IMG/VR virus record: IMGVR_UViG_3300030329_004647
Coordinates: 62,001-126,000 of that record
Strand: one strand, 5' to 3'
DNA: 64,000 nucleotides
The notes under the pieces are model-generated. The model worked only from the letters and a program-made list of their open reading frames with translations. It did no database searches and was not told the DNA's origin. Below, in pieces: positions 1 to 64,000 of the stretch. Made by a program: the position numbers and the translations under genes. How positions within the stretch are numbered: the stretch's first letter is position 1; every line of letters starts with the position of its first letter.

Positions 1-216
1 CAGATAACATTCGGGGATAAGAGAGTAAAAACAAAATATAGAAAAGAAGAAACTTACTTAGTAAAGAAACTTAAACAAGAGATGTGTGACTTAAGAATGT
101 ACAAGGACGGTATTACATTACTAAAGAAATATAAAAACGTAGGAGAAATGTTAGGGGTCGTAGTAAAGGTAAAGATATTCTCAAATGACGGGGTATTAAA
201 AGTAATAACTAAATAA
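1..216 (+). CDS. 5'-truncated hypothetical protein (QITFGDKRVK...VLKVITK*)
   Basis: Frame 1 is open from base 1 to TAA at 214-216 (hand translation); not in the ORF track. Confidence 0.5.
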   Translation, partial: QITFGDKRVKTKYRKEETYLVKKLKQEMCDLRMYKDGITLLKKYKNVGEMLGVVVKVKIFSNDGVLKVITK

Positions 217-345
217 TAGTCACTCTATAGAAGAATATAATAAAAGGGAATAAGAACAACTCAATAATGAGTATATATAATATTCCCTTTTTTAATGCCT
301 ATAAGAATAAGGTATTAGTAATTCTTCAACTAACAGACTATATGA

Positions 346-555
346 TTAATTACTTTCTTCTTTATTGTCATTCTCCATATCTTCTAATGTACGACCATCC
401 CTTTCAGGAATCCATATACTTTCATCCTTCCATACAGAACCATAGTGTTCTTTTATCCATTTGTTATAGTAGTATTCATCATCCATATAATCATCATTGG
501 AATCATACGTATATCCAGTATCGTTTGATAGAAGAAATTGTTTAGTTTTACTCAT
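346..555 (-). CDS. hypothetical protein, acidic
   Basis: ORF track. Preceded by both a TATTTATA motif (577-584, minus) and a Bacteroidota-type promoter (593-624, minus). Confidence 0.65.
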   Translation of the reverse strand: MSKTKQFLLSNDTGYTYDSNDDYMDDEYYYNKWIKEHYGSVWKDESIWIPERDGRTLEDMENDNKEESN

Positions 556-592
556 AGTGTATATGTATATTTCGTTTATAAATAGTTGTATA

Positions 593-624
593 CAAAGATA
601 CGAAAATAGTCCTAAACAACCAAA
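593..624 (-). promoter_or_regulatory. Bacteroidota sigma-A-type promoter
   Basis: Minus strand TTTG (624-621), N20, TATCTTTG (600-593). Confidence 0.75.
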
Positions 625-971
625 GAAAATAAGTTTAAAAACATTAGTCTTTTGGTTGAAGGTAAGTACCCCGCTCCTTGCAATATAAAGAGGTTTTTAG
701 AGAGTTTCTAGATATTTATATATAGTTACTTAACTAACCCATAACCTATTCCATAACCCCCTTATTTTATCGTATTCCACATATTACCACTTTCTACCAC
801 CATTTACCACTATAATTCCCTATAGTGATATTGTTAGAGGGAATTTCACACAATATGACACTATGTATATAGGAGGTAAAAACCGTCAAAGGGTCTGTGT
901 CGTCCGCGAAGTGTGACTGACATTCTGACAAAGTCAAGTATTTCGACCACTATTTACTAACAAAATTCCCC

Positions 972-986
972 CTGACAATGTGTCAG
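972..986. repeat. perfect inverted repeat CTGACA-atg-TGTCAG, candidate operator
   Basis: Read directly. Related TGACA half-sites at 856-868 and 918-936. Confidence 0.5.
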
Positions 987-1150
987 AAGGGTTTTATAAA
1001 GGGAAAATATATGGTACCATAACGGGTAGTTACTAACAACGACAAATAGTCATGTGTTTTATTTGGCCATGTCAAAAAAAAGTTGTACCTTTAGGTTGTG
1101 GGAGGGTGGGTAGTATACTATTAAAAAGGAGTTTAGGGACAAAAAAAATA

Positions 1151-1540
1151 TCACCATCTGTGATATCTTTTCTTCGGTGGGTATACATCTGTACAACTAG
1201 AGTCCTTACCGAACTTAATCGTCTTAAGTTTTACACTAGTAGGGAATCCCCATAGACGGGTCCAAGAACTTACTAAGTTACCCACACCATTATATTCTCT
1301 ACGTAGGAAAGTTCTAATATCTTTAATCCCATAAGTGTGACATCCTCTCCATCCCCCATTAACACATTGTACTTCAGCATGTACAGTGATATCCACTTCT
1401 GTGTAAGGTCTACCCCATCTTGGGTTTACTTGTCTCGCTCTAGTTACTCTTACGTTAAGGTTTCTAATATACCCTCCGTCGTTCCCCCTCAGCAGGGAGG
1501 TCTGTAGTTTCTTATTTAATTGTCTCTTGGTCATATTCAT
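1151..1540 (-). CDS. hypothetical protein
   Basis: 129-aa ORF; ATG lies 4 nt after a TATCTTTA -7 box. Confidence 0.75.
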   Translation of the reverse strand: MNMTKRQLNKKLQTSLLRGNDGGYIRNLNVRVTRARQVNPRWGRPYTEVDITVHAEVQCVNGGWRGCHTYGIKDIRTFLRREYNGVGNLVSSWTRLWGFPTSVKLKTIKFGKDSSCTDVYPPKKRYHRW

Positions 1541-1544
1541 ACTG

Positions 1545-1576
1545 TAAAGATACGAATTTAATTCCGTACTACCAAA
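1545..1576 (-). promoter_or_regulatory. Bacteroidota sigma-A-type promoter (likely leaderless)
   Basis: TTTG (1576-1573), N20, TATCTTTA (1552-1545), CAGT, ATG. Confidence 0.65.
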
Positions 1577-1641
1577 ATAATATGGGGTTTTTTTAAAATA
1601 AAAAGCAGGGTGTCCCCTTATGGTCCGTCCACATCTTAATA

Positions 1642-1673
1642 CAAAGATACAAAAAATATTTTAACTATACAAA
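1642..1673 (-). promoter_or_regulatory. Bacteroidota sigma-A-type promoter with no large ORF directly downstream
   Basis: TTTG (1673-1670), N20, TATCTTTG (1649-1642). Confidence 0.7.
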
Positions 1674-1737
1674 TTTTTAGGGTAGTATTTAAATTGGGAC
1701 TGACGGGTAATAACATTAACACTAAGAATAATAATAT

Positions 1738-1877
1738 ACCCCCTGCTTCCCCTATATATAATCTCCAAATGGCTCCCCCCTTATATATCCCCTATGCTGC
1801 CCCCTTATTTAGGGGGCCCCTCCCCCCGCTCCGTATCCCCTCTTACATATAGGTTTTGGGCGGGTGTTTAGGGGGGT
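1738..1877. repeat. C-run/G-run-rich non-coding tract with CCCC(C)T(T)AT repeats
   Basis: Repeat units at 1749, 1775, 1789, 1800 (also 757 and 1614); much more GC-rich than its surroundings. Confidence 0.7.
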
Positions 1878-2025
1878 CAATGCTCTCTGTGAAATATGAC
1901 CCTATATTTTAATTTAATGCTTATACCCTTAAAAAAATTTTTATAGAATTTTTTAGAAAAAATGGACTTCTTATTATAGATTAGTTATTATTACTTTATA
2001 ATAAAAATCTTAATACAATATAGAA

Positions 2026-2244
2026 ATGGAAATAGTATTTAATGGTGGTCGTGAAGTTTACTGGAAAAGAATTAATCATTACGACGTTACAATTGACGGC
2101 AAGAACTACAGACTAGAAGAAGAGGAAGATTCTAATGGTGGTGACTTTAACTTATATGAAGATAATAAGTTAGTAGACATGCCTGATGAATGGATTGACG
2201 TTATCGCGGAAGAAATGCAAGAACAAGGAGCAGACTTCCTATAG
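2026..2244 (+). CDS. hypothetical protein
   Basis: ORF track, A-rich upstream context. Confidence 0.7.
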   Translation: MEIVFNGGREVYWKRINHYDVTIDGKNYRLEEEEDSNGGDFNLYEDNKLVDMPDEWIDVIAEEMQEQGADFL

Positions 2245-2266
2245 GGAGTTATATGTGTAGTTGGGT

Positions 2267-2310
2267 GAAATCCTCATTATGTTTTATACGTAGTGAGGAT
2301 TTTTTTATTT
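2267..2310 (+). terminator. probable intrinsic terminator
   Basis: AAATCCTCA...TGAGGATTT stem followed by a T-run, after 2026..2244. Confidence 0.55.
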
Positions 2311-2332
2311 TAAACAAATCTATTTATACTAT

Positions 2333-2740
2333 ATGAGACCCGATGTAGAAAAAGCAATACAAAAATACCTTAACTCTCCCGATGGAGACATTAAGAGAAT
2401 TTACCCTGTAATTGATAGAATTGATTTTAATCATAGGAAACATCAACCAGACATTGATGTTTATGATGGTAAGATAGCTTATCATGACGGTAATTATGTT
2501 ACTATGGATTTATATCTTAATACCCCTCCAATGGAAGAACCTCCTAGTATTGATGATTTATGGTCTCTTTATAATCTTGATGAACATTACCTAATGGATT
2601 ACCACATGCCTAGAATATATAGATTGTTTGGTCTTGATAACTTTTCTTATATGACAAACGTATATATACCCAATACTGAAGGAGGTTATCACAATATGAG
2701 AGAGATTAATAATAGAGGCAACATTGTAACAGAGAAGTAG
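2333..2740 (+). CDS. hypothetical protein
   Basis: ORF track; TATTTATA at 2321-2328. Confidence 0.75.
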   Translation: MRPDVEKAIQKYLNSPDGDIKRIYPVIDRIDFNHRKHQPDIDVYDGKIAYHDGNYVTMDLYLNTPPMEEPPSIDDLWSLYNLDEHYLMDYHMPRIYRLFGLDNFSYMTNVYIPNTEGGYHNMREINNRGNIVTEK

Positions 2741-2765
2741 ATATTTATAACTAAAAATTAATATT

Positions 2766-3056
2766 ATGAAAAAAATTAAACTAACAGAAGCAGATTTAGT
2801 TACTCTTGTAGAAAGAGTGATTAAAGAAGATGGACATACAGATATTCCATCTGCTATTAGAAAATGTAAACTAATAATGGATGATGCTGGAGATATCATG
2901 GAAAAGTTAATAGAACTAAGTGAAACTGGAGGAAGTCTTCCTTCTTGGTGGATGGATAAAGTAACTTTGGCAGCGGACTACCTCAACAAAGCTGATGACT
3001 ATATCAACACTACTAGTCATGTACACGAACAAACCAAAAAGAAAAATGTTAAGTAA
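2766..3056 (+). CDS. hypothetical virion-associated protein with class B leader (MKKIKLTEADLVTLVERVIKE)
   Basis: Leader motif; C-terminal LPSWWMDKVTLAADYL motif resembles a conserved T4-like phage small domain; TATTTATA at 2742-2749. Confidence 0.75.
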   Translation: MKKIKLTEADLVTLVERVIKEDGHTDIPSAIRKCKLIMDDAGDIMEKLIELSETGGSLPSWWMDKVTLAADYLNKADDYINTTSHVHEQTKKKNVK

Positions 3057-3138
3057 CATGACGGAAAAGTCTTGGGGCATACTTGTTATGAGTATTTTAT
3101 CTATAGCACTTATGGTCTATACTTGTATAACGTTGTAA
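3046..3138 (+). CDS. small membrane peptide (30 aa)
   Basis: Hand translation MLSNMTEKSWGILVMSILSIALMVYTCITL; fills the gap between neighbouring ORFs. Confidence 0.4.
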   Translation: MLSNMTEKSWGILVMSILSIALMVYTCITL

Positions 3139-3147
3139 ATAGAGTAT

Positions 3148-3444
3148 ATGAATCAACCTACATACCAAATTTTATTTTATTTATTAGTGTTTTTCCACCA
3201 CGTTTTTATAATACTAACAATATTAACACCGTTCTATGTTACTTTTAACGAACCTTTCTGGATATGGGTTCCTATTAACATATGGATTACACATCTAATG
3301 TTTTCCCCAGTTTTGGTTTGTCCTGCTACTATATGGGAAAACAGATTACGTAGAAGGTTAAACAAACCAGAAATTAAAACCTTTTTTCTTCACTATTATA
3401 TTAAACCCATAAAAAAACTATTAATTGAATGGGTGGTAAAATAG
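3148..3444 (+). CDS. DUF2784-like membrane protein
   Basis: HHVFIIL hydrophobic N-terminus and CPATIWENRLR motif. Confidence 0.65.
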   Translation: MNQPTYQILFYLLVFFHHVFIILTILTPFYVTFNEPFWIWVPINIWITHLMFSPVLVCPATIWENRLRRRLNKPEIKTFFLHYYIKPIKKLLIEWVVK

Positions 3445-3698
3445 CCATGATTATTATATTATTTGGTTCTTTTATTCTAATGTTTAAATTTATCTTCTGG
3501 ATTGTGGATATGTTTGATGGTGACTGAGAAACGCGACCCTATTCTGACAATTAGTCTAAAACCCTAAAAAAGAATTTTCAGAAAAATTTAGGAAAATACG
3601 CTATTTTTTATGAGTCCGGAACCGGAATCGACTTCGTCGTGACCCCCGACCCCCCTTTTTTTGGTTGATTATCTATAGTTGATTGATATTTATTTTAT

Positions 3699-5297
3699 AT
3701 GATTAATGAAGAGTTAAATAGAGTACGCTTTCTAATGGGTTATAATAAATCTAGACCCTTATTAGAACAAGAACGTTCTAACGTACAGGGTACCACTAAA
3801 CAAAACGCTGGTGCTTATGTGGGTGTTGCTTTTGAAGACTTAGCACAAATCATGAAAGACCGTGATGATAAGTTAATGTCTGGGGATGTATATACTGATT
3901 TACCACCAGAAGTGGATAACACAATTCCACCTGTTGTTCATGACGATAGTGACATAAGACCAACAAAAGACCTAGAGGATATAGATACCCATACACCTAT
4001 TGATGATATAATAACATATCCATTTGCTTCAGATTGTAATGACCTAAGTGCAATGCAGTTAGCAAAATGTTGTCATGGATTAGAATATGGTTTTTATAAT
4101 GATGACGGAATGGAGGAGTTTTGTTCTGATTATAGTCAATGTTGTGATAGAGTTCCCACAGATACTGATGATGACATAACATTAACTACAGATACACCTC
4201 CAGAACCTACACCTGAAGAACCAGATGATTTAGATGACGCTTTTCCACCACCACCAGTAACAGCAGAACAAATAGAATGCACAGATATGATGGGTGATTT
4301 AGATGGTGACGGACAAATAACACCATGGGATGTCTTTACCTATGTTAGTGTTGCATTAGGAAATATTAGTTTAGAAGATTCAGTTATACCATGTCCTACT
4401 AATATACCATGTGATTTTAGTGGTGAAGGGGATGTTATAGATAACATGATGGTACTATATGCTTACCAAAAAGGATTTCTTGACGAATTACCCCCATGTG
4501 GTGGTACAGATATAATTACCTGGGGATGTGGTACTCCTGGTGACCTAAATGGTGATGGTGAAGTTAATGCACAGGAAGCGTATATATTAAATGATATAGC
4601 TTCAGGTATTATATCACCATCAGAAATTCCATGTCCTACAAATCTTTGTGATTTTAGTGGAGTTGGGGATATGGAAGCAAATGCACAGATAGTACTAGAT
4701 TACGTTGCTGGTAATATTACAGAATTACCTCCTTGTGGTGGTTCAGTAATAGATGATGATACTGAAAATATTATACATTGGTGGACAACCCCTATTCTGG
4801 AAGATGTAGTTTTTGGTTGTATGGAAGGAGCTAATAACTCCAACCCTAATGAATTTTGGTCAGTTGTAGGTGAACCAACACCAGGACAATGGGTTACTAT
4901 TTTAGCTGACGACTTAGTTGGTACACCAGGATTTGACGATGAATCTGTATGTGTACAATACCAAGGAAGTGGAGATGTATCCGAGATGGAGAATAATGAA
5001 GAAATTATTAATGTTATCTGTTCTTCATCCGAATTTTCATTTGAAGGTCCGTTTAATTCATCACCATGTGAAGAAGAGGTACTATCTGGTCTTGAAAACC
5101 TGGTTAAGAAAGGTTCATACGAAAAACCATTAAAAAAGGACCCGTGTTGTAAAAAATGTAAAAATGGTAAATTTAGTGATAGTTGTTGTGATGATGAAGT
5201 TGGTGAACAAAGATGTGTTTATGACACTATAAGTGATTGTCAACTAAGAAAAAGACAAAATAAAGGTAAATGCAAAGGTTCGTCTAGAAAAAGATAG
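3699..5297 (+). CDS. Cys-rich acidic protein with two dockerin-like repeats and class A leader
   Basis: GDLDGDGQITPWD and GDLNGDGEVNAQE Ca-binding loops in a duplicated unit of about 72-76 aa; leader INEELNRVRFLMG...LLEQ. Confidence 0.8.
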   Translation: MINEELNRVRFLMGYNKSRPLLEQERSNVQGTTKQNAGAYVGVAFEDLAQIMKDRDDKLMSGDVYTDLPPEVDNTIPPVVHDDSDIRPTKDLEDIDTHTPIDDIITYPFASDCNDLSAMQLAKCCHGLEYGFYNDDGMEEFCSDYSQCCDRVPTDTDDDITLTTDTPPEPTPEEPDDLDDAFPPPPVTAEQIECTDMMGDLDGDGQITPWDVFTYVSVALGNISLEDSVIPCPTNIPCDFSGEGDVIDNMMVLYAYQKGFLDELPPCGGTDIITWGCGTPGDLNGDGEVNAQEAYILNDIASGIISPSEIPCPTNLCDFSGVGDMEANAQIVLDYVAGNITELPPCGGSVIDDDTENIIHWWTTPILEDVVFGCMEGANNSNPNEFWSVVGEPTPGQWVTILADDLVGTPGFDDESVCVQYQGSGDVSEMENNEEIINVICSSSEFSFEGPFNSSPCEEEVLSGLENLVKKGSYEKPLKKDPCCKKCKNGKFSDSCCDDEVGEQRCVYDTISDCQLRKRQNKGKCKGSSRKR

Positions 5298-5318
5298 TAA
5301 AAAATATATTTATATAAT

Positions 5319-5654
5319 ATGAGAAAACGATTACAAATATCTGAATCTGAAAAAACTAGAATACGAAAGCTTCACGAAGGAAAATTTGCTTTAGGGAGTA
5401 TGATATTCCAAGACGACCCCAAACCAGATAAAAAAGATTTTAAGGTTTATCCTGACCCAAACCTAGTACACGATTTATCAGATAAAGAAAGAAAAGAATT
5501 AGAAAAAAAATATAAAGAGTTTGACAAGTTTGTTTCACAAGCTAGAAAAAACTTTAGACCAGGTCATGACAAAGATTTTGAAACAGAATACCCTGTGGAT
5601 ACTAATGTGCCTGACCCATTTGTTGCAGACCGTGAATATAAAGATATAACTTAA
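5319..5654 (+). CDS. hypothetical protein with class A leader (ISESEKTRIRKLHE)
   Basis: Leader motif; TATTTATA at 5307-5314. Confidence 0.75.
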   Translation: MRKRLQISESEKTRIRKLHEGKFALGSMIFQDDPKPDKKDFKVYPDPNLVHDLSDKERKELEKKYKEFDKFVSQARKNFRPGHDKDFETEYPVDTNVPDPFVADREYKDIT

Positions 5655-5664
5655 TAAAAATATT

Positions 5665-5835
5665 ATGACTAGATTACAAAAACTTAAAAGAGAACACATA
5701 AAAAACGTAAATAAACTTCTAGACGAAGGACATAAAAAAGAAAATATCACTAAAAAAGAAGTAAAATTAAATCCAAGTGATAATGTTTCTGCCGCTTCAA
5801 AAGAATTTATTGATAAAATGAAAGGGTTATTTTAG
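5665..5835 (+). CDS. small hypothetical protein (56 aa)
   Basis: Hand translation MTRLQKLKREHIKNVNKLLDEG...KGLF; fills an intergenic gap. Confidence 0.55.
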   Translation: MTRLQKLKREHIKNVNKLLDEGHKKENITKKEVKLNPSDNVSAASKEFIDKMKGLF

Positions 5836-5870
5836 TACTTAACTTATATTTATAATAAAACATTAAAATT

Positions 5871-6320
5871 ATGATACTATCAGAACAAGAAAAAAATCGA
5901 ATTAGAGGCTTACATAGAGCTGGTTCAGTAATTAAAGAATCTCCGATGATGTACAAAGGACCTGGTTATACTGGAAAACAAAAAGAAGAAGGTTATAAAG
6001 AAGACGTAATAGGTGTGTATTCAGATTTTGACGACCAAAAAATGAAAACTAATATTCATGATGATATGGATGAGGGAATGCATGAAATGGAAGAAGGAAT
6101 GCATGAAATGGAAGAAGGAATGCATGAAGACATGCACGAAGACAGTGAAGGTGAAGAAACTTACAACTATGGAGAGGATGAAGGTGAAGATAGAAAAAGA
6201 GAAATGTCTATGGAAGACCGTATAGACGCTATCAAAGACCACTTAGACCATCTTAAAAAAGACATGGGTTATGATGAAGACCATGAAGATAGAGATGAGA
6301 AAGGTACTGATTTCGAATAA
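5871..6320 (+). CDS. acidic low-complexity protein with class A leader (ILSEQEKNRIRGLH...IKES)
   Basis: Leader; EGMHEME repeats; TATTTATA at 5847-5854. Confidence 0.8.
   Translation: MILSEQEKNRIRGLHRAGSVIKESPMMYKGPGYTGKQKEEGYKEDVIGVYSDFDDQKMKTNIHDDMDEGMHEMEEGMHEMEEGMHEDMHEDSEGEETYNYGEDEGEDRKREMSMEDRIDAIKDHLDHLKKDMGYDEDHEDRDEKGTDFE
6070..6130 (+). repeat. 21-bp tandem repeat encoding EEGMHEM (about 3 copies)
   Basis: ggaatgcatgaaatggaagaa repeated in frame. Confidence 0.85.
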
Positions 6321-6350
6321 ATCTTAATATCACATATACACAAATAAAAT

Positions 6351-6376
6351 AAAGGCCCATTTGGTGGCCTTTTTTT
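6351..6376 (+). terminator. intrinsic terminator
   Basis: AAAGGCC-loop-GGCCTTT followed by a T-run. Confidence 0.75.
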
Positions 6377-6414
6377 ATGCTAATTTTTATATTTATTTAT
6401 AAAGAAATACTATC

Positions 6415-7359
6415 ATGAATAATAAGTTTATCTTAAGTGAGTCAGAAAAAGAAAGGATTAGAAGTTTACATAACTTTAATTATAGACACGACCTGCAGGA
6501 AAATTTAGAAAGTGAACCAGGTGTTGAGGTTAAAAAAACCAATGACGGTGAAATAAACCAAATAACAATGGTAGTCGATAAAGACGCACAAATACCAAAA
6601 GAAGATGGTGTTGATGTAGACATTGAAAATATTGATGGTGAAAACGTAGAGGTTACAATAAGTACGGACCCAGAGTACTGGACAGATAAAGGAACATTAA
6701 CAGGTAAGGTTACACAGAATAAAAAACCATTACCATACGTAAACCTACAACTTATGACACCAAGTGGTGTAGCTACCAAATATGGTGCTGTAACAAACAC
6801 TGAAGGAAAATACACCATAGCCCCAATAGAAAAATTAGGAACATATGATATAATAGCTAGTTTTATTGGAAAAACAACACAAGTTATTAATGATATACCA
6901 ATAAAAGGTGGTAGAGTAACATTTATAGACTTCGACTTCGATGACGCTGAGAATTTAATAGACGCTGTAGAAATTGTAGCTAAAAAAGAAGAACCTATAA
7001 ACATGCTTAACATACAACTCGACAACGACTATATTGACAGCATCTTAAATAAAATAAAAACAGACGAGATATCCCCAATAATGGGTTACGACCTTATAGA
7101 TTTAGAAATCAGACAATGGAACTCTTTTGATAGAAACGAAAAAAGAAAAAATAAAGAGATGTATGATGGAATCATAAAAAAACTACAGGAAAAACTGAAG
7201 AAAGAAGGTAAAGGGTCCCTTAAAAAATATGAAAGAAAAATGTTATATGATGCTTTAATGGACAGTTTAGAATATGAAGAGGGAGCTGAAAATTATACAA
7301 ATGATGATGGTAGTATTGATATTGAAAAATATGAAGACTGGATGAGTTACTTAGATTAA
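6415..7359 (+). CDS. protein with class A leader and a carboxypeptidase-regulatory-like (SusC N-terminal extension-like) domain
   Basis: GTLTGKVT...PLPYVNL...TNTEGKYTI...ASFIG...LIDAVEIVAK pattern typical of Bacteroidota TonB-dependent receptor N-termini. Confidence 0.75.
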   Translation: MNNKFILSESEKERIRSLHNFNYRHDLQENLESEPGVEVKKTNDGEINQITMVVDKDAQIPKEDGVDVDIENIDGENVEVTISTDPEYWTDKGTLTGKVTQNKKPLPYVNLQLMTPSGVATKYGAVTNTEGKYTIAPIEKLGTYDIIASFIGKTTQVINDIPIKGGRVTFIDFDFDDAENLIDAVEIVAKKEEPINMLNIQLDNDYIDSILNKIKTDEISPIMGYDLIDLEIRQWNSFDRNEKRKNKEMYDGIIKKLQEKLKKEGKGSLKKYERKMLYDALMDSLEYEEGAENYTNDDGSIDIEKYEDWMSYLD

Positions 7360-7360
7360 T

Positions 7361-8008
7361 ATGAAAATTATACTAACAGAAACGGAGCTAATTAATGTTA
7401 TAACAAAAGTTATGATTGAACAGGCAAATGAATCCCCAACTCACGGGATTCAAGAAGATAGTATGAATAAGTTAAAAAAACATATTAGTATCTATTTTTT
7501 ATATCTCAATAGCATGTCTGACCTGGAAGCATACTGGCAGTCAATACAAGACGAAGGAGCTTTAACAGTTTATCTATATGGTAGAGAAAATCCAATTAAA
7601 ACAGATTTACATAGTGGTTTAAAGATTGCAGGTTTGGACAACCCCTTAAATGATAGAGGTAACAGAATGGATGCAAACACAGTTATATACACCCTGTTAA
7701 CAAATTATTTCCATAATGGAGGTAAAAATTGGAAAAGAGGTGATAATATAGAGTTGGTTCCAGCTTATTCCCACTCAGTAGACGTTACATTTGAAGAAGA
7801 TGTTGTTGAGTACGGTACAGTATTTTTGGATATATACACACCAACAGTAGAAAAAGCTCAAGAACTGGCATTAGGTCCTGACAATTATAACTTTGAAGTA
7901 GACCGACAAACTGATGACCATGATTATACTGGAGACCGTAGAAATCAGGAAATAACAGACCTACAAACTAATAAACACGAGTTAACTCCACAAATGTTTG
8001 GTTTTTAA
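7361..8008 (+). CDS. hypothetical protein with class B leader (MKIILTETELINVITKVMIEQ)
   Basis: Leader; closely follows the upstream ORF. Confidence 0.75.
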   Translation: MKIILTETELINVITKVMIEQANESPTHGIQEDSMNKLKKHISIYFLYLNSMSDLEAYWQSIQDEGALTVYLYGRENPIKTDLHSGLKIAGLDNPLNDRGNRMDANTVIYTLLTNYFHNGGKNWKRGDNIELVPAYSHSVDVTFEEDVVEYGTVFLDIYTPTVEKAQELALGPDNYNFEVDRQTDDHDYTGDRRNQEITDLQTNKHELTPQMFGF

Positions 8009-8601
8009 TGAAAATTTTAGAATCTGAAAAATATAGAATTAAAAAACTTTACAATATTTTAGAACAGACTGAAAAGGGTAGGTACTACCAAATGTTAACA
8101 CCCGAAATACAAAAAGCTTTAAAAGATTTATATGACAGATATGGTATAGATATAAAAGACAGTCATCTACAAAAAGAATTTGAACAAGAAGGACAATACA
8201 GAGAAGATGCTGGAGGAGTAAATCCTTATGCTAAAGAAGCTGTAGACCAACTAGTTAAAGACGCTCAAGAAAAATTTCCCAACATCCCTGAAGTACAAAA
8301 GGGTATTTTGTCGGGTTATAGAAGTTATGATAGACAAGTAGATAATTTTGGTAAAAAAGCTAAAAAAAGAGGTATAGAAGATACCCAGAAATATAACACC
8401 ATACCTGGATTTTCTGAACATCACACAGGTAAAGCGTTTGATATTTTTAGTCTAACTGATAGTTTTTGGAACAACAATCCAGATGTTAAAGATTGGGTTG
8501 CTGAAAACGCTGGTATGTATGGGTTTAATGTAACTTATAGTGCAGAAGGAACTCTACGAATGGAAGAACCATGGCATTTATATTATTATGGAATGGATTA
8601 A
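8008..8601 (+). CDS. M15 family (VanY-like) D,D-carboxypeptidase / cell-wall peptidase with class A leader
   Basis: SGYRSYDRQ, PGFSEHHTGKAFD (SxHxxGxAxD) and EEPWH motifs. Confidence 0.85.
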   Translation: MKILESEKYRIKKLYNILEQTEKGRYYQMLTPEIQKALKDLYDRYGIDIKDSHLQKEFEQEGQYREDAGGVNPYAKEAVDQLVKDAQEKFPNIPEVQKGILSGYRSYDRQVDNFGKKAKKRGIEDTQKYNTIPGFSEHHTGKAFDIFSLTDSFWNNNPDVKDWVAENAGMYGFNVTYSAEGTLRMEEPWHLYYYGMD

Positions 8602-9149
8602 CCTATTTCTATATCAAAAGCTTTTCCAGTAGTATCACCAAAACCATCACCATTTAATGGTTCACCATCATAAGTTAATTCACTTATGATTTCGTAAATA
8701 TTTTCAGGAGTCTCTATCTGTAAGGCCTTTAGTTTTAATTTTTTAATATCAAAATCCTCATCATCATTGATTTCGAAATCACAACTATCCATAGTACCCT
8801 TTTCCCAAGTAACAAAACTAACCATAGTTCCACCACTAAACTTAGGCCAACTGTGTTCATTACTCAACTCAACGGTGGCATCACCAGTCTCAAACTCAAA
8901 TTCATCATCATTTATAGTAACATAAATCTTACATCCGAGATTACCACCCATAAAATGACCCAGGTCATCACAATCATACCACATTCCACGGTCCTCCAAC
9001 ACATCCTCTAAGTTATTAGTTAAAACAGACTCAATGTCTTCATCATTTTCTTTACAATATGATTTAACTTTATTTAGTTCGTCATCCGTAAATTTACTTC
9101 TTGTTATTTCATGGCCTGAACCCCCTAATATTATTTCTACTTTTTTCAC
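8598..9149 (-). CDS. hypothetical protein, acidic
   Basis: 183-aa ORF; stop codon overlaps the M15 gene stop (TTAA). Confidence 0.75.
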   Translation of the reverse strand: MKKVEIILGGSGHEITRSKFTDDELNKVKSYCKENDEDIESVLTNNLEDVLEDRGMWYDCDDLGHFMGGNLGCKIYVTINDDEFEFETGDATVELSNEHSWPKFSGGTMVSFVTWEKGTMDSCDFEINDDEDFDIKKLKLKALQIETPENIYEIISELTYDGEPLNGDGFGDTTGKAFDIEIG

Positions 9150-9250
9150 TTTTTTGTTTTTTTATCTAACTTTTCTATATTACGTAAAAGGTCTTTATTT
9201 GGTGAACTAAATAACTCTATTATAAATCTTATAAACCACATAATAATTAT

Positions 9251-9445
9251 TTAAGAAAACTTACGTTTTTTTTCCCACTCATCTTGAGAATGTTTTATAC
9301 CGTATAAGTAATACTCTTTTACTTTTTGTTCTTTATTTATTATCGCTGGACCCTTTATGTTATGAGTTTTTAGTTTCCCACCACAATCTTCAGCGTGTAC
9401 TTCAGTTATTGACCCGTCTTCTTCTTCTTTTATATATTTCGCCAT
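9251..9445 (-). CDS. hypothetical protein
   Basis: HNIKGPAII...EYYLYG motif resembles small repeat-derived phage proteins. Confidence 0.65.
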   Translation of the reverse strand: MAKYIKEEEDGSITEVHAEDCGGKLKTHNIKGPAIINKEQKVKEYYLYGIKHSQDEWEKKRKFS

Positions 9446-9496
9446 ATTATTTTTTTTATTTATTAAACTTGGTACAAAGTTAATAAATTTTTACGA

Positions 9497-9976
9497 TTAT
9501 ATCCATTTATTTTTCTTAAAATACCTCCACATACCTATTATTGTTAATAGAGTTAAAGCTACGAATATCCAAAATCCGTGGTCTCCAGTTAATAAAGGTA
9601 CATCATCAAAGTTCATTCCCCACATCCCAGTATAAAATGATAATGGTAAAAATATCGTGGACCATATTGTTAATAAGTTAAGTCGTTTATTCATTAACTC
9701 ATTATGTCGTCTATCTAACATATTCTCTAACATCTCATGAAGTTCTAATAAGTCACTAACATCCCCACCATCCTTAAAAATACCACCACTAAGTCTAATA
9801 TCGAGTAATGACTTTTTTAACATATAAAATTCTGTCGTATCTATATCCTTACCCTCAAAGATATCCTCCTCAAATTGCCTTAATTGTTGTTTTAATTTTT
9901 CCATATATCTATTGTCCATAATATTGATTCCACAAAATATAATAACCCTACCATCATCATTCCATAATGTGTCCAA
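9497..9976 (-). CDS. short CorA-like divalent cation transporter (C-terminal 2-TM part)
   Basis: MNKRLNLLTIWSTIFLPLSFYTGMWGMNF with the GMN signature and a second TM helix; the true start may be downstream (MEKLKQQL). Confidence 0.85.
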   Translation of the reverse strand: MDTLWNDDGRVIIFCGINIMDNRYMEKLKQQLRQFEEDIFEGKDIDTTEFYMLKKSLLDIRLSGGIFKDGGDVSDLLELHEMLENMLDRRHNELMNKRLNLLTIWSTIFLPLSFYTGMWGMNFDDVPLLTGDHGFWIFVALTLLTIIGMWRYFKKNKWI

Positions 9977-10146
9977 TTACCACTATGACCATAAGTTAAG
10001 TCTTGGTATATTGAGGGTATTGCTGATAACATCACTGAAAGACTAAAGATTATTTTCACCCACCTTCTTTCTGTTAAAGGTTTTCTTTTTGGTTTAATAC
10101 CATTTAACCTATCGATAACCTTAGTTATATCTCTGTGTTTTTTCAT
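9892..10146 (-). CDS. hypothetical membrane protein
   Basis: Two hydrophobic segments. Confidence 0.55.
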   Translation of the reverse strand: MKKHRDITKVIDRLNGIKPKRKPLTERRWVKIIFSLSVMLSAIPSIYQDLTYGHSGNWTHYGMMMVGLLYFVESILWTIDIWKN

Positions 10147-10258
10147 TTTTCTTTTTATTTATTTTTTCCCACTTAGTGAATTGTTTATCAATATACATCC
10201 AACAAGCTGTTATGGAAATCATAACAACTATACTTACAATGTCTACTATATTCATTTA

Positions 10259-10657
10259 TCAGTGATTTCTTTTACCATCGAATACACATACAAATACCAA
10301 ATCTTCGATATCACTTTTATTCCACACTTTATGAAAAGCCCCATCGGGAATCATTAATATATCCCCACCTCTAACTTTATAATCCATAGCACCAATCATC
10401 ATTTCACCATGACCACTTACAAAATGATATACTTCTTCTTGACCTTCATGGGAATGACCTGTAGTCTCTTTATTAGGGTGTAAAACGGTTTTCGATATTA
10501 CAAGATTTTCTAAACTATTATTATCCACTAGTGTATAAGTTTCATTTTCTTTAACTATTTTACTATCTGTTCTGTCTAATTTTATTTTCATTCCATTAAT
10601 TTTTTTATAAAAGCTATAATTAATACAACCAAACCAACAGGCCATATTAACAAACAT
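10259..10657 (-). CDS. cupin domain protein
   Basis: GHSHEGQEEVYHFVSGHG...GDILMIPDGAFHKV cupin motifs; the start is probably the internal MKIKLD. Confidence 0.85.
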   Translation of the reverse strand: MFVNMACWFGCINYSFYKKINGMKIKLDRTDSKIVKENETYTLVDNNSLENLVISKTVLHPNKETTGHSHEGQEEVYHFVSGHGEMMIGAMDYKVRGGDILMIPDGAFHKVWNKSDIEDLVFVCVFDGKRNH

Positions 10658-10836
10658 ACGACCTTATCAAAATTTGTTAGATTATCCCAACTAGCTCTCA
10701 CCTCCCAATGTGTTTTACCTAATGTAAAAACAAGGAGTTCTATAAAGAACATGAAGATTAATCCATAAAATAAGTAATTAATTAAAAAGGTCATAATACA
10801 ATATAAATAAAAATGCTTAAATAATAAAACGTTCAT
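10588..10836 (-). CDS. hypothetical membrane protein
   Basis: Hydrophobic; likely start at 10794, with TATTTATA (minus) at 10802-10809. Confidence 0.55.
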   Translation of the reverse strand: MNVLLFKHFYLYCIMTFLINYLFYGLIFMFFIELLVFTLGKTHWEVRASWDNLTNFDKVVCLLIWPVGLVVLIIAFIKKLME

Positions 10837-10876
10837 TCTTTAATTAATTGATATTTATAATAAAAACATATTAAAA

Positions 10877-11203
10877 ATGGCAAAAAAAATTACATTAACA
10901 GAAAATGAATTAATAGCACTTATAGAAAAAGTGGTTAAAGAACAAGTACAAGGTGAAGACCCAATTCTAAAATGTATTAATGAAACTATGAGAAACGCTA
11001 ATCTAGGTGAAATATCAGAGTTTCCAAAACCATGTATCACAGCTTTAGTAGCAATACAAAAGGGTGACCAATCACCATTAGAACTAATGCAACTTGGAGC
11101 TCAGTGTATGTCTGAAATGGATGGTGATGACTGGAAAAAAGTACAAGATAAAGGTGCAGAGGTTATGGAATGTATTAAGATTCACGGTACAATAGCGTAT
11201 TAA
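10877..11203 (+). CDS. Cys-containing hypothetical protein with class B leader (MAKKITLTENELIALIEKVVKEQ)
   Basis: Leader; TATTTATA at 10852-10859. Confidence 0.8.
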   Translation: MAKKITLTENELIALIEKVVKEQVQGEDPILKCINETMRNANLGEISEFPKPCITALVAIQKGDQSPLELMQLGAQCMSEMDGDDWKKVQDKGAEVMECIKIHGTIAY

Positions 11204-11284
11204 AAAAAAATATTTATTAATTTAAAAGATTTTTTTGAAGTACCTGCATATATATAGCTAGCTAGCATTTTAAATAATATAAAG

Positions 11285-11309
11285 AAAAAAGCTTTAAAGC
11301 TTTTTTTTT
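11285..11309 (+). terminator. palindromic AT-rich hairpin, possible terminator
   Basis: AAAAAAGCTTTAAAGCTTTTTTTT. Confidence 0.45.
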
Positions 11310-11370
11310 GCTTAAAGCAAAAGCATTTTATTCTATATTTTCCTAATATTTATTAAATAAAGAAACTACT

Positions 11371-11643
11371 ATGGCTTGTAATTGTAAAAAAACTATAACA
11401 AACTTTTTGGGTGGGGATGTTCCTAATAAAACTACATTTCTTAATTGTGCAGAAGCTGACGGAACACATAAGAACCCCATTACTAGAGGTAAGGTTCAAT
11501 GTGTAGCTGAAAATAATGTTTTATCCATTTACGACGTACTCCAAATAGAGGGTACATTAAATAATAGTGGAACAATCTATATGACTAGACCATATACAAC
11601 CACCACAACACAAGGTCTACCAATAACATTACTAGAAGTTTAA
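11371..11643 (+). CDS. hypothetical protein
   Basis: ORF track; TATTTATT at 11347-11354. Confidence 0.65.
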   Translation: MACNCKKTITNFLGGDVPNKTTFLNCAEADGTHKNPITRGKVQCVAENNVLSIYDVLQIEGTLNNSGTIYMTRPYTTTTTQGLPITLLEV

Positions 11644-11756
11644 AATGAAACCTACATTTAAAGAAGTAAAAGAATTAATGAAGACAATTATTAAGTCTAA
11701 TGTAGAAGAGGTTGTAATAGAAAAACCTAAATTTAAATTTCGAATAAAAAAATAAA

Positions 11757-12464
11757 CTAGTCCAAAGAAATTATATCACTAATTTTTTTACCACTACCTA
11801 CAATAGTGTACGGTTTTAAAGAACTATTACCACTACTACCTTTTATTCCCTTATATTGTAAAACAATACCGTTATTGTACATTTTATTATGTGTTGTAAA
11901 AGGTTCATCCATAAAATGATAACACCCGTCGGATGTGACCTTAACGGTTACATCATTTCCTTTATACTTTCTACTTAAAAACAACTCATCTACCTCTAAC
12001 TTTGAACATAATTCAACAATTCTAGGGTCACCATCCGTACTTTCTAACTTATTTACCAAATTTCTACGATTTTCTAAGTTTTCATTAGTACCACTTTGTG
12101 TTAATGAAGAAATTTTTGTGATTTTTACTCCAGGAATTCTATTTAAAGAGTTTAACCCCCTTGTTACACACGTATAAAAAGATGATTTACCTATTTTGTC
12201 GGTATTAAACCACTCATTTCTATCATAACGAAATAAATGAAAGAAAGAATGACATATAGATTCGATGATTTGAGCTGGATTTTCCACACCTTCTATAGAA
12301 ATTTCCCATACACTTGTCATTTCATACTTAATAGGACCATTTGTATTGGTTAATTCTTTTTCTCGTTGGGTGTAATCCTTTGTTAAACCTATTTTTACAT
12401 CATTTGAGATAAAATTTTCATCTGTTTGGTGAAAATACTCACCAGTGTATATATATTTTTTCAT
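11757..12464 (-). CDS. GIY-YIG / T5orf172-like domain protein
   Basis: KIGLTKDYTQREKELTNTNGP...YEMTSVWEI...IESICHSFF...NEWF pattern. Confidence 0.7.
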   Translation of the reverse strand: MKKYIYTGEYFHQTDENFISNDVKIGLTKDYTQREKELTNTNGPIKYEMTSVWEISIEGVENPAQIIESICHSFFHLFRYDRNEWFNTDKIGKSSFYTCVTRGLNSLNRIPGVKITKISSLTQSGTNENLENRRNLVNKLESTDGDPRIVELCSKLEVDELFLSRKYKGNDVTVKVTSDGCYHFMDEPFTTHNKMYNNGIVLQYKGIKGSSGNSSLKPYTIVGSGKKISDIISLD

Positions 12465-12468
12465 ATTA

Positions 12469-12476
12469 CAAATATA
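12469..12476 (-). promoter_or_regulatory. Bacteroidota -7 box (likely leaderless transcript)
   Basis: TATATTTG-TAAT-ATG; no clear -33 TTTG. Confidence 0.55.
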
Positions 12477-12506
12477 TTAAAAAAAAATTAAATAATGGTA
12501 AAATAA

Positions 12507-12538
12507 TTTGGTATTATTGAAACAAATTATTATCTTTG
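12507..12538 (+). promoter_or_regulatory. Bacteroidota sigma-A-type promoter
   Basis: TTTG (12507-12510), N20, TATCTTTG (12531-12538). Confidence 0.75.
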
Positions 12539-12586
12539 TAGTATAATATAATAGAAATGAATGTATAATTATAAAATAAAAAGAAT

Positions 12587-12823
12587 ATGTTAGAAATTAT
12601 CACGGGCTACTTAGTTTTATCAGTAATATTAATGATTATCTTTATTGAAATCAATAAAGAACAACTTTATGAACAGTATTTAGAGATTGAAGAAGAATAC
12701 TCTAGAAAACCTTCTAACAAGTGGTTTAATTTCTATATTTTTACTCACTTTTTAAAAGCTCCTATGTTGTGTCCTATGATATTTTTACTAATTTTAGGAA
12801 ATGGAGGTAAATTATTAAAATAA
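12587..12823 (+). CDS. hypothetical membrane protein
   Basis: Two hydrophobic segments. Confidence 0.65.
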   Translation: MLEIITGYLVLSVILMIIFIEINKEQLYEQYLEIEEEYSRKPSNKWFNFYIFTHFLKAPMLCPMIFLLILGNGGKLLK

Positions 12824-12850
12824 AAAAAGGGTCGTAAGACCCTTTTTTTT
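12822..12850. terminator. bidirectional intrinsic terminator
   Basis: AAAAAAAGGGTC-GTAA-GACCCTTTTTTTT between convergent genes. Confidence 0.9.
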
Positions 12851-12873
12851 ATATACTATCATTAAAAATATTA

Positions 12874-13413
12874 TTAAGACATTTCATCATCTATATCTTC
12901 TAATTCTTCTGGTTCTTCTACTTCTGGAAATGGTAATGGGTTTGAAACATCATCATAAGTTCTAGCAGCTCTTTGGTCTCTTCCAGACCCGACAAGTTCC
13001 GCGGTATAAGTCATAAAATTATTAATTTTAGTTAAAGTGTTAGCGATTTGTTTTCTGGTTCTAGAATCTTTAACGTAAGTGTAAGCTCTTTTTATGTTGT
13101 CTATGATATTTTCTATACCTTCCGCTGCAGCATGACCAGGATTTCTATCATATTGACCCTGTTCTAATAACACCTCTTGATAATCAGATAAATTTAACTT
13201 AGCTGTACCCTCTCTTAAAATAGATTGAGAGACCAATCTATAAGTTTTATTTATATCTTCATATAATTCTTCTAGTCGTTGAACGTCTGACTTAATAGCT
13301 GTTGGAGCTGGGTTGTACTTTTTACCGGTACCATCCATTCTTGACATCCACTTTTTAATACCCTTTACTTCTGATTCAGTAATGGTTGATGTTGTTTTTA
13401 ATTTACGATTCAT
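12874..13413 (-). CDS. hypothetical protein with divergent class A leader (ITESEVKGIKKWM)
   Basis: Internal ILRE and LLEQ sites; TATTTATA on the minus strand at 13449-13456. Confidence 0.75.
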   Translation of the reverse strand: MNRKLKTTSTITESEVKGIKKWMSRMDGTGKKYNPAPTAIKSDVQRLEELYEDINKTYRLVSQSILREGTAKLNLSDYQEVLLEQGQYDRNPGHAAAEGIENIIDNIKRAYTYVKDSRTRKQIANTLTKINNFMTYTAELVGSGRDQRAARTYDDVSNPLPFPEVEEPEELEDIDDEMS

Positions 13414-13477
13414 TTTTTAAGATTTATTATTTCTCTTATTACTATTCTTATAAATATAAGATAAAACGAAAGAATAA

Positions 13478-13509
13478 TTTGTTTATATCCTAATTTTTAT
13501 TTATCTTTG
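13478..13509 (+). promoter_or_regulatory. Bacteroidota sigma-A-type promoter
   Basis: TTTG (13478-13481), N20, TATCTTTG (13502-13509). Confidence 0.75.
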
Positions 13510-13528
13510 TATTACAAATATAAATAAG

Positions 13529-13807
13529 ATGACTGTAAAAAAATTAAAAGAAAAATGTAGGGAGTTGGGTCTAAAGGTTTCTGGGACAAAAGCAGAATTA
13601 AAGTCTAGAATAAAAAACCCCACAAAAAGTGATTTTGTAGATAAAACAAAAGAGTCCTGGATTAAAGTTAGTATTGGGTGGTCTGATAAAAAAACTCCAC
13701 TAATATCTAATCTAAAAGAAAAAGGTTTCGCTAAAGTATTGTGTTACGCTACTGACAGATTTTATTATATGGTTCGCCAAGACAAATGGTTGGAATCCCT
13801 AAAATAA
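13529..13807 (+). CDS. SAP domain DNA-binding protein
   Basis: MTVKKLKEKCRELGLKVSGTKAELKSRI matches the SAP consensus. Confidence 0.8.
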   Translation: MTVKKLKEKCRELGLKVSGTKAELKSRIKNPTKSDFVDKTKESWIKVSIGWSDKKTPLISNLKEKGFAKVLCYATDRFYYMVRQDKWLESLK

Positions 13808-13810
13808 ACC

Positions 13811-16282
13811 CTACATTAAAAAAGGTTTGTCATAAGGAGTTCTAGGCATTTTATCTAACACCTCACCTAACTCTACTTTTTTTATAATTCTTAAAGTTTT
13901 TAAAAGAGAATCAGGAGTAACTGATATGGTATCTATTCCCTCCCTCACCAAAAACTCTGCAAAATCTGGAAAATCTGAAGGACCTTGACCACATATACCA
14001 ACCTTAGTGTTGGTTTTTTTAGCTGACTTAATTAAAAATTTAATAGAATCTTTAACAGCTTCATTTCTTTCATCATATAAGTTAGCTACTAACGCGGAAT
14101 CTCTATCTAAACCTAAAGTAAGTTGGGTTAAGTCATTAGAACCTATTGAAAAACCATCTATATGTTTAGCAAATTTTTCAGCTAATAAAATATTTGACGG
14201 TAGTTCCGCCATAAGATATATTTCTAATTCATTTTCGCCTCTTTTTAAACCATATTCCTCCATTACCTCGTAAACTTTATTTAATTCGTCTACTGTACGA
14301 CAAAAAGGAATCATAACTACCACATTTTTAAGACCCATTTTTTCTCTCACTCTTTTTATAGCTTTACACTCCATACCAAAAGCCTCTTTGTATTCTTCTG
14401 AGTAATATCTAGAAGCACCCCTCCAACCAATCATTGGATTTTCCTCTACAGGTTCGAAGTGTTCTCCACCAAGTAAATTTCTATATTCGTTAGTTTTAAA
14501 ATCAGATAACCTAACTATAACTTTTTCTGGATAAAAAGAAGACGCGATTTTTGCAATACCATAAGATAGTCTTTTAATGAAAAAAGTTTCTTCATCCACA
14601 TAACCTCGAGTTAATTCATCTATTTGTGAGGATAATTTATCATCACCTAACTCTTTATGTCTTAACAAAGCTAATGGATGAGCTTGAATATAATTGTTTA
14701 TGATAAATTCTTCTCTAGCAAGCCCAACCCCCTTATGTGGCAAATTGGAAAACTTAAAAGCTAAATCAGGTGAGGCTACATTTAACATTATAGGTGTGTT
14801 TACCTTAGGAAGGTCTTGTAAGCTAGTCTCTACTTTTTTATAAGGTATCTCACCTTCATATACTTTACCCATATCCCCACTTGCACAACTTACAGTAACT
14901 AAGTCACCATCATTCAGTATTTCTGTAGCATTACCAGTTCCTACTATCGCGGGTACACCCATTTCTCTAGCGACAATAGCCGCGTGACAGGTTCTACCTC
15001 CTTTATTTGTTACAATAGCACCAGCTTTTTTCATTATAGGTTCCCAGTCAGGGTCAGTCATTTCAGTGACTAAAATATCACCATCTTTAAAATCTAATCC
15101 ATCAGCACTACCATCTCTACCATCTATAGAAAACATAATACTCACATTACCTACACCTATACCATCACCCACAGCAATTCCTTGTATTAGTTTTGTATTT
15201 TTAAAATCTTCTTCTAATTTATATTCTACAATCTTATCTTTTTCTTTTTGAGAATGTATTGTTTCTGGTCTAGCTTGAAGAATGTACAACTCATTAGTTA
15301 ATCCGTCTATTCCCCACTCCACATCCATAGGACACCAGTCGTTTTTTCTTTCAGAGTAGTAACGCTCTATTAATGTTACCCACTCAGCTATTTTTAAAAC
15401 TTCTTTGTCTGTAATACAAAATTCATTTTGTTGATAATCTTGTATGTTAACTATTTTTGTCATCTTTCCAGGGTCATCACCATATACCATTTTTTTATCT
15501 TTAACACCCATTCTTTTTTCGATAATAGAACTATATCCTTGTTCTAAAGTAGGTTTGAATACCATAAACTCATCAGGTGAAATAAAACCCTGGACAACCA
15601 TTTCCCCAAGTCCATATGAACCATTTATTAACACAGCGTCCTTAAAACCACTTTCAGTATCTATAGAAAAAGCTACACCTGAAGAACCCAAATCAGTTCT
15701 AACCATTTTTTGTACACATACTGATAAAGCAACATCAAAATGACTAAAACCAAAAGTATCCCTATATGAAATAGCTCTGTCCGTAAACAACGAAGCAAAA
15801 CAATTCCTAACAGACTCTAATAAAGATTCTGGACCCCTAACATTTAGATACGTTTCCTGTTGTCCTGCAAATGAAGCGTCTGGTAAGTCTTCCGCTGTAG
15901 CTGAAGACCTTACAGCTACATCAGTCATTTCTTGACCATACACTTTTGACATTTTATTGTATTTTTCTCTAACCTCATCTTTTAAGTCTTGAGGCCATTT
16001 ACCATTTCTAATAATTTGCCTAACCTCGGTACCTACCTTTCTGAGAGATACGACATTGTCTTTTTCGATTGAATTTATAAGTGTTTCAATTAATGTTTTT
16101 AATCCGTTATAACGCAAAAACTCCCAGTAAGCTTCTGAAGTTATAGCGAAACCGTCAGGAATTCTTATTCCGACAGATTTTAAGTTTTGAATCATTTCAC
16201 CTAAAGAGGCGTTTTTACCACCAACTAAAGGTAAATCATCCATAGAAACTTTATTTAAATCTACAGTATATTGTTTTTTCAT
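13811..16282 (-). CDS. ppsA: phosphoenolpyruvate synthase (pyruvate, water dikinase)
   Basis: VGGKNASLGEM, AVRSSATAEDLPDASFAGQQETYLN, ILQARPET, GGRTCHAAIVARE (phospho-His), ENPMIGWRG, FSIGSNDLTQLTLG. Confidence 0.97.
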   Translation of the reverse strand: MKKQYTVDLNKVSMDDLPLVGGKNASLGEMIQNLKSVGIRIPDGFAITSEAYWEFLRYNGLKTLIETLINSIEKDNVVSLRKVGTEVRQIIRNGKWPQDLKDEVREKYNKMSKVYGQEMTDVAVRSSATAEDLPDASFAGQQETYLNVRGPESLLESVRNCFASLFTDRAISYRDTFGFSHFDVALSVCVQKMVRTDLGSSGVAFSIDTESGFKDAVLINGSYGLGEMVVQGFISPDEFMVFKPTLEQGYSSIIEKRMGVKDKKMVYGDDPGKMTKIVNIQDYQQNEFCITDKEVLKIAEWVTLIERYYSERKNDWCPMDVEWGIDGLTNELYILQARPETIHSQKEKDKIVEYKLEEDFKNTKLIQGIAVGDGIGVGNVSIMFSIDGRDGSADGLDFKDGDILVTEMTDPDWEPIMKKAGAIVTNKGGRTCHAAIVAREMGVPAIVGTGNATEILNDGDLVTVSCASGDMGKVYEGEIPYKKVETSLQDLPKVNTPIMLNVASPDLAFKFSNLPHKGVGLAREEFIINNYIQAHPLALLRHKELGDDKLSSQIDELTRGYVDEETFFIKRLSYGIAKIASSFYPEKVIVRLSDFKTNEYRNLLGGEHFEPVEENPMIGWRGASRYYSEEYKEAFGMECKAIKRVREKMGLKNVVVMIPFCRTVDELNKVYEVMEEYGLKRGENELEIYLMAELPSNILLAEKFAKHIDGFSIGSNDLTQLTLGLDRDSALVANLYDERNEAVKDSIKFLIKSAKKTNTKVGICGQGPSDFPDFAEFLVREGIDTISVTPDSLLKTLRIIKKVELGEVLDKMPRTPYDKPFLM

Positions 16283-16373
16283 TTTTAAGATAGATAATTG
16301 TATAGTTATTATGACATAATTTAGATAGATACTAGATATTTATCAATAGAACACATTAAAATATTCAAAAAAG

Positions 16374-16673
16374 ATGAATCAAACAATAGAAAAAAATACT
16401 ATAAAAAAAGAAGGGGTAATGTTAGTGGATTTTTGGGCTGAATGGTGTGGACCGTGTAAAATGTTAGGTCCCATTATTGATGACGTAGCTAACCTATTCC
16501 CTAACAACGTTACTAAAATAAATGTAGACCATAATCAGGAAATAGCAGCTGAATATGGAATCAGGTCAATACCAACGATAATTATATTTAAAAATGGTGA
16601 GGTAATGGAAAAAATATTAGGTATAAGAAATAAAAACGAATATATTGATAAATTAAAGTATTATTTAAATTAA
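16374..16673 (+). CDS. trxA: thioredoxin
   Basis: DFWAEWCGPC active site, GIRSIPT. Confidence 0.95.
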   Translation: MNQTIEKNTIKKEGVMLVDFWAEWCGPCKMLGPIIDDVANLFPNNVTKINVDHNQEIAAEYGIRSIPTIIIFKNGEVMEKILGIRNKNEYIDKLKYYLN

Positions 16674-16991
16674 ATGGCAAAGATAGTATTAACAGAAAAA
16701 CAACTCCAAAATATCGTTAATGAAGTCATCGGTTTCACTACCAGTTACAAACAAGAAGCTGAGGATGAGTTAAAATCATTTATAAATGTCGTTGGCGGAC
16801 CAATTTTAAATATGAGTAAAAGTAAAGCTATACACGCGGACGACGTTATAGCTCAAAGAATTTATCAACTAACTACTGAAGGTGGAGAATTACACACATT
16901 AACACAAGAGTTAATAGACCTGTTAGAATCCTTACCAGATAAAAAACCTTATAAAGGAGGGATAGGGTTTAGAATGCCTGACAAAAAATAA
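16674..16991 (+). CDS. hypothetical protein with class B leader (MAKIVLTEKQLQNIVNE)
   Basis: Leader motif. Confidence 0.75.
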   Translation: MAKIVLTEKQLQNIVNEVIGFTTSYKQEAEDELKSFINVVGGPILNMSKSKAIHADDVIAQRIYQLTTEGGELHTLTQELIDLLESLPDKKPYKGGIGFRMPDKK

Positions 16992-16997
16992 AATATT

Positions 16998-17294
16998 ATG
17001 ATACTAACACAAAAAGAAAAAAATAGAATTAGAAAATTACATAAAGAACAGTCTATTGTTAAAGAAGCAACTGCGTCTGATAATAGTGGAAGTTATGAAG
17101 CTCCATTAACACATGAAAGAGAACACGATTTAGTGGGGATAGAGGTAATAGACACAGCACCTACTATTGATGTGGTTAGTATAGTCGATGATAGTGACGA
17201 AGGATTGGAAATTGATTTAGATAGTTTATTTGACGAACTAGCTATGTTTAATGTTGAGGACGACTCTAGTGATTTTTTTCCAGAAGACCTTTAG
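16998..17294 (+). CDS. acidic hypothetical protein with class A leader (MILTQKEKNRIRKLH...VKEA)
   Basis: Leader motif. Confidence 0.75.
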   Translation: MILTQKEKNRIRKLHKEQSIVKEATASDNSGSYEAPLTHEREHDLVGIEVIDTAPTIDVVSIVDDSDEGLEIDLDSLFDELAMFNVEDDSSDFFPEDL

Positions 17295-17727
17295 TTTTTT
17301 TAAACAACCCACAACCACATAAATCTAAATAATAATTAACCAAGTAACGAACTCTACTTGAACAACCTAGGAGTATAGCAGACACTTCTTTTTGATTAAT
17401 CCACTCACATCTTTCTATTCCTTCATTTTCATCAGGAACCAACTTACCACTATACTTTGTTTTCATCACAAACCAACTAGTTTCTTTTTGTAAAAAATTT
17501 TCTTTTAAAAAAACATGTCTAGTGTCTGTTAAATAAGAATGTAGTTTTAATTTTTTAAAAGGAATGCCTGTTTCTTCAGAAACTTCTCTAACAGCAGTTT
17601 CTTCAATAGATTCACCTAAATCTACTTTACCCTTTGGTAAATCCCAGTGACCCCTTCGGTGAATAAAAAGAATTTCTTCATTTTTATTAATAACTAACCC
17701 CCCCGCTGCTTTTATTATTTTTTTCAT
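17266..17727 (-). CDS. NUDIX hydrolase
   Basis: Nudix box PKGKVDLGESIEETAVREVSEETG; AAGGLVIN...WDLPKG as in Bacteroidota Nudix proteins. Confidence 0.93.
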   Translation of the reverse strand: MKKIIKAAGGLVINKNEEILFIHRRGHWDLPKGKVDLGESIEETAVREVSEETGIPFKKLKLHSYLTDTRHVFLKENFLQKETSWFVMKTKYSGKLVPDENEGIERCEWINQKEVSAILLGCSSRVRYLVNYYLDLCGCGLFKKTKGLLEKNH

Positions 17728-17843
17728 ACTAATTTAAGTTTAGACAGTTTTTATTTTTACTTCTTGAATAATTGTAAAATATTATTATCATTAACCATAA
17801 ACAAATAATTTTTACGTAATAAATTAAATATAATAAAAAAGTA

Positions 17844-18233
17844 ATGATAGTATATACACAAGAAAACTGTAAATTCTGTAAAGAACTTATAGATGAATTA
17901 ACAGAAAAAGAATACGAGTTCACACCAATAGACATTAATAAAGATGAGTATAGAGACGAATGGTTAAGAACCACAAGACTTACACTTATGCCTATGACAC
18001 CAACAGTTAAAATTAACGATGATATTTTATGTGCTGGTAGAGATTTTAGAGACGCTGCTCACTTTATAAAAATCTTAGAAAATATAGATGTTCATACAAA
18101 CCTAACACTAGAAGAAAGAATTTTTAGTATAGAGAGTAGTTTAAAAAATTTACAAATGACGGTAGGTAGGATAAATACCATTCTTAGTAGAGCTTCTCAA
18201 CCACAAGCACCACAAAAAAATATTAAGGAATAA
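17844..18233 (+). CDS. glutaredoxin-like protein with C-terminal coiled coil
   Basis: VYTQENCKFC (CxxC) and TPTVKIN. Confidence 0.8.
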   Translation: MIVYTQENCKFCKELIDELTEKEYEFTPIDINKDEYRDEWLRTTRLTLMPMTPTVKINDDILCAGRDFRDAAHFIKILENIDVHTNLTLEERIFSIESSLKNLQMTVGRINTILSRASQPQAPQKNIKE

Positions 18234-18675
18234 AAGAATCAACGTCGTCACCGAAAGTTAAGGTAACACATCTTTTACTATTCTTTTTAATTAAAATGTA
18301 CTGGCGCTCATTACAAATTAGAAGATTTTTATTTACATCCATAACAACTAAGTATTCTGGAGAACCAAGAACGTTTATTTTTTTTCTAACTATAGTTAAC
18401 AAATCTTCCATAGAATTTGTTTTTAATTTTTTTACCACACTTCCATCATAAAATTTTATAGTGTAATATTTTTTAGTTTTATAATTATCTATAAAATAAT
18501 CTTCATCGTGATAATCCACGGTAGAAAAAGAAGTGAGATAATTATCTAAAACATTGGTTAGATTATTTGGTACATTTACAGTGGTATCTATAACCTCTGG
18601 GTTGGATTGTGAATACGATATTGTTGACATCAACAACATAGTTAAAATTAGGGTGTTTTTTAGCATTTTTTTCAT
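18223..18675 (-). CDS. hypothetical secreted protein
   Basis: Signal-peptide-like N-terminus ending SYSQ; sigma-A promoter at 18703-18734. Confidence 0.7.
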   Translation of the reverse strand: MKKMLKNTLILTMLLMSTISYSQSNPEVIDTTVNVPNNLTNVLDNYLTSFSTVDYHDEDYFIDNYKTKKYYTIKFYDGSVVKKLKTNSMEDLLTIVRKKINVLGSPEYLVVMDVNKNLLICNERQYILIKKNSKRCVTLTFGDDVDSFIP

Positions 18676-18702
18676 AATTAATATTTTTTATAAGTGATAC
18701 TA

Positions 18703-18734
18703 CAAAGATAATAAAAAAATCTTAAATAAACAAA
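18703..18734 (-). promoter_or_regulatory. Bacteroidota sigma-A-type promoter
   Basis: TTTG (18734-18731), N20, TATCTTTG (18710-18703). Confidence 0.75.
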
Positions 18735-18749
18735 AGATATTTATATAAA

Positions 18750-20297
18750 GTGAAAAGTATTATACAAAAATTATTAAGAGAATCTAGTGGGTATTACGGA
18801 CACGTATTAACACAAAATTTACCTAAAGAATTGGACAATAGGTTATATACCTTATTACATATGTTAGGTGGTATGAACTTTATGGATGTTATTAAATTTG
18901 GAGAAAAGGCCAGTGAAGATGAAATTAATATTTTAACCACTAAGGTTATGCAATTTCCCTCAGAACAACATGAAATACTTAGAAATGCTGGAGGATACGA
19001 AATATTAAAAGACTCTAGTGCATACCAAGAAATTGTGGATATGATAAAATCTATAGCTTATAGAGACACTATAGATGAGTCATTAGACGACTTAAAATAC
19101 GCAGAAGAACCTAAAGAAAAACATGTTAGGAGAATGAATAGAGATTTAGGTCAGTTACACGGATTTCCCATACAAGTTTTTAAAAATATCCCACCACCTA
19201 AAAACGAATCAGAAACTACAGAAGAAGAAATCGTACATTTAGACTCTATCCCTGTGGATGAGAAATTTGTAAAAAATGCTGATGAAACTGAAGAATATTT
19301 TGAAAAGTTTCTTAAAACAAAAGGATTAGAATACCCAAAAGAAGATATAAAAATCTACCTACCAGGTGTAAGGTCTATCATCCTACAATTAAAATACTAC
19401 TACAATCGTCCTAGACCAGGACAAGTAGCAGACGCTAAAGGAATGGATTTTGACCCAGAAAGTTTAAAATCCGCCTCCACACCCTCCTACCCTTCTGGTC
19501 ACGCAACCCAAGGAAGGTTTATAGCTAGATACCTCTCAGACTTGTATCCCGAATATGAAAAAGATTTAATGAAAATAGGTGATGACATAGCTTACAGTAG
19601 AAATATGGCAAAGGTACACTACCCCAGTGATTCTGTGTTTGGAAAAGAATTGGGTGACTCATTATATCAGTATATAATAAAAAACCAACCACTCAATGAA
19701 GACGTACAATATGACAAAGAAGGATATCCCACTAATGACACAAATCCATACGTTCTTAGGTATATAACACCTAAAACTAAAAAGGCTTTATTTAAACATT
19801 GGGACTCTTTAGGTAATATGGAGTGGTCTAGTTTAAAACTTTTTGGTATAGAGGGTGAGGATGAAGCATTTGATAATATTGCTGATGTACTGTATCCACT
19901 ATTAGCAATAGAATGGTTAGGTGGTGTTGAAAATACTCCTTTAGCTAAAGAAGATTGGATGGATATTAGGAGGGGAAGACAAACGAGAATACGATATAAA
20001 ATCATACCACTTAGATTTGATTACTTATTTGATGAAAGTGAAAGGTTTGGTGAACATGGTTACTCCTGTTATGATATAAAAGTTGTAATAGATTGGGGAA
20101 CACCAGGACCAGAAGAACTTCAAATGTTAGAAGAATTGGTCCCAAAAGACAAACGAAACAAATTAATGTCTTATGGGAACTATGATGAGAACACCCTTGA
20201 ACTCATAGAACAATTATGGGAAACTACTGAGCACATAAGGGGTGATGTTGGTGTTATGCAGTTTTGTCGACTAGAAATTGAGGTTGTTAACCCTTAA
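18750..20297 (+). CDS. multi-module protein with a central PAP2 (acid phosphatase / haloperoxidase) domain
   Basis: KYYYNRPRP, PSYPSGHA and SRNMAKVHYPSD are the three PAP2 motifs. Confidence 0.85.
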   Translation: MKSIIQKLLRESSGYYGHVLTQNLPKELDNRLYTLLHMLGGMNFMDVIKFGEKASEDEINILTTKVMQFPSEQHEILRNAGGYEILKDSSAYQEIVDMIKSIAYRDTIDESLDDLKYAEEPKEKHVRRMNRDLGQLHGFPIQVFKNIPPPKNESETTEEEIVHLDSIPVDEKFVKNADETEEYFEKFLKTKGLEYPKEDIKIYLPGVRSIILQLKYYYNRPRPGQVADAKGMDFDPESLKSASTPSYPSGHATQGRFIARYLSDLYPEYEKDLMKIGDDIAYSRNMAKVHYPSDSVFGKELGDSLYQYIIKNQPLNEDVQYDKEGYPTNDTNPYVLRYITPKTKKALFKHWDSLGNMEWSSLKLFGIEGEDEAFDNIADVLYPLLAIEWLGGVENTPLAKEDWMDIRRGRQTRIRYKIIPLRFDYLFDESERFGEHGYSCYDIKVVIDWGTPGPEELQMLEELVPKDKRNKLMSYGNYDENTLELIEQLWETTEHIRGDVGVMQFCRLEIEVVNP

Positions 20298-20691
20298 ATA
20301 ACTTTTTCTTACCCCCATCATAAACATAAGCATGACCCTCAGTAATTAATTGTTGATTAATACAGATTTCTTTACCTTCCTTATCTTGAATAAAAATATC
20401 AGCTAATACTCTACCGTACTTACCAACCCCATGAGACCTTAACCTAAAATAACCAGACTTACTTGAAACCTCTTCTAGTAATTCTTTTGTTCGTTCTTTG
20501 GCTAACAAACCCTTTTTCTTTTCCTCGAGATTTCTAGTTCTTGATTCCCAAGTATCGATACCTTTAAATCTAATTCTTTTTTTAAACCAGATGTCAAATC
20601 CAACATCAATAAGAGCGTCTATGGTATCACCATCAACAACCCTGTCTAATTTTCCTCTGTAAATATATTTTTCCATAACTTGTTTACCCAA
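20287..20691 (-). CDS. thermonuclease (SNase-like) family protein
   Basis: RVVDGDTID, RIRFKGIDTWE, GKYGRVLAD; likely start ATG 20676. Confidence 0.9.
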   Translation of the reverse strand: MGKQVMEKYIYRGKLDRVVDGDTIDALIDVGFDIWFKKRIRFKGIDTWESRTRNLEEKKKGLLAKERTKELLEEVSSKSGYFRLRSHGVGKYGRVLADIFIQDKEGKEICINQQLITEGHAYVYDGGKKKLFKG

Positions 20692-20702
20692 TAAATAGTA
20701 AA

Positions 20703-21254
20703 TTACAAGTCAGAGAACTTAATACCTTTTAAATCTTTTGGAGATAGAATAGGATTAGAAATACCAAGTTTATTTAATTCCCAGTCTATATTAATAGTTT
20801 CATCATCCCACATTAAAGTTTTTTCATGGGAAGGAGAATAATATTCGTCACACTTATATAAAAAAGTTGTGTGGTTTTCTAAGGATATAAACCCATGAGC
20901 AAAACCAGGGGGAATCATAAGCATTAGTTTATTTAAAGAAGACAACTCTATTTTGAAGTGTTGCCCGAACGTTTTCGACTTTTTACGTATATCTACCACT
21001 ATGTCTATAACCGCACCATTAACAACTCTAACTAATTTTGATTGTTCTTTAGGTTTAGTTTGGAAATGAAGGCCTCTGATTACTCCTTTGTGTGAAATTG
21101 AGTGGTTGTCCTGTTTAAATTTATAGTTTACACCGATACTCTTAAAATCTTTTTTATTCCAAGACTCTAAAAATCCTCCACGCTCATCACTAAAAAAATT
21201 AGGTTTTATAACAACCAAGTCTTCAAGAGGTGTATTTATTATTTGGTACTTCAT
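20703..21254 (-). CDS. rfbC: dTDP-4-dehydrorhamnose 3,5-epimerase
   Basis: DERGGFLESWN, QDNHSISHKGVIRGLHFQ, PPGFAHGF. Confidence 0.95.
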   Translation of the reverse strand: MKYQIINTPLEDLVVIKPNFFSDERGGFLESWNKKDFKSIGVNYKFKQDNHSISHKGVIRGLHFQTKPKEQSKLVRVVNGAVIDIVVDIRKKSKTFGQHFKIELSSLNKLMLMIPPGFAHGFISLENHTTFLYKCDEYYSPSHEKTLMWDDETINIDWELNKLGISNPILSPKDLKGIKFSDL

Positions 21255-21337
21255 TATAAATTATACTTACTAATAAATTATACTTAATATGCTTGTTAAG
21301 GTAAAGTACTATAATGTCGATATATTTATATAGTGAT

Positions 21338-22123
21338 ATGGTAAACATTACAGAAATAGAAAAATATAGAATTTTAAGAAATCACAACTTACTAGTAACA
21401 GAACAAGATAAAAGTAAGTTTGAAAAAAAAGTAGACAAAGCTGGTGAAAAAGTTGAAAAAGAGAAGTATGGCGAGTTAATAGAATTCGCGTCAGATAAAG
21501 TAGTGGACGCTATGAATTTAATCAAAGGATTTGAAAAAAAAGTTAAAGGAAGGGAACCCCTACCGACCCTAAACCCAACCAGAGTATATACAGATTTAAA
21601 AAAACTAGGTGTTACAGAGTTCTTTATTTATCTTTTTAGAGACATAACTCAATACGCTTCAGTTGTAATGTTTTTAAAATCTTTTTTAACTGAAGACTGC
21701 GATACCGTAAAAAGCTCAGTACCTGAAATTGGGGAAGTAAGTATGGAGGAACTAATTAATATCATCTCTTCGGAGAATAAAGAGGTTTTTAAAATTATTA
21801 AAAAAGCTAAAAGACGATTAACACGTTTAGAAAAAAAACAATTTAGTATGGAACCTATAAAAAACCTTTATAAAAAAGTAGACAACTTTGTAAAGGTTTA
21901 TAATGAAGCCAAATCATTGGTGGAAAATAACCCTAAGTACATGGAAAAATTTGCAGAAGACACTACCTTAAGTAGTATAAGTGAATTATGGGATTCTCAG
22001 TATAGTGGTAAAGACACACACATGAAAAAGTTTTTCATAAGCTCATACTCACAATCTGCATGTGCTGGTACTGGTGATATTGCTAGTAGACGTAGACGTA
22101 GTAAAAACCCGAGGACCTTATAA
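21338..22123 (+). CDS. hypothetical protein with class A-like leader (MVNITEIEKYRILRNH...VTEQ)
   Basis: The track start at 21314 overlaps the TATTTATA motif (21323-21330); the in-frame ATG at 21338 is preferred. Confidence 0.75.
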   Translation: MVNITEIEKYRILRNHNLLVTEQDKSKFEKKVDKAGEKVEKEKYGELIEFASDKVVDAMNLIKGFEKKVKGREPLPTLNPTRVYTDLKKLGVTEFFIYLFRDITQYASVVMFLKSFLTEDCDTVKSSVPEIGEVSMEELINIISSENKEVFKIIKKAKRRLTRLEKKQFSMEPIKNLYKKVDNFVKVYNEAKSLVENNPKYMEKFAEDTTLSSISELWDSQYSGKDTHMKKFFISSYSQSACAGTGDIASRRRRSKNPRTL

Positions 22124-22135
22124 CCTCATATTAGA

Positions 22136-22741
22136 GTGTACACATATAAAACCGCATTTATTGTTATACTAACACTTATAGTAATATTTTTTATTTTTAA
22201 AAACACACAACAGTCGGATACACTACAAGAATATAAAAAAGATAAAAAACTTCTAAAAGACCAAAATCAAAATTTAAATTATCAGCTAGACTCGATTATT
22301 AAAAATTATAATGATTTATATCTTATTATCGATTCTTTGCCTTTAGGCAAACCACTAGACACCATCATATATTGTAGTGGTAAGTCTAATTATGGGTGGA
22401 GACTACATCCAGTGTTTAAACGATGGAGACATCATGACGGTGTAGATTTAGAGGGAACATTTTGGGATACAGTATACTCAACATCCCATGGGATTGTAAG
22501 AAACGCCAATTGGATGGGAGGGTATGGTAGATGTATTATTGTTGACCACGCTTTTGATTACTCAACTAGGTACGGACACCTCTATAAAATGTTCGTCAAA
22601 AAAGGAGATACAATCCATAAAGGTCAAGCGATTGGAAAAGTTGGGAACAGTGGTGTTGTAACAGGACAACATTTACATTACGAAATTAGATATGAAGACC
22701 AACATATAAACCCAGAAAAATTTTTAAGTTTTTCCAGATAG
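22136..22741 (+). CDS. M23 family metallopeptidase (peptidoglycan hydrolase) with N-terminal TM and coiled coil
   Basis: HDGVD (HxxxD), YGHL, GQHLHYEIR (HxH). Confidence 0.92.
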   Translation: MYTYKTAFIVILTLIVIFFIFKNTQQSDTLQEYKKDKKLLKDQNQNLNYQLDSIIKNYNDLYLIIDSLPLGKPLDTIIYCSGKSNYGWRLHPVFKRWRHHDGVDLEGTFWDTVYSTSHGIVRNANWMGGYGRCIIVDHAFDYSTRYGHLYKMFVKKGDTIHKGQAIGKVGNSGVVTGQHLHYEIRYEDQHINPEKFLSFSR

Positions 22742-22903
22742 TACAATATTTGGAAAATCAAAACTTAGTTGGTTTTTATTTTTATTTTTAGAACTTCTAA
22801 ATCTAATTTTTTTATTAGACAATTTAACTCTTCTAAAATGTGGAGATACCCACACACCATTTTTTCTAAAGTATCCACTAATTTCTATTTTTTGATATTT
22901 CAT
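22724..22903 (-). CDS. small basic protein (59 aa) with GYxRKNGxxVxxHxR motif
   Basis: Hand translation MKYQKIEISGYFRKNGVWVSPHFRRVKL...; below the track cutoff; TATCTTTA box at 22923-22930. Confidence 0.65.
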   Translation of the reverse strand: MKYQKIEISGYFRKNGVWVSPHFRRVKLSNKKIRFRSSKNKNKNQLSFDFPNIVLSGKT

Positions 22904-22957
22904 ATTGTATTACTGTCCATTATAAAGATATTGGTATATTTATAATAAAAAACACTC

Positions 22958-23374
22958 ATGGGAAGAAAAATTAAACTAACTGAAGAAAATTTAATAAATT
23001 TAATAGAACAAGTGATGGATGGAATGCAACCACCTATCAACTTAGAAGAACCAATTGACGAACTTCCTTTAGATGATGAGTATGTTGATGATGAAGCTTT
23101 TATAGAGGATGAAGAAGAGGAAAAAGAGGAGGAACCAATAGAGGATATAACACCTACCGTTGAACAACTTGAAGAATACATTATGCAACTAGACTCAAGA
23201 ATTAATTATATTGAAGAATTAGAAGCTGATGTTTTAGAATTTTTAAGTACACTAGTTAAAGACTTAGACAGTACTGAAGATGTAAACATTATGAGAACAA
23301 AAAGTGCTCTAAACTTTTTAGAAAATAGAGCAGACCGAAGAATATTCTATCTTAAGTCAAGAAGACTACAATAA
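22958..23374 (+). CDS. acidic protein with class B leader (MGRKIKLTEENLINLIEQ)
   Basis: Leader; TATTTATA at 22937-22944. Confidence 0.8.
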   Translation: MGRKIKLTEENLINLIEQVMDGMQPPINLEEPIDELPLDDEYVDDEAFIEDEEEEKEEEPIEDITPTVEQLEEYIMQLDSRINYIEELEADVLEFLSTLVKDLDSTEDVNIMRTKSALNFLENRADRRIFYLKSRRLQ

Positions 23375-23424
23375 TCCTATACTTTACATAATTACGTTAT
23401 ATATATAATCATAAAAATTATATT

Positions 23425-23703
23425 ATGGTTATAGAAGAAATCAAAAACTTTTTATTTGATGAGGAGAAAGGTGTTTTGGAAGTTGTTTTCGTTTTAGAAG
23501 GTGATGACCAAAATAAAAATAGATTTGGTGAAATATATGAAGAAGATATAGAACCAATTACAGACTTATATGAATCTTTGGGTTGGGAAGAAGAGGACGA
23601 ATCGTTTACAAGAGAAAGAATAGACTTAGATGTTGATAAAGTTAATTACATTTTAAGTGAGTATTACGAAACTAACCCTGAAGAATTACCTATATTAGAA
23701 TAG
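23425..23703 (+). CDS. acidic hypothetical protein
   Basis: ORF track. Confidence 0.7.
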   Translation: MVIEEIKNFLFDEEKGVLEVVFVLEGDDQNKNRFGEIYEEDIEPITDLYESLGWEEEDESFTRERIDLDVDKVNYILSEYYETNPEELPILE

Positions 23704-23761
23704 AAATCCACATATTGTCTAAGTAGTCGATATTTATTAGGTAGAATCAAACTTAATAAAA

Positions 23762-24109
23762 ATGGACCAAAATTATTTAATTAGTTTATTACAAGATATA
23801 GTGACTAATAACGCTATGGAAGAAAGATGTCCAGAAGGAATGTATTGGTGTGACGCTGATGAAATCTGTAAACCAGATTCACAAGAAATGTCAAAACTAC
23901 CCACAACAGACGAGGAGATTCCATTAGAAATGGGAGAGCAAGATGACGGTGGTGAAGCTGGAACGTCTAGTGCGGGAGAAGGTGCCGGTACAGCCTCTAT
24001 GGGAAAATGGGAGTCAGGACTAAGTAGAGGAGCAGCAAATCAACTAGGTGTTACCAAATGGGAAGATTCTTATGGTCTAACTCGAGGAAAAGCAAATCCT
24101 CTAGTGTAA
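23762..24109 (+). CDS. hypothetical protein with C-terminal KWE(S/D)xxxxxxRGxANxL repeat
   Basis: KWESGLSRGAANQL and KWEDSYGLTRGKANPL; TATTTATT at 23731-23738. Confidence 0.75.
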   Translation: MDQNYLISLLQDIVTNNAMEERCPEGMYWCDADEICKPDSQEMSKLPTTDEEIPLEMGEQDDGGEAGTSSAGEGAGTASMGKWESGLSRGAANQLGVTKWEDSYGLTRGKANPLV

Positions 24110-24139
24110 TTAGAAAGTATTTATAAAAAAAGTGTAACT

Positions 24140-26836
24140 ATGCTTAACGAACAATATAATAGAATAAAATATCTCATGGGTTATGATACCTCAAAACCCT
24201 TAACAGAACAAGCAAAAATCTTAAACACTCTACTACTAACAGAAAGTGTAAATTTTGGTACCTTCCTTAAAGGTCCGATACAGGTAATGATAAGGGAATG
24301 GGTAGGAGGATTAATGGGTGCCTTTGAAAAAGAAGTAATAGAAAAAATGGCGAAAGAACTAGGTTCTTCAGAAGCTGTAATAAGAAATTCTTTACGTAAA
24401 GCTGCGGGAGACGCAACACTAAACCCAATGGATATAAAAGTCGTATTTACTTTCGCTAGAACAGCGGGACCTAGGACAGCGGGGTTAAAAGGATTTGAAC
24501 GAGGTGCACGAGAAGCTTTTAATGATATAAACCAAGTTTTTAAAACTGGAAATATGAATGTGGCAATGAAAGAAGCTTTGGAAGTATTAGAAAACACACT
24601 AGGAAAGGAAAATATGAACTGGATGGCAGGTGGAAGTGGAAAATGGAACGGCCACCCTATGAAAAAAATGTTAGATGAGTTTAGACAGAAAAAAATCAAT
24701 ACAGACCAAAAAGTCGACGTTGATGATGGTGGTGGTAACGTTAAACCAGATGTAGACGGTAAAGTTAAAACAGATGTAGACGGTAAAACAGTATACAAAC
24801 CATCACAACGAAAACCAAAAGATGTGTTTGAAGAAGAAACAGGTCTTAAGTGGAATGAAACCTTATCCTCAAGTGCAGAGGGAGTAAAGAATAAAGGAGG
24901 GTATAACAACTTAAATACTAGTTTAAATAAAGAATCAGCAAAAGTATCACAGGTAGCTGGTTCAGGTAAATTATGGGATATATTTAAACACTCACCAGGT
25001 AACCAAGGACTAACGAAGGGTGAGGTAAAAACTATTACTAATGGAACTAAAGGTTCCAACAACTATCTAAAACAAGTGATGGAAGAAGGGTTCCCACCAA
25101 CAAAGGCACCTTATGAGGGTTATACTGGTCCTTTAAGACAATGGAATGAGTCCACGAATAGTTGGGCTAAACCAGAATATTCATCATCAGATATAGTAAA
25201 TATGTTATCTAGAAGATGGCAACAAAAACAAATATCTAGTAATAGCTTTATACAAAGCATGAAGAACAAATGGACTAAAACCATTTCAAATTTTAAAAAC
25301 GCTTCTATTGGTGGTAAATTTAGACAAATAGTTGATACAGCTCTATTAGTATTTAACACAGCCATGTTAAAAACCAATCCTATTACCAAAGTAATAATGT
25401 ATGGATTAACATGGGGAGCTTTTAGAGGTCTTAATTCTAAAATACTCAAGGGAACAATTAAAATTAGAGCTAGATATGTGATAGCTGCATATAATGTTAT
25501 GAGTCTAGCTGGGGCGTTAGATGGGTTTGATAATCTACTCACAAATATTAAGGCTCTTTTAGATGATATACCAGGTAAACGTAAAGTTGCTTTTACTGAA
25601 AATTTATACTTAAATGTACTTACCCCTGATTTTTATAGTAAATTGGTAGGTCAGAAAAGTGAAATGGAGTCTATTGTTGGTACACCAGAAGAACACGCTG
25701 CTGTAGCAAAACAAATAGCGGAAATAATATATAACGGTTCACTTAATGGTGTAACATTTTTAACTGAAAACGGATTTACACTTAAAGATATAGGGGAGAG
25801 GATAGGAAACCAATGGCCTACAAACTGTACAGTAGCTTTTGCAAGTGGTGTAGCACACCAGTTTAAAAGAGAATGGCAAAGACTAGATGGTGAAGAAAGA
25901 GAAATGTACGACGTGTTTGAACAAGTTCAAAAATTAGAATGGTGGAAAGGTCAGTCGTCTGAATATGATAAGCAATTGTTGACTAAGCTTGGTGCTATAG
26001 ATTTTCCTAGTTGGGATGACCTTGCACCAACCATTAAAAACTGGGACCTTATTGGAACGGATGTAGATGAAATTTTAGTTACAGCACAAAACGCGTATCA
26101 AACAGGAGACATTACACAACAATTAGAAAATGAGTTAAAAAAGATTGCTGAAAATGAAAAAGTACAAATGACAGCTGATTATATACAAATATACGAAACT
26201 CTAATTAGGGATTACTATGGAATGTCGTTAGAACAAAGTGACGTGACTGAAGATGAATTTATACAGAGAAAAACCAACCAACAACAGGCCATTTTCAAAT
26301 TAAGAGAATTTTTATTTGGGCCTTATATAAATTTTGGTTTTCCACTAAAATCTGAAGAAACACCATATATGTTATTTTTACCAGCAACTTGGCAAACAAT
26401 ATCACAAGGAAAAGGAGGTAAAGAATTACAAACCGATGCTTTAGATAAAAACATACAAGTTACCAGAGTTACCGACAAACCTGATAAAATTACTTTAGGG
26501 TTAAGATTGAGTGCGAGTGCTAAGGTAAATAAAATGGACCATTTACAAAGAATAAATGATGCAAAAAATAAATTTATTGGTGGTGAAAGTTACTACGACA
26601 ACTTACCATCAAAAATACAAGGATATATTTTACCAGAATTAAAAAAAGAAACAGGATTAGACAATCCTTTATTATATTTAATGGCCGCTTTAGAATCTAC
26701 CTCAAGGGAAAAAAGAAACCCACGAAATAAAATACAATTTGAAAAAAGACGTGGATATATAATAACACCCAATCCAGTTATACCAACTCAAGTTGAAGAA
26801 TCTAAAATAATTGGTTTAGCAAAATTATTACAATAA
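24140..26836 (+). CDS. large hypothetical protein with class A leader, probable internal virion protein
   Basis: MLNEQYNRIKYLMGYDTSKPLTEQ...LLTES; TATTTATA at 24118-24125. Confidence 0.8.
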   Translation: MLNEQYNRIKYLMGYDTSKPLTEQAKILNTLLLTESVNFGTFLKGPIQVMIREWVGGLMGAFEKEVIEKMAKELGSSEAVIRNSLRKAAGDATLNPMDIKVVFTFARTAGPRTAGLKGFERGAREAFNDINQVFKTGNMNVAMKEALEVLENTLGKENMNWMAGGSGKWNGHPMKKMLDEFRQKKINTDQKVDVDDGGGNVKPDVDGKVKTDVDGKTVYKPSQRKPKDVFEEETGLKWNETLSSSAEGVKNKGGYNNLNTSLNKESAKVSQVAGSGKLWDIFKHSPGNQGLTKGEVKTITNGTKGSNNYLKQVMEEGFPPTKAPYEGYTGPLRQWNESTNSWAKPEYSSSDIVNMLSRRWQQKQISSNSFIQSMKNKWTKTISNFKNASIGGKFRQIVDTALLVFNTAMLKTNPITKVIMYGLTWGAFRGLNSKILKGTIKIRARYVIAAYNVMSLAGALDGFDNLLTNIKALLDDIPGKRKVAFTENLYLNVLTPDFYSKLVGQKSEMESIVGTPEEHAAVAKQIAEIIYNGSLNGVTFLTENGFTLKDIGERIGNQWPTNCTVAFASGVAHQFKREWQRLDGEEREMYDVFEQVQKLEWWKGQSSEYDKQLLTKLGAIDFPSWDDLAPTIKNWDLIGTDVDEILVTAQNAYQTGDITQQLENELKKIAENEKVQMTADYIQIYETLIRDYYGMSLEQSDVTEDEFIQRKTNQQQAIFKLREFLFGPYINFGFPLKSEETPYMLFLPATWQTISQGKGGKELQTDALDKNIQVTRVTDKPDKITLGLRLSASAKVNKMDHLQRINDAKNKFIGGESYYDNLPSKIQGYILPELKKETGLDNPLLYLMAALESTSREKRNPRNKIQFEKRRGYIITPNPVIPTQVEESKIIGLAKLLQ

Positions 26837-28089
26837 TGCAATTAGGATTAGTTAGAGTTTTATTAGAACAGACCACCGCAGAAACTTTATGTGAAAAATA
26901 TTGGGGTAACGCAGGTAGTAAAGTGGGTTCACAACCTACAGACTGTGGAAGTTATGATGATATTGCAGGAAGAACTTCTGATGAATTCTGGAACACAAAC
27001 GGTGTGGAAAACGATGACTCAAGAAAATTGTTTCAGGAGGAATACGATAAAATTATTCAAGCTAACGCTGAGGACAAAGAAAGTTGTATTAAAGTCTTAA
27101 CCTGGTTATGGAAAGAAGAGGGATTCCAAGGATGTCCATGGGATGGGTACCAAGGGACACAAGTAGATACTGACAATGATGAAGACCAAGGAGGTTGTCC
27201 AGGTAGAACCCTAGAGGATTATTTAAACGATGGGTATGTTGAACACCAAGATAGAGGAGATTTAGAGTGTTACGGCAAAAAAGGATGTTACAAACACATT
27301 TATAAAAAATTTGATGATAACGGTTGTGAAAGCAGTCTTATCGGAGCAAAAAAAATAAAACTTTATTATAACAACCCTAAATGTGCTTGTTCTGGAGAAA
27401 GTTCTGACGGAGACGGTTCTGACAAAAAAGACAAAAAGAAAAAAGTTGCATTACAAATAGATGGTAAAATAATATTATGTGGTAAAAATAATAAAAAATG
27501 TATTAACCCATTAGCGATGTATAGTGGAAAAATTGAAGAACCATTTTCACAACAACTAAACACCATTAAAGCAAAAGTAACGGACAAAATTACTCTTGGT
27601 AGTGATAGAGGATTTCCAAACAATCCGGGACAACTTTTAGGTGGAGCACCAGAAGGTGGAATACCTAAAGGAACTTTAAGTGCTGCCATGGCTTTAAGTC
27701 ACGTTCACCCAGAAACCAAAGGACAAGAAGATATAATTGTTAGAGTACAAAACACAGACCCTAAAGTAGAACCTATCACATTTAGAGTTTATAAGGTAAA
27801 CAATCTTCCAGCAGACATATACCCAATATGGCAAAGTTATGACAATTACTGTAAAGCTCAACAAAGAAATTTATTAGCTACTGGATGGGAAGCAACAACT
27901 GAAGAGGAAGATACTTTAGGACAATCAGAGGTATTAGTAAGAATGAAATGTCCTCAAAACGGTGTACCAGTATATTGGACACAAAACCCAACTAAGAAAA
28001 ACCTAGAACAAAAAGTACAAACAATACAAAATGACACAATCCAAAAAAGTGTCACCCCCAAAGCACTTAAAATACTACAAGGTAATTAA
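26836..28089 (+). CDS. Cys-rich hypothetical protein with short leader (GLVRVLLEQ)
   Basis: TAATG coupling to the upstream ORF. Confidence 0.75.
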   Translation: MQLGLVRVLLEQTTAETLCEKYWGNAGSKVGSQPTDCGSYDDIAGRTSDEFWNTNGVENDDSRKLFQEEYDKIIQANAEDKESCIKVLTWLWKEEGFQGCPWDGYQGTQVDTDNDEDQGGCPGRTLEDYLNDGYVEHQDRGDLECYGKKGCYKHIYKKFDDNGCESSLIGAKKIKLYYNNPKCACSGESSDGDGSDKKDKKKKVALQIDGKIILCGKNNKKCINPLAMYSGKIEEPFSQQLNTIKAKVTDKITLGSDRGFPNNPGQLLGGAPEGGIPKGTLSAAMALSHVHPETKGQEDIIVRVQNTDPKVEPITFRVYKVNNLPADIYPIWQSYDNYCKAQQRNLLATGWEATTEEEDTLGQSEVLVRMKCPQNGVPVYWTQNPTKKNLEQKVQTIQNDTIQKSVTPKALKILQGN

Positions 28090-28091
28090 AT

Positions 28092-28123
28092 AAAAAAACC
28101 CAGATTTCTCTGGGTTTCTTTTT
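28092..28123. terminator. bidirectional intrinsic terminator
   Basis: AAAAAAACCCAGA-TTTC-TCTGGGTTTCTTTT directly after the tmRNA CCA end. Confidence 0.85.
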
Positions 28124-28528
28124 TGGTGGAGGTGGGGGGTTTCGAACCCCCGTCTTGCTCATCTTCAAAAAATATCTATCCTACACGTTTAGTTTATTCT
28201 ACCTATTCGATTATTTCTACAGAATAAACAACCCTAAAAATAACCTAGACTATCTAATGTTTAACCACTCAAATAGCGAGAGTAGGATTGATTTGTGTAA
28301 ATGACATTTCATAATTAAAGGAACAAATCTTAAGACCCTTTAAAGAAATGGAACCATAGGATAACCTAGTTATGCTACAGTCACAGCTGACTCCTCACGG
28401 ACAAGTCCTAAAGTCGCCAACTTAGCAAGTGTTTTGCCAGTTAAAAAAATGAATCAGTTTTACAAGCTTAATTCAGGCTTGACGTGCTGATATCAATCGA
28501 CTGATGCCAATCAATTCCAGTCACCCCC
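28124..28528 (-). ncRNA. ssrA: tmRNA (405 nt)
   Basis: 5' GGGGGUGACUGGAAUUGA pairs with 3' CACCUCCACCA, with a G3-U alanine determinant and encoded CCA; T-arm GGGGGUUCGAAACCCCC; internal tag ORF at 28438-28370. Confidence 0.93.
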
Positions 28529-28543
28529 ATATTTTAAATATCT

Positions 28544-28744
28544 TTATAATGTTTGAGGGTCAACATTATTTTTTTCTTCATCTTTTTTAGCTTTAGCTTC
28601 CTCCATTGTTTTTTTATATGTTTCCATTAGAGTTTCCCTCATCTGCTCCATTTTCTTCATTGAAGCGTTTGCCTCCTGTAATTTTCTACTCTTCCAGGAA
28701 GCTAATTTTTTCTTGTGATTTTTTCTATGTCTTGATTTTGGCAT
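28544..28744 (-). CDS. small basic helical protein upstream of tmRNA
   Basis: MPKSRHRKNHKKKLASWKSRK...; sigma-A promoter at 28765-28796. Confidence 0.75.
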   Translation of the reverse strand: MPKSRHRKNHKKKLASWKSRKLQEANASMKKMEQMRETLMETYKKTMEEAKAKKDEEKNNVDPQTL

Positions 28745-28764
28745 GATTTTAAATTTTTATATTA

Positions 28765-28796
28765 CAAATATATACAAATTAATAAAAAGGACCAAA
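28765..28796 (-). promoter_or_regulatory. Bacteroidota sigma-A-type promoter
   Basis: TTTG (28796-28793), N20, TATATTTG (28772-28765). Confidence 0.7.
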
Positions 28797-28812
28797 TATT
28801 TATTAAAAGAAT

Positions 28813-31800
28813 ATGATATCAAATTTACACAAAATAGAAAGAAAGATTAATGTTTTAAACTCTATATATGAGGATAAGAGCCCTTCCTATAGATTAAAAG
28901 TACTTCACAAGAATTTAAATTTAAGTTTAAAAGAATGTGGAGTAATACTAAAAGAATCATCATCCACTAACCCAGACTATACTTATTTTTACGAAAACTT
29001 AGAAAAAAAGTTTAAAAAAAATTCATATAAGAACATAAGAGATATAATTTTTAATTATTTAAATGGGTGGATAATAGAAGAAGATATATTTTGGGTTTTT
29101 TACGTTGATTCAGGTGACGACATATTTCTAGACCCAACAGACGGGCCTGATAAATTAACCATAGTTTATCTTTTAACACAAAAAATACAATCTATTTTCC
29201 CTATAAGTGAAGACGAAGCATTTGAGATATCAAATGATTTTATAGACTTTAAATTAAACGAAGAAAAAACTAAAAGACTAGTAGAACAAAATCAGAAAAA
29301 AATTAATCCACCAGTACAACCAGGAGACTATATTAGGGTTATAGAGATAGACCATGATATGTTTCCACCAAGTGAATACGAACAAAATTATATGCCACCT
29401 GAACATTTAGAATTAGGTGAAGTACAAGAAGTATACCAAGAGGAGAATCCAATAGATGGGTCAGAAGTCACAATGTTAAGAGTTTATTTTCCAAACCTGG
29501 AATTTGATAGTGAAGATGTTATGGGTGGTGGAGGTCTAGAAGGTGGATATGATGATGGAGTTAGAGTTTTAGTGTTACCTTATGACACCTATATTAAAAC
29601 AGATGAGGTATTAACCGAACACGGTATCATAGGTGATAATAAACCGAACAGACCTAGAATACCTGATATTTTAAGAAAAAATTTAATTAGAGCAAGATTT
29701 GAAAGACCTGGAGGTTGGGGAAGAAATAGCGAACTTTTTATTTTATACCTAACTCCAGTAGGTAAAATTATGGACATCCAATTCGGAAGTACAACAAACG
29801 CTTCAGTATCCCCATTCCAAATAAACCAACAAGTAAGTTTTGGTGATTTATATAAATTTGAACAAGACTCTCCCTTTGATTTAAGAATGTTCGGAAGACT
29901 AAGAGAACAAGACGAACAAATGAGTTTATTTCCTACCGGAGACTGGGAATTTACAGTTGGTTTTGAAGATTACGCACTAGAAAACGGAGAAATGATTGCG
30001 GGTTCGGACCAAGATACCGCTGATTGGATAAGAAAAACAGCACCAGAAAGACTAGTAGCAAAAATCTTTAAAATGTGGGATGCTGGTGGAATAGACTTCT
30101 CCAACCTTAAGTTATTAGGATTACCAACTAACAGTGCTTTAATTACTTTTCTATTAAAACGATATATTAGAAATACTAAAAAACCTATTCCAGTTTCTTA
30201 TACATTTGATTGTGATGATTTAAGTGACCTATTTGATAAAGATAGTAGAGATTATAATTTAGATTATATTAAACAATATCTTTGTGGTGATGATAGTTTT
30301 TGGGATACTGACCTGTGGTATGGTAATGAGTGGAGTGATTATATGTCAGATGATATAGATGAAACAAATTGGAAAATTATAAGTGAAATTTTTGGAGGGG
30401 CATCACCATCAGATGCTGAAGATATATTAAACAGAAGTTCTTCTAGTGAAGAGGTAGACGAGTTAATAGAAAAATACGATGAGGAAATAGATGATATTAG
30501 AAATTTTGTAACCCAATCACATGATACAGCTATGGAAGATGCTACTAAAAGTGCGATGGCAGCAGATATTAAAGAAAAAATATTAGACCATTTTGGTGGT
30601 GGTAGCCAACATGATGGAAAAATCCAAGGAAAGTTATTTAGAAATGATAATGGAAAATTTAATTATGTGATTGAAGGGGATTTAAGGGATTTAGTTAACG
30701 AGGTGTGGGATAATACAGAAGACGTTTTTCAATTCCACCCAGATTATTCTAACACCACACTAGAAGACGCTTTAATGGAAATGGATGGAAGAACAATGGT
30801 TTCATATGATTTAGACCAACATTTATTTAGATTATTAATGGAAGAAGAATTTAAATTTTGGGACTACTGTGAAGGAAGATTGGGGGATTGTTTAGAGGTT
30901 GATACTAAATTTTTTGATGGTTACTGGCACCCAAGTTACGACATTAATGAATATCTCATTGACCGACTATATGAATTAATACCAGGACCAATACAAGAAC
31001 AGACAGAGAGGTATTTACAAAAAAAAGGAGACCAATTAACCCGTAAAGTTGTAAAAGACATTTTACATATATTAAAAACAGAAAAAGTTTTAGACGACCT
31101 TTATATCTTACCAGACCACGTTTCTGGCGTAGATGGAGACGAGTATACTAGGGGAGACTTAGAGTTTAATGTTACCCTTCATATTCTACAAAACCCAAAT
31201 CAAGATAGAGCTTTTATGGTCGATGCAAACATGGGCGGAGATTTTGATGATGAAATCGAGGTAATCATTAGTTTAGGCCCAAAGTTTGGACAAGGAGATT
31301 ATGAACAAGTACAAGGATTTTTAAATGATTATGTTCGTCACGAAATAGAACATGTTATAGACGCGTTAGAAGGTAATGAAGTAGAAACACCACAAGGTTT
31401 AAGTCCATTTGAATACTACACACAACCACATGAAGTTAGAGCACAAAAAGCTGGATTTAAAAGAAGAGCAAAAATAGAAAAAAGACCAGTTGAGGATATT
31501 GTTAAGGATTATATAGAATATAGGCAAAGTATAGATAAATTGACTGATGATGAAAAAAATGCATTAGTAACCCAACTAACCGAACAAGAAAAAAAAAGTA
31601 GATTCAAAACCATATACGAAAATGATAATTGGAAATATGTATGGCCAATAGGGGACGAGTCCTTTTGTGAAATAGCAAAGGGTACTAAATGGTGTGGGGA
31701 ATGGACTAAAGACCAGAACTGGTACCAGTCTATAGGTAGTAGTGGAACTCATTATATTTTAATAGATAAAAAAACTGGTGAAAAGTATAGTCTTGTAGAC

Positions 31801-33093
31801 CAAGAAAAGGTACCTGGAATGCCTAGTTATAAAGTAAGAATTTATGATAAGGATAGAGAATTCCTTAGTACACATAGATTTTTAGCGGACAAACCAACAC
31901 TACATGAATTGTTCAATCAATCCTATACCATGTTAGATAAATTAAGATATAATGTAGAAATTCCAAAAGAGGACTTAGATAATTTTTATAAAGAAACGAT
32001 AGAGCAGGATGTCTACGGAAGAGGAGAGGGTCACGAGAGCGCTAAACTTTTAGAGCTGGTATATAAAATTATAAAAGACCCAACCTTTGAGGGTCTTAAA
32101 CAACAATTAGAAGAAAACTATAATGGTGGGTTGACCGTATTAACTGAGGGTGATGTCCCAGTAATTAATAGTATGATTGCTGGTAAACAGTTTTTAAGTA
32201 TCTATCTTCCCGATGAGGATTTTAAGTCAGAGTGGATGAATATAGGTGATGATGATGATTATTATTTTGATTTAGCTGTAGACCGCTATTATAGTGAGGA
32301 CCATTGTGAAGAGATGGAGGAAGATGAAATTGCGTATATAGGGAGTTACATGAACAAAGAAAATATAAAAAAATTAAATAACCTTTCTGAAATTATTGGT
32401 GAACCAATAGGAGACTGGAGACAGGAATCTGAAATAGATGAGTATCTAACCAAATACTTTACCAAAGATTGGAACGACTATATATGGAGAATTGTGGAAC
32501 AGATTGGGTGTGCGGTAGGAAGAAACCGAGTTAAGGATATAAGAAAATTAGTGAAAGAGGGGTTACTTTTAGACGTGGATTATGTTGGTGCTAGAAACTA
32601 CGCAATGTGGAGAATAGATATAACATATCCTGAATTATTATACCTTGTAGGGATATATGGTGTGGATAATATAAAACAATTAGAAGACCATTCCATAAAT
32701 GACCTAGATGTAAATTTATATGACGCGTGGTGGGATAGTTGGTCTCTCGAAGGTGGTGAAGAAGATATTAATTGGGAAATGGGCAGATTCTTAGATAATG
32801 TAATGGAAGAATACGGTGATGACCTTAAAACTCTAGGTGAGAATGAAGAAAAATTTATGGAAACGATAAATAACTTAGGATTTACAAAACCCTATAGAGA
32901 ATGGCAACTAAAACAAGATGTTGAGGGAAGCAGTTACCAAAGGTCAATAATAATAAAAGATTGGGATTTAAAGAGTGGTAAAATACACATCCAGATACAA
33001 GAAAATGATGAACAAGGAAGATGGCAAACAAAACAACACCAAACCACTATTGATGAATTACCAACCTATGTTAATCAACACCAACTATTTTAA
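28813..33093 (+). CDS. 1426-aa multi-module protein (putative polyprotein) including an HExxH zincin-like module
   Basis: VRHEIEHVID...PHEVRA; a YENDNWKYVWP...GTKWC module; modules punctuated by LVEQ/LTEH/LREQ/IQEQ/LTEQ. Confidence 0.75.
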   Translation: MISNLHKIERKINVLNSIYEDKSPSYRLKVLHKNLNLSLKECGVILKESSSTNPDYTYFYENLEKKFKKNSYKNIRDIIFNYLNGWIIEEDIFWVFYVDSGDDIFLDPTDGPDKLTIVYLLTQKIQSIFPISEDEAFEISNDFIDFKLNEEKTKRLVEQNQKKINPPVQPGDYIRVIEIDHDMFPPSEYEQNYMPPEHLELGEVQEVYQEENPIDGSEVTMLRVYFPNLEFDSEDVMGGGGLEGGYDDGVRVLVLPYDTYIKTDEVLTEHGIIGDNKPNRPRIPDILRKNLIRARFERPGGWGRNSELFILYLTPVGKIMDIQFGSTTNASVSPFQINQQVSFGDLYKFEQDSPFDLRMFGRLREQDEQMSLFPTGDWEFTVGFEDYALENGEMIAGSDQDTADWIRKTAPERLVAKIFKMWDAGGIDFSNLKLLGLPTNSALITFLLKRYIRNTKKPIPVSYTFDCDDLSDLFDKDSRDYNLDYIKQYLCGDDSFWDTDLWYGNEWSDYMSDDIDETNWKIISEIFGGASPSDAEDILNRSSSSEEVDELIEKYDEEIDDIRNFVTQSHDTAMEDATKSAMAADIKEKILDHFGGGSQHDGKIQGKLFRNDNGKFNYVIEGDLRDLVNEVWDNTEDVFQFHPDYSNTTLEDALMEMDGRTMVSYDLDQHLFRLLMEEEFKFWDYCEGRLGDCLEVDTKFFDGYWHPSYDINEYLIDRLYELIPGPIQEQTERYLQKKGDQLTRKVVKDILHILKTEKVLDDLYILPDHVSGVDGDEYTRGDLEFNVTLHILQNPNQDRAFMVDANMGGDFDDEIEVIISLGPKFGQGDYEQVQGFLNDYVRHEIEHVIDALEGNEVETPQGLSPFEYYTQPHEVRAQKAGFKRRAKIEKRPVEDIVKDYIEYRQSIDKLTDDEKNALVTQLTEQEKKSRFKTIYENDNWKYVWPIGDESFCEIAKGTKWCGEWTKDQNWYQSIGSSGTHYILIDKKTGEKYSLVDQEKVPGMPSYKVRIYDKDREFLSTHRFLADKPTLHELFNQSYTMLDKLRYNVEIPKEDLDNFYKETIEQDVYGRGEGHESAKLLELVYKIIKDPTFEGLKQQLEENYNGGLTVLTEGDVPVINSMIAGKQFLSIYLPDEDFKSEWMNIGDDDDYYFDLAVDRYYSEDHCEEMEEDEIAYIGSYMNKENIKKLNNLSEIIGEPIGDWRQESEIDEYLTKYFTKDWNDYIWRIVEQIGCAVGRNRVKDIRKLVKEGLLLDVDYVGARNYAMWRIDITYPELLYLVGIYGVDNIKQLEDHSINDLDVNLYDAWWDSWSLEGGEEDINWEMGRFLDNVMEEYGDDLKTLGENEEKFMETINNLGFTKPYREWQLKQDVEGSSYQRSIIIKDWDLKSGKIHIQIQENDEQGRWQTKQHQTTIDELPTYVNQHQLF

Positions 33094-33909
33094 TCAATTA
33101 AGTAAACTCCAAGTAGTAGGTTTATGTTTATAACTGTACTTATTTTCTCCTAATATATTTAAAAGTCTTTCACCTAACTTTATAGCGTTCTCCACATCCT
33201 CGACAACTACATATTCATAATTAGAGTGCCAGCCATAATAACCCGCTGCAAAATTTAAACAACTAAAATCAAACATTTCTTTTAATACCATAGTATCCGT
33301 ATACGGGTGATTTAACCAGTCAGTAATTCCATGTTCTAATATAATATCTTTACACTTTTCGATAAAGTCACCATCTTCCTTATACAACTTTACACCCATT
33401 AAGGTTTTACTCATAGTATTATTTTCAGTAGAATCAAACTGTATAGCGTATCCTACATCTTTAAAAAATTCTTTATCCGCTTGTCTGGTTCCTTGACAAC
33501 CTGTTTCTTCAGCGACTGGAAAAAACACTTTAACATTATCTAATTTGTCTAATAACTCTAAACAAATAAAAACCCCAGCTTTGTCATCACCCCCTATACC
33601 ACATCTATTACCATCATTATCGGAATACGCAACTAAAGATAGTTTTTTTTCGTCTTGAGCATTTAAATGATACTCCTCTTTTACAGTATAGTCTTGGATT
33701 TCATGCACACTATCCAAATGAGCCACCAAACACGGAAAATGTTTAGCATTACCCTTAGTCACATAAATCGAACCAAGCTTATCTATCTTATAGGAATAAC
33801 CCTTTTTATCTAAAATACCTGTAACATATTCTATTAATAAGTCTTCTTCCCAAGTATAGGTAGGTACTGATAAAATATTTTTAAGTTTTTTTATTGTTTT
33901 TTTATTCAT
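33094..33909 (-). CDS. M20/M28/M42-clan zinc peptidase
   Basis: AHLDSVH, GGDDKAG, AEETGC, IQFD and YHS-like C-terminal His motif. Confidence 0.85.
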   Translation of the reverse strand: MNKKTIKKLKNILSVPTYTWEEDLLIEYVTGILDKKGYSYKIDKLGSIYVTKGNAKHFPCLVAHLDSVHEIQDYTVKEEYHLNAQDEKKLSLVAYSDNDGNRCGIGGDDKAGVFICLELLDKLDNVKVFFPVAEETGCQGTRQADKEFFKDVGYAIQFDSTENNTMSKTLMGVKLYKEDGDFIEKCKDIILEHGITDWLNHPYTDTMVLKEMFDFSCLNFAAGYYGWHSNYEYVVVEDVENAIKLGERLLNILGENKYSYKHKPTTWSLLN

Positions 33910-33913
33910 ACTA

Positions 33914-33945
33914 CAAAGATAAATAAAAATTTTAATATAAACAAA
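33914..33945 (-). promoter_or_regulatory. Bacteroidota sigma-A-type promoter (likely leaderless)
   Basis: TTTG, N20, TATCTTTG, TAGT, ATG. Confidence 0.8.
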
Positions 33946-33970
33946 TTATATTTATAATAAAACCTTTAAA

Positions 33971-34777
33971 ATGAAATTTATGATTAAAGAAGAGATAAAT
34001 AGAATTAAAAATTTAATGTTAGTTAATGAAGAAAATGAGATGGGTCAATATATGGATTCCACATATCTTAAAACATCCGAACAAGCAGGGATAGGAGATG
34101 AAGAAACAGAAGTAATTGTATTTAACACAATTAAAGATGCTATAGAACATAATATGAAATTAGTGATGTTAAGACCAGAATATGTTGAAGTAGCTCGTAA
34201 CCTTATAGATAGTGAAGGAGCAAATGTTTTAGTGGGTACGGTTATAGATTTTCCATATGGGAACGGTAGTGTAACTGATAAAGTACAAGAAGCTAAACAA
34301 GCTGTAAATAATGGAGCAGATGAATTAGATTTTGTAATAGATTATAGAGCTTATTTAAGAGGAAATGTAGAAAAAGTTAGTAGAGAGATTAAAGAAGGTT
34401 CTGAAATTGGATTAAAAAATGGAAAAACAGTAAAATGGATTTTAGAGACTGCAGCCTTAACTGAAGACCAAATAGGGGAATTAACTTCTATAATTAGAGA
34501 TGTGATTATTGACAATTTTGGTGAAGGTGAAGCCGCAAATGTTTTTGTAAAAACATCTACAGGATTTTTTACACCAGAAGGGGGTGGTCCTGGAGGAGCT
34601 ACTGAAGAAGCGGTATCTATTATGACAAATAACGCAGGTCCCTTAAAGGTTAAAGCATCTGGTGGTATTTATAGTCAGGACGATTTGAAAAAAATGGTGG
34701 GAGCTGGAGCAAGTCGTATAGGTACTTCAGCAGCTAAAGAAATAATGTTAGGTCAAAAAACAGAAAAGGATTATTAA
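33971..34777 (+). CDS. deoC: deoxyribose-phosphate aldolase with class A leader
   Basis: MDSTYLK, VGTVIDFPYG, GADELDFVI, KWILET, FVKTSTG (Schiff-base Lys), KASGGI, RIGTS. Confidence 0.93.
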   Translation: MKFMIKEEINRIKNLMLVNEENEMGQYMDSTYLKTSEQAGIGDEETEVIVFNTIKDAIEHNMKLVMLRPEYVEVARNLIDSEGANVLVGTVIDFPYGNGSVTDKVQEAKQAVNNGADELDFVIDYRAYLRGNVEKVSREIKEGSEIGLKNGKTVKWILETAALTEDQIGELTSIIRDVIIDNFGEGEAANVFVKTSTGFFTPEGGGPGGATEEAVSIMTNNAGPLKVKASGGIYSQDDLKKMVGAGASRIGTSAAKEIMLGQKTEKDY

Positions 34778-35664
34778 TGAAAAAGATAATTAAAAAAATA
34801 TTAAAAGAAGAGGTGGTAGATGTCACCCTATTCCAAGACGAAATATTCGACTTACCCCTAGAACAAAGAAAAGCTGTAATGAGTGGTTTGGAGGAGTTAT
34901 TGAAAAATAAAAATAATGATTCCGACTTACAAGAACAAATTTCTTACAAAGGTATTCCTGAAATAAAAGCTACAACCACATTTGGTAAAATTTTAAAATG
35001 GTTAAAAAGGTATATAACAGATAAAGCGACTAACTTTTTAATCAACGCCTCTATGAGTGAGGTTAAGGACACTATACAAATGTTAAAAGTTTTAGACCCT
35101 ACCGATATGCAAGGACTATTCAAACCAAAAGCAATGTATTTAGGAGGGGGGATTGATTTTGCTGAGGACGGAGCATCTTGGAGAACTAGAGTAGAGGAGT
35201 TCTATGGTCCAGACCATGTAGTTAAGGATGAACGACTACGTACATTAGTAACAACAGGAAAATTAAATTTTGGTGGTATAAAATATCCAGCTTTATTGAA
35301 TCCATTAAGAGCTGAAACGGTAAGAGCCGAAGACCCAACATTCCAGGAAATGTTTAAAAAATGGAAGGCAAATGAATTAAATGATGAAGACATGATTATA
35401 TTCCAGGAAAAAGTTAGAGAACAAATCGTACACCAAGATTTATATATGTTACAAGTTTGTGATACTAATCTAATTAGTTTTGATGGGACAGCGGGAGCTG
35501 GAACATTCGGTGAAGCTCAAATATCCGCCTTAAAAAATCAACAAGTTTTTATATGGTTAAATAAAGGTATGAAAATGTCTAATATTTCTCCTTGGTTATT
35601 TCCATCTATTACTAAAATATTAAAGGACGATGAACTATGGCCTTTCTTAAAACGACTAGGTTAA
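34777..35664 (+). CDS. nucleoside 2-deoxyribosyltransferase / dNMP N-glycosidase-like protein with N-terminal leader
   Basis: MYLGGGIDF...SWR, LNP, DLYMLQVCD, GAGTFGE pattern. Confidence 0.7.
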   Translation: MKKIIKKILKEEVVDVTLFQDEIFDLPLEQRKAVMSGLEELLKNKNNDSDLQEQISYKGIPEIKATTTFGKILKWLKRYITDKATNFLINASMSEVKDTIQMLKVLDPTDMQGLFKPKAMYLGGGIDFAEDGASWRTRVEEFYGPDHVVKDERLRTLVTTGKLNFGGIKYPALLNPLRAETVRAEDPTFQEMFKKWKANELNDEDMIIFQEKVREQIVHQDLYMLQVCDTNLISFDGTAGAGTFGEAQISALKNQQVFIWLNKGMKMSNISPWLFPSITKILKDDELWPFLKRLG

Positions 35665-36161
35665 TAATACTTAACCACCTTACGGTTTAAACTCCAAGTA
35701 AATTTATATTCTGCAGTAAACTTGTTATTGTTATGTTCTTTACAACATTTACCACAAGCTAACTCTCTTTTACTTTTTCTAGCGTAATACACATCCCTTT
35801 CACATTTAGGACAAGTAGCAATCCATTTCATTACCCTGGATTTATCAACACCACTATTACTAGTACATCTTTCACCACTACACCCAATAGACATAGCAAT
35901 TTTTCTCCAATTATTGTCATGATTAGAATAACCACGTTTTTTGTAATCCAAAGCGTGTGCGATTTCGTGTAAAATAGTATTTTTTACTCTAGACTCACTT
36001 GTTTCGTGTTGAGTCAAAGGTCTAGACAGTGAAAGAGTTTTAAGTCTACCATTATGACAACCAAATCTACGCACCGCTCTATCCCACTTAAAGGTGTAAT
36101 CAGATACTCCGTGTCTTCTCATTAGTTTAAGGGCCATATTTCTTGCTTTTTCTAAATTCAT
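35661..36161 (-). CDS. SprT-like zinc metalloprotease
   Basis: RRFGC, TILHEIAHAL, HDNNWRKIAMSIG, C-terminal CxxC...CxxC. Confidence 0.9.
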   Translation of the reverse strand: MNLEKARNMALKLMRRHGVSDYTFKWDRAVRRFGCHNGRLKTLSLSRPLTQHETSESRVKNTILHEIAHALDYKKRGYSNHDNNWRKIAMSIGCSGERCTSNSGVDKSRVMKWIATCPKCERDVYYARKSKRELACGKCCKEHNNNKFTAEYKFTWSLNRKVVKYY

Positions 36162-36622
36162 TTCTCAAAAGTTATTGTGTTAATTTTAATTCCGTCGTAA
36201 TGTCTACCACCTGTAATACCCATTAATTTTAGATAATCTTTAATTTCACCTTTTACTTTACTTCTTATTTCTTCTCTAATTCTTTTGTGACTTTGATATC
36301 CCCACGCAGGACTATAAGTAGATTCATATCCATCCCAGTAAGTTTTTTTACAACGAGTTAGTTTTTTAATATCTTGTTGAGTGTCATTATCACGGTCATA
36401 TCCTCTACCTGTACAGGCAGTACCCCTTACCTTCAAGTTTACTAATATTGTAGAGTACTCAGGATTGTAGATACTTCTATTACCCCACTCGTCGTCTAGT
36501 TTAATCCAAGTAATACGATATTCTATATTCATTCTCCCACCCCAGTGTTGATTTTCTCTGTTGTCAAAGGAGAATCTTTCTTCTTTAATAAGTCGTTGTA
36601 ATTTTTTAGGTAATGTTTTCAT
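36158..36622 (-). CDS. hypothetical protein
   Basis: 154-aa ORF; ATG 4 nt after the -7 box. Confidence 0.75.
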   Translation of the reverse strand: MKTLPKKLQRLIKEERFSFDNRENQHWGGRMNIEYRITWIKLDDEWGNRSIYNPEYSTILVNLKVRGTACTGRGYDRDNDTQQDIKKLTRCKKTYWDGYESTYSPAWGYQSHKRIREEIRSKVKGEIKDYLKLMGITGGRHYDGIKINTITFEK

Positions 36623-36626
36623 ACTA

Positions 36627-36657
36627 CAAAGATAATAAAAAAGTTTGTAGTATCAAA
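36627..36657 (-). promoter_or_regulatory. Bacteroidota sigma-A-type promoter (likely leaderless)
   Basis: TTTG, N19, TATCTTTG, TAGT, ATG. Confidence 0.8.
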
Positions 36658-36674
36658 ATATATAGGTATAAATT

Positions 36675-38699
36675 TTACTTTTGTTTAATTTTAACTTTGT
36701 TTGTTTTTTTGTTGTAGTTAACAAAATAAGAATTTCCTTCAGTAACAGTACCTTTTAATATTTCTTCTGAGATTAAATCTTCTAAAATTGTTTGGATAGC
36801 TCTCTGTAAAGGTCTCGCTCCATACTTTTCATCATAACCCTCTTCAGAAATGTGTTTAATCACTGTAGGTCCAAAACTAAAATCGTAATCTTTTTCTTTT
36901 AATCTAATTTTTAATTCAGCTAATTGAATTTTTACAATTTTTTGTAAGTCCACAACTTTAAGTGACTCAAATATAACAACCTCATCTATTCTATTAAGAA
37001 ATTCAGGATTGAACGTGTTCCTCAGAGACTTAGAAATTAAAGACCTCATATGTTCTTCTTTGTGTTGTTCTTTAGCTTTAGTAGAAAAACCAATTCCTTC
37101 TCCCCAGTCTTGTACTTTTTTAACCCCTATATTAGATGTCATAATAATTAGAGTATTTTTAAAATTTATTTTTCTTCCACTTGAATCTGTAATATAACCA
37201 TCATCTAAAATTTGTAACATTAGATTAAAAATATCAGGATGAGCCTTTTCAACCTCATCAAATAAAATTAAAGAATAAGGATTATTACGAACTTTTTCTG
37301 TTAGTTGTCCTCCTTCATTATAACCCACATATCCAGGAGGAGAACCGATTAGTCTAGATAAAGCGTGTTTTTCTTGGAATTCAGACATATCTACTCTAAT
37401 TAATGATTCTTCAGAACCAAATACATGGGAAGACAGTTGTTTAGCTAAATAAGTTTTACCAACACCAGTAGGCCCTAAAAATATAAAAGAACCTATAGGT
37501 CTATTAGTATCCTTTATACCCACACTATTACGTTTAATAGCTTTAGATATTTTACTAACAGCAGTTTCTTGTCCAATAACCACACCTCTTAATTTATCCT
37601 CAAGATTAAGAAGTTCTTTTTTCTCCCCAATATCTAACCTACTTAATGGTATTTTAGTTATATCCGAAACAACCTCCATAATACTATCAACTGTTATTTC
37701 TGTTCTTTTTAAGTCTTGGTCTTTTTCCCACTTTAATTTTAATTTTTCTAAATCTGTAACTAATTTTCGCTCACTATCTCTTATGTCAGCAGCTTTTTCA
37801 TAATTTTGAGTCTTTACTACTTTCATTTTTTCTTCTTTAAGTTTTGCTATTTTTGTTTTTAGATTTTCTATTGATTTAGGGTACTTTACCTCTATTTGAA
37901 ATTTAGCACCAACTTCGTCTAGGATATCTATAGCTTTATCAGGAAACTGACGTTCATTAATATATCTTTCCGCAAATTTTACACAACTCTCTAAAGCTTC
38001 TTCTGAATAATTTACCTTATGATGAGATTCGTACTTATGTTTTATCTGCTTCAATATTGTAAGAGTTTCTTCGGTACTTGTTGGAGCTATACTCACTTTT
38101 TGAAATCTTCTTTCTAAAGCTCCATCTTTCTCAACCTTTTCTCTATACTCGTTTAAGGTTGTAGCCCCTATACATTGTACTTCACCTCTCGCTAAAGCGG
38201 GTTTAAAAATATTAGCAGCGTCTAAAGAACCAGACGAATTTCCAGTACCCACAACAGTGTGCAACTCATCAATAAAAATAATAACATCTTTATTATTTTT
38301 TAGTTCATCTATTACAGCTTTCATTCTTTCCTCAAACTGACCCCTGTACTTAGTTCCAGCCACTAGTGATGTTAACTCTAATGAAACTATTCTTTTATCT
38401 AACAATGGTCTAGGACCCTCACCCCTACTTAACATAATAGACAAACCCTCTACTATTGCTGTTTTTCCACAACCAGGTTCACCTATTAAAACAGGATTGT
38501 TCTTTTTTCTACGACACAACGTTTGTGCTATTCTTTTAATTTCTTTTTTTCTACCAATAACTGGGTCTAATTCACCTGCTCTTGCTAATGCTGTTAAATC
38601 TGTAGAAAAATTATCCAGAATGGGAGTTCCTTCTGGTTGTATTTCATCTCTATTTTCGTCTCTTCTAGGTTTATCTGACGCTTCTTTAAAATCTGACAT
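36675..38699 (-). CDS. clpC: ClpC/ClpB-family AAA+ ATPase lacking the N-terminal Clp-N domain
   Basis: LDPVIGR, GEPGCGKT, FIDELH, GPTGVGKT, IDMSE-like VDMSEF, LFDEVEKAH, GARPL; short ClpC-type middle domain. Confidence 0.9.
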   Translation of the reverse strand: MSDFKEASDKPRRDENRDEIQPEGTPILDNFSTDLTALARAGELDPVIGRKKEIKRIAQTLCRRKKNNPVLIGEPGCGKTAIVEGLSIMLSRGEGPRPLLDKRIVSLELTSLVAGTKYRGQFEERMKAVIDELKNNKDVIIFIDELHTVVGTGNSSGSLDAANIFKPALARGEVQCIGATTLNEYREKVEKDGALERRFQKVSIAPTSTEETLTILKQIKHKYESHHKVNYSEEALESCVKFAERYINERQFPDKAIDILDEVGAKFQIEVKYPKSIENLKTKIAKLKEEKMKVVKTQNYEKAADIRDSERKLVTDLEKLKLKWEKDQDLKRTEITVDSIMEVVSDITKIPLSRLDIGEKKELLNLEDKLRGVVIGQETAVSKISKAIKRNSVGIKDTNRPIGSFIFLGPTGVGKTYLAKQLSSHVFGSEESLIRVDMSEFQEKHALSRLIGSPPGYVGYNEGGQLTEKVRNNPYSLILFDEVEKAHPDIFNLMLQILDDGYITDSSGRKINFKNTLIIMTSNIGVKKVQDWGEGIGFSTKAKEQHKEEHMRSLISKSLRNTFNPEFLNRIDEVVIFESLKVVDLQKIVKIQLAELKIRLKEKDYDFSFGPTVIKHISEEGYDEKYGARPLQRAIQTILEDLISEEILKGTVTEGNSYFVNYNKKTNKVKIKQK

Positions 38700-38823
38700 A
38701 TATTTTTACTTTTTAATTGTTATAAATTTAATTAAATCTGCCTAATAAATCAATACTGACTATATGACATGGTGAAACTTGAATGTTATGACAAAATGTC
38801 TTATCATTGTTATAATACTATGT

Positions 38824-38839
38824 TGGTACACTTATTGTA
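38824..38839 (+). promoter_or_regulatory. candidate sigma-54 (-24/-12) promoter for dnaK
   Basis: TGGTAC-A-CTTA-TTGTA versus consensus TGGCAC-R-N4-TTGCW; TGACA-AAA-TGTCT box at 38789-38801. Confidence 0.4.
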
Positions 38840-38878
38840 ATATAAAAGTACGAATAACAATTAAAAAAACAAAAGAAA

Positions 38879-39031
38879 ATGGATAAAATCAAAAAAAGAT
38901 TTAGCCAAGAAAAAATGTTTAAAATAATAGACGATTTTTTTAACTATAAATTTGACTACACATCAAATGAAAAAAGTTTGACTAAATCAAATGTTATTAC
39001 TAAAATTAATAAGAAATTAAAAAAAAATTAA
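38879..39031 (+). CDS. possible small hypothetical protein (50 aa)
   Basis: Hand translation MDKIKKRFSQEKMFK...; AT-rich, may be spurious. Confidence 0.35.
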   Translation: MDKIKKRFSQEKMFKIIDDFFNYKFDYTSNEKSLTKSNVITKINKKLKKN

Positions 39032-39040
39032 ATTAAAAAA

Positions 39041-40897
39041 ATGGGAAAAGTAATTGGAATCGATTTAGGGACCACAAATTCTTGTGTATCAGTAGTAGAA
39101 GCTGGAAGTCCTGTAATCATAGTAAATTCAGAGGGTAAAAGAACCACGCCTTCTGTAGTAGCATTTAAAGATGGTGATAGAGTAGTTGGTGAACCAGCAA
39201 AAAGACAAGCGGTATCAAATCCGGATAAAACAATATATTCAGTAAAAAGATTTATAGGTAGTAAGTTTAGTGAAATTAGTGACGAATCTAAAAAAATGGC
39301 TTATAAGGTAAATAAAGGGAAAGGTAATGTTGTTAATATTAAAGTTGATGACAAGTCTTACATCCCCCAAGAAATATCTGCTGTTGTTTTACAAAATCTA
39401 AAAAAAACAGCTGAAGAATACCTAGGGTCTAAAGTAAAACAAGCTGTTATAACTGTACCCGCGTATTTTAATGACGCACAAAGACAAGCTACAAAAGAAG
39501 CGGGAGAAATAGCAGGTTTAGAGGTTCTTAGAATAATTAACGAACCGACCGCTGCGGCATTAGCTTACGGTATAGATGAAAAAAATGAAAAAACTATTGC
39601 CGTCTACGATTTAGGTGGTGGTACTTTTGATATTTCTATATTAGAAATATCTGATGGACTTTTCGAAGTTAAGTCTACAAATGGAGACACACAATTAGGT
39701 GGTGATAATTTTGATGAAGTAATTATTGATTGGTTATTATCGGAATTTAAAACAGAGTCTGGTGTTGATTTAACAAAAGACGCTTCCGCTTTACAAAGAT
39801 TAAGAGAAGCTTCTGAAAAAGCAAAAGTAGAATTGTCTACCGCGAGCACAACAGAAATTAATTTACCTTATTTAACAGCTGATAATACAGGTCCAAAACA
39901 CTTAGTTAGAAATTTAACTAAAGCAAAGTTCCAATCAATGATTGACGACCTAATTAAAAAAAGTATTAGCCCTTGTAGGAAAGCTTTAAAAGACGCTGGA
40001 CTTAAAGTTACAGATATAGATGAAGTTTTATTGGTTGGTGGTTCTACAAGAATCCCAGCAATTCAAGAAGCAGTTGAAAAGTTTTTTAAACAAAAACCGT
40101 CTAAAGGTGTAAATCCAGATGAGGTGGTAGCTATGGGAGCAGCAATCCAAGGAGGCGTGTTAGCTGGAGAGGTTAAAGATGTTTTACTATTAGATGTTAC
40201 ACCTCTTTCACTAGGTATTGAAACTATGGGTGGTGTTATGACAAAACTAATAGATTCCAACACTACTATTCCTACTAGTAAATCAGAAGTGTTTTCTACA
40301 GCTTCAAATAATCAACCAGCAGTAGACATACACGTAGTTCAAGGTGAAAGACCTATGGCTGATGACAATAGAACACTTGGAAGATTTCAACTAACTGACC
40401 TACCACCAGCACCTAGAGGGGTTCCTCAAATTGAGGTTACTTTTGATATTGACGCAAATGGTATTATCAATGTTTCAGCAAAAGATAAAGGAACAGGTAA
40501 AATACAAAATATTAAAATTGAGTCTGGCAGTTCATTGTCTGAAGAAGAAATTAATAAAATGAAAACAGAAGCTGAACAAAACGCTAAAGAAGACGCTATT
40601 AAAAAAGATAAAGTAGAAAAACTTAATACGGCAGACGCGACAATATTCCAAACAGAAAAACAAATAAAAGAGTTTGGAGATAAACTTGACGACACAGATA
40701 AATCAAGATTAGAAAATACAATTAAAGAGTTAGACGAGGTAAGAAAAAATGAGGACCTTGAAGGTATTGATGATTTAACTGAAAAAATAAATGAAATGTG
40801 GCAAGAAATTAGTACAAAACTATACCAACAAACCGACCAACCAGAACCAGAGACCAATGATGGTCCTTCAGATGTAAAATTTGAAGAAGTTAAGTAG
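39041..40897 (+). CDS. dnaK: molecular chaperone DnaK (Hsp70)
   Basis: [35 protein letters not shown]-terminal DVKFEEVK. Confidence 0.98.
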
Positions 40898-40923
40898 AAA
40901 AAGGACCTTCGGGTCCTTTTTTT
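40898..40923 (+). terminator. intrinsic terminator
   Basis: AAAAAGGACC-TTCG-GGTCCTTTTTTT. Confidence 0.92.
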
Positions 40924-40969
40924 ATATACGTTACTTTAGAAGTATTTATATTTATAGTAAAACGTTTAC

Positions 40970-43648
40970 ATGTCAAAACTCATTTTAAATAAAGAACAAT
41001 TAACCAATCTTATAGAAACGGTCGTTAAAGATGTTTTAAAGAAAGGGCCTGTATATAAAAAATGGACTAGTATTTCTCCAGAAAAAAGAGAAAAAATAGT
41101 TAACACATCTAAAATTTTATTAGAACAAGAACAAGAGGATGATAGGGACCCAGTAGTAAGGTCCTACTCAACTGATGACCCAACCCTACAGAGTAAAGCA
41201 AACAGTTATTACTCAATACCCCAAGGAGGTTCTTGGACAATAGGAAGGGGAGGTCAACCTAGAGGAAATGATATAGTAACTGTAGACCAATTAACAGGAA
41301 ACTATAAAGTATGGTTTCCAGCGGAAAACATTTCTTATATTTGCAACAACGCTACAAACTACTCAAATCCAGAAACAAAAAACTTTTGGGAAAATGTTTT
41401 TGGAAAACCAAGCACATACAAAACAGGAGCAGCAGCACCAATACATTTAAACCTCGAACAACAAAAATACGCTGAAGCCTTTATTAGGAAAAGTGAAGAA
41501 AAGATGTATAACACGGTAGTAGAGGTGTTAAAAGATTTAGACCCTTCAGACCTATACAATTTATTTCCACGAGGTGTTGTTTGGAAGGAAGGAGCTCCAC
41601 CAAAAGGAAAAATAAAACATAATGACGGTAAGTATTACCATTTTTACACTTTAAAAAACCCAGACAACCCTAAACAACATGCAGCAGTTAAATTAGGTAC
41701 CTCTGCAATTGCAAAAAAGAAAGCTGGGACTGGAGTAGTACAACCAGATAAAAAAATATTTCTAAAGGGGGATAATCTAAGTCTTGGTTTACCCGAAGCA
41801 AATAAAGGTTGGTGGAATGCATTAAGAATGGGGGTTCCAAGAGATGCGGCATTAAAGTTAATTGACGCTGAAGAACAAGTAATAGCATCCAGTATTATTA
41901 ATAGTATGGTAAAGGGTCAGTACGTTGCTGCCCATGGAGAGACAACAAATCACTTTGGATGTAAACCAGGTTTTGTTATGGAGATGGGATGGGTTTTTGA
42001 TGATATAAAAGAGTTTTTATCTGATTTAGACCACCACACTGTTTTTATGGTGATTTCAATTATATTGGCTGTAATAGGCTCTATACTTACAGCTACAGGT
42101 GTAGGTTCCCCAGTTGGTGGTGTTTTATTAGGAGCTTCCTTTATTGTAGATATTATTGACGCTGCGTTTTATTTTGCTGAGGGAGACCCATATATGGGGG
42201 GATTAATGTTAGCTATAGTTATTATACCTGGAGGTCAACTGATGAAACCATTAATGAAAAGGTTAGCTAGGTTTATAGCTAATGCCGTAAAAGGCACTAA
42301 ATTATCATTTCCAGCGTGGAAAACTTTAGCACGTGAACTTAACAACAAAATTGGTTTAAAAAAGATGATGAATTTACTTGATAGTGCATTAGAAACTGTC
42401 AGTAAATTTTATAAGTCTATAAAAAGTTCTGGAAGTAGAGTATTAGATAGTATAGAAAGTGCTTTAAAATCTAAAGGAATTAATATGTCCATGAACACTA
42501 TAAGAGGACTTCTAAGCAAGATTGAAACATCTATCGGTTATGTTATAAAATTTATAAAAAAATTAGGAGGTTTGTTAGGGGGTATGTTGTTAGGATTAGG
42601 GATATATGATTTAGACGCTGTAAAAATGGCCTATAACTGGGTAATGCCTGGTGATTACTGGGATTTAGAAGTAGAATGGAAATACAATCGTATTGGTTTA
42701 TGGAAATGGGTTAAAAGTAGTTCTAGATGGTTTTATGAAAATGTAGACACCGATAACATATGTGGTATAATTAACACAACACCAAACTTCCCAGACAACG
42801 CAGATGATATGGAACCACATAAAATGTTAGGAACACCATACGCTGGATATTATTATTGCAACCTAGTTTATACTAGTTATGTACAACAACTTCTAGAGTG
42901 TGGTACTCGAAATTACCCTGGTTTATCCGAAGACGATTGTGATTCAGTACAAACATACATCAAAAAAGCAGAAGACAATATATTAGAAAATGGACCAACT
43001 TCACAAAAAAAAGCTTGGAGAAAAAATAAAACAATATGGTTTCCAGAAATTGACGCAAATATGAAAAAGGATAAAAATGACTGGAGAGACCATGAAATGG
43101 ATATTACAACAGAATTATCAGATAGGGGGTATAGTAATCCTATGGCTTGTTGGGTTAATAATTTTGAAAAACCTGATAAGTTTCTACCAGACATGAAAAG
43201 AGCGGCTTTAATATGTGCGGACCAAAATGAAAAAGGTGAAGTATTGTATGGCCCACAAAAAGGAAAAACCAGAAAACCTTTTCTAGGAGGATTTGCTAGT
43301 GCGTGGTTAGATGACAAATGGCGTCCAGATTTAGCAACAGAAAAACAACAAGAACAACAAGGATGGGTGACCTTTGTTACATTGTTATTGGAAATGGACA
43401 CAGTTTATGAATACGAATGGATTGATGAAAATGGTAACGAACAAAAACAAAGTTTAACACCAAGACAAAGAGTGGGTATAGATTTAAATATGAAACCAAG
43501 TGAAGCAACAACACAAAAAGTAATACAAGCTTTAAGTGAGTACTATGAAAATAACCCAAATGTCGAGTTATTGGAACAAATAAACAATATAACAAATCCA
43601 GAATCTAAACCAGATTATCAAAACATACAAAAATACTTTGAAAACTAA
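40970..43648 (+). CDS. large protein with class B leader and a central hydrophobic / pre-toxin-TG-like segment
   Basis: MSKLILNKEQLTNLIE...LLEQ; TVFMVISIILAVIG...DIIDAAFYFAEGD...IPG. Confidence 0.75.
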   Translation: MSKLILNKEQLTNLIETVVKDVLKKGPVYKKWTSISPEKREKIVNTSKILLEQEQEDDRDPVVRSYSTDDPTLQSKANSYYSIPQGGSWTIGRGGQPRGNDIVTVDQLTGNYKVWFPAENISYICNNATNYSNPETKNFWENVFGKPSTYKTGAAAPIHLNLEQQKYAEAFIRKSEEKMYNTVVEVLKDLDPSDLYNLFPRGVVWKEGAPPKGKIKHNDGKYYHFYTLKNPDNPKQHAAVKLGTSAIAKKKAGTGVVQPDKKIFLKGDNLSLGLPEANKGWWNALRMGVPRDAALKLIDAEEQVIASSIINSMVKGQYVAAHGETTNHFGCKPGFVMEMGWVFDDIKEFLSDLDHHTVFMVISIILAVIGSILTATGVGSPVGGVLLGASFIVDIIDAAFYFAEGDPYMGGLMLAIVIIPGGQLMKPLMKRLARFIANAVKGTKLSFPAWKTLARELNNKIGLKKMMNLLDSALETVSKFYKSIKSSGSRVLDSIESALKSKGINMSMNTIRGLLSKIETSIGYVIKFIKKLGGLLGGMLLGLGIYDLDAVKMAYNWVMPGDYWDLEVEWKYNRIGLWKWVKSSSRWFYENVDTDNICGIINTTPNFPDNADDMEPHKMLGTPYAGYYYCNLVYTSYVQQLLECGTRNYPGLSEDDCDSVQTYIKKAEDNILENGPTSQKKAWRKNKTIWFPEIDANMKKDKNDWRDHEMDITTELSDRGYSNPMACWVNNFEKPDKFLPDMKRAALICADQNEKGEVLYGPQKGKTRKPFLGGFASAWLDDKWRPDLATEKQQEQQGWVTFVTLLLEMDTVYEYEWIDENGNEQKQSLTPRQRVGIDLNMKPSEATTQKVIQALSEYYENNPNVELLEQINNITNPESKPDYQNIQKYFEN

Positions 43649-43890
43649 TGACACTTAAAAAAGAAACAATATTAGAAAATAATATAATTACTGAATATAA
43701 TTCATCGAATTTAAAACAGTCAGAATACAATAAAGAAAACCAAGAATTAATAATGGAATTTAAGAAAGGAGGAAAATATCTTTACTATAAAGTACCATTA
43801 TTAATTTTCACTAAATTAAGGACAGCTGAAAGCAGCGGAGCATACTTTTCAAAAAATATTGCAAAAAAATATAAATTTAAAAAACTATAA
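43648..43890 (+). CDS. KTSC domain protein
   Basis: SSNLKQSEY...ELIMEFKKGGKYLYYKVP...AESSGAYFSKNI. Confidence 0.9.
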   Translation: MTLKKETILENNIITEYNSSNLKQSEYNKENQELIMEFKKGGKYLYYKVPLLIFTKLRTAESSGAYFSKNIAKKYKFKKL

Positions 43891-44648
43891 TGGACGATAA
43901 AAAAATAGTAAAAAGTTTTCATATCCAGGACGAACTTAATCCTGATATTTGGATGGAGTCAGAAGGTATGTATGTAATGAAACCCGAGATTCGTGAAAAG
44001 TTATTGGAAATAGGTGGTGACTTTATGGACTTTTTAGATGTTGGATTAGGTGACTGCGAAGTTGATACTAAAGATTGTGATGTAGAGGACATTACAGTTA
44101 CTGGTTCTTTAGCTAACTATAATTGGTCTGATTATTCTGATATTGATTTGCACGTTATAGTGGATTTCGGTGAGTTCCAATACGATAAAGAATTACTAAA
44201 AAATTATTTTAATAGTAAAAAAACTATTTGGAATTCCCAACACGATGTAACCATATATGGGTATGAGGTTGAAGTTTATGCTCAGGATGACACAGAAGAA
44301 CACTTTTCTTCAGGAGTATATTCAGTACTTTACGATGAATGGATAGTAGAACCCCAACAAGAAGAGTTTGATTTAGATGAAAAAGTTTTATTAAAAAAAG
44401 CATCTCCTTGGATGGAAATGATTGATGATTTATATGAAAAATCAAAAAATATAGAATTTACTGATACCATAGACTTGGTTCGTAAGGTAAAAGATAAGTT
44501 AAAAAAATATAGAACATGTGGGTTAGAAAAAGGTGGAGAATACTCATATGAAAATCTTGTTTTTAAATTATTAAGGAGAAATGGATACATTAAAAAGCTA
44601 CTTGACCTTAGAAATGATATGCAAGATGAATTAATGTCTATAAAATAA
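43890..44648 (+). CDS. Pol-beta-superfamily nucleotidyltransferase
   Basis: TGSLANYNWSDYSDIDLH (GS...DxD) and YEVEVY third acidic residue. Confidence 0.85.
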   Translation: MDDKKIVKSFHIQDELNPDIWMESEGMYVMKPEIREKLLEIGGDFMDFLDVGLGDCEVDTKDCDVEDITVTGSLANYNWSDYSDIDLHVIVDFGEFQYDKELLKNYFNSKKTIWNSQHDVTIYGYEVEVYAQDDTEEHFSSGVYSVLYDEWIVEPQQEEFDLDEKVLLKKASPWMEMIDDLYEKSKNIEFTDTIDLVRKVKDKLKKYRTCGLEKGGEYSYENLVFKLLRRNGYIKKLLDLRNDMQDELMSIK

Positions 44649-44696
44649 GATTACTTTTTATACTAAAAAAAGTATTTATAAAAAAAGGAAAATAAT

Positions 44697-45098
44697 ATGG
44701 CAACAGGTAATTATGGTGGTGCTTCAATACCAACACAAAATATTCTCACTACAGTTCTAGCAGCTGGGTCGGCAACTACTTATAGCGCATGGACATGTAC
44801 AGGGTTATATTCTATAGCTGATGATAAGACTGTACAAGTAAGGGGTGTAAATATAACGTTAAACGAAGGGCAAAGTATTGATATCTCATTTAACCCTGAT
44901 GAGTTGTCGGTTCAAGATGCTTCTGTAGCAGCTCTTTGTTATGATTGTACATGCAATACTTATATGACAACTAATAGAGGATTTACTACAAATTTAGGTC
45001 CCGCAGCTGGAGCTATACCGTCTAATTGGCCGTTTAGCTCGAACACATCACAATTCTTTATGCCATCAATAATAGGAGGAGGACACTCTAACAATTAA
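44697..45098 (+). CDS. hypothetical, likely virion structural protein
   Basis: Small-residue-rich; TATTTATA at 44673-44680. Confidence 0.7.
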   Translation: MATGNYGGASIPTQNILTTVLAAGSATTYSAWTCTGLYSIADDKTVQVRGVNITLNEGQSIDISFNPDELSVQDASVAALCYDCTCNTYMTTNRGFTTNLGPAAGAIPSNWPFSSNTSQFFMPSIIGGGHSNN

Positions 45099-45113
45099 TA
45101 AAAAAAAACTAAT

Positions 45114-46208
45114 ATGTCAGACTTAAAACCAATTGGCTCAGAAAAATTAAAAGGGCAAGACAAAATTAAAAGAATAATGGAGATAGCTAGATACGGTGAA
45201 TCTCCTAGAAATAATGAGCTTCATACGGAAACCAACTTTTACACTAAAAAAGCACCTAATGGTGTACACTATTCTATAGTACAAGAAAAAGATGGGTATT
45301 ATTTAAAATCTGGATTAAACGAATCTGCACAAGATTATTTACATGGTGTAGGAGGTAAAAAAAGAGACAGATTTAGAAGTTATGGTGCAGCTCTTAAAAA
45401 ATTAAACCTAATATTCAAACCAATCATCATGGAATATACGGATGGTAAAGGTACCTCTATGTTTGAAGATACTGATATGGATGTGGATATGGATGTTTTA
45501 ACAGACCTAACAGATGATGAAATGGAAATGGGTGAACAAAAATCTGTTATAGCGGTAGACATACCAGATACTGAACCAGCGATGGAAGACATGGGAATGG
45601 AAGACGATATGGGAATGGAAGGTGACATGGGTGATGACATGGGTGATGAAGATATGGGTATGGAAGACGACATGGTTGACGACATGGGTGATGAAGAGGA
45701 AGAAATTGATGTTGATGTAGATGTTGAAGGAGAAATGTCTATAAAACCAATTCAAAAATTAACAGGAAAATTAGGACAAAAACTTAGAGATTTCGCTGAT
45801 GAATTAGAATCAGATGATATTAAATATGTTTTAAACTCTATAATTTCAGCTGTAGATTTAGACAAATTGTCTATGGAGGATAAAGATGATATTACTTCTA
45901 GATTTGAGGATGATGATGAAGAGTATGGAATGGAAGACAAAATGGATATCGATGTAAGCGATGAAGAGTTTGAAATGGGAGATGATGAAATGGGAATGGA
46001 AGATGAAGGTATGGATGTTGATGTTGAAGATGAAGGTGATATGTTAGATATGCCTGAAGGGTACAAAAGTATTAGAGAATCAGTTGAAAAAGTGATTGAT
46101 AAATATGTAAACCCTGGTAACAAAAAAAACCATAGCAAACAATTCATACAAAATATTGTAGAAAAAGTTAAAAAAAGAAAAATTAATAAGACTACAAAAA
46201 CAGTTTAA
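45114..46208 (+). CDS. highly acidic D/E/M-rich protein, probably head-associated
   Basis: KIKRIMEIA N-terminal helix; LNES and IRES sites; DMG repeats. Confidence 0.75.
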   Translation: MSDLKPIGSEKLKGQDKIKRIMEIARYGESPRNNELHTETNFYTKKAPNGVHYSIVQEKDGYYLKSGLNESAQDYLHGVGGKKRDRFRSYGAALKKLNLIFKPIIMEYTDGKGTSMFEDTDMDVDMDVLTDLTDDEMEMGEQKSVIAVDIPDTEPAMEDMGMEDDMGMEGDMGDDMGDEDMGMEDDMVDDMGDEEEEIDVDVDVEGEMSIKPIQKLTGKLGQKLRDFADELESDDIKYVLNSIISAVDLDKLSMEDKDDITSRFEDDDEEYGMEDKMDIDVSDEEFEMGDDEMGMEDEGMDVDVEDEGDMLDMPEGYKSIRESVEKVIDKYVNPGNKKNHSKQFIQNIVEKVKKRKINKTTKTV

Positions 46209-46212
46209 TTCC

Positions 46213-46617
46213 ATGGAGTTAATCTTTGTAAACGAATTAGGACCTAACTACAAGGGAGAAAATATATATGAATTTATTTTCGGCGACTCTACACAAGAAA
46301 TGTGGGGTGAAGATTGGGACTCTACACCGTCACATGGAAAACCCGCTCCACCAGACATGGTCTACATAAAAAAAGTTGGAGTGTTAACCAAAAGTGATAT
46401 TATCCTAGAAGTTGTTCAGAATTCTGACTATTTTGGTATGGAACACGCAATTGATAGAGTGATAGCTTTAGGTTATGAAATTTGGACTAACGATGAATCA
46501 CAACCAGACGAAAGGCTGGTTTTTCATTTTGGTGACACCATAAAGGAGGTAGAGGATAAACTTTATTCTCGAGACTTAGTATTAAACTACGATAAGAAAA
46601 TAGAATATGTACAATAG
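46213..46617 (+). CDS. hypothetical protein
   Basis: ORF track; contiguous operon. Confidence 0.75.
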   Translation: MELIFVNELGPNYKGENIYEFIFGDSTQEMWGEDWDSTPSHGKPAPPDMVYIKKVGVLTKSDIILEVVQNSDYFGMEHAIDRVIALGYEIWTNDESQPDERLVFHFGDTIKEVEDKLYSRDLVLNYDKKIEYVQ

Positions 46618-47632
46618 AAAAAAAATTATATATAGATTATTAAAGGAAGGATTTACTCCTACCACACTATCTTTGTTTTCAGACAAACAACTAAAACAGT
46701 TAAGTAAAAAATTATTCAACGAAGTTGAGACAAAAACAGTAAAAAAGACAACATATACCAAATCAGAAGTAGATAAAATTAAACAGAATGATGGGGGATT
46801 AAGTGTTGATGGGACTGTAACACCTAATGATGATGGTTCTGTTACAGTAACTACAAATGAAGTTAATGAGGACGATGTAAAATCTGACGCTGAAGATACT
46901 ACTCCTACAGGACAACCAGTAATGAAACAAATAAAAAAAGACCCAGAATCTGGTGAAGAGGAAGAGGTTGAGATATTGTTAGATGATGAAATGTCAGAAA
47001 CGGAAGAGGTTTCACAAGAAATGGTTGAAAGTTGGATTATGGGTATTGTTGAAAAAAATGAGCCAGCTAAAACAACGAAAGGTAATCTTTTAAAGATGTT
47101 AAAAGAACACAGGATAACCCCAACAACAATGGAAATGGGTGTTTCGTTTGAAAGATTAGCACGTATGGCTGATAATAGTGGATGGAGTCTTTTACCAGAC
47201 AAAGTACAAAACCAAGACATGGACCCAGAGGAAACATTAATGTTAGGTTTTATAAGAAATGATTATAGTATAATCCCTTTTAGAATTAATAGTAATGGAG
47301 ATATAGAATTAGACAACGAACCTATTAATGACTTACAAGATTTTGAGGAGGCTACTAGAGAAGATAGAATGGAAGATAGTAGTGATAGAGAAACTTTAGA
47401 AATTGACGAAACTAATAGAGATAAGGAAGGTACATACATGGGAGCTCCTATGGATACTGAAGCACCAGTTAAAACACCAGTTAAAACACCGACTATTGCT
47501 CCAACAAAACCAGGAAGACCAACACCATTTAAAAGACCTAAAACAACACCAAAACCAAAAGCTAAAGGAAAAACACAACCTAACTGGTTTGATTTCTCAA
47601 ACATAAAAACTTCAGTTGAAACAGGTAAGTAA
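46607..47632 (+). CDS. hypothetical protein with short leader (KKIIYRLLKEG) and P/K/T-rich tail
   Basis: LKE, VNE and LKEH sites; PVKT repeat. Confidence 0.75.
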   Translation: MYNRKKIIYRLLKEGFTPTTLSLFSDKQLKQLSKKLFNEVETKTVKKTTYTKSEVDKIKQNDGGLSVDGTVTPNDDGSVTVTTNEVNEDDVKSDAEDTTPTGQPVMKQIKKDPESGEEEEVEILLDDEMSETEEVSQEMVESWIMGIVEKNEPAKTTKGNLLKMLKEHRITPTTMEMGVSFERLARMADNSGWSLLPDKVQNQDMDPEETLMLGFIRNDYSIIPFRINSNGDIELDNEPINDLQDFEEATREDRMEDSSDRETLEIDETNRDKEGTYMGAPMDTEAPVKTPVKTPTIAPTKPGRPTPFKRPKTTPKPKAKGKTQPNWFDFSNIKTSVETGK

Positions 47633-47634
47633 AA

Positions 47635-48996
47635 ATGGCAAAGAAAAAACTTTATGAGGCACCCCCAATAGAATACAGCGGAGAGGAAAGAATGTCTCCC
47701 GATATAGCTAGAAAATTAAAATCCCGTGAACATCCCCTAGGTGGTAATCCAGCATTTCCAGATATTGATAAAGATGGAGTTCCAGATAATTTTGAAGAAT
47801 TAATAGCTTCTAAAAGATTTAAAGATGTTGTTGAAAAAGTAAAACAAGCTACAGGTTTAGATACAGCTGACCCTTCTTCAGTAATGTCAATGCAACCAAT
47901 GTTCCAAAGAGCTTTGATGAGAATTATGCAAATCGAAAGTCAAAATAAAAAAGCTTTAGAGGATTTAGCTGTAGACTTAGTTAAAAAAGAAATGGGCATA
48001 CCAGAAGAAGATTTACAGTTTGATGCACAATTAAAAAAACCTAGTTTAGAAGGAATGCAATCTAAACCACAAGAACCTAAGAAAAAAGAACCCGAGTTTA
48101 AAAATCCAGAAGAAGAACAAGAAGCAGCGTCAAGACTAGAAAAATTTAATTTAGAAAGACAAAAAAGAAGATTTATAAACTCAATTATACAAGGTTCTTC
48201 AAAAAAAGCACTATACCTATATCATTTAGTTAATGAAAAATTAGATGAAATAAATCCTGAGTTAGTAAACTTATATTCTTTAGTTATGTCAGTTAATGAT
48301 TTAATGTATTGGATAATGCCAGATATGGACATGAGAATGGCTGCAGGTGGTGGAGAAGAGTTAGGTGGTGGAAGAGAAGAACTGGATTTAGAAACAGACC
48401 CACCTACAATTAAAGCAGAAGGAGCTTTATTTCCCATATTAGTACATGAATTATATAAAGGAGTTATGGAATATGTTTCCGCTCATGGATTACCTTCTGA
48501 CCCTAATACAGCGGAAGATGTTATAGGTATGGAGGATACTTTACCAGCAGAAGTATGGGATTTAAGATTGGGTCCTGTTATCTGGGAAAAGTTTAGAGAA
48601 GCTTATCCACAAGAATTATTTACCTCACAAGATAGAAAAAGATTACAAAATTATTTTTATTTTAAATTTGTTAGTTTACCAGCTGAAGAATTTTTTGTTT
48701 TAGCTAAAGAAATATTATCAGGTTCAGACAAAGGTAAAAAAATGGTTCAAAAAATGGTTGACGAAATTACAAGAGAATTAAAACAAGAAGATTATGATGA
48801 GGCAGTTGGAGAACCAATTGATGAACCACAAACACCTGTTACAACAGCGGACGAACCAGAAATAGATTTTACCGAATTATTAAAACCACAAGAAGAAACG
48901 GTAGAATTAGATGTAGATACTATTCTAGACAAAATATCTAGAACGGGTATGGGTTCACTTACCGACGAAGAAAAAGACTTCCTACAAAATCTATAG
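47635..48996 (+). CDS. hypothetical protein directly upstream of terminase
   Basis: 453-aa ORF; HELYKG motif; no family recognised. Confidence 0.8.
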   Translation: MAKKKLYEAPPIEYSGEERMSPDIARKLKSREHPLGGNPAFPDIDKDGVPDNFEELIASKRFKDVVEKVKQATGLDTADPSSVMSMQPMFQRALMRIMQIESQNKKALEDLAVDLVKKEMGIPEEDLQFDAQLKKPSLEGMQSKPQEPKKKEPEFKNPEEEQEAASRLEKFNLERQKRRFINSIIQGSSKKALYLYHLVNEKLDEINPELVNLYSLVMSVNDLMYWIMPDMDMRMAAGGGEELGGGREELDLETDPPTIKAEGALFPILVHELYKGVMEYVSAHGLPSDPNTAEDVIGMEDTLPAEVWDLRLGPVIWEKFREAYPQELFTSQDRKRLQNYFYFKFVSLPAEEFFVLAKEILSGSDKGKKMVQKMVDEITRELKQEDYDEAVGEPIDEPQTPVTTADEPEIDFTELLKPQEETVELDVDTILDKISRTGMGSLTDEEKDFLQNL

Positions 48997-49022
48997 AACA
49001 ATTATCTAAGTATTTATAGGTA

Positions 49023-50765
49023 ATGAACAAAGAACAATTAATACATGAGTACGCTAAGTGTTTTAAAAACACATCATATGCTATAGAGAGTTATCTAGAG
49101 ACATACGACAATACTCAAAGTAAATACGTTCCCTTTAAACTTTTTCCTGAACAGAAAAAGATGTTAAACAACTTTGAGAAGTATAATGAAAATATAACCA
49201 AAAAATATCGACAAGCTGGTGTGTCCACAGCAACCGCAGCCTGGATATCCAAACAACTACAATTCGCTTCTAAAACAAAACCAGAAAAAGTTCTGATTCT
49301 AGCTAATAAACTAGATACAGCTCAAGAATTAGCTAATAAAATTAGAGGATTTTTAAATCAATGGCCAGAATGGGTTAATGTTGGTTTTTCTAAAGAAAAA
49401 GATTCCCAAAGACATTATAAATTAAATAATGGATGTGAAGTTAAAGCTGTTGCCACCTCTGTAGATGCACTAAGAGGATATACACCAACCATATTGATAT
49501 TTGATGAAGCAGCCTATATTGAAGCTGGAGACGACCTATGGGCAGCATGTATGGCTTCATTATCTACAGGAGGTCAAGTTATCGTAATTTCAACACCAAA
49601 CGGTTATGATAAAATTTATTATGAAATATATGACCAATCTATTCAAGGAATGAATAATTTTCAAATATCAGAATTACATTGGGAAAACGACCCTAGATTT
49701 ACTAAAGATTTAGAATGGGTAAAAACTAAAGATATTGTACATTATATGTTAAATCGTGAAGATTATAACGATGATTTAAATATAAAAGAAGATGATTTAG
49801 ATAAGTATCCTTCTTTAATAAAAAAAGGATATAAACCATACTCTTCATGGTTTGAATCAATGTGTAAAAAGTTAAAGTTCGATAGAAGAAAAATATCCCA
49901 GGAATTAGAAAGTGCTTTTTTAGGTTCTGGTGATAATGTTATACCCATTGATACTATAGATAATATAAAAGAAAGAATGGTAGAGGAACCTAAAGAAAAA
50001 TATGCAAGTGGACAATTATGGGTTTGGGAAGAAGCTATTGTAGGACATAAATATATTATGGGTATAGACGTATCAAGAGGAGACTCTGAGGACTTCACCT
50101 CAATTGTGGTTATAGATTTTGAAGAAAGAAAACAGGTAATGGAGTATTTGGGAAAAATACCACCTGATTTAGCAGCGGACTTAGCTTTTAAATGGGGTAA
50201 TCTATATAAAGCTTACATCGTTATAGACATTACAGGAGGTATGGGCGTAGCTACATCAAGAAAATTACAGGAATTAGGTTATAGAGATTTATATGTAGAA
50301 GGAGCTAATACAGCTGATAAGTGGAAATACAATCCTAAACTATTAGAAAAAATACCAGGACTTAGTTTTAATAATAAAAGAACACAAATTGTTTCTGCTT
50401 TTGAAGAAGCTCTACGTCATGGTTTTAATGTTAAATCTCACAGATTATTAAATGAACTTTATACTTTCGTATATGTTAACGGTAAACCCAACCACATGAA
50501 AGGAAAACATGATGATTTAATCATGGCAATGGCTATGGCTATTTATGTTGGTGAAAGTTCTTTTTCACAACTTACAAAAGCTGATGAAATGACAAAAGCA
50601 ATGTTGGATAGTTGGGTTACACATAAAAAAGAAAATGATGAACAGTCAGTTGACCTAAGACCAGGTAGAGATTCTAACGTTCTAAACCCTCATATAACGC
50701 CACAAGCAACACAACAAGGGCTATATAGAGAGTATAGTTGGTTATTTGGAGCAAAACCTAAGTAA
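49023..50765 (+). CDS. terminase large subunit (T4 gp17-like)
   Basis: KYRQAGVST Walker A, LIFDEAA Walker B, ISTPNG motif III, GIDVSRGDSED and HDDLIMA nuclease motifs. Confidence 0.95.
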   Translation: MNKEQLIHEYAKCFKNTSYAIESYLETYDNTQSKYVPFKLFPEQKKMLNNFEKYNENITKKYRQAGVSTATAAWISKQLQFASKTKPEKVLILANKLDTAQELANKIRGFLNQWPEWVNVGFSKEKDSQRHYKLNNGCEVKAVATSVDALRGYTPTILIFDEAAYIEAGDDLWAACMASLSTGGQVIVISTPNGYDKIYYEIYDQSIQGMNNFQISELHWENDPRFTKDLEWVKTKDIVHYMLNREDYNDDLNIKEDDLDKYPSLIKKGYKPYSSWFESMCKKLKFDRRKISQELESAFLGSGDNVIPIDTIDNIKERMVEEPKEKYASGQLWVWEEAIVGHKYIMGIDVSRGDSEDFTSIVVIDFEERKQVMEYLGKIPPDLAADLAFKWGNLYKAYIVIDITGGMGVATSRKLQELGYRDLYVEGANTADKWKYNPKLLEKIPGLSFNNKRTQIVSAFEEALRHGFNVKSHRLLNELYTFVYVNGKPNHMKGKHDDLIMAMAMAIYVGESSFSQLTKADEMTKAMLDSWVTHKKENDEQSVDLRPGRDSNVLNPHITPQATQQGLYREYSWLFGAKPK

Positions 50766-50804
50766 TATGTTCACTATTTATTATTAATATATTATATTAT
50801 AGAC

Positions 50805-52640
50805 ATGGCAGATAAACTAACAATATTTCAGAGACTATCCAAATTATTTGGACCAGAAGGACCAAGGGTAGATAGACCTTCCTTCCAACAGTACAAATTT
50901 GATAAAAAAGATTTATTAAAAACTACTTCTAAAGCAGAGTTTGACCAAGAAAAACTACAAATACAACAAACTCTTTATTTAGCAAATCAGTGGACAAAAA
51001 TTGATAATGAATTATATACACAATCTATATATTATGAACCTACAAGATTAGCTTCATATTATGACTACGAGTCAATGGAATTTACACCAGAAATATCAGC
51101 AGCTTTAGATATTTTTGCTGAAGAATCTACCACACCATCAGAAGAAGGTTATATATTAACTTTATATTCGGAATCCGCAAGAATAAAATCTATATTAGCG
51201 GACCTTTTTAATAATATTTTAGATGTTGATACAAATTTACAAATGTGGTGTAGAAACATGTGTAAATATGGTGACGATTTTGTGTATTTAAAAATAGACC
51301 CAGAAAAAGGCGTTATAGGATGTTTTCAACTACCTAATATTGAAATAGAGAGAGTAGAAACTGGTAACTATCCTAATGTTCCAGCTACAACATCTCCAGA
51401 TGGTGAAAAAGAAAGAAAGTTAAGATTTCATTGGAAGGAAAAAAATATGGAATTTAATTCTTGGGAAATGGCTCACTTTAGATTATTAGGTGATGACAGA
51501 AGATTACCTTACGGTACATCTATGTTGGAAAAAGCTAGAAGAACCTGGAAACAATTATTATTAGCGGAAGACGCTATGTTGGTTTATAGAACATCAAGAG
51601 CTCCTGAACGAAGAGTATTTAAGGTATTCGTAGGTAATATGGATGACAAAGATGTAGAAGCGTATATCAATAGAGTAGCAAACAAATTTAAAAGAGACCC
51701 CGTTGTGGACCCTCAAAATGGTAATGTGGACATGAGATACAATCAAATGGCAGTAGACCAAGATTTTTTCATCCCAGTAAGAGACGCAGCTGCTCCTAAT
51801 CCGATAGAGACTTTACCTGGAGCTACAAATCTAAGTGAAATAGCTGATATAGAATACATCCAAAAAAAGTTACTAGCGGCTTTAAGAATTCCTAAAGCAT
51901 TTTTAGGTTTTGAAGAGGTTGTTGGTGAAGGTAAAAATCTATCTTTATTAGATATAAGATTTGCTCGTACTATAAACAGAATCCAGAAATCTTTAATACA
52001 AGAACTGAACAAAATAGCTATTATCCATTTATATATTTTAGGATTTGAAGATGAACTTGATAATTTTGCTTTAGGACTAACCAATCCATCTACTCAAGCA
52101 GAATTACTAAAAGTAGAACAATGGCAAACAAAAATTACTTTATATAAAGACGCTGTTAGTGACCCTGGTAACGGTATACAACCAACCTCAAGTACTTGGG
52201 CAAAGAAACATGTTTTAGGTATGAGTGATGAAGAAATAAAATTAGATTTACAACAACAAAGATTTGAAAAAGCAATCGCTAAAGAGTTGGAGACAACAGG
52301 AGACATCATTAAGAAAACAGGAGTATTCAATAATATAGATAAATTATATGGGGACATAGAACAGACTGAAAAAGAAGGGGGTGAAACTGCTGGTGAAGGT
52401 GGTGATGAATTTGCTACTGGTGCAGAAGGTTTACCTGGTGGTGAAGAAACTAGTCCACCACCTGCAGCGGAAGAAAGTCCTGAACCAGCCGCTGAAGGGT
52501 ACAAGGTTGAGAAAGATTTACCACTAATTCTAGAAAATAAAGGGGTAGAGTTGCCTAATCTAGACGAACTTACACAAGAAAATAATAAAAAGATTAAGGA
52601 CATACAAGAAGATATAGACGCTTTACTTGATGATGACTAA
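50805..52640 (+). CDS. portal protein (T4 gp20-like)
   Basis: PEISAALDI, LPYGTSMLE, EDAMLVYRTSRAPERRVF, DFFIPVR, IETLPG. Confidence 0.95.
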   Translation: MADKLTIFQRLSKLFGPEGPRVDRPSFQQYKFDKKDLLKTTSKAEFDQEKLQIQQTLYLANQWTKIDNELYTQSIYYEPTRLASYYDYESMEFTPEISAALDIFAEESTTPSEEGYILTLYSESARIKSILADLFNNILDVDTNLQMWCRNMCKYGDDFVYLKIDPEKGVIGCFQLPNIEIERVETGNYPNVPATTSPDGEKERKLRFHWKEKNMEFNSWEMAHFRLLGDDRRLPYGTSMLEKARRTWKQLLLAEDAMLVYRTSRAPERRVFKVFVGNMDDKDVEAYINRVANKFKRDPVVDPQNGNVDMRYNQMAVDQDFFIPVRDAAAPNPIETLPGATNLSEIADIEYIQKKLLAALRIPKAFLGFEEVVGEGKNLSLLDIRFARTINRIQKSLIQELNKIAIIHLYILGFEDELDNFALGLTNPSTQAELLKVEQWQTKITLYKDAVSDPGNGIQPTSSTWAKKHVLGMSDEEIKLDLQQQRFEKAIAKELETTGDIIKKTGVFNNIDKLYGDIEQTEKEGGETAGEGGDEFATGAEGLPGGEETSPPPAAEESPEPAAEGYKVEKDLPLILENKGVELPNLDELTQENNKKIKDIQEDIDALLDDD

Positions 52641-52661
52641 TATTTATTAGAAAACAACATT

Positions 52662-53402
52662 ATGGAAGGATTCGGAAAATACAAACACAATATAGACAGT
52701 ATACTAATTAATTCTTATAAAGATAAAAAAACATTTAAGTCTAATTTTCATGTTATAATGGGCGGAATGAAATTATCTGAAGATTTTAGAGAATTTTTTA
52801 CATTATATAACGATATAGAAAATAAAAAATTTAAAAGTATTAATGAGGCTAATGAGTATTTAACTGAATCTGTAAATATTCTTCGTACAAAATTAAAAAG
52901 TCTTAAAACTCCTTATAAGATTTTTAAACAAGTATTTTCTAAAAGAAAAAATCTATGTGAAAACTACACAAACGAGATTTATAAAAAATTAGATTACTTA
53001 ATTTTTTCTACTAAATTAAAAAGTGTAGAAAATAAAATACAAATTAAAGAGGAGTTAACCAATCACATGACCCAACCACTAAATGAAAGTATTTCTAAAA
53101 GTGTGGATAGTAAAATTTTATCCCACGTACTTTCAAAAAACTATAATGAAAAATATAGTACTTTGACCACTGAGGAAAAATCTTTAGTTAAAAAAGTTTT
53201 ATCGTGTGACGATAAAGAAATTAAAAATCAAATACGTACATTAAAAGAAGAAAATTTAAAAAAAATAAATTCTATTCTGAATGAAAGTAATGATGATAAC
53301 CTATCTGCAAAATTAGTAAAAACAAAAGATAAGGTTAAACAAATGGGTAATAGTAGGAACACTTTATTAAAATTACAAAAGTTAAATAGAGATTTGGTTT
53401 AA
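52662..53402 (+). CDS. hypothetical helical protein in head operon
   Basis: LTES and LNES sites; TATTTATT at 52641-52648. Confidence 0.8.
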   Translation: MEGFGKYKHNIDSILINSYKDKKTFKSNFHVIMGGMKLSEDFREFFTLYNDIENKKFKSINEANEYLTESVNILRTKLKSLKTPYKIFKQVFSKRKNLCENYTNEIYKKLDYLIFSTKLKSVENKIQIKEELTNHMTQPLNESISKSVDSKILSHVLSKNYNEKYSTLTTEEKSLVKKVLSCDDKEIKNQIRTLKEENLKKINSILNESNDDNLSAKLVKTKDKVKQMGNSRNTLLKLQKLNRDLV

Positions 53403-53441
53403 GGTAGGTTTTTTCTTATATTTTTATAAACCTATAAAAAT

Positions 53442-53870
53442 ATGAAACATGGAAAACACGTACAATTAAAACTAAATAATACCTTCAGAACTTCCTATGG
53501 AACTGTAGATTCAAAAAATTTAAAATCATTATTTATTAGTATATCATCTTGGGCTGAACCCCACGAAGACAGAACTAACTGGGATAGGATTATTGGTTCA
53601 CTAAAAAAGAGTATCAAGATAGCAATTCTAAATAAACTAAACTCAAACCTATTTAAATCAAAAATGGTGGTGGACTTAGATATTAGGTCTAGTGGATTAA
53701 TGATGAATAAAAAAAGCTTTATGAAGTGTGAAGTAACATTATTTACTACCAAAAATTTAAATATAAAATCACAAGAACTAATTACTAATATTAATGAATT
53801 AATTGAAAATACCATTGAAAACGCACTACATTCAAATTCCTACTTCAGTTTTCACCCTAAAAAAAGGTAA
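53442..53870 (+). CDS. hypothetical protein
   Basis: ORF track. Confidence 0.75.
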   Translation: MKHGKHVQLKLNNTFRTSYGTVDSKNLKSLFISISSWAEPHEDRTNWDRIIGSLKKSIKIAILNKLNSNLFKSKMVVDLDIRSSGLMMNKKSFMKCEVTLFTTKNLNIKSQELITNINELIENTIENALHSNSYFSFHPKKR

Positions 53871-53938
53871 CCACCAACTTTTTTAATAGTTTCAATGTAT
53901 TTATAATATGAATAACAAAAGATAAAAAAATATAACAT

Positions 53939-54514
53939 ATGGCACCATTTTTAGACTTACAATCAAACACATCTTGGCCAGGAACAGGTAATAACCAGGT
54001 TAAAGGTTTACAAGACGCTTTAAAAACTGTTGACCCAATAACTCAGGTAACCCTTCAGATTGGATTAGGTAGATATGCTGCTGGTGGTTCAAATGCTATG
54101 AAAAGAGCTACATCAGGAATGACGTTAAATTTATTTTTCGTTGACAACTACTTTAATGGTCAAAAACAATTTGAAAGTAAAAAATCAATGAACGACAATA
54201 AACCAGCATATGTGTTGAGATATGGTGACAATGACGCGTGGGAAATAATGTCTTGGAACATACGTTCACATGTTATGACTGGAACTACAGGACCTGACGC
54301 TTTAACAATACTTCCTAGAAACCAATGGCTTGGTATCGGTGGATTGAATAACGGAAGTAAGGAAGGTCACATGTTTAGTGTTGGAGACTTTAACGTATAT
54401 TCTGGTGGAACTGGTGGTTCTGACAATACACCATGGACAAGACTACATAGTCATCCTTGGGGACCAGGATTCTCAGCTGGAACTGCAATTATAACAGGAG
54501 TAACATTTAGTTAA
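53939..54514 (+). CDS. hypothetical, likely virion structural protein (G/N/T-rich)
   Basis: TATTTATA at 53898-53905; terminator downstream. Confidence 0.7.
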   Translation: MAPFLDLQSNTSWPGTGNNQVKGLQDALKTVDPITQVTLQIGLGRYAAGGSNAMKRATSGMTLNLFFVDNYFNGQKQFESKKSMNDNKPAYVLRYGDNDAWEIMSWNIRSHVMTGTTGPDALTILPRNQWLGIGGLNNGSKEGHMFSVGDFNVYSGGTGGSDNTPWTRLHSHPWGPGFSAGTAIITGVTFS

Positions 54515-54544
54515 CACTAAACCCACCCAATTTAATAATATCAA

Positions 54545-54570
54545 ATAAAAGCCCTTTAAGGGCTTTTATT
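54545..54570 (+). terminator. intrinsic terminator
   Basis: ATAAAAGCCC-TTTA-AGGGCTTTTATT. Confidence 0.8.
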
Positions 54571-54601
54571 TTGCCCAAAGTATTTATTGAAAAAGAATTA
54601 T

Positions 54602-55303
54602 ATGAAGATTTTAGGACCCAAAGATATTGGCCACGGATTATTAATAGAATATGATGCTGGACATCTCTCACCACAAGACAATGTTAAAGTAATTAAAGAG
54701 ATGAAAAACTCTGAGTTTTCTGATGAAGTGTATATGTATTGTATCTTACAAAAATATGGAACACCAAATAGAAACGGGAGAGTATACCCAAAAAGAATAT
54801 TAGAAAGAGAAAATGATAGATACCAAGACGTTATTAAAAGAGGAAGTGCTATTTCCGAACTAAACCACCCAGAATCTTCACTAATTGATTTAGAAAGAAC
54901 TTCTCATGTTATCACAGAAACTTTTTGGGATGGTAACAAACTAATGGGAAGACTAAAATTGTTAACAACTCCAGGATACCACCAAAAAGGAATAGTATCA
55001 TCTATGGGGGATATCGCAGCTAATTTATTAAGACAAGGAATCACTTTAGGTATTTCATCTAGAGGAGTTGGTTCACTAAAGAAAAGCGGAGAACACAATG
55101 AGGTACAAGATGATTTTGAATTGATATGTTTTGACCTTGTTTCATCACCATCTACACCAGGCTCTTATCTATTTAAAGACATGAGTGAAGTTGATAATTA
55201 TGATGAAGTATTAGAGACCGTAAAAGAAAAAGATTCATTCGACTCAAAAATAGATAGGTCGCTTTCTCTAATGGATAGATTAGATAACTTTCTTAATCAT
55301 TAA
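54602..55303 (+). CDS. prohead core protease (T4 gp21-like)
   Basis: NRNGRVYP, ELNHP (catalytic His), GISSRGVG (catalytic Ser), DLVSSPS; ATG 54602 preferred over the track's TTG 54587. Confidence 0.93.
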   Translation: MKILGPKDIGHGLLIEYDAGHLSPQDNVKVIKEMKNSEFSDEVYMYCILQKYGTPNRNGRVYPKRILERENDRYQDVIKRGSAISELNHPESSLIDLERTSHVITETFWDGNKLMGRLKLLTTPGYHQKGIVSSMGDIAANLLRQGITLGISSRGVGSLKKSGEHNEVQDDFELICFDLVSSPSTPGSYLFKDMSEVDNYDEVLETVKEKDSFDSKIDRSLSLMDRLDNFLNH

Positions 55304-55401
55304 AAAATTACTTCTATTAATTCATTAACACTAACTTTTTTAGAAAATAAATGTATTTATAGAAGCATAAACTGTATAAACTAACATAAAAACGAAAGTA
55401 T

Positions 55402-56823
55402 ATGTCAAAAGAATCTTTAATAGAACAAGCACTGCTCGAGGCTGAACAGTTGGAAAATACTATGAGGTCTAACGCAAAAGAAATACTTGCTTCAACAATG
55501 AAGGAAGAAATTGGAGAGTTAGTACAAGAATCGTTAGCTGAGAAAGACGATTACCTTAAGGAGCAAACAGAAGAGGACATTGAAGACGAGACTTTAGATT
55601 TTGAAGGGTCAGATGATGACGCTGAAGAAATGGAAATGTCTGTCGAAATTCCTGATTTAGAAGATGAGATGGAGGACGATGAACTCGCACCTCTTGATTT
55701 AACCTCAGCAACTGACGACGAAGTCATAAAAGTATTTAAAGCCATGGGTGATGAAGATGGTATCATTGTTAAAAAAGACGAAGATGAAATTTCATTACAA
55801 GATGGTGAAGATGAGTACTTAATAAAATTAGAAGAAAACAAAAATATGAAAACAAAAAAATCTAATTTAAAAGAAATGGAAAAAGAAATGGAAGTTGACG
55901 AATTAATGATGGATGAGGAATCACCAGAAACTGATGAAACAACTGAAATGGAAGAAGAAGTTATGTATGAAATCGAATTATCTGATGAAGATGAGGATAA
56001 ATCAGAAGAAACTAAAGAAGACGCACACGAAGAAGAGATGGAAGAAGGTCACATGCACCACAAATTTAAGCAAGGTTACGACGCTAGACAAGATGACTCA
56101 CTGGGAGATTTAGATGGACCAGAAAGTAGTTATTCACAATCTTTTGCAGACCGTAGACGTGAAAGAGAAGGTATGAGAAAATCTGCCAGAAGAACTCCAG
56201 ACATGTTAAACGCGGGTAAAAAAGAAGTGGGTGAAATGGTTCGCCAAAATAACCTAGGTCAAAAAGTCCATGCTGGTAACAGAAGTAATTCTTACAACAA
56301 AGCTGCTAGAAAAAAATCTGGAATTCATTTACCAGAATCTAGAAGAAAGAAAGCTAGAATTTCTGAAAGAGCTAGAAAGGTTGCACAAAAATCTTCAGTA
56401 TCTAAAAACTACGGTCAACTTAAAGAAGAAATTACTGGATTAAAATCTAAGAATTTTGAATATAAGAAGGCTTTATCGTCATTTAGGGACAAATTAAACG
56501 AGGTAGGAGTATTCAATTCCAACTTAGCTTACGCAACTAGATTGTTCACTGAACATTCTACAACTAAACAGGAGAAGATTAATATTCTTAAAAGATTTGA
56601 CAACGTCCAATCTTTAAAAGAATCTAAATCACTCTATAAGGTAATCAAAGAGGAGTTATCGACTGTTAAATCTCCGAAAACTAAAAAAACAATTTCGGAA
56701 GCAGTTGAAAAACGAATCAACAAATCCCCAAGAAGCGGAAGTAAGAGTAAACTAACTGAAAGTAAAGTTTACGAAAACCCACAATTCTCAAGGATTAAAG
56801 ACTTAATTAATAAAATAAACTAA
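55402..56823 (+). CDS. prohead core / scaffold protein (T4 gp22-like)
   Basis: Position between protease and MCP; acidic coiled coil with many [LI]-x-E sites; LNEVGVFNSNLAYATRLF. Confidence 0.8.
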   Translation: MSKESLIEQALLEAEQLENTMRSNAKEILASTMKEEIGELVQESLAEKDDYLKEQTEEDIEDETLDFEGSDDDAEEMEMSVEIPDLEDEMEDDELAPLDLTSATDDEVIKVFKAMGDEDGIIVKKDEDEISLQDGEDEYLIKLEENKNMKTKKSNLKEMEKEMEVDELMMDEESPETDETTEMEEEVMYEIELSDEDEDKSEETKEDAHEEEMEEGHMHHKFKQGYDARQDDSLGDLDGPESSYSQSFADRRREREGMRKSARRTPDMLNAGKKEVGEMVRQNNLGQKVHAGNRSNSYNKAARKKSGIHLPESRRKKARISERARKVAQKSSVSKNYGQLKEEITGLKSKNFEYKKALSSFRDKLNEVGVFNSNLAYATRLFTEHSTTKQEKINILKRFDNVQSLKESKSLYKVIKEELSTVKSPKTKKTISEAVEKRINKSPRSGSKSKLTESKVYENPQFSRIKDLINKIN

Positions 56824-56837
56824 AAAAATAAAAAAAC

Positions 56838-58670
56838 ATGGGAGCATTATTAGAATCCGGAATGGTTGGTAACATTGGGTTAAAACACCTAAAAGTTATC
56901 AAAGAGGATACAATTAATAAATGGGACAAATTAGGTTTCCTTGATGGCCTTAAAGGTCATGGAAGAGAAAACATTGCTCAGCTTTTTGAAAATCAGGCAA
57001 CTCATTTAATCAATGAGGCGACTGCAGCTGACAACTCAGGTTCTTTCGAAACTGTAGTTTTCCCTATTATTAGAAGAGTATTCTCAAAATTATTAGCTAA
57101 CGAAATCGTATCTGTACAGGCAATGAACTTACCAATTGGTAAATTATTCTACTTCGTACCAAAAGTATCAAGTAGAGTTGGTGAGGGTGGTATGTATGAA
57201 GGTTTCGCTCCATTTGGAGCACCAGGTGCACCGGCAACACAAACGCCAAGTTCACCTACATCAGCTACAACAATAAACTTATATGACAACTTCTACGCAA
57301 CTAACGCACCAATGGGTGCTGAAGATGGTCTTTATGACATCTCAAAAGGTTCGTACTCAGGTTATATCACAACTAATCTACAAGTTATGGACTGGAACGC
57401 TTCAGCTCGTACTTTAGGTTATGCTGCGACTAACTCTACAACTGTAACGTCATTAACATCAACAACTGATTGTTTAAAATCTGTGATTATTGGAGTTACT
57501 GGATTCCAGTCAACAGGTGAAGGTAAATTAATCGGACCGATGGGTAACGAAATAGATACTGAAGATTTCTTATCTTCTTTAACTTTAATTACTGAAAACG
57601 CTACAACTTGTAAGTCAGGTTCAACTAACTATAACGCTGGTGACAACATGTTATTCAGAGTTGTTACTCAAAAATACGGTAGGTCAATTGCGAACCCAAC
57701 AAGTTCGAAAACATCTACAGCTTTCCCTGGTGGAGACTTTGACAGTATTTGTGATGTAACAGGTACAATTTACTTAGAGGCTGACCTTTCGTGTCCAGCT
57801 TGTATTAATTGTGACTCTGTAGACGGATATGTTTGTTCATACTACGCAAATCGTGAGTTCCAAAATGAAACATCACCATTTAGTGCAGCGTGGAGAGTTT
57901 ACAAAGACCTAGAATTTGAAGAAAAAATGGGTGAAGTTTCTTTCGACCTTGAATCTGTTACAGTTTCGGTTACTGAAAGAAAATTAAGAGCTCAATGGTC
58001 ACCAGAGCTTGCACAAGACGTGTCAGCATTCCATAATATCGACGCTGAAGCTGAGTTAACTGCTTTACTTTCTGAAGAAGTTGCTGCTGAAATCGATAGA
58101 GAAATCTTAAGAGACCTTAGAAAAGGAGCAGCTTGGGATTTAAGATGGGATTACAATGGATGGAAGAGATTCCAATCAGGTCAAGCACCATATACTCAAA
58201 AAGACTGGAATCAAACGTTAATCACTGCGGTTAACCAAATTTCAGCTCAGATTCACAAATCTACATTGAGAGGTGGAGCTAACTGGATTGTTTGTTCTTC
58301 TGAGGTATCTGCAATATTTGATGACTTGGAGTACTTCCACGTGTCAAATGCAGCACCAGACCAAGACCAATACAACATGGGTATTGAAAAAGTTGGAACT
58401 CTAGGAGGTAGATATACTGTATATAGAGACCCTTATTTCCCACCTAACCAATTATTACTTGGTCACAAGGGAACGTCATTACTTGACACAGGGTATGTTT
58501 ACGCACCGTATGTACCGTTACAATTAACACCAACAATGTATAATCCATTTAACTTTACACCAATCAAGGGTATCATGACTAGATACGCTAAGAAAATGGT
58601 TAACAACCGTTTCTATGGTAGAGTTACTATCGATGGAGTTAAAACATTCGATGTTAAAGAGTTAAGATAA
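56838..58670 (+). CDS. major capsid protein (T4 gp23-like)
   Basis: IVSVQAMNLP, RKLRAQWSPELAQD, EIDREILRDL, YAPYVPL, GIMTRY. Confidence 0.96.
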   Translation: MGALLESGMVGNIGLKHLKVIKEDTINKWDKLGFLDGLKGHGRENIAQLFENQATHLINEATAADNSGSFETVVFPIIRRVFSKLLANEIVSVQAMNLPIGKLFYFVPKVSSRVGEGGMYEGFAPFGAPGAPATQTPSSPTSATTINLYDNFYATNAPMGAEDGLYDISKGSYSGYITTNLQVMDWNASARTLGYAATNSTTVTSLTSTTDCLKSVIIGVTGFQSTGEGKLIGPMGNEIDTEDFLSSLTLITENATTCKSGSTNYNAGDNMLFRVVTQKYGRSIANPTSSKTSTAFPGGDFDSICDVTGTIYLEADLSCPACINCDSVDGYVCSYYANREFQNETSPFSAAWRVYKDLEFEEKMGEVSFDLESVTVSVTERKLRAQWSPELAQDVSAFHNIDAEAELTALLSEEVAAEIDREILRDLRKGAAWDLRWDYNGWKRFQSGQAPYTQKDWNQTLITAVNQISAQIHKSTLRGGANWIVCSSEVSAIFDDLEYFHVSNAAPDQDQYNMGIEKVGTLGGRYTVYRDPYFPPNQLLLGHKGTSLLDTGYVYAPYVPLQLTPTMYNPFNFTPIKGIMTRYAKKMVNNRFYGRVTIDGVKTFDVKELR

Positions 58671-58691
58671 TTATCGCTACTCTATATTATG

Positions 58692-58720
58692 AAAAACCCC
58701 TCTTCGGAGGGGTTTTTTTT
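58692..58720 (+). terminator. intrinsic terminator after MCP
   Basis: AAAAACCCCTC-TTCG-GAGGGGTTTTTTTT. Confidence 0.93.
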
Positions 58721-58759
58721 ATGCATCTTAAAGTATTTATATTAAAAGAACTTAAAATT

Positions 58760-61327
58760 ATGCCACAATTTAATATATCATCCGAAGAAAGGAATAGAAT
58801 TAGAGGTTTACACATTACAGAATCTAAAGATAAAAGAATCACTTCAGTCTTAAATGAAGCTAAGGCTTTAGAAGGTTGGTTCGGAAAAATGTTTGGTGGG
58901 AAAAAAAGAAAAGAAGACATATACAACATTCTTAAAGCCGGTGTACAAATTGGTAGTCCCCCACTCTATTTAGAAGATAGAAAAGAAAACCCTCCATATT
59001 ATACTGAAGAAGAAATTAAAAGATTCGCTAATTTCATGAATAAGTTAGATAGAGTTTTTGTTAATGAAAAAAAGGTAATAGAACTATTAAGAACAGGTGT
59101 GGGATTAGGACTAGAGGAATTGGATATATTAACAAGGATTTTATACGCGTCATCTACTGACCCAGAAAAACCACAAAATTTTACTGACGTGTTGGTGGCA
59201 TCAGGAGCATTTAATGAAAGAGAAAGTTACAATCTAGATAGAATATTAGATACTAATCTATCAGATTTAATGAAAAAAACAAAAAAACAAGATATTAAGA
59301 AACGAGACTGTATCGATACAAATCCATTTGATAAAGAGAATGAACCAAGAGAGTGGGCATGGTGTGACAACAAACTTAACCCAGAGGGTGATGTGCAAGA
59401 AACAGAAGATAGTTACGATTATCAGTTAAGTGAAGTTAATAGAATACGCGAGATAATGGGCCTTAAAATATTGACGGAACAAAAAGTAGGTAGTGTTATT
59501 ATGGTAGATGGGAGAGAAATGGAAGTTGTAGATTATATAAAACAAGAATTACCACCAATAAACGTAGGACAACAATTTGGGTCTGGACTGTATAATGTGA
59601 GTGGTGAGGTTAAAAAATCTTTAGATGGTCTAGTTAATAAAATGAAAAATTTCTTTAATAGAAAAGAAGTACAGGGAATAGTTTTTGATATAGACCTAGA
59701 AGGTGGAGCTTCACTAGTTCCAATCTCAGATGCGTTAGCAAGAAAATACGGTATAAGTACTAGTCTGTCTGATGCAGATAGAAATAAGTGGTTAGCTGGA
59801 AAAAGAGCTTCAGAAGTTAAAAAATATTTGGAAGCACAATTAGGTCAACTAGGAAACGTACAAATACCAGAACCAACAGTTACATTAGGTACAACAAAAT
59901 GGGATAAAAATAAAGGAGTTAATCACAAAGACTATACAGAAGAACAGTTTATGAATATTACTGTTAAAGCTGCGGGTAAAAGACAAGTATTAGAGGCTTT
60001 ACCAGCATTCTGTGAAAAAGGATTTGAACCAGAACAGGGAGGATTAGGTGACCCAAAAAGAGCATATAAGGTTTATAAAGGAAGAGGAAAAAAATTAAAT
60101 TTAGGTGCGGGAGAAGGTAAAATATGTTTATCATTTGACGCATTAACCGTTCCAGATATGTTTGAATTAACCTATAACGGAAAAACATATAGAAGTATGA
60201 ACTCAAAGACAGGTAAAGCTGGATTCATATCAGGTAAGTATGATGAGATATCTGAAGAAGAGTTAGATAAATTTACAGCTATGTTACCCGAAATACAAGA
60301 TGAAATAGCTAAATTAACTGGTGATATACAATTAGCACAAGACGCTTTAGAGTCTGTAGGGCCTGAACAAGAAGCAAAATTAGAAGAAATACTCCTAAAA
60401 CAACAAGAAGAATTAGAAAAAAGTATAGAAGATACCAACAGAAAAATGAAAAAGTATGGGTATAACTTATCAATACCAGTAAAAAATCATAGAAGTAGAA
60501 AAAAATGGGATGATTATATTATGCATTATGGCGACCCTAATACAGGATACCCAAATGCTGTAACACCTAATTGGTATTGGGAAGAAGGTCAATATACGAT
60601 AGATGACACTCCTTTCGCTGGACCTGGTAGTGATAAAAGACCCGAAGAATTTTTTAATATGGCCGACGAAGGAGAAGTAAATGGTGAGTGGTTTAATCGT
60701 TTCTTTAACAAATATAGATATGATAACTCTAAAAAAATTAAAAGAAGTACAGGGTTTAAAACATTGTGGGCAAATAGACCAACTAATAAAGATTGGAAAA
60801 AAGATGATGTTGCAGCCTTTTTCCTTGGTATGAGAAGATTAGAAAAACAACTATTTAGAAATCAAGACGCAAAAAGAGACGAACTAGCTAAGTCTATTAA
60901 AAAAATGAAAAGAGATTACGAAAATAGAATTGAAAACTTATCTAGTAATATTGAAAAAGAAACTCGAAGATTACAAAATGAGTTAAATAAAAATATTAAA
61001 ACACTTAATGATTCTAAAGGAGAAGCTGAACTGTCTAAGAAAATGACAGAGTATAAACTAAGAACAGGTACTAAAGGAATGTACAAGTTTGATGAGTTAT
61101 TAAAAGAAATATTAGCTGATTCGTACGGTGGTAGAAAAAATGTTCCAGATATTATAGGACCTAAAGGTACTATTACTTTTGATAAAGTATTAGGGAAAAA
61201 TGAAGCTTATCTACAAGTTATAGCTCCTATAGGTGGTACATTATGGGCGGTACAAGTAGGTTGTGGTGACAAATGTAAGGGATTAGTTGATAATCCAGTT
61301 ACATATGATAGGGGAACACAAGCTTAA
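58760..61327 (+). CDS. large protein with two class A leaders and an OmpA-like domain
   Basis: MPQFNISSEERNRIRGLHITES; internal LSEVNRIREIMGLKILTEQ; FGSG...IDLEGGAS...NKWLAGKRASEVKKYL. ATG 58760 preferred over 58721. Confidence 0.75.
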   Translation: MPQFNISSEERNRIRGLHITESKDKRITSVLNEAKALEGWFGKMFGGKKRKEDIYNILKAGVQIGSPPLYLEDRKENPPYYTEEEIKRFANFMNKLDRVFVNEKKVIELLRTGVGLGLEELDILTRILYASSTDPEKPQNFTDVLVASGAFNERESYNLDRILDTNLSDLMKKTKKQDIKKRDCIDTNPFDKENEPREWAWCDNKLNPEGDVQETEDSYDYQLSEVNRIREIMGLKILTEQKVGSVIMVDGREMEVVDYIKQELPPINVGQQFGSGLYNVSGEVKKSLDGLVNKMKNFFNRKEVQGIVFDIDLEGGASLVPISDALARKYGISTSLSDADRNKWLAGKRASEVKKYLEAQLGQLGNVQIPEPTVTLGTTKWDKNKGVNHKDYTEEQFMNITVKAAGKRQVLEALPAFCEKGFEPEQGGLGDPKRAYKVYKGRGKKLNLGAGEGKICLSFDALTVPDMFELTYNGKTYRSMNSKTGKAGFISGKYDEISEEELDKFTAMLPEIQDEIAKLTGDIQLAQDALESVGPEQEAKLEEILLKQQEELEKSIEDTNRKMKKYGYNLSIPVKNHRSRKKWDDYIMHYGDPNTGYPNAVTPNWYWEEGQYTIDDTPFAGPGSDKRPEEFFNMADEGEVNGEWFNRFFNKYRYDNSKKIKRSTGFKTLWANRPTNKDWKKDDVAAFFLGMRRLEKQLFRNQDAKRDELAKSIKKMKRDYENRIENLSSNIEKETRRLQNELNKNIKTLNDSKGEAELSKKMTEYKLRTGTKGMYKFDELLKEILADSYGGRKNVPDIIGPKGTITFDKVLGKNEAYLQVIAPIGGTLWAVQVGCGDKCKGLVDNPVTYDRGTQA

Positions 61328-61851
61328 GGGTGAACCAAAATTAATACAGGGTAAGATGTTTGAGCGTAACGTGCTTGAATTACACTAACCGCTCCAATCG
61401 TTAAATTTCCACGACCCTCCAAATCAAATAACATAGCTTTTCTATGTCCTGGAGAATTAATCCAGTCATTAACTACTTGACGACATTCCTTTTCTAAATC
61501 AAGAGGCTCGTCAGTCCATGAATACAAAGGCAATCCAGCCATACATTCGGTACCCCAAGAATATGTACCACAATATTTTTTAATTCTCATTTGAGGGTCA
61601 TTTATTTCTTCATGTCCTTTTACATCAACAGTTTCACTATGTGAAAAATTTACTTCTTTATATGTCATGTAACTTGCGTGGTGATAAGCAGCTTTATAAG
61701 CGTCATTAGACCACTCTACGGCCTCCAAACCCTGTGATACCCTATATTCGTTTACCATTCTAAAAATAATTTGTTCTGCCTCACCTATACGTTGTTGTCC
61801 GTAAGAAGTAAAAGTTAAAATAGTAAGTAAGATTGTTATTAGTTTTTTCAT
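61324..61851 (-). CDS. secreted CAP (SCP-like) domain protein
   Basis: Signal peptide; IFRMVNEYRVSQGL, HHASYM, FSH, WINSPGHRKAML. Confidence 0.88.
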   Translation of the reverse strand: MKKLITILLTILTFTSYGQQRIGEAEQIIFRMVNEYRVSQGLEAVEWSNDAYKAAYHHASYMTYKEVNFSHSETVDVKGHEEINDPQMRIKKYCGTYSWGTECMAGLPLYSWTDEPLDLEKECRQVVNDWINSPGHRKAMLFDLEGRGNLTIGAVSVIQARYAQTSYPVLILVHP

Positions 61852-61855
61852 ACTA

Positions 61856-61886
61856 CAAATATAATAAATTTATTTTAAACTACAAA
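61856..61886 (-). promoter_or_regulatory. Bacteroidota sigma-A-type promoter (likely leaderless)
   Basis: TTTG, N19, TATATTTG, TAGT, ATG. Confidence 0.8.
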
Positions 61887-61944
61887 GATAATTGTAAGTA
61901 ATTATACGAGTTATTTTAAAGATAGTTTCAGATATTTATAATGT

Positions 61945-63204
61945 ATGAAGAGTAATTTATTATCTGAAATTAATCGTTTAAGGGGCATTATGGGTTTAAA
62001 GTTAATCCAAGAACAAGTCCAGTCACCACCTTATGACCTATATACCCAATGGGAAGGTTCTGGTGGAAAAGTTATAACATCTAAGGAATGGAGTGATAAA
62101 AAAATATTTAAAGCAGGTTTTATAAATTACATAGGTCCTTTTGGAGATAGAGGTTATGTTGTTTTAATGCCTGGTACAAAATATGTAGATGGAATTGGTG
62201 AGATATCTTCACCTGTTGTAAATTCTAAATACCCTCCTATCGGAGGAAATGTGGACAACCAATTATTTAAAATAGAAGATAGAAAATTTAGACCTGGTCA
62301 AAATAAAGTGTATGGGGGTGATTTGAAGTGGGCTGAAGGAAACCCACAAATTGACTTTATGAAATATCAAAATAACGATTTATGGGAGTTAGGCAGTCAA
62401 GCTAAAGCTTTACAATCTGATATGAATAGAGGTGGTGGTCAGACTAAAACTAGATTTCATTTTTTAGCTTACTCTCAAAGAACTAATGGTAACTTAAGAA
62501 TTCTAAACATAAATATTAGATTAAAAAACATAAAAGAATTAGAAGCAGAGGGTAAAACAGACAATACAAAAAAAGGTACTTTAAGCATTAACAATTATGT
62601 AAAACAACGTGGTGGTAATGCATGGCACTTAGAATATGGTTCAGCACCGTTAGCGACTTATGGACCTGGAAACATTAGTATAGAGGAAGATTTACCAGAA
62701 TTTGTTACCGACGAATACCAGTTTGATGCTGGTGAAAATTTTGATTTCGATTCTGCAGTTCTAACTCAATTAGCTAAAGACGCCATCAAAGAAAAAATTA
62801 TTGACGCTATAAATGAATTAGGAGAATATAAAAGTGCTTATTTAAAAGAATTAGGTAAAAAACCCGTAATAATCACAGCTTACTCTTCTATCGACGCAGA
62901 TTCTGAAACACCAGGTGGTGGTGGTGATTTTGGACCATGTCAAAGTATTAAAAAATCAGGAAAACGAAAAGATTATAATAAATGCCTTAGTCAATATAGA
63001 GCTAATACAGTTGTAAAACATCTCCAAGATAATTATTCGGATATATTTGGTAATGTTAAATTAAAAGGTATTGGAGGTGGTGAAAACCCATCTAAAAATA
63101 GTTGGAAACCAGGAAAAAAGAATCATGACTCTAAAACAACCCAAAAAGACCGTAAGTTTACAATTAAATTACCAGGATTTACTATACGAAGAAAAGTAGG
63201 TTAA
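61945..63204 (+). CDS. OmpA-like C-terminal domain protein with class A leader
   Basis: LLSEINRLRGIMGLKLIQEQ; FDFDSAVL...ITAYSSID...YNKCLSQYRANTVVKHL...GGGE...DRKFTI. Confidence 0.85.
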   Translation: MKSNLLSEINRLRGIMGLKLIQEQVQSPPYDLYTQWEGSGGKVITSKEWSDKKIFKAGFINYIGPFGDRGYVVLMPGTKYVDGIGEISSPVVNSKYPPIGGNVDNQLFKIEDRKFRPGQNKVYGGDLKWAEGNPQIDFMKYQNNDLWELGSQAKALQSDMNRGGGQTKTRFHFLAYSQRTNGNLRILNINIRLKNIKELEAEGKTDNTKKGTLSINNYVKQRGGNAWHLEYGSAPLATYGPGNISIEEDLPEFVTDEYQFDAGENFDFDSAVLTQLAKDAIKEKIIDAINELGEYKSAYLKELGKKPVIITAYSSIDADSETPGGGGDFGPCQSIKKSGKRKDYNKCLSQYRANTVVKHLQDNYSDIFGNVKLKGIGGGENPSKNSWKPGKKNHDSKTTQKDRKFTIKLPGFTIRRKVG

Positions 63205-63785
63205 TAAATGTAATTTCTTGATATTTGAAAGGAAGAGTATATAGCAAGATGTGTTTTACCCTTCCATGTGAATAAACCTAACTGAGTAGACCCAGAACCA
63301 ATACCCACAATACCATCCCCAACAGAAGCCCAGTTTTTTATGATAATTTGGTGCCCAGGAGAGTTGTCCCAAGAGTTAACTAAATAAGTAGCTAAGTCTT
63401 GGTAAGTGACAAATCTTTCAGAGGACACACATGTTAACATACTTACTTCTGAATATGCATCAACTTCATACTTTAATGTTTTATTTTGGTATTGTGATTG
63501 TATCTCATCATATACATCTACACTTATTTTATTTAATATATGTTTACCTTCAGGATGCCCAGCAGTTTGTTGTTCCACTAAAACACCTGTAATGTATGTA
63601 GATAAATTGTCGTGTAAAACATCAGAATAAACTAACTTTGGATTTCCGTACGATTCACGATAATCATTAATTTCTACAAATACTAAACTATCTATAAGTT
63701 CAGCATTAAAATTATTATAATCAATTACCTGTGAATAGGTTGTTAGTGTTATAAGAGTTAGTAATAATGTAATTAATTTTTTCAT
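63201..63785 (-). CDS. secreted CAP (SCP-like) domain protein, paralog of 61324..61851
   Basis: Near-identical signal peptide MKKLITLLLT...YSQ; INDYRESYG; WDNSPGH. Confidence 0.8.
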   Translation of the reverse strand: MKKLITLLLTLITLTTYSQVIDYNNFNAELIDSLVFVEINDYRESYGNPKLVYSDVLHDNLSTYITGVLVEQQTAGHPEGKHILNKISVDVYDEIQSQYQNKTLKYEVDAYSEVSMLTCVSSERFVTYQDLATYLVNSWDNSPGHQIIIKNWASVGDGIVGIGSGSTQLGLFTWKGKTHLAIYSSFQISRNYIY

Positions 63786-63789
63786 ACTA

Positions 63790-63820
63790 CAAAGATAATA
63801 AATTTTAATTAAACAACAAA
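63790..63820 (-). promoter_or_regulatory. Bacteroidota sigma-A-type promoter (likely leaderless)
   Basis: TTTG, N19, TATCTTTG, TAGT, ATG. Confidence 0.8.
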
Positions 63821-63847
63821 GATATTTATAATAAAAAAAAGAATATT

Positions 63848-64000
63848 ATGAATTTTTTCAAAAACATGTTAAGTAGTGAAGGTAAAGTATCTAGTAAGAG
63901 ATTTGTTACCTTCGTATGTCTTTTATTTATGTTAATCGGGTACACCGCTAATTTATTCTGGGATTTCACAATAGATGATAATCTATTCCAGTCACTTCAA
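63848..64000 (+). CDS. 3'-truncated membrane protein, possibly holin-like
   Basis: MNFFKNMLSSEGKVSSKRFVTFVCLLFMLIG...; SSKR followed by a TM helix; TATTTATA at 63823-63830. Confidence 0.55.
   Translation, partial: MNFFKNMLSSEGKVSSKRFVTFVCLLFMLIGYTANLFWDFTIDDNLFQSLQ

What the first reader, a model, noticed from the sequence alone, without database searches (positions are those of the whole stretch)
28124..28528. Phage tmRNA with a long, non-canonical tag: (A)GKTLAKLATLGLVREESAVTVA
Seen in sequence: the resume context UUAACU-GGC matches the usual AACU-G pattern, and the frame 28438-28370 gives 22 codons plus a stop. Established: bacterial tags are typically about 10-11 aa ending in YALAA or similar, and the C-terminal Ala-Ala is read by ClpX. 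This tag is about twice as long, ends in VTVA, and contains an amphipathic stretch plus V-R-E, which resembles the [LI]-x-E sites. Inference: the phage may rewire ribosome rescue so that tagged proteins escape host proteases or go to a phage protease. The resume codon is inferred, not proven.
Basis: partly seen in the sequence, partly recalled or inferred. Interest (0 to 1): 0.75.

Follow-up and report, generated by a model that had tools for sequence, protein, structure and literature searches.

The report
Jumbo-phage tmRNA with clade-specific long tag
A marine jumbo phage carries a real tmRNA whose unusually long 22-residue tag is conserved as a peptide in at least 120 related phage contigs and always sits next to a phage-encoded, N-domain-less ClpC unfoldase, which suggests but does not prove a phage-owned route for disposing of unfinished proteins.

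Summary
Window 28124-28528 (-) is a full-length tmRNA (Rfam 107.9 bits, E 3e-41; ARAGORN), and the tag GKTLAKLATLGLVREESAVTVA* is read from the GGC resume codon. The window lies in a 232 kb, about 72% complete marine jumbo phage with a T4-like capsid.

The tag belongs to a family. At least 120 IMG/VR contigs carry 79 distinct tags, all 21-22 aa, with the pattern G-x-[TV]-[LFI]-x-K-[ML]-x-x-[LVI]-G-L-x-R-(acidic)-V-x-[VA]-A. Codon substitutions show selection on the peptide, while the RNA backbone diverges beyond BLAST detection.

By contrast, 115 sampled cellular tags are 8-21 aa (median 9 in the random-phyla sample), and nearly all end in xAA.

An N-domain-less ClpC with a ClpP-docking [VIL]GF loop lies upstream of the tmRNA in 63 of 63 loci with enough flank. 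ClpP is present in all large genomes, and SmpB in 2 of 6 near-complete genomes.

The phage ClpC, the resume context and the tag start point to Bacteroidota ancestry, and Bacteroidota tags are short and canonical.

The idea that the phage ClpC-ClpP reads the tag is circumstantial. "Escape from ClpX" is not supported, because LVA-type ends are strong ClpXP degrons in E. coli. The amphipathic-helix and [LI]-x-E readings fail.

This is a new variant of a known kind.

The parts
28124..28528 (-). tmRNA (ssrA) gene, 405 nt, one-piece standard form with an encoded CCA end
   Evidence: ARAGORN; Rfam RF00023 at 107.9 bits, E 3.2e-41, full model; metatranscriptome contigs at 28158-28383 and 28183-28403 with 0 differences.
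28503..28528 (-). 5' half of the tRNA-like domain (gene positions 1-26); the acceptor strand GGGGGUG forms G3:U70 with the 3' strand
   Evidence: ARAGORN domain map; sequence. Compensatory changes at acceptor pairs 5 and 6 are seen across the family.
28124..28166 (-). 3' half of the tRNA-like domain (T arm, acceptor 3' strand, ACCA)
   Evidence: ARAGORN; Rfam alignment.
28439..28445 (-). Resume context UUUAACU immediately 5' of the resume codon; the A at -4 (28442) is invariant in the family
   Evidence: entropy 0.0 at -4. The same ..AA(C/A)U|GGC context occurs in all sampled cellular tmRNAs whose tags start with G.
28373..28438 (-). Tag reading frame, 22 codons: GKTLAKLATLGLVREESAVTVA. The resume codon GGC is at 28436-28438.
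   Evidence: ARAGORN; frame shown by the synonymous/nonsynonymous pattern and by stops in the other frames; 79 distinct homologous tags.
28370..28372 (-). UAA stop codon of the tag frame
   Evidence: Family members end in TAA or TAG, some with two or three stops in tandem.
28092..28121 (-). Intrinsic terminator hairpin plus U-run, starting 3 nt after the tmRNA 3' end. It is bidirectional and also closes the convergent 417-aa ORF.
   Evidence: 13-pair stem; 2 terminator-like sites found against 0.4 expected.
36675..38699 (-). ClpC-type double AAA+ unfoldase, 674 aa. It lacks the N-terminal adaptor and phospho-arginine binding domain, has a UVR-type M-domain motif, two Walker A motifs, and a ClpP-docking I-G-F loop at residues 536-538.
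   Evidence: Pfam. Aligns to S. aureus ClpC residues 149-805. The loop is [VIL]GF in 81 of 81 clade homologues. It lies upstream of the tmRNA in 63 of 63 loci with at least 4.5 kb of flank. Cellular homologues are 815-880 aa.
33094..33909 (-). M42/M20-family metallopeptidase-like protein, 271 aa, conserved between ClpC and the tmRNA in the clade
   Evidence: Pfam Peptidase_M42 at E 4e-6, 26.5 bits against a cut-off of 23.2, partial match. Homologue present in 95 of 120 family loci. 46% identical to the L500 neighbour. Its structure model was uninformative.
39041..40897 (+). DnaK/Hsp70, 618 aa, divergent from ClpC; part of the phage's proteostasis gene set
   Evidence: phrog_22485 at 859 bits; tblastn hits annotated as DnaK.

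Best explanation
This is a working phage-encoded tmRNA. Shown or strongly supported: it has every sequence hallmark of a chargeable tmRNA, it is found in RNA libraries, and its message is read from GGC to append Ala plus the 22 residues GKTLAKLATLGLVREESAVTVA to nascent chains on stalled ribosomes. This tag is one member of a phage-clade-specific family that is under purifying selection as a peptide. Inferred: the tag is a degradation signal with two parts. The first is a Clp-type C-terminal end, V-x-[V/A]-A-COOH. The second is a conserved upstream element, K-[M/L]-x-x-[L/V/I]-G-L-x-R followed by an acidic patch, which supplies specificity that a 9-residue host tag does not carry. The most likely reader is the phage's own protease: the adjacent N-domain-less, and therefore adaptor-independent, ClpC docked on the phage ClpP. 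The neighbouring M20/M42-like peptidase would then trim the released peptides. The phage would thus rescue ribosomes during infection and channel the truncated products into its own disposal and amino-acid recycling route, distinct from the short ...[L/M]AA tags of the probable Bacteroidota host lineage. Most clade members must use the host SmpB, and some encode their own.
For: The tmRNA is real and complete, has a terminator, and matches RNA-library contigs. Frame and resume codon. The same GGC resume context occurs in cellular tmRNAs whose tags start with G. The tmRNA backbone is often not BLAST-alignable while the tag is kept. Cellular contrast: 115 tags of 8-21 aa, nearly all ending in xAA. 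ClpC linkage: 10 of 10 contigs at 2.6-5.7 kb; 63 of 63 loci with at least 4.5 kb of flank, and 83 of 83 hits on the same strand. ClpC lacks the N-domain but keeps [VIL]GF in 81 of 81. ClpP has an intact Ser-His-Asp triad and is present in 5 of 5 large clade genomes. No ClpX, Lon, ClpS or MecA was found in the 232 kb. In one subclade SmpB, tmRNA, peptidase and ClpC sit within about 6 kb. Five tmRNA phages with other tags have no such ClpC. Bacteroidota affinity: ClpC, SmpB nearest Atlas cluster, capsid relatives.
Against: No direct evidence links the tag to ClpC. Gene order is conserved across the clade, so adjacency may simply be inherited, and co-occurrence is confounded by phylogeny. ClpC and the tmRNA are separated by genes on the other strand in most relatives, so they are not one operon. 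One clade member (G010) keeps ClpC and ClpP but has no tmRNA at the syntenic site, so ClpCP has other work. The host is inferred, not known, and no cyanobacterial tmRNAs could be sampled. The record is only 72% complete. Structure-based tests gave no answer.
Confidence: 0.5

Rival explanations
1. The tag is a degron for host proteases only (ClpXP, Lon, FtsH or a periplasmic tail-specific protease). The conserved internal motif would bind a host adaptor or a second host protease. The phage ClpC-ClpP would be an unrelated proteostasis or host-takeover module that merely sits nearby.
For: The hydrophobic-V-A and V-A-A termini resemble strong E. coli ClpXP degrons (FKLVA, LVA). G010 keeps ClpC and ClpP without a tmRNA. 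Most clade genomes lack SmpB and so already depend on host trans-translation factors. Conserved gene order can explain the adjacency.
Against: It does not explain why a 21-22 aa peptide is conserved along its whole length when sampled cellular tags, including 50 from Bacteroidota, do the job with 8-10 residues ending in [L/M]AA. The tag family and the N-domain-less ClpC co-occur wherever this can be tested.
Confidence: 0.27
2. The tag is not primarily a degron. It might recruit a chaperone (the phage or host DnaK binding the K-[ML]-x-x-[LVI]-G-L-x-R core), sequester the tagged fragments, or act as a decoy that saturates a host protease.
For: The core has basic residues flanking a Leu-rich stretch, which fits the general Hsp70-binding pattern (established knowledge, used here as a lead only). 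The phage encodes DnaK next to ClpC. The peptide is conserved well beyond the C-terminal residues.
Against: The invariant terminal Ala and the conserved V at -4 with [V/A] at -2 look like a C-terminal recognition signal. The DnaK-SBD and tag complex prediction returned 'no answer'. DnaK was seen near the tmRNA in only 1 of 120 loci, although flanks were short.
Confidence: 0.12
3. Only ribosome rescue matters. The tmRNA adds rescue capacity during infection, and the tag sequence is a neutral passenger or is constrained only by RNA structure.
For: In several bacteria ribosome release, not tagging, is the essential function of trans-translation (established knowledge).
Against: The substitution pattern is that of coding sequence under purifying selection, including CGT/AGA Arg and TTG/CTT Leu switches. 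The tag is kept where the rest of the RNA has diverged beyond BLAST detection.
Confidence: 0.04
4. The tmRNA is a host gene fragment or an integration-site remnant carried passively by the phage, or the contig is a misassembled chimera.
For: tmRNA genes are common integration sites, and phages sometimes carry 3' fragments (PMC11915505).
Against: The gene is full length with both halves of the tRNA-like domain. It is conserved at one syntenic place in at least 120 phage contigs, including genomes with direct terminal repeats. It resembles no sampled cellular tmRNA beyond the universal 3' end. The window DNA recurs in many independent marine metagenomes.
Confidence: 0.01

Closest known systems
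Phage-encoded tmRNAs (mycobacteriophage Bxz1 group, Bacillus phage G, Streptomyces phages, huge phages of Al-Shayeb et al. 2020)
   Same: A one-piece tmRNA carried by a large lytic-type phage. Huge phages are also reported to carry SmpB (PMC7162821; PMC4131195).
   Different: The annotated phage tags seen here are host-like and short, for example ANSKFAFALAA in Streptomyces phages and ANPEFAMAA in LR756511. This clade has its own conserved 21-22 aa tag unlike any sampled cellular tag, and a fixed ClpC neighbour. The papers found did not analyse tags.
Bacteroidota-type tmRNA (tags such as GNTQYAMAA, GEYNYAMAA, GENNYALAA)
   Same: GGC resume codon with the same ..AA(C/A)U upstream context. The tag starts with G-N/E. 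The first nine residues of some family tags match GNTQYAMAA at 6 of 9. The phage ClpC is nearest to Bacteroidota ClpC.
   Different: The cellular tags stop after 8-10 residues and end in [L/M]AA. The phage tag runs on for 12-13 more residues (L-G-L-x-R-acidic-V-x-V-A). The RNA backbone is not alignable outside the 3' end.
Long cellular tags with a changed protease specificity (the 27-aa Mycoplasma tag read by Lon; long chlamydial, cyanobacterial and plastid tags)
   Same: These show that tag length and protease specificity can co-evolve and that tags of 8-35 aa exist (PMC8012679). Plastids and cyanobacteria also combine ssrA, clpC and dnaK (lead).
   Different: Those tags are cellular or organellar. 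The Mycoplasma-Lon and cyanobacterial tag sequences are recalled from memory and were not tested here. No Lon is encoded by the phage, and no cyanobacterial genome could be sampled.
ClpC-ClpP of Firmicutes, Actinobacteria and Bacteroidota
   Same: Two AAA+ modules, a UVR-type middle domain, a [VIL]GF ClpP-docking loop, and about 50-56% identity. A bona fide ClpP with an intact triad is also encoded.
   Different: The phage protein lacks the roughly 145-residue N-terminal domain that binds MecA or McsB adaptors and phospho-arginine. No adaptor gene was found.

Membership tests
tmRNA (Rfam RF00023, standard one-piece form) | Sequence and structure match over the whole covariance model above the curated threshold | tested here: met
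   107.9 bits against a gathering score of 47, E 3.2e-41, model positions 1-374 of 374. Relatives score 50-120 bits.
tmRNA (Rfam RF00023, standard one-piece form) | tRNA-Ala-like acceptor stem with G3:U70, a T arm, and a 3' CCA | tested here: met
   GGGGGUG pairs with CACCUCC to give G3:U. The T arm GGGGGUUCGAAACCCCC and ACCA are encoded. Pair 3 is G-U in the in-register family members, and pairs 5 and 6 covary.
tmRNA (Rfam RF00023, standard one-piece form) | Internal open frame without a start codon, beginning at a resume codon in a conserved upstream context and ending in a stop | tested here: met
   GGC follows UUUAACU, then 22 codons and UAA. The frame was proven by comparative codon analysis. 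The A at -4 is invariant.
tmRNA (Rfam RF00023, standard one-piece form) | Pseudoknot-rich body linking the tRNA-like and mRNA-like parts | tested here: inconclusive
   The Rfam alignment places PK1-PK4 but with several non-canonical pairs and low posterior probability in the middle. No separate covariation test of the pseudoknots was run.
tmRNA (Rfam RF00023, standard one-piece form) | Works with SmpB | not testable with these tools
   No SmpB in the 232 kb record, which is 72% complete. SmpB is encoded in 2 of 6 near-complete clade genomes and lies 0.9-2.1 kb from the tmRNA there. Use of host SmpB is inferred.
tmRNA (Rfam RF00023, standard one-piece form) | Is transcribed, charged with Ala, and tags proteins | tested here: inconclusive
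   Perfect-match contigs in two metatranscriptomes, restricted to the tmRNA in one of them. DNA carry-over is not excluded. Charging and tagging cannot be tested here.
Canonical ssrA degron (ClpX-type, about 10 aa ending in L-A-A) | Length of about 8-12 residues | tested here: not met
   22 residues here; the family is 21-22. Cellular samples have a median of 9 and a maximum of 21.
Canonical ssrA degron (ClpX-type, about 10 aa ending in L-A-A) | C-terminal Ala-Ala preceded by a hydrophobic residue | tested here: not met
   The window tag ends in T-V-A. In the family 13 of 79 end in AA and 59 of 79 end in [VILT]-A. This fails the family definition but not function: LVA-type ends are ClpXP degrons in E. 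coli.
ClpC subfamily of Hsp100/Clp ATPases (for the neighbour at 36675-38699) | Two AAA+ modules with Walker A motifs, a short UVR-type middle domain, and the D2-small domain | tested here: met
   Pfam AAA, AAA_lid_9, UVR, AAA_2 and ClpB_D2-small. Walker A motifs at residues 73 and 409. 726 bits to S. aureus ClpC.
ClpC subfamily of Hsp100/Clp ATPases (for the neighbour at 36675-38699) | ClpP-docking loop tripeptide [I/V/L]-G-[F/L] | tested here: met
   I-G-F at residues 536-538. The loop is VGF, IGF or LGF in 81 of 81 clade homologues.
ClpC subfamily of Hsp100/Clp ATPases (for the neighbour at 36675-38699) | N-terminal Clp_N repeat domain (adaptor and phospho-arginine binding) | tested here: not met
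   The alignment starts at S. aureus residue 149. There is no Clp_N Pfam hit. The ORF abuts the divergent DnaK intergenic region. Clade ORFs are 671-696 aa against 815-880 aa in bacteria.
ClpP serine protease (genome C1:12991-13662, outside the window) | ClpP fold match and the Ser-His-Asp catalytic triad | tested here: met
   PF00574 at 203 bits. The motifs GMAASMG, MIHQ and ERDNW align with the S. pneumoniae ClpP active-site motifs.

The most novel reading that the evidence does not exclude
A clade of roughly 320 kb aquatic jumbo phages, probably infecting Bacteroidota, runs a private trans-translation and proteolysis pathway. Its own tmRNA, with its own SmpB in some members, appends a clade-specific bipartite degron that differs from the host tag. 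An adaptor-independent ClpC lacking its N-domain, docked on the phage ClpP, reads that degron directly. An adjacent M20/M42-type peptidase then finishes the breakdown to amino acids. If so, the phage separates disposal of its own, or the host's, aborted translation products from host quality control. The tag may have arisen by extension of a 9-residue Bacteroidota tag past its original stop codon.
Probability: 0.3. Interest if true: 0.85.

Novelty: new variant of a known kind. Interest (0 to 1): 0.62.

Why it matters
Phage tmRNAs have been listed in genome surveys, but in the papers found here their tags were not analysed. The usual assumption is that they top up host ribosome rescue or sense host state.

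Here a large, environmentally recurrent phage clade conserves a tag peptide that is unlike any sampled cellular tag. It conserves the peptide more tightly than the RNA that encodes it, and keeps it beside a stripped-down ClpC, with ClpP and sometimes SmpB also encoded.

If the tag is read by the phage protease, it would be the first example I know of a virus that owns both the tagging and the degradation halves of trans-translation. It would also be a natural pair of orthogonal degron and protease, of the kind synthetic biology wants.

It also shows that ARAGORN misses about 70% of these genes and often miscalls the tag when it finds them. Phage tmRNA diversity is therefore under-reported.

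The hypothesis can be tested directly with recombinant proteins, without culturing the phage.

Tried and rejected
**Searches that found nothing or were truncated**
- (1) An exact 26-nt tag search in IMG/VR found nothing.
- (1) A search with the adjacent 417-aa protein found no relatives.
- (2) GenBank phages matched only at the universal 3' tRNA-like end.

**Host inference**
- (4) Comparing the tmRNA with cellular tmRNAs using an nhmmer family profile matched only the 3' end. The 5' half preferred Bacteroidota and Chlorobiota only weakly, at E about 0.008.
- (5) The cyanobacterial/plastid lead (ssrA + clpC + dnaK, longer tags ending in VA) could not be tested:
  - The phylum sampled from a 'Leptolyngbya' MAG was not cyanobacterial.
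  - No cyanobacterial handle existed among my loci.
  - One literature search was wasted because 'ANNIV' matched 'anniversary'.
  - PMC308836 is not held.

**Readings tested and rejected**
- (6) Amphipathic helix: the helical hydrophobic moment is no higher than in shuffles.
- (7) T4 prohead-protease [LI]-x-E site: the motif is not conserved across the family.

**Structure jobs that gave no evidence**
- (8) The single-sequence AlphaFold model of the M42-like peptidase has pLDDT 34.8 and is unusable. No fold search was run.
- (9) The complex prediction of the tag with the phage DnaK substrate-binding domain returned 'no answer' (score 0.02, controls not run). It is evidence neither for nor against.

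**Artefact and negative searches**
- (10) An apparent 155-nt insertion in the L500 tmRNA is a run of N, a scaffold gap.
- (11) No ClpS, MecA, Lon, ClpX zinc finger, SmpB or GOLLD was found in the 232 kb record.
Full report
**1. The observation**

ARAGORN finds one tmRNA in the window, at 28124-28528 on the minus strand, with the tag GKTLAKLATLGLVREESAVTVA* encoded at gene positions 91-159. Rfam RF00023 independently matches the same coordinates end to end (107.9 bits, gathering score 47, E 3.2e-41).

The sequence shows these features:
- an acceptor stem GGGGGUG/CACCUCC with the G3:U70 alanine identity pair
- a canonical T arm and an encoded CCA
- the resume context UUUAACU|GGC
- 22 sense codons followed by UAA

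A 13-bp hairpin with a U-run starts 3 nt after the CCA.

**2. What the window is**

The window is bases 62001-126000 of a 232 kb IMG/VR virus record that CheckV estimates to be 72% complete. It encodes a terminase large subunit, a portal and a T4-like major head protein.

The capsid's nearest named relatives are an uncultured 484 kb huge phage (LR756508), a Microcystis phage and Flavobacterium phages. The DNA recurs in many independent marine and seawater metagenomes from 2014 to 2025.

The 232 kb record holds no tRNA gene and no SmpB. It does encode a proteostasis set:
- a DnaK
- a ClpC-type ATPase
- a bona fide ClpP (203 bits) with an intact Ser-His-Asp triad, about 77 kb away

No ClpX, Lon, ClpS or MecA was found.

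**3. The frame, tested by comparison**

A capsid search in IMG/VR returned a large clade at 65-80% identity. Ten of about 23 longer contigs carry a full-length tmRNA. These contigs were chosen without reference to the tag, yet all encode a homologous 21-22 aa peptide in one frame.

The nucleotide changes are those of a coding region:
- Leu is CTT, TTA, TTG or CTC.
- Arg is CGT, AGA or CGC.
- The internal Gly is GGA, GGT, GGG or GGC.
- Entropy by codon position is 0.92, 0.45 and 1.26.
- Synonymous to nonsynonymous differing codon pairs are 230:366 in this frame, against 88:540 and 29:593 in the other two.
- The other two frames contain stops in 11 of 11 and 10 of 11 members.

Peptide conservation begins exactly at the first Gly. 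That codon is GGC at nucleotide level in 10 of 11 members, and the base at -4 is always A. All sampled cellular tmRNAs whose tags start with G also resume at GGC, behind ..AUAACU..UCAAAU or similar. The resume codon is therefore as well supported as sequence data allow.

**4. Size and shape of the family**

All 120 matches translate to tags of 21-22 aa, 70 of them distinct. Members whose first codon is GGA were found by another route, so the true number is larger. Contigs of 282-321 kb, some with direct terminal repeats, give the genome size.

Over 79 distinct tags the profile is:

| Position | Residues |
|---|---|
| 1 | G |
| 2 | N, E, K, D |
| 3 | T, V |
| 4 | L, F, I |
| 5 | variable |
| 6 | K |
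| 7 | M, L |
| 8 | variable |
| 9 | A, T |
| 10 | L, V, I |
| 11 | G |
| 12 | L |
| 13 | I, V, L, T |
| 14 | R |
| next three | acidic or small |
| -4 | V |
| -3 | variable |
| -2 | V, A |
| -1 | A |

Positions 1, 6, 11, 12 and -1 were forced by the pattern. They are equally fixed in the 12 distinct tags found independently of the tag, through the capsid or SmpB.

The tmRNA backbone diverges so far that BLAST aligns most members to the window's tmRNA only at the ends or not at all. The peptide is thus conserved more than the RNA.

ARAGORN detects only 37 of 131 family tmRNAs, and in only 21 of those does it start the tag at the right codon. In LR756508 it calls an 8-aa tag, whereas reading from the UAACU|GGC context gives an open frame of 36 codons.

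**5. How unusual the tag is**

I called tags in three samples of cellular tmRNAs:
- 36 from an effectively random set of phyla: median 9 aa, range 8-21, and 33 of 36 ending in [L/M/I/V]AA
- 50 from Bacteroidota: all 8-10 aa, ending in [L/M]AA
- 29 from another phylum: 8-13 aa

Published tags range from 8 to 35 aa (PMC8012679), and 10 aa is the most frequent length in a database of 97,179 sequences (PMC11915505). The length is therefore extreme but not unprecedented.

The family's typical ending is [V/I/L/T]-A without the second Ala (59 of 79). Among the 115 cellular tags only two do not end in xAA: one clearly spurious ARAGORN call and one ending in YAC.

**6. Context across the clade**

The window's ClpC homologue aligns to S. 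aureus ClpC residues 149-805. It lacks the N-terminal domain that binds adaptors and phospho-arginine. It keeps two Walker A motifs, a UVR-type middle domain and an I-G-F loop at the ClpP-docking position.

- In the ten capsid-derived contigs it lies 2.6-5.7 kb from the tmRNA on the same strand. In the window the distance is 8.1 kb, because a 1426-aa ORF is inserted.
- In the pattern-derived set it is present in 63 of 63 loci with at least 4.5 kb of upstream flank. All 83 ClpC hits are on the tmRNA's strand.
- The docking loop is VGF, IGF or LGF in 81 of 81.
- An M20/M42-like peptidase lies between the two in 95 of 120 loci.
- ClpP is present in 5 of 5 large genomes.
- SmpB is present in 2 of 6 near-complete genomes.

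In the subclade with SmpB the order is: GOLLD RNA, SmpB, SET-domain protein, small ORF, tmRNA, 455-aa protein, peptidase, ClpC, all within about 7 kb.

Five tmRNA-bearing phages with canonical or unrelated tags, two of them complete genomes, have no such ClpC. LR756508, with its putative 36-aa tag, has a 50%-identical ClpC that lies far from its tmRNA.

One clade member (G010) has ClpC and ClpP but only tRNAs and a group I intron where the tmRNA should be.

**7. Probable origin and host**

Among 45 diverse bacterial genomes, the ten best ClpC matches (52-56% identity, 758-816 bits) are all Bacteroidota. Other phyla reach 51% or less.

Other evidence points the same way:
- The phage SmpB's nearest Atlas cluster is Bacteroidota-rich.
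- Cultured phages with a related capsid infect Flavobacterium.
- Tags that start with G and resume at GGC are seen in Bacteroidota, Chlorobiota, Verrucomicrobiota and one actinobacterial MAG.
- The first nine residues of some family tags match the complete Bacteroidota tag GNTQYAMAA at 6 of 9. Windows at other offsets reach at most 4 of 9.

This suggests the tag arose by extension of a Bacteroidota-type tag beyond its stop. It is an inference. Cyanobacteria and plastids, which also combine ssrA, clpC and dnaK, could not be sampled.

**8. Expression**

Contigs from two independent marine metatranscriptomes cover 28158-28383 and 28183-28403 with no differences. In one library nothing else in a 4.5 kb stretch is covered. 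A loose end in the other library reads as a relative's tag end...STVAVA*. DNA carry-over in RNA libraries cannot be excluded.

**9. Mechanism**

Shown:
- The tmRNA is complete.
- The tag frame is established.
- The peptide is under purifying selection.
- The tag is clade-specific.
- It is linked to an N-domain-less ClpC that can dock on ClpP.

Inferred: the tag is a bipartite degron read by the phage ClpC-ClpP.

The C-terminal V-x-[V/A]-A fits Clp-type recognition. In E. coli the strongest pentapeptide degron found was FKLVA, which is ClpXP-dependent (PMC10862746).

The amphipathic-helix and [LI]-x-E ideas did not survive testing. Structure-based tests were uninformative.

**10. Verdict**

It is a member of the tmRNA family whose tag fails the definition of the canonical ssrA degron. 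It is best described as a new variant: a phage-clade-specific long tag embedded in a phage-encoded Clp module. I found nothing like it in the papers searched.

Noticed in passing
whole genome record G000 (232 kb); relatives L123, L129, L258, L500: The 232 kb record holds no tRNA gene at all. Clade relatives carry tRNA arrays close to the tmRNA. Either the array lies in the missing ~28% of the genome or this lineage has lost it.
   Followed up: partly
L500:5250-5671, L501:3040-3461, L504:3307-3717, L507:51-462: A GOLLD RNA (Rfam RF02032, 307-315 bits) sits immediately upstream of the phage SmpB gene in one subclade, next to tRNAs and about 1.5-3 kb from the tmRNA. None was found in the window's own genome record.
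   Followed up: partly
L258:11459-11675 (G010): A group I intron (72.5 bits) lies between tRNA genes and the ClpC gene in the one clade member that has no tmRNA at the syntenic position.
   Followed up: no
L009:1501-1947 (LR756508.1, 484 kb huge phage): This tmRNA has the same UAACU|GGC resume context, and reading from GGC gives an open frame of 36 codons ending ...KPAAV*. ARAGORN instead reports an 8-aa tag from another frame. Other unrelated long phage tags were also seen: GKNIPVNLLAQGQVGHSNFAYAG (L017, a complete 210 kb genome) and GNTINFVPDYSRAEIRLVA (L041).
   Followed up: partly
window 28813-33093 (+): A 1426-aa ORF with no Pfam or PHROG match sits between the tmRNA and the peptidase. 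A homologue was seen in only 1 of 120 family loci, so it looks like a lineage-specific insertion that pushed ClpC 8 kb away from the tmRNA.
   Followed up: partly
window 13811-16282 (-): A full-length PEP synthase / pyruvate phosphate dikinase-type enzyme of 823 aa, with all three Pfam domains at E values from 5e-29 to 5e-119. This is an unusual central-metabolism gene for a phage. A DeoC/LacD-type aldolase (33971-34777) and a PAP2 phosphatase-domain protein (18750-20297) lie nearby.
   Followed up: no
window about 28544-28744 (-): A small, very basic ORF of about 66 codons (MPKSRHRKNHKKK...) lies directly upstream of the tmRNA on the same strand (read). My tblastn check used wrong coordinates, so its conservation in relatives is unknown.
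   Followed up: no
family tmRNAs (L348-L467, L123-L134): ARAGORN finds only 37 of 131 family tmRNAs and starts the tag at the right codon in only 21 of those. The Rfam model finds the ones tested. Surveys of phage tmRNAs that rely on ARAGORN will miss or mis-describe this family.
   Followed up: yes
L500:7356-7906: An apparent 155-nt insertion in this tmRNA is a run of N, a scaffold gap, not an intron or mobile element.
   Followed up: yes

What the first reader, a model, noticed from the sequence alone, without database searches (positions are those of the whole stretch)
28813..33093. 1426-aa ORF looks like a protease-processed polyprotein
Seen in sequence: compositionally distinct modules are separated by leader-type sites: LKES (28948), LNEE/LVEQ (29254/29278), LTEH (29611), LREQ (29899), IQEQ (30991), LTEQ (31576). 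The IQEQ-LTEQ interval holds exactly one HEIEH...E zincin-like domain. The next module starts with a YENDNWKYVWP...GTKWC domain. Inference: several cargo proteins are made as one chain and released by the gp21-like protease inside the head.
Basis: partly seen in the sequence, partly recalled or inferred. Interest (0 to 1): 0.7.

Follow-up and report, generated by a model that had tools for sequence, protein, structure and literature searches.

The report
Phage head cargo polyprotein candidate
A 1426-residue protein of an uncultured T4-like jumbo phage is a string of six independent modules, and every junction carries the short motif that T4-type head proteases cut, so it is probably made as one chain and cut into several virion-delivered proteins, although no cleavage has been measured.

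Summary
The motif [LI]xE is common here (33 copies against 22 expected), so the list was a selection. Independent evidence supports five of the seven sites: LVE158, LTE269, LRE365, IQE729 and LTE924.

- Homology with 22 mosaic relatives breaks at exactly these points.
- A [LIV]xE is kept at each junction whichever modules flank it.
- Four of the five sites lie in pLDDT<50 linkers of AlphaFold models. LTE924 sits at the end of the zincin domain's last helix.

LKES46 and LNEE148 are not supported. The likelier first site is IYE20, at the end of an N-terminal leader shared with at least eight other proteins of this phage.

The genome is a 232-kb T4-like virus record with a gp21-type protease, a gp23-type capsid protein and Bacteroidota-type early promoters.

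Modules: leader plus helical M1, Tudor/SH3-like M2, beta-rich M3, alpha/beta M4, gluzincin M5 (invariant HExxH-x26-E), and M6 with a possibly PcfJ-like start. M4, M5 and M6 also occur alone, usually behind a 4-30-residue leader ending in [LI]xE.

Cleavage and packaging are inferred, not shown. I rate it a new variant of the T4 capsid-targeting and gp21 system.

The parts
28813..33093 (+). Whole ORF, 1426 aa (P0001): candidate cargo polyprotein.
   Evidence: An identical protein cluster with 20 member sequences, and homologs continuous across the same junctions from independent ENA/JGI/Logan assemblies, argue against an assembly fusion.
28797..28804 (+). TATTTATT promoter-like motif 9 nt upstream of the ATG. 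It has the same class and spacing as the motifs upstream of the portal, terminase, scaffold and other + strand genes.
   Evidence: 24 of 27 TATAAATA hits are on the - strand, i.e. TATTTATA on the + strand, mostly just upstream of + strand ORFs. Late-promoter function is inferred.
28813..28872 (+). N-terminal leader, aa 1-20 (MISNLHKIERKINVLNSIYE). Candidate capsid-targeting-like propeptide ending in IYE20|D.
   Evidence: It aligns with the leaders of at least 8 other ORFs of this genome and of homologs P0003, P0007 and P0012. The leader core NR[IVL][RK] occurs 8 times in N-termini against 0.45 expected (p=2.6e-8). For P0001 itself the similarity is weak, so this site is inferred.
28873..29286 (+). 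Module M1, aa 21-158, mostly helical, ending in LVE158|Q.
   Evidence: AlphaFold model: H24-35, H39-49, H54-86, small sheet, H111-128, H133-159. The pLDDT<50 segment 151-163 covers the site. Homologs have LNE|[HEQ] or LME|E at the same spacing, 5 residues before (L/I)NPxVxPGD.
29287..29619 (+). Module M2, aa 159-269. Tudor/SH3/KOW-like beta-barrel, ending in LTE269|H.
   Evidence: VIA-align gives Z 5-6 over model residues 163-265 to Tudor domains of PcrA/UvrD, CarD and NusG-KOW. ESM Atlas rows hit PcrA_UvrD_tudor/DUF3553. The LTE site is kept in 17/17 homologs and lies in pLDDT<50 segment 266-281.
29620..29907 (+). Module M3, aa 270-365, small beta-rich domain, ending in LRE365|Q.
   Evidence: strands 292-298, 307-313, 318-324, 356-360. 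In P0018-P0023 this module sits hundreds of residues away from M4, and in P0018 it lies after M4. It still ends in [LI]RE. LRE is kept in 24/24 homologs.
29908..30999 (+). Module M4, aa 366-729, alpha/beta domain of unknown function, followed by a Pro/Thr/Glu-rich linker ending in IQE729|Q.
   Evidence: It occurs without M1-M3 in P0026 (starts MFPTGQW), P0174 (30-aa leader ...NLSE|QDNQ) and P0176 (MENPTETIKE|NQ). No fold or family match.
31000..31584 (+). Module M5, aa 730-924. Zincin-like (gluzincin) metallopeptidase domain with HEIEH 843-847 and E874, ending in LTE924|Q.
   Evidence: H843, E844, H847 and E874 are invariant in 46 sequences (A3). Recurrent weak Pfam hits to metallopeptidase families: DUF6782 11/46, eCIS_core 7, Peptidase_M91 5, PhageMetallopep 4, M78 1. 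Weak fold matches to BepA, thermolysin and aminopeptidase N, Z 4.2-4.9. pLDDT is above 90. The module is precisely absent in P0010-P0014 and replaced by a ~90-aa module in P0003, P0007, P0008 and P0015.
31339..31353 (+). HEIEH zinc-binding/catalytic motif of M5. The third ligand candidate E874 is at 31432-31434.
31585..33090 (+). Module M6, aa 925-1426. N-terminal YENDNWKY...GTKWC beta domain (931-1036, possibly PcfJ-like), a helical middle part, and a C-terminal alpha/beta domain (1354-1426).
   Evidence: Model at pLDDT ~90. Stand-alone homologs of 415-600 aa start MNNLNE|Q, MSINILNE|Q, MNNLTE|I or MKSLTE|I. BFVD fold hits include 'structural protein' of phages PA5oct and Serratia BF and a 'PcfJ-like protein'. 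The PcfJ link is weak. Two paralogous domains lie elsewhere in the genome.
54587..55303 (+). gp21-type prohead serine protease, the presumed processing enzyme. It has GLLIE near its own N-terminus.
   Evidence: Peptidase_S77, 88.8 bits against a cut-off of 27. N-terminal sequence. It lies in a T4-like head module: terminase 49023, portal 50805, scaffold-like 55402, capsid protein 56838.
57009..57017 (+). INE58-60|A61 in the gp23-like major capsid protein (56838-58670). Candidate propeptide cleavage site showing the same motif in a canonical substrate.
   Evidence: sequence THLINEATAADN. Its function as a cleavage site is inferred by analogy with T4 gp23.

Best explanation
The ORF encodes a virion cargo polyprotein of a T4-like jumbo phage that probably infects Bacteroidota.

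Shown:
- The chain consists of an N-terminal leader and six autonomously folding modules: helical M1, Tudor/SH3-like M2, beta-rich M3, alpha/beta M4, gluzincin M5, and M6 with a possibly PcfJ-like start.
- The modules are joined by short, mostly disordered linkers.
- Every linker carries a conserved [LIV]-x-E followed mostly by Q, E or H.
- Relatives shuffle, delete, replace and reorder the modules exactly at these points.
- Solo versions of M4, M5 and M6 usually carry a short N-terminal peptide ending in the same motif.

Inferred:
- The leader brings the whole chain into the scaffolding core of the prohead, as the T4 capsid-targeting sequence does.
- The gp21-type protease (window 54587-55303) then cuts after E20, E158, E269, E365, E729 and E924.
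- The pieces that remain in the head are ejected with the DNA and act in the host at the start of infection.
- The gluzincin M5, with its intact HExxH...E site, is the most likely enzymatic effector.
For: 1. T4-like head machinery is present. Peptidase_S77 protease, Gp23 capsid protein, T4 portal and terminase are all found.

2. Homology breakpoints fall on the motif. In 22 mosaic homologs they fall at query 267, 362-366, 726-730 and 919-922. Across all hits, 125 of 147 internal breakpoints lie within 8 residues of a [LIV]xE, against 51.6 expected (p~1e-35).

3. The motif is kept whatever modules flank it. Examples: PVQE|QQSIWG, PLNE|QEQR, QINE|EEQK, SLQE|QTSD, GIIE|EHTT, QINE|QDNQ. Its distance to the domain core varies from 7 to 14 residues upstream of M5. 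That fits a linker signal rather than a fixed structural element.

4. Structure predictions agree. pLDDT<50 linkers at 151-163, 266-281, 365-374 and 723-735 hold four sites. LTE924 lies where solo M5 proteins end. pTM is low relative to pLDDT (0.63 against 89.5; 0.45 against 72), which fits independent beads on a string.

5. Solo M5 and M6 proteins begin with 4-20-residue leaders ending in the motif. Examples: MIKESLVME|S, MNLSE|G, MNNLNE|Q, MKSLTE|I. T4 propeptides are 7-65 residues long (PMC9026906).

6. A shared N-terminal leader class exists in at least 8 other ORFs of this genome (p=2.6e-8). Carriers include a VanY-type cell-wall peptidase. The same leaders occur in the syntenic relative L008.

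7. The ORF has the same TATTTAT[AT] upstream motif as the head genes.

8. gp21-family proteases cut C-terminal to Glu after a short motif (PMC5694885).
Against: - There is no direct evidence that the protein is in virions or is cleaved. The phage is uncultured.
- The gene lies 17 kb from the head module, among chaperone and protease genes (DnaK-like, ClpB-like, SprT-like, M42-like).
- [LI]xE is common, and several equally conserved copies lie inside folded domains: IDE517, LIE553, LYE721. Conservation alone does not mark a site.
- LTE924 is modelled inside a continuous helix 912-930, with pLDDT dipping only to 77.
- The query's own N-terminus has lost the LLE6 and xxE27 sites of its relatives, and its resemblance to the leader family is weak.
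- A few solo M5 proteins (P0067, P0070, P0168) have no leader or site.
- Fold hits to 'structural proteins' of PA5oct and Serratia BF are weak and have no sequence support.
Confidence: 0.6

Rival explanations
1. It is processed in the head, but M1-M4 act as a long multi-cleaved targeting or scaffolding propeptide. That propeptide is chopped up and expelled, as in the giant phages SPN3US and phiKZ. Only the C-terminal part (M5 and/or M6) remains as cargo.
For: In SPN3US, apart from the protease's own self-cleavage, all identified prohead-protease cleavages produce N-terminal propeptides. Long propeptides there are removed by multiple cuts (PMC10052503; PMC5694885). M1-M4 have no recognisable enzymatic function. 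M5 and M6 are the variable, cassette-like parts at this locus.
Against: M2, M3 and M4 are well-folded conserved domains of 100-360 residues, not low-complexity peptides. M4 exists on its own, or with M6, behind its own short leader (P0174, P0176, P0026). The syntenic relative L008 has M1-M4 plus only a ~90-aa module, so M1-M4 cannot be merely a carrier for M5 and M6.
Confidence: 0.15
2. It is an uncleaved multidomain 'polyvalent' protein. The conserved [LIV]xE at module starts would be a structural or interaction element, such as a helix cap or chaperone-binding element. It would act intact, in the virion or in the cytoplasm.
For: Cleavage is unproven. Some polyvalent proteins of conjugative plasmids are transferred full length (PMC5512222). 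LTE924 is modelled in a helix. The gene sits beside chaperone genes. The leader also occurs on a DeoC-like aldolase, an odd head cargo.
Against: The same tripeptide occurs before four or more unrelated folds and at the N-termini of their solo versions. Its spacing to the domain core is variable, and it sits in variable-length Pro/Thr/Glu-rich linkers. WG-repeat proteins carrying the same YEDxxW...GTxWC domain lack it, so it is not part of that fold. The motif equals the known specificity class of the protease family this genome encodes.
Confidence: 0.13
3. The chain is cut at these junctions by the zincin module M5, in cis or in trans from paralogs, and not by the gp21-like protease. This is what was proposed for metallopeptidase domains of polyvalent proteins.
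For: Iyer et al. predict autoprocessing of polyvalent proteins by embedded zincin-like domains (PMC5512222). Nearly every M5-family protein has [LIV]xE directly upstream of the domain. The HExxH...E residues are invariant, so the domain is probably active.
Against: P0010-P0014, P0003, P0007-P0009 and P0018-P0023 lack M5 yet keep all junction motifs. The capsid protein and a scaffold-like protein rich in these sites carry the same motif. Cutting after Glu at hydrophobic-x-Glu is the documented habit of gp21-family proteases.
Confidence: 0.08

Closest known systems
T4 internal proteins IPI/IPII/IPIII and Alt: a capsid-targeting sequence (CTS) removed by the gp21 prohead protease
   Same: A gp21-family protease is encoded in the genome. 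Short N-terminal leaders end in hydrophobic-x-Glu. Diverse, fast-evolving cargo sits behind a conserved leader. The genes lie outside the head module. Injected effector roles are expected (PMC9026906, PMC3012670).
   Different: T4 cargo proteins are single proteins with one N-terminal cut (Alt also has a C-terminal cut). Here up to six folded modules are concatenated with a site at every junction, and relatives recombine the modules. The leader (~20-27 aa, core ExxNR[IVL][RK]xL) shows no obvious resemblance to the T4 CTS as I recall its sequence; the two were not aligned here.
Polyvalent proteins of phages and conjugative elements (Iyer, Burroughs, Anand, de Souza, Aravind 2017; PMC5512222)
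   Same: Large multi-domain polypeptides combine several presumed effector domains. A zincin-like metallopeptidase is a frequent component. Delivery with the DNA and processing into pieces are both predicted.
   Different: None of the Pfam families matched at E<=1 is a hallmark polyvalent-protein domain. Processing is predicted here to be done by the head protease at a defined linker motif, and it persists in relatives that lack the zincin.
Ejection and inner-body proteins of giant phages phiKZ, 201phi2-1 and SPN3US, processed by gp21-like proteases (gp175, gp245)
   Same: These are jumbo phages with many head-internal proteins. A diverged gp21 homolog cuts after Glu at a 3-residue motif. Single precursors carry multiple cuts.
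   Different: Their motif is (S/A/G)-x-E rather than (L/I/V)-x-E. The described cuts trim and degrade N-terminal propeptides; they do not separate folded, independently occurring domains.
Polyproteins of RNA viruses and retroviruses (for example Gag-Pol), as a functional analogy only
   Same: One translation product is targeted as a unit into the assembling particle. A virion protease then cuts it at short linker motifs into several mature proteins.
   Different: There is no homology. This is a dsDNA tailed phage. The products are accessory cargo and not core structural or replicative proteins.
Small gluzincins such as ImmA/IrrE (Peptidase_M78) and phage or eCIS-associated metallopeptidase families (DUF6782, eCIS_core/DUF4157, PhageMetallopep), compared with module M5
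   Same: HExxH plus a Glu 26 residues after the second His. The domain is small, about 190 aa. Weak recurrent HMM hits were found. The comparison of spacing with IrrE rests on my own knowledge.
   Different: No member reaches a Pfam gathering threshold. Fold matches are only Z 4-5. M5 forms its own large family, with 443 representatives at E<=0.001 for the M5+M6 query, most of the listed hits being to M5.

Membership tests
Substrate of a T4-type (gp21, Peptidase_S77) prohead protease | A gp21-family protease is encoded by the same phage. | tested here: met
   PF03420 at 88.8 bits (cut-off 27) at window 54587-55303, next to scaffold-like and Gp23 genes.
Substrate of a T4-type (gp21, Peptidase_S77) prohead protease | Hydrophobic(L/I)-x-Glu motif at accessible positions. 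| tested here: met
   Five junction sites are conserved and sit at mosaic breakpoints. Four lie in pLDDT<50 linkers.
Substrate of a T4-type (gp21, Peptidase_S77) prohead protease | Actual cleavage after the Glu in proheads. | not testable with these tools
   This needs virion N-terminomics or an in-vitro protease assay.
T4-like CTS-bearing internal (ejected) head protein | A conserved N-terminal targeting peptide shared by otherwise unrelated proteins and ending in the cleavage motif. | tested here: inconclusive
   A leader class is clear in at least 8 other ORFs (p=2.6e-8). P0001 and its homologs align to it only loosely.
T4-like CTS-bearing internal (ejected) head protein | Presence inside mature heads and ejection into the host. 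| not testable with these tools
   The phage is uncultured. Only weak fold resemblance of M6 to annotated 'structural proteins' of PA5oct and Serratia BF, with no sequence match.
Polyvalent proteins (Iyer et al. 2017) | Two or more distinct effector-type domains in one polypeptide of a phage or plasmid. | tested here: met
   Six modules, separable in homologs.
Polyvalent proteins (Iyer et al. 2017) | Hallmark domains of the class: MuF, ArdC-N, ParB/DdrB, SNF2, ART, or MPTase of the polyvalent clades. | tested here: not met
   No such Pfam domain at E<=1. M5 members give only sub-threshold hits to other metallopeptidase families.
Zincin / gluzincin metallopeptidase (module M5) | HExxH plus a downstream Glu ligand, conserved across the family. 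| tested here: met
   H843, E844, H847 and E874 are invariant in 46 sequences.
Zincin / gluzincin metallopeptidase (module M5) | Zincin fold: mixed sheet plus an active-site helix and a Glu helix. | tested here: inconclusive
   Only Z 4.2-4.9 to BepA, thermolysin and aminopeptidase N when searched as part of a 727-residue model. Foldseek against the PDB found nothing.
PcfJ-like domain (PF14284), N-terminal domain of M6 | Significant match to the family profile. | tested here: inconclusive
   1 of 30 domain members hits PF14284, at E=0.1. The language-model neighbour cluster is 35% PcfJ at score 0.82. A BFVD 'PcfJ-like protein' hit has E=9.7e-3.
Tudor/SH3-like barrel (module M2) | Five-stranded small barrel superposable on Tudor/KOW domains. 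| tested here: inconclusive
   Many concordant matches cover 163-265 at Z 5-6, rmsd 2-3 A, plus Atlas rows. These are below the level at which the tool's notes allow a firm call.

The most novel reading that the evidence does not exclude
A lineage of T4-like jumbo phages of Bacteroidota loads its heads with combinatorial cargo polyproteins. These are strings of interchangeable effector cassettes, each preceded by a prohead-protease site. One targeting leader imports a whole set of proteins, which the head protease then separates for injection. Evolution swaps cassettes at the cleavage linkers. The same phage would also have a previously undescribed capsid-targeting leader (core ExxNR[IVL][RK]xL ... 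[LI]xE) on at least eight further proteins, including a cell-wall peptidase.
Probability: 0.45. Interest if true: 0.8.

Novelty: new variant of a known kind. Interest (0 to 1): 0.68.

Why it matters
Tailed phages are known to inject a few proteins with their DNA, and in T4 each is a separate gene with its own targeting peptide. A polyprotein whose modules are separated by head-protease sites would be a different design.

- Several effectors would be packaged in fixed 1:1 stoichiometry through a single targeting event.
- New effectors could be gained simply by recombination at the linkers.
- It would give a sequence-only rule for finding injected proteins in uncultured T4-like jumbo phages: a leader or linker with [LI]xE in front of an autonomous domain.
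- It points to a very large uncharacterised family of small gluzincins, hundreds of 50%-identity clusters, as candidate injected proteases.
- It suggests natural leaders and linkers that could be used to load foreign proteins into phage heads of Bacteroidota phages.

The hypothesis is directly testable with a recombinant protease and with virion mass spectrometry on cultured relatives such as Flavobacterium phage immuto.

Tried and rejected
- **Pfam and PHROGs on the whole protein:** nothing.
- **megablast against phages:** nothing. tblastn found only the M5-like C-terminus of Flavobacterium phage immuto gp182.
- **Foldseek against PDB for aa 700-1426:** nothing significant. BFVD for aa 1-760: nothing significant. 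AFDB clusters and ESM Atlas returned only unnamed viral or metagenomic relatives of M5.
- **Profile search of M5 against PDB sequences:** only E>0.1.
- **Language-model search of M4:** no usable hit.
- **Profile of M6 against the PA5oct and immuto genomes:** no match. The BFVD 'structural protein' resemblance stays a weak fold-level lead.
- **Searching the rest of the L008 contig:** the record is not held.
- **Stand-alone M2/M3 and M4 genes:** most short hits (P0175, P0177-P0188) start or end inside modules. One such pair was checked and lies on a 3x-coverage contig with a fragmented gene (L016). I judged these hits to be frameshift or truncation artefacts, not real solo genes. Only P0174, P0176 and P0026 were kept.
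- **Complex prediction of the protease with the LRE365 linker peptide:** 'no answer'. This is evidence neither for nor against.
- **LKES46 as the leader site:** rejected. It is helical and unconserved.
- **Adjacent M42-like peptidase, SprT-like or ClpB-like genes as the processing enzymes:** considered only, not tested. The three minus-strand ones I examined carry host-type promoter motifs and no specificity argument links them to the motif.

Full report
**1. What is in the sequence**

The window is bases 62001-126000 of a 232-kb linear IMG/VR virus record, with completeness estimated at 72%. The ORF at 28813-33093 (+) is uninterrupted and encodes 1426 residues (P0001). HEIEH is at residues 843-847, YENDNWKYVWP at 935-945 and GTKWC at 957-961.

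[LI]xE is not rare here. There are 33 copies against about 22 expected from composition. The list of seven was therefore a selection and needed independent tests. The tighter pattern [LI]xEQ occurs five times against 1.1 expected from the rest of the genome (p=0.005). Four of those five are junction sites.

**2. The phage**

The genome has a T4-type head module inside the window:
- terminase at 49023-50765
- T4-type portal at 50805-52640
- Peptidase_S77 (gp21-type) protease at 54587-55303
- a 473-aa acidic scaffold-like protein at 55402-56823
- a Gp23-family capsid protein at 56838-58670

The capsid protein has ...HLINE|ATAADN... at residues 56-66, and the protease has GLLIE near its N-terminus. 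For comparison, T4 gp21 has LIE-9 and T4 propeptides are 7-65 residues long (PMC9026906). gp21-family proteases cut C-terminal to Glu after a short motif (PMC5694885). That the T4 motif is L/I-x-E is my own knowledge. It agrees with the statement that residues 8 and 10 of the IPIII capsid-targeting sequence govern processing.

Several minus-strand genes carry TTATTATCTTTGTAGT directly before the ATG. This is a Bacteroidota-type TAnnTTTG -7 element (classification from my own knowledge). Many plus-strand genes, including the head genes and this ORF, carry TATTTAT[AT] 8-40 nt upstream. The closest cultured hit for part of the protein is a Flavobacterium phage. The host is therefore probably a member of the Bacteroidota, and the ORF probably shares the expression class of the head genes. 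Both points are inferences.

**3. Modularity shown by relatives**

A word-indexed search found 22 relatives of 827-2094 aa. Their similarity to P0001 is piecewise.
- P0010-P0014 match residues 1-726 and then 921-1424 with nothing between. The zincin module is therefore precisely absent.
- P0003, P0007, P0008 and P0015 have a different ~90-aa module (QSIWGNGVMDREKEWCEDD...) in its place.
- P0005, P0009 and P0016 stop after that replacement module.
- P0004, P0006 and P0017 have a different 335-aa N-terminus followed by 722-1426.
- P0018-P0023 carry 267-365 and 362-726 hundreds of residues apart. In P0018 they are in the reverse order.
- P0026 starts at residue 373 (MFPTGQW...) and joins 373-728 directly to 921-1426.

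The breakpoints therefore fall at about 267, 362-366, 726-730 and 919-922, which are LTE269, LRE365, IQE729 and LTE924.

A syntenic relative (L008) has an 827-aa version at the same locus, with the same flanking genes. The C-terminal modules are thus optional cassettes.

An exhaustive HMMER search with residues 700-1426 found 443 representatives at E<=0.001.
- Module 730-924 occurs alone (~190 aa), at the C-terminus of ~320-aa proteins, and at the C-terminus of larger ones.
- Module 925-1426 occurs alone (415-600 aa).
- The YENDNWKY domain also occurs repeated in WG-repeat proteins.

**4. The motif at the junctions**

Whatever modules meet, a [LIV]xE is kept in the linker. Examples are PVQE|QQSIWG, AIEE|QQTLWG, PLHE|QQ, VLTE|QEKK, LIKE|EKDK, QINE|EEQK, PLNE|QEQR, SLQE|QTSD, NLHE|DDSD and GIIE|EHTT. 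Others are QINE|QDNQ before M4 and [LI]RE| after M3 in the shuffled giants.

LTE269 is kept in 17/17 aligned sequences and LRE365 in 24/24. LVE158 corresponds to LNE|[HEQ] or LME|E of the relatives at identical spacing from the following (L/I)NPxVxPGD. MAFFT misplaced a gap there.

Over all hits, 125 of 147 internal homology breakpoints lie within 8 residues of such a motif, against 51.6 expected (p~1e-35).

Upstream of the zincin domain the motif lies 7-14 residues from the first conserved helix, depending on the subfamily. WG-repeat proteins with the same YEDxxW...GTxWC domain lack it. It therefore behaves as a linker signal, not as part of a fold.

Solo proteins mostly begin with short peptides ending in the motif:
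- MIKESLVME|S, MNLSE|G, MSQDFLFE|S and MKNIKYFSELITE|G for the zincin
- MNNLNE|Q, MSINILNE|Q, MNNLTE|I, MKSLTE|I and MPQIFE|Q for module 925-1426
- MNNKKIQE|Q and MKTNTTHTLTE|Q for the giants
- ...NLSE|QDNQ for P0174

A minority (P0067, P0070, P0168) have none.

**5. Structure**

Two AlphaFold2 runs with alignments covered the chain.

Residues 700-1426 gave mean pLDDT 89.5 and pTM 0.63.
- The only low-confidence stretches are 700-707 and 723-729, the latter being the IQE site.
- LTE924 lies in a helix 912-930 where the 10-residue pLDDT mean dips to 77. This is exactly where solo zincin proteins end.

Residues 1-760 gave mean pLDDT 72 and pTM 0.45.
- The pLDDT<50 segments are 66-73, 151-163, 231-246, 266-281, 365-374, 385-398 and 726-735.
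- These contain or abut LVE158, LTE269, LRE365 and IQE729.

LKES46 lies in helix 39-49, and LNEE148 lies inside helix 133-159. Neither is well conserved: 0/12 and 3/12.

Other conserved [LIV]xE copies (IDE517, VDE550, LIE553, LYE721) lie in folded helices of M4. I do not regard them as sites.

**6. The modules**

- M1 (21-158) is helical.
- M2 (159-269) matches Tudor/KOW/SH3-like barrels over 163-265 at Z 5-6. Matches include the PcrA/UvrD C-terminal Tudor domain, CarD and NusG (Atlas). A role in binding host RNA polymerase would be pure speculation.
- M3 (270-365) is a small beta-rich domain.
- M4 (366-729) is alpha/beta with no match.
- M5 (730-924) has invariant H843, E844, H847 and E874 in 46 sequences. 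Its members give recurrent sub-threshold hits to metallopeptidase families: DUF6782, eCIS_core, Peptidase_M91, PhageMetallopep and M78. It also has weak fold matches to BepA, thermolysin and aminopeptidase N. I call it a small gluzincin that is probably active.
- M6 (925-1426) has three parts: an N-terminal beta domain that may be PcfJ-like (inconclusive), a helical middle, and a C-terminal alpha/beta domain (1354-1426) with only generic matches.

BFVD fold hits to 'structural protein' of the jumbo phages PA5oct and Serratia BF have no sequence support.

**7. A leader family**

Looking for the same pattern elsewhere in the genome revealed a shared N-terminal leader on at least eight plus-strand ORFs. 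It has the form M-x(2-6)-[LI]-x-E-x-x-N-R-[IVL]-[RK]-x-[LI]..., followed within 11-27 residues by [LIV]xE|[QSE].

The ORFs are:
- genome 51752 (287 aa)
- window 3699 (532 aa)
- window 5871 (149 aa)
- window 8008 (197 aa, VanY-type peptidoglycan peptidase)
- window 24140 (898 aa)
- window 33971 (268 aa, DeoC-like)
- window 58721 (868 aa)
- window 61945 (419 aa)

NR[IVL][RK] occurs 8 times in the first 30 residues of ORFs against 0.45 expected (p=2.6e-8). The relative L008 has equivalent leaders on the orthologous genes.

The N-termini of P0001 and its homologs align to this class:
- MISNLHKIERKINVLNSIYE|D (P0001)
- MSTLLEKLRKKTQTVLMVTKDESLCE|Q (P0007)
- MKFMIKEEINRIKNLMLVNE|E (leader-family ORF at window 33971)

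This is the organisation known from T4 internal proteins, a conserved targeting peptide on diverse cargo (PMC3012670; PMC9026906). For P0001 it suggests that the first cut is after E20 rather than at LKES46. The assignment for P0001 itself is weak.

**8. Mechanism proposed**

Shown: a beads-on-a-string protein with a conserved hydrophobic-x-Glu at each linker, in a phage with a gp21-type protease.

Inferred: leader-mediated incorporation into the prohead core, cleavage by the protease at E20, E158, E269, E365, E729 and E924, and retention and ejection of some or all products.

Rivals, detailed in their own section:
- The N-terminal modules are a multi-cut propeptide that is expelled, as in SPN3US.
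- The protein is an uncleaved polyvalent protein.
- Processing is done by the zincin module itself, as proposed for polyvalent proteins.

The third rival is weakened because relatives without the zincin keep every site.

**9. Comparison and novelty**

The nearest known system is the T4 capsid-targeting sequence plus gp21 system. In my searches of the held library I found no description of head cargo made as a multi-module polyprotein with protease sites at domain junctions.
- The giant-phage literature describes N-terminal propeptide trimming.
- The polyvalent-protein paper predicts zincin autoprocessing.

I therefore rate this a new variant of a known kind. The main weakness is the total absence of protein-level data.

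A complex prediction of protease with a linker peptide gave no answer and counts for nothing either way.

Noticed in passing
window 28124-28528 (-): A complete phage-encoded tmRNA gene (Rfam RF00023, 107.9 bits; ARAGORN tag peptide GKTLAKLATLGLVREESAVTVA*) lies in the 720-bp gap directly upstream of the polyprotein ORF.
   Followed up: partly
window 3699, 5871, 8008, 24140, 33971, 58721 (probable start 58760), 61945; genome C1:51752: At least eight + strand ORFs share an N-terminal leader with core ExxNR[IVL][RK]xL, followed by [LIV]xE|[QSE] at residues 11-27. The motif occurs 8 times against 0.45 expected (p=2.6e-8). Carriers include a VanY-type peptidoglycan peptidase (8008-8601) and a DeoC-like aldolase (33971-34777). 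This is a candidate capsid-targeting leader family.
   Followed up: partly
window 24140-28089 (+) and 40970-43648 (+): The large unknown proteins just upstream begin MLNE|QYNRIKYLMGYDTSKPLTE|Q (898 aa) and MQLGLVRVLLE|Q (417 aa). The 892-aa protein at 40970 has ILLE|QEQE at residues 50-53 and a hydrophobic, probably membrane-spanning stretch around residues 350-420. These may be further protease substrates or ejection proteins.
   Followed up: no
window-wide; e.g. 24118-24125, 33949-33956, 49011-49018, 55354-55361 (+ genes); upstream of 33909, 36622, 61851, 63785 (- genes): There are two promoter-like classes. TATTTAT[AT] lies 8-40 nt upstream of most + strand genes, including the head genes (24 of 27 TATAAATA matches are on the - strand). 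TTATTATCTTTGTAGT lies directly before the ATG of several - strand genes. The second is a Bacteroidota sigma-A type -7 element, which suggests the host phylum and near-leaderless early genes.
   Followed up: partly
window 33094-40897: A proteostasis gene cluster lies next to the ORF: M42/M20-like peptidase (33094-33909, -), SprT-like zinc protease (35661-36161, -), ClpB/ClpA-like double AAA+ protein (36675-38699, -) and a full-length Hsp70/DnaK (39041-40897, +). The order is conserved in the relative L008. In another relative (L009) the homologous gene is followed by ribosomal protein S21 and ClpP genes.
   Followed up: partly
genome C1:17049-18845 and C1:18836-20386 (outside the window; L002, L003): Two adjacent paralogs carry the same [YF]E[ND]DxW...CxxxxGTKWC domain in their middle. 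They have related N-termini (MNLFENIKILLKEDRV..., MKGLDKILLEGRVED...). One has a long acidic low-complexity tail.
   Followed up: no
L011:781-3504 (Flavobacterium phage vB_FspM_immuto_3-5A, gp182, P0173): This 907-aa protein of a cultured phage is annotated as NMN adenylyltransferase. By eye it contains a GDLD nucleotidyltransferase-like motif, a GGFKPPHLAHF (HxGH-type) adenylyltransferase motif and two HExxH modules. The last HExxH module is homologous to M5 and is preceded by VMAE|GRYD. That phage also has a gp21-type protease. It is a possible experimentally tractable polyprotein of the same kind.
   Followed up: partly
L016 (ENA contig ctg15334_3x_l): The homologous gene is split there into fragments of 72-367 aa that do not respect module borders. 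This is most likely due to frameshift errors in a 3x-coverage assembly. It is a caution against reading short database 'homologs' as stand-alone modules.
   Followed up: yes

What the first reader, a model, noticed from the sequence alone, without database searches (positions are those of the whole stretch)
33971..35664. Coupled deoC plus deoxyribosyltransferase-like gene, both with cargo leaders
Seen in sequence: the two genes are translationally coupled (TAATG) behind TATTTATA. DERA starts only after IKEEINRIKNLMLVNEE, and the second protein after LKEE and LQEQ. Established: DNPH1/Rcl-type N-glycosidases release 2-deoxyribose-5-phosphate from dNMPs, and DERA splits it into glyceraldehyde-3-phosphate and acetaldehyde. 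Inference: a two-step dNMP catabolic pathway that is packaged or late-expressed. It could turn nucleotides into glycolytic carbon or remove modified nucleotides. A metabolic enzyme carrying a virion-type leader is unexpected.
Basis: partly seen in the sequence, partly recalled or inferred. Interest (0 to 1): 0.68.

Follow-up and report, generated by a model that had tools for sequence, protein, structure and literature searches.

The report
Leader-tagged phage deoxynucleotide breakdown gene pair
A marine T4-like jumbo phage carries a conserved two-gene operon, driven by a late-type promoter, for a deoxyribose-phosphate aldolase and a DNPH1/NDT-fold enzyme; both start with short N-terminal leaders like those T4 uses to load proteins into its head, which suggests (unproven) that nucleotide-degrading enzymes travel in the virion.

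Summary
33971-34777 encodes a genuine DERA: TIGR00126 scores 149 bits against a cut-off of 117, the fold matches solved DERAs, and the Schiff-base lysine is present. It has about 20-25 extra N-terminal residues outside the barrel. 34777-35664 overlaps it by TAATG. It encodes a conserved helical N-region plus a C-terminal domain (116-295) with the NDT/DNPH1/MilB fold (Z 12.6) and an intact Tyr121/Asp221/Glu246 triad. DERA sits directly upstream of this gene in 20 of 20 related viral loci. DeoC also co-occurs with the family in three distant phages.

The operon lies 22 nt behind TATTTATA. That motif precedes 37 genes (1.8 expected), including terminase, portal, prohead protease and scaffold.

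Both N-termini belong to leader families found almost only at N-termini in this genome. Distant homologues of both enzymes carry T4-CTS-like leaders instead (T4: MKTYQEFIAE). The leaders contain or precede (L/I/V)xE, the gp21-type cleavage motif, and the phage has a T4-type head module with an S77 protease.

Best reading: a dNMP N-glycosidase plus DERA pathway made late and probably loaded into the capsid. Catalysis, substrate, cleavage and packaging are inferred, not shown.

The parts
33949..33956 (+). TATTTATA, core of the (A)TATTTATA(A) upstream motif; a late-type phage promoter candidate 22 nt before the DERA start
   Evidence: Seen in the sequence. The motif precedes 37 genes against 1.8 expected. 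These include terminase, portal, prohead protease, scaffold and many leader-bearing genes, at 12-30 nt from the ATG.
33971..34777 (+). Deoxyribose-phosphate aldolase (DERA/DeoC), 268 aa
   Evidence: TIGR00126 149.2 bits against a cut-off of 117.3. Pfam DeoC. PDB DERAs match at E 1e-24. AF2 pLDDT 85.9; Foldseek E 3e-20, TM 0.88-0.93 to solved DERAs. K155, K194, K228, D120 and the C-terminal Y268 are invariant in 15 orthologues.
33971..34030 (+). DERA N-terminal leader, residues 1-20. It contains IKE-7, the T1 core EINRIKNLM (residues 8-16, 33992-34018) and VNE-20, a candidate gp21-type cleavage site 8 residues before the DERA core
   Evidence: It lies outside the profile and the barrel. The T1 motif is N-terminal only in this genome. 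It is conserved in 13 of 14 orthologues, with (L/I/V)xE right after it. Codons vary synonymously among T1 genes.
34550..34552 (+). Codon of Lys194 in the KTSTGF motif, the Schiff-base lysine of DERA
   Evidence: Aligned to the VKTSTGF motif of solved DERAs and invariant in alignment A3. Its identity as the Schiff-base lysine rests on established DERA knowledge.
34775..34779 (+). TAATG stop/start overlap between DERA and ORF B
   Evidence: The same overlap, or a gap of 0-10 nt, occurs in 20 of 20 related loci. Independent contigs bridge it.
34777..35664 (+). ORF B, 295 aa: leader, conserved helical N-region and NDT/DNPH1-fold domain
   Evidence: 309 close relatives in marine metagenomes, on contigs up to 298 kb. 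Only 52 clusters among 1.84 billion representatives. AF2 pLDDT 85.7.
34777..34809 (+). T3 leader of ORF B, residues 1-11, ending in LKE-11. It fits the hydrophobic-x-x-hydrophobic-hydrophobic-x-E pattern of the T4 CTS
   Evidence: The T3 motif scores 5 N-terminal against 1 internal. It aligns column for column with the T4-CTS-like termini of distant homologues. Contig depth spikes over exactly this stretch, with sequences that diverge on both sides.
34927..34935 (+). LQE-53, a second candidate protease site in a disordered linker
   Evidence: pLDDT is below 50 over residues 51-59. The aligned position carries [LIV]xE followed by S, Q, A, E or G in about 15 of 21 full-length family members.
35122..35661 (+). 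NDT/DNPH1/MilB-fold domain, residues 116-295. Catalytic codons: Tyr121 at 35137-35139, Asp221 at 35437-35439, Glu246 at 35512-35514
   Evidence: The top Foldseek hits (NDT, MilB, DNPH1, YtoQ) have probability about 1.0. VIA Z 12.6, rmsd 2.7-3.2 over 126-133 residues. The profile alignment to CtNDT puts D221 on D62 and E246 on E88. These residues are nearly invariant in the family. Seven of 27 members hit PF05014 and three hit PF15891.
54602..55303 (+). T4 gp21-type prohead core protease (Peptidase_S77), the enzyme proposed to cut the leaders
   Evidence: Pfam PF03420, E 4e-25. It is flanked by a T4-type portal (50805-52640), a scaffold-like gene (55402-56823) and a Gp23-type major capsid protein (56838-58670).

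Best explanation
The two genes form one conserved operon of an uncultured marine T4-superfamily jumbo phage. The contig is 232 kb, about 72% complete, and the host is probably Bacteroidota.

ORF B is a divergent NDT-superfamily enzyme with the Tyr/Asp/Glu triad. It most likely cuts the N-glycosidic bond of a deoxynucleoside 5'-monophosphate, as DNPH1, MilB and DmtZ do, releasing a base and 2-deoxyribose 5-phosphate. The DERA encoded just upstream then splits that product into glyceraldehyde 3-phosphate and acetaldehyde. This makes nucleotide removal irreversible and prevents build-up of deoxyribose 5-phosphate.

The operon is transcribed from the phage's TATTTATA promoter class together with the head genes. 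Each protein begins with a short amphipathic leader (T1 on DERA, T3 on ORF B) that contains or precedes (L/I/V)xE. By analogy with the T4 capsid-targeting sequence, the leaders would bind the scaffolding core, carry the enzymes into the prohead and be removed by the gp21-type S77 protease. The mature enzymes would then be delivered with the DNA.

Shown: gene identity, folds, catalytic residues, synteny, promoter motif, and the existence, position and interchangeability of the leaders. Inferred: substrate, hydrolase rather than transferase chemistry, cleavage, packaging, injection and physiological purpose.
For: Enzymes:
- DERA.
- NDT fold and triad.

Functional link between the two genes:
- DERA is immediately upstream of ORF B in 20 of 20 IMG/VR loci, although other neighbours change.
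- DeoC lies 3.6 kb and 6 kb from ORF B-family genes in two distant phage contigs. In L030 it sits directly beside a degenerate paralogue. Both genes are also present in the 735 kb phage LR756501.
- NT5C-like and HAD-like genes neighbour distant homologues.
- NDT-family hydrolases characterised so far act on (d)NMPs, and a phage dAMP hydrolase, DmtZ, is known (PMC12884076).

Late expression: the TATTTATA motif precedes 37 genes, including terminase, portal, protease and scaffold.

Leaders:
- They are restricted to N-termini.
- T1 and T2 show synonymous codon variation.
- Distant ORF B homologues start MKKYGEFINES, KNYENFINES and similar. The DERAs of LR756501 and L030 start with NFDKFVRE and KYNDFVNE. 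T4's CTS is MKTYQEFIAE.
- The same orthologue carries different leader types in different phages. This holds for the HAD-like protein, an AAA_33 kinase-like protein, DERA and ORF B.
- A T4-type head module with an S77 protease is present.
- T4 Alt is cut at ITE-6 and LTE-619, and all T4 internal head proteins use a CTS (PMC5694885).
- Other leader carriers are peptidoglycan hydrolases typical of ejected virion proteins.
Against: - No biochemical, proteomic or transcript data exist for this phage, and no RNA run holds the stretch.
- ORF B itself reaches no Pfam threshold.
- Its 5'-phosphate-binding residues could not be assessed, so nucleoside rather than nucleotide specificity is open.
- T1 does not fit the T4 CTS pattern as neatly as T3 and T2 do.
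- (L/I)xE is common in this K/E/I/L-rich proteome: 39% of N-terminal windows against 27% of internal ones.
- Leader-like N-termini occur on 10-14% of ORFs, including a superoxide dismutase and some minus-strand genes without the late motif. That is many more cargo proteins than T4 has and could point to a different role for the leaders.
- In LR756501 the two genes lie 100 kb apart.
Confidence: 0.5

Rival explanations
1. The enzymes form the same dNMP-to-triose pathway, but the leaders are not packaging signals. They serve another purpose common to many late proteins, such as docking to a phage-built assembly or membrane site, recognition by the phage's own DnaK or ClpB-like chaperones, or control of stability. 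Under this reading the enzymes act in the cytoplasm late in infection to dispose of unwanted or surplus deoxynucleotides.
For: Leader-like N-termini are found on 24-35 of 245 ORFs, including typical cytosolic enzymes (SOD, kinase-like, HAD) and a few genes without the late motif. The phage encodes DnaK (39041-40897) and a ClpB-like ATPase (36675-38699) close by. No virion data exist.
Against: The distant orthologues carry a near-copy of the experimentally defined T4 CTS. A T4-type scaffold, protease and capsid module is present. Candidate cleavage sites sit exactly at domain boundaries or in disordered linkers and are conserved. Peptidoglycan hydrolases share the leaders.
Confidence: 0.25
2. 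ORF B is not a dNMP hydrolase. It could be a nucleoside 2-deoxyribosyltransferase, a DmtZ-like deoxyribose-5-phosphate transferase that builds a non-canonical nucleotide, or a hydrolase of another N-glycoside such as NAD-derived or other nucleotide immune signals. DERA would then be only loosely connected, as general deoxyribose salvage.
For: Fold matches to transferases, hydrolases, YtoQ and even a TIR domain are tied within about 1.5 Z units. DmtZ shows that phage NDT enzymes can transfer as well as hydrolyse. HAD-like and NT5C-like phosphatase genes next to distant homologues would make nucleosides, the substrates of true NDTs.
Against: The strict, translationally coupled DERA-ORF B adjacency (20 of 20 loci) and the repeated co-occurrence with DeoC, otherwise rare in phages, are best explained if ORF B releases deoxyribose 5-phosphate. 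That is DERA's substrate. Transferases release no free sugar.
Confidence: 0.2
3. The pair works in the synthetic direction: DERA makes deoxyribose 5-phosphate from glyceraldehyde 3-phosphate and acetaldehyde to feed deoxynucleotide synthesis through ORF B.
For: The DERA reaction is reversible (established knowledge). The phage carries other carbon-metabolism genes, such as a PEP synthase-like gene at 13811-16282.
Against: NDT-family chemistry goes through a glycosyl-enzyme intermediate formed from a nucleoside or nucleotide donor. Free deoxyribose 5-phosphate has no leaving group, and no such natural reaction is known (text; established knowledge).
Confidence: 0.03

Closest known systems
T4 capsid-targeting sequence (CTS) proteins: internal proteins IPI-III and Alt, processed by gp21
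   Same: Unrelated proteins share a short N-terminal leader that ends in (L/I)xE. The phage has a T4-type portal, S77 protease, scaffold-like gene and Gp23 capsid module. Distant orthologues of both enzymes start with near-copies of MKTYQEFIAE. One T4 cargo, Alt, is also an enzyme.
   Different: There are three or more leader classes (T1, T2, T3) instead of one, on roughly 10-14% of genes rather than a handful. The cargo candidates are metabolic enzymes (DERA, NDT-like, HAD-like, SOD, kinase-like) rather than small basic anti-restriction proteins. Neither packaging nor cleavage was tested here.
DNPH1/Rcl and MilB/BcmB nucleotide N-glycosidases, with DERA as the downstream enzyme
   Same: Same fold and the same Tyr/Asp/Glu catalytic arrangement. 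The product of these hydrolases on dNMPs is DERA's substrate.
   Different: ORF B has a 115-residue N-terminal region, a roughly 45-residue insertion within the domain and a longer glycine-rich first loop. It is below Pfam thresholds. Its phosphate-binding residues and substrate are unknown. No natural NDT-like plus DERA operon was found in the papers searched.
DmtZ of PurZ0 Z-genome phages (NDT-superfamily dAMP hydrolase and deoxyribose-5-phosphate transferase)
   Same: A phage-encoded NDT-superfamily enzyme acting on a dNMP to reshape the nucleotide pool (PMC12884076).
   Different: DmtZ is linked to DutZ and PurZ and to Z-base DNA, not to DERA. It has no leader and no N-terminal region. No sequence relationship to ORF B was detected.
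Propeptide-processed ejection proteins of giant phages phiKZ and SPN3US
   Same: Many head-internal proteins, some of them enzymes, have N-terminal propeptides cut by a gp21-related protease, sometimes at several sites (PMC5694885).
   Different: Those phages use an S80 protease with A/S-x-E sites and have no shared short leader motif. The present phage has an S77 protease and recurrent leader motifs.

Membership tests
Deoxyribose-phosphate aldolase (DeoC, TIGR00126, class I aldolase) | Score above the curated equivalog cut-off | tested here: met
   149.2 bits against 117.3.
Deoxyribose-phosphate aldolase (DeoC, TIGR00126, class I aldolase) | (beta/alpha)8 barrel superposable on solved DERAs | tested here: met
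   AF2 pLDDT 85.9. Foldseek E 2.6e-20, TM 0.88-0.93, rmsd about 2 A to 6d33, 5dbu and 4xbk.
Deoxyribose-phosphate aldolase (DeoC, TIGR00126, class I aldolase) | Schiff-base lysine in the KTSTG motif, plus the second lysine, the aspartate and the C-terminal tyrosine | tested here: met
   K194 (VKTSTGF), K155, K228, D120 and Y268 are aligned with solved DERAs and invariant in 15 orthologues. Their catalytic roles rest on established DERA knowledge.
Deoxyribose-phosphate aldolase (DeoC, TIGR00126, class I aldolase) | Cleavage of 2-deoxyribose 5-phosphate | not testable with these tools
   Needs an enzyme assay.
Nucleoside 2-deoxyribosyltransferase (NDT) superfamily | Flavodoxin-like NDT fold | tested here: met
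   Residues 116-295. Foldseek top hits have probability about 1.0. VIA Z 12.6 to 7o62 and 6evs, 11.8 to MilB, 11.5 to DNPH1.
Nucleoside 2-deoxyribosyltransferase (NDT) superfamily | Catalytic Glu nucleophile with supporting Tyr and Asp | tested here: met
   E246 aligns to E88 and D221 to D62 of CtNDT in the profile alignment. Y121 falls on Y7 by the structural ranges. All three are nearly invariant in the family.
Nucleoside 2-deoxyribosyltransferase (NDT) superfamily | Pfam PF05014 or PF15891 gathering score | tested here: not met
   ORF B has no Pfam hit. Seven of 27 relatives hit PF05014 and three hit PF15891 below or at threshold; only P0167 reaches it, 30.5 against 30. ORF B is therefore filed as a divergent superfamily member by fold and motifs, not as a Pfam family member.
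DNPH1/Rcl-type dNMP N-glycosidase | 5'-phosphate-binding residues and hydrolysis of dNMP to base plus deoxyribose 5-phosphate | not testable with these tools
   No residue-level structural alignment was available, and fold scores do not separate hydrolases from transferases. Only contextual support exists: the DERA linkage.
T4-type CTS-targeted, gp21-processed head-internal proteins | Short N-terminal leader shared by otherwise unrelated proteins | tested here: met
   T1, T2 and T3 are N-terminal only. Distant orthologues carry T4-CTS-like leaders. Leader types are swapped between orthologues.
T4-type CTS-targeted, gp21-processed head-internal proteins | Leader ends in, or is followed by, a gp21-type (L/I)xE site | tested here: met
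   LKE-11 and LQE-53 in ORF B; IKE-7 and VNE-20 in DERA, with IKE, IRE, LTE or ISE in orthologues. The motif alone is weakly specific.
T4-type CTS-targeted, gp21-processed head-internal proteins | Phage encodes a gp21-type prohead protease and a T4-type head module | tested here: met
   Peptidase_S77 at E 4e-25, Portal_T4 at E 4e-77, Gp23 at E 5e-71.
T4-type CTS-targeted, gp21-processed head-internal proteins | Presence in virions, removal of the leader, injection with the DNA | not testable with these tools
   Needs virion proteomics or reporter fusions. The leader-scaffold co-fold gave no verdict.

The most novel reading that the evidence does not exclude
This phage lineage may have expanded the T4 internal-protein system into a large, modular cargo system. 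Several interchangeable leader classes would load a tenth or more of its proteins into the head. The cargo would include a nucleotide-dismantling kit (NDT-fold N-glycosidase, DERA, HAD-like phosphatase, kinase-like protein), a superoxide dismutase and wall hydrolases. These enzymes would be injected with the DNA to act before any phage gene is expressed, for example to destroy nucleotide-derived defence molecules or to reshape the host deoxynucleotide pool.
Probability: 0.3. Interest if true: 0.85.

Novelty: new variant of a known kind. Interest (0 to 1): 0.66.

Why it matters
If the leaders are capsid-targeting signals, they give a sequence-based way to read the injected proteome of uncultured T4-superfamily phages directly from metagenomes. 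They would also show that phages can deliver whole metabolic steps, not only inhibitors, at the moment of infection.

The DERA plus NDT-fold operon would be the first natural phage pathway that carries a deoxynucleotide down to central-carbon intermediates. It offers a defined, easily assayed candidate for nucleotide-pool manipulation or counter-defence in abundant marine Bacteroidota phages. The short leaders could also serve as tools for loading foreign proteins into capsids.

Tried and rejected
- A single-protein scan of viral contigs gave only one locus. The 27-sequence alignment was too diverse for that tool. A 10-sequence alignment then gave 20 loci.
- The longer ORF B homologues (439-505 aa) are not DERA fusions. 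They carry insertions between two leader copies.
- P0167 against PDB sequences gave nothing. The family profile reached NDT entries only at E about 0.09.
- The sigma-70 promoter and terminator scan found nothing above chance in 33800-36300.
- No RNA run holds the stretch, so there is no expression evidence. Contigs laid on it confirm presence only.
- ThyA and ThyX were not found in the 232 kb fragment and dUTPase is present. This gives no clue to a modified base or to the dNMP targeted.
- No paper combines DERA, deoxyribosyltransferase and phage. The moraphage paper mentions none of these features.
- A co-fold of the DERA leader (residues 1-40) with the scaffold-like protein gave no verdict, so it counts neither for nor against binding.
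- The N-terminal region of ORF B (residues 1-115) was not folded or searched on its own.
Full report
**Setting**

The window is bases 62001-126000 of a 232,028-bp linear IMG/VR virus record that CheckV estimates to be 72% complete. It has 32% G+C. It encodes a T4-type head module: large terminase (49023-50765), Portal_T4 (50805-52640), Peptidase_S77 prohead protease (54602-55303), a scaffold-like gene (55402-56823) and a Gp23-type major capsid protein (56838-58670). The nearest cultured capsid relatives are distant: Microcystis phage Mel-JY01 and Flavobacterium phage immuto, at 42-44% identity over part of the protein.

Near-identical DNA occurs in marine and seawater metagenomes from 14 studies. 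A second enriched upstream motif, TAnnTTTG (TATCTTTGTAG), matches what I recall as the Bacteroidota -7 promoter box. It precedes mostly minus-strand genes, which suggests a Bacteroidota host. All reading was done under table 11.

**The observation**

ORF A (33971-34777) and ORF B (34777-35664) overlap by TAATG. TATTTATA lies at 33949-33956. Four independent runs contain contigs that bridge the junction without indels. No sigma-70-type promoter or + strand terminator lies between the genes. ORF B ends tail to tail with a SprT-like metalloprotease gene on the other strand.

**ORF A is a DERA with an appended leader**

- It scores 149 bits on TIGR00126, above the cut-off of 117.
- It matches solved DERAs at E 1e-24, with the ADExD, VKxIxE, VKTSTGF and VKASGG motifs conserved.
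- Its model (pLDDT 85.9) superposes on DERA crystal structures with TM 0.88-0.93.
- K155, K194, K228, D120 and the C-terminal Tyr are invariant in 15 orthologues.
- The profile and the barrel both start at about residue 27-29. Residues 1-25 form a low-confidence helix. Cellular DERAs therefore lack this extension.

**ORF B is a divergent NDT-superfamily enzyme**

It has no Pfam hit of its own. Its family is small: 52 clusters at 50% identity among 1.84 billion representatives. Within marine jumbo-phage contigs it is abundant and highly conserved.

The AF2 model (pLDDT 85.7) has a helical N-region (residues 1-115) and an alpha/beta domain (116-295). All top Foldseek matches for that domain have probability near 1. 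They are nucleoside 2-deoxyribosyltransferases, MilB, DNPH1 and YtoQ. VIA-align gives Z 12.6-10.3 at rmsd about 3 A over 115-142 residues.

The family profile aligns D221 and E246 with D62 and E88 of the Chroococcidiopsis NDT. E88 is the residue ribosylated or mutated in the deposited structures. The structural ranges put Y121 on Y7. These residues are nearly invariant, as are L122, G124, W135, R136, N175, P176, E180, D229, G242, T243, W273 and K280. Seven of 27 relatives touch PF05014 and three touch PF15891. A language-model search also lands on NDT clusters.

**The two genes belong together**

- DERA lies immediately upstream of the ORF B homologue in all 20 IMG/VR loci recovered (56-85% identity). 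The other neighbours differ.
- In a contig holding a 40%-identical homologue, a DeoC gene lies 3.6 kb away, directly beside a degenerate ORF B paralogue.
- In another contig a DeoC gene lies 6 kb away.
- The 735-kb phage LR756501 has both genes, 100 kb apart.
- DERA is otherwise rare in bona fide phage records.
- NT5C-like or HAD-like genes flank several distant homologues.

NDT-family hydrolases characterised to date act on (d)NMPs and yield (deoxy)ribose 5-phosphate, and a phage dAMP hydrolase, DmtZ, has been described (PMC12884076). The simplest chemistry is therefore dNMP to base plus deoxyribose 5-phosphate (ORF B), followed by glyceraldehyde 3-phosphate plus acetaldehyde (DERA). This is an inference. 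Fold scores do not separate hydrolases from transferases.

**Expression class**

(A)TATTTATA(A) is the most enriched upstream word in the genome. TATTTATA precedes 37 genes against 1.8 expected. It stands 12-30 nt before the starts of terminase, portal, protease, scaffold, tail genes, DERA and many leader-bearing genes. The operon thus shares its promoter class with structural genes. That fits late expression but has not been measured.

**The leaders**

Across the 245 ORFs of the contig, three motifs occur almost only at N-termini:

| Class | Core motif | N-terminal hits | Internal hits |
|---|---|---|---|
| T1 | E-x-x-R-I-R/K-x-L-H/M | 9 strict, about 12 loose | 0 strict |
| T2 | K-I-x-L-T-E-x-x-L-x-x-l-I-x-x-V | 7 | 1 |
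| T3 | L-I-K-K-I-L-R/K-E | 5 | 1 |

. DERA carries T1 and ORF B carries T3.

- T1 and T2 codons vary synonymously, so selection acts on the peptide.
- A general pattern (hydrophobic-x-x-hydrophobic-hydrophobic-x-E) occurs in 35 of 245 N-terminal windows against 153 of 2583 internal windows (p = 6e-6).
- Distant ORF B homologues begin MKKYGEFINES, MKIIKNYENFINES, MIKKFNEYFNDS and MALRKFDQFVNES.
- The LR756501 ORF B and DERA homologues begin MKNFTRFINEN and MVKNFDKFVRE. The L030 DeoC begins MLTIKYNDFVNEN.
- These closely resemble the T4 capsid-targeting sequence MKTYQEFIAE (PMC8442874). In alignment A1 the T3 leader occupies the same columns.
- Orthologues swap leader class between phages. The HAD-like protein has a T2 leader here but CTS-like leaders elsewhere. 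An AAA_33/Zeta-like kinase has T3 in one relative and T1 in another.
- Leader carriers include an M23-SLT peptidoglycan hydrolase and a VanY peptidase. In this genome and its relatives they also include an Fe/Mn superoxide dismutase.
- All leader classes contain or are followed by (L/I/V)xE. In T4, Alt is cut at ITE-6 and LTE-619 by gp21, and all internal head proteins enter by a CTS (PMC5694885). Ip proteins are injected anti-defence factors recognised by their N-terminal signal (PMC12373910).
- In DERA the conserved site (VNE-20; IKE, IRE, LTE or ISE in orthologues) lies 8 residues before the core.
- In ORF B, LKE-11 closes the leader. LQE-53 sits in a disordered linker, at a position where about 15 of 21 family members have [LIV]xE.

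Taken together this supports, but does not prove, capsid targeting and S77 processing.

**Caveats**

- (L/I)xE is frequent in this proteome.
- T1 fits the CTS pattern less well than T3 and T2.
- The number and nature of the leader-bearing proteins far exceed the T4 precedent.
- A few leader-like genes lack the late motif.
- The leader-scaffold co-fold returned no verdict.
- There is no transcript or protein evidence.
- The substrate of ORF B, and hence the purpose of the pathway, is open. It could be disposal of a particular dNMP, carbon or energy recovery, or attack on nucleotide-derived defence molecules. A search for thymidylate synthases gave no hint of base replacement.

**Verdict**

DERA, NDT-fold nucleotide hydrolases and CTS-type leaders are each known. 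New here are the conserved DERA plus NDT-fold operon in a phage and the attachment of T4-like, interchangeable leaders to these and other metabolic enzymes. I rate it a new variant of a known kind, interest 0.66, and confidence 0.5 in the full model.

Confidence in the separate parts is higher:

| Part | Confidence |
|---|---|
| DERA identity | about 0.95 |
| NDT-superfamily enzyme with intact triad | about 0.9 |
| Co-regulation with head genes | about 0.8 |
| dNMP glycosidase to DERA pathway | about 0.6 |
| Capsid targeting | about 0.55 |

Noticed in passing
whole contig; in the window e.g. 2766, 3699, 5319, 5871, 6415, 7361, 8008, 10877, 16674, 16998, 22958, 24140, 40970, 58721, 61945 (gene starts, + strand): Three N-terminal leader families (T1, T2, T3) sit on at least 24 ORFs. 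A looser CTS-like pattern sits on 35 of 245 ORFs. They cluster around the head module, almost all on the + strand.
   Followed up: yes
window-wide; e.g. 33893-33907 on the minus strand, upstream of the M42-like peptidase gene 33094-33909: There are two promoter-like motif classes. (A)TATTTATA(A) stands before structural and leader genes. TAnnTTTG (TATCTTTGTAG), which resembles the Bacteroidota -7 box, stands before mostly minus-strand genes. The pattern suggests an early/late split and a Bacteroidota host.
   Followed up: partly
16998-17294 (+) and 56838-58670 (+): A 98-aa T1-leader protein aligns with residues 43-71 of the major capsid protein, including EATA(S/A)DNSGS(Y/F) just after a (L/I)xE site (E 3e-5). 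The T1 motif may mimic the capsid protein's own propeptide.
   Followed up: partly
L009:3485-4138 (-); own genome, window coordinates 114037-114690 (-), outside the window: An Fe/Mn superoxide dismutase carries a T3-type leader (Sod_Fe_C E 9e-41).
   Followed up: partly
L035:1420-2280 (G000:C1:185366-186226); L027:7003-7821; L031:9143-10018; L034:524-1414: A conserved HAD-like protein with a DxDDN motif and no Pfam hit lies next to ORF B homologues in three distant phages, where it has CTS-like leaders. In this genome it sits between tail sheath and tube genes and has a T2 leader.
   Followed up: partly
L010:2151-2819 (-), L014:3495-4148 (-), L014:5883-6551 (+): In relatives, the DERA-ORF B pair is flanked by leader-tagged AAA_33/Zeta-toxin-like kinase and HAD acid-phosphatase-like genes. 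The kinase orthologue has a T3 leader in one phage and a T1 leader in another.
   Followed up: partly
L030:4443-5357 (+) beside DeoC L030:3391-4371 (-): A degenerate ORF B-family paralogue (like P0169) lacks the YLGGG and GT..E motifs. It lies head to head with a 326-aa DeoC that has a CTS-like start. Many small ORFs of that contig start MKIKKFNE-like.
   Followed up: partly
P0003, P0004, P0006, P0122, P0123 (homologues of ORF B): Variants of 417-505 aa carry 100-200 extra residues inserted between a first leader copy and a second, internal leader-like copy.
   Followed up: no
34754-34814 and 33935-34018: In four seawater runs, contig depth spikes 4- to 40-fold over the 33-nt T3 leader of ORF B, and the contigs diverge on both sides. 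Some contigs share only the promoter plus T1 leader of DERA. The leader-coding DNA appears to be shared by other genes or relatives.
   Followed up: partly
13811-16282 (-), 36675-38699 (-), 39041-40897 (+), 17266-17727 (-), 20703-21254 (-): Auxiliary genes in the window: a PEP synthase/PPDK-like enzyme, a ClpB-like double AAA ATPase, a full-length DnaK, a NUDIX hydrolase and a dTDP-4-dehydrorhamnose epimerase. The core gene set resembles the recently described moraphages, which have Bacteroidota hosts, DnaK and a ClpA-like gene (PMC12619734). Kinship was not tested.
   Followed up: partly
28813-33093 (+): A 1426-aa protein behind a late-type motif has no Pfam match, and its partial homologues sit in the same position in relatives.
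   Followed up: no
L007:3917-5017 (+): One DERA orthologue (366 aa, on a 298-kb contig) replaces the T1 leader with an unrelated extension of about 120 residues. It keeps an LKE site just before the DERA core.
   Followed up: no
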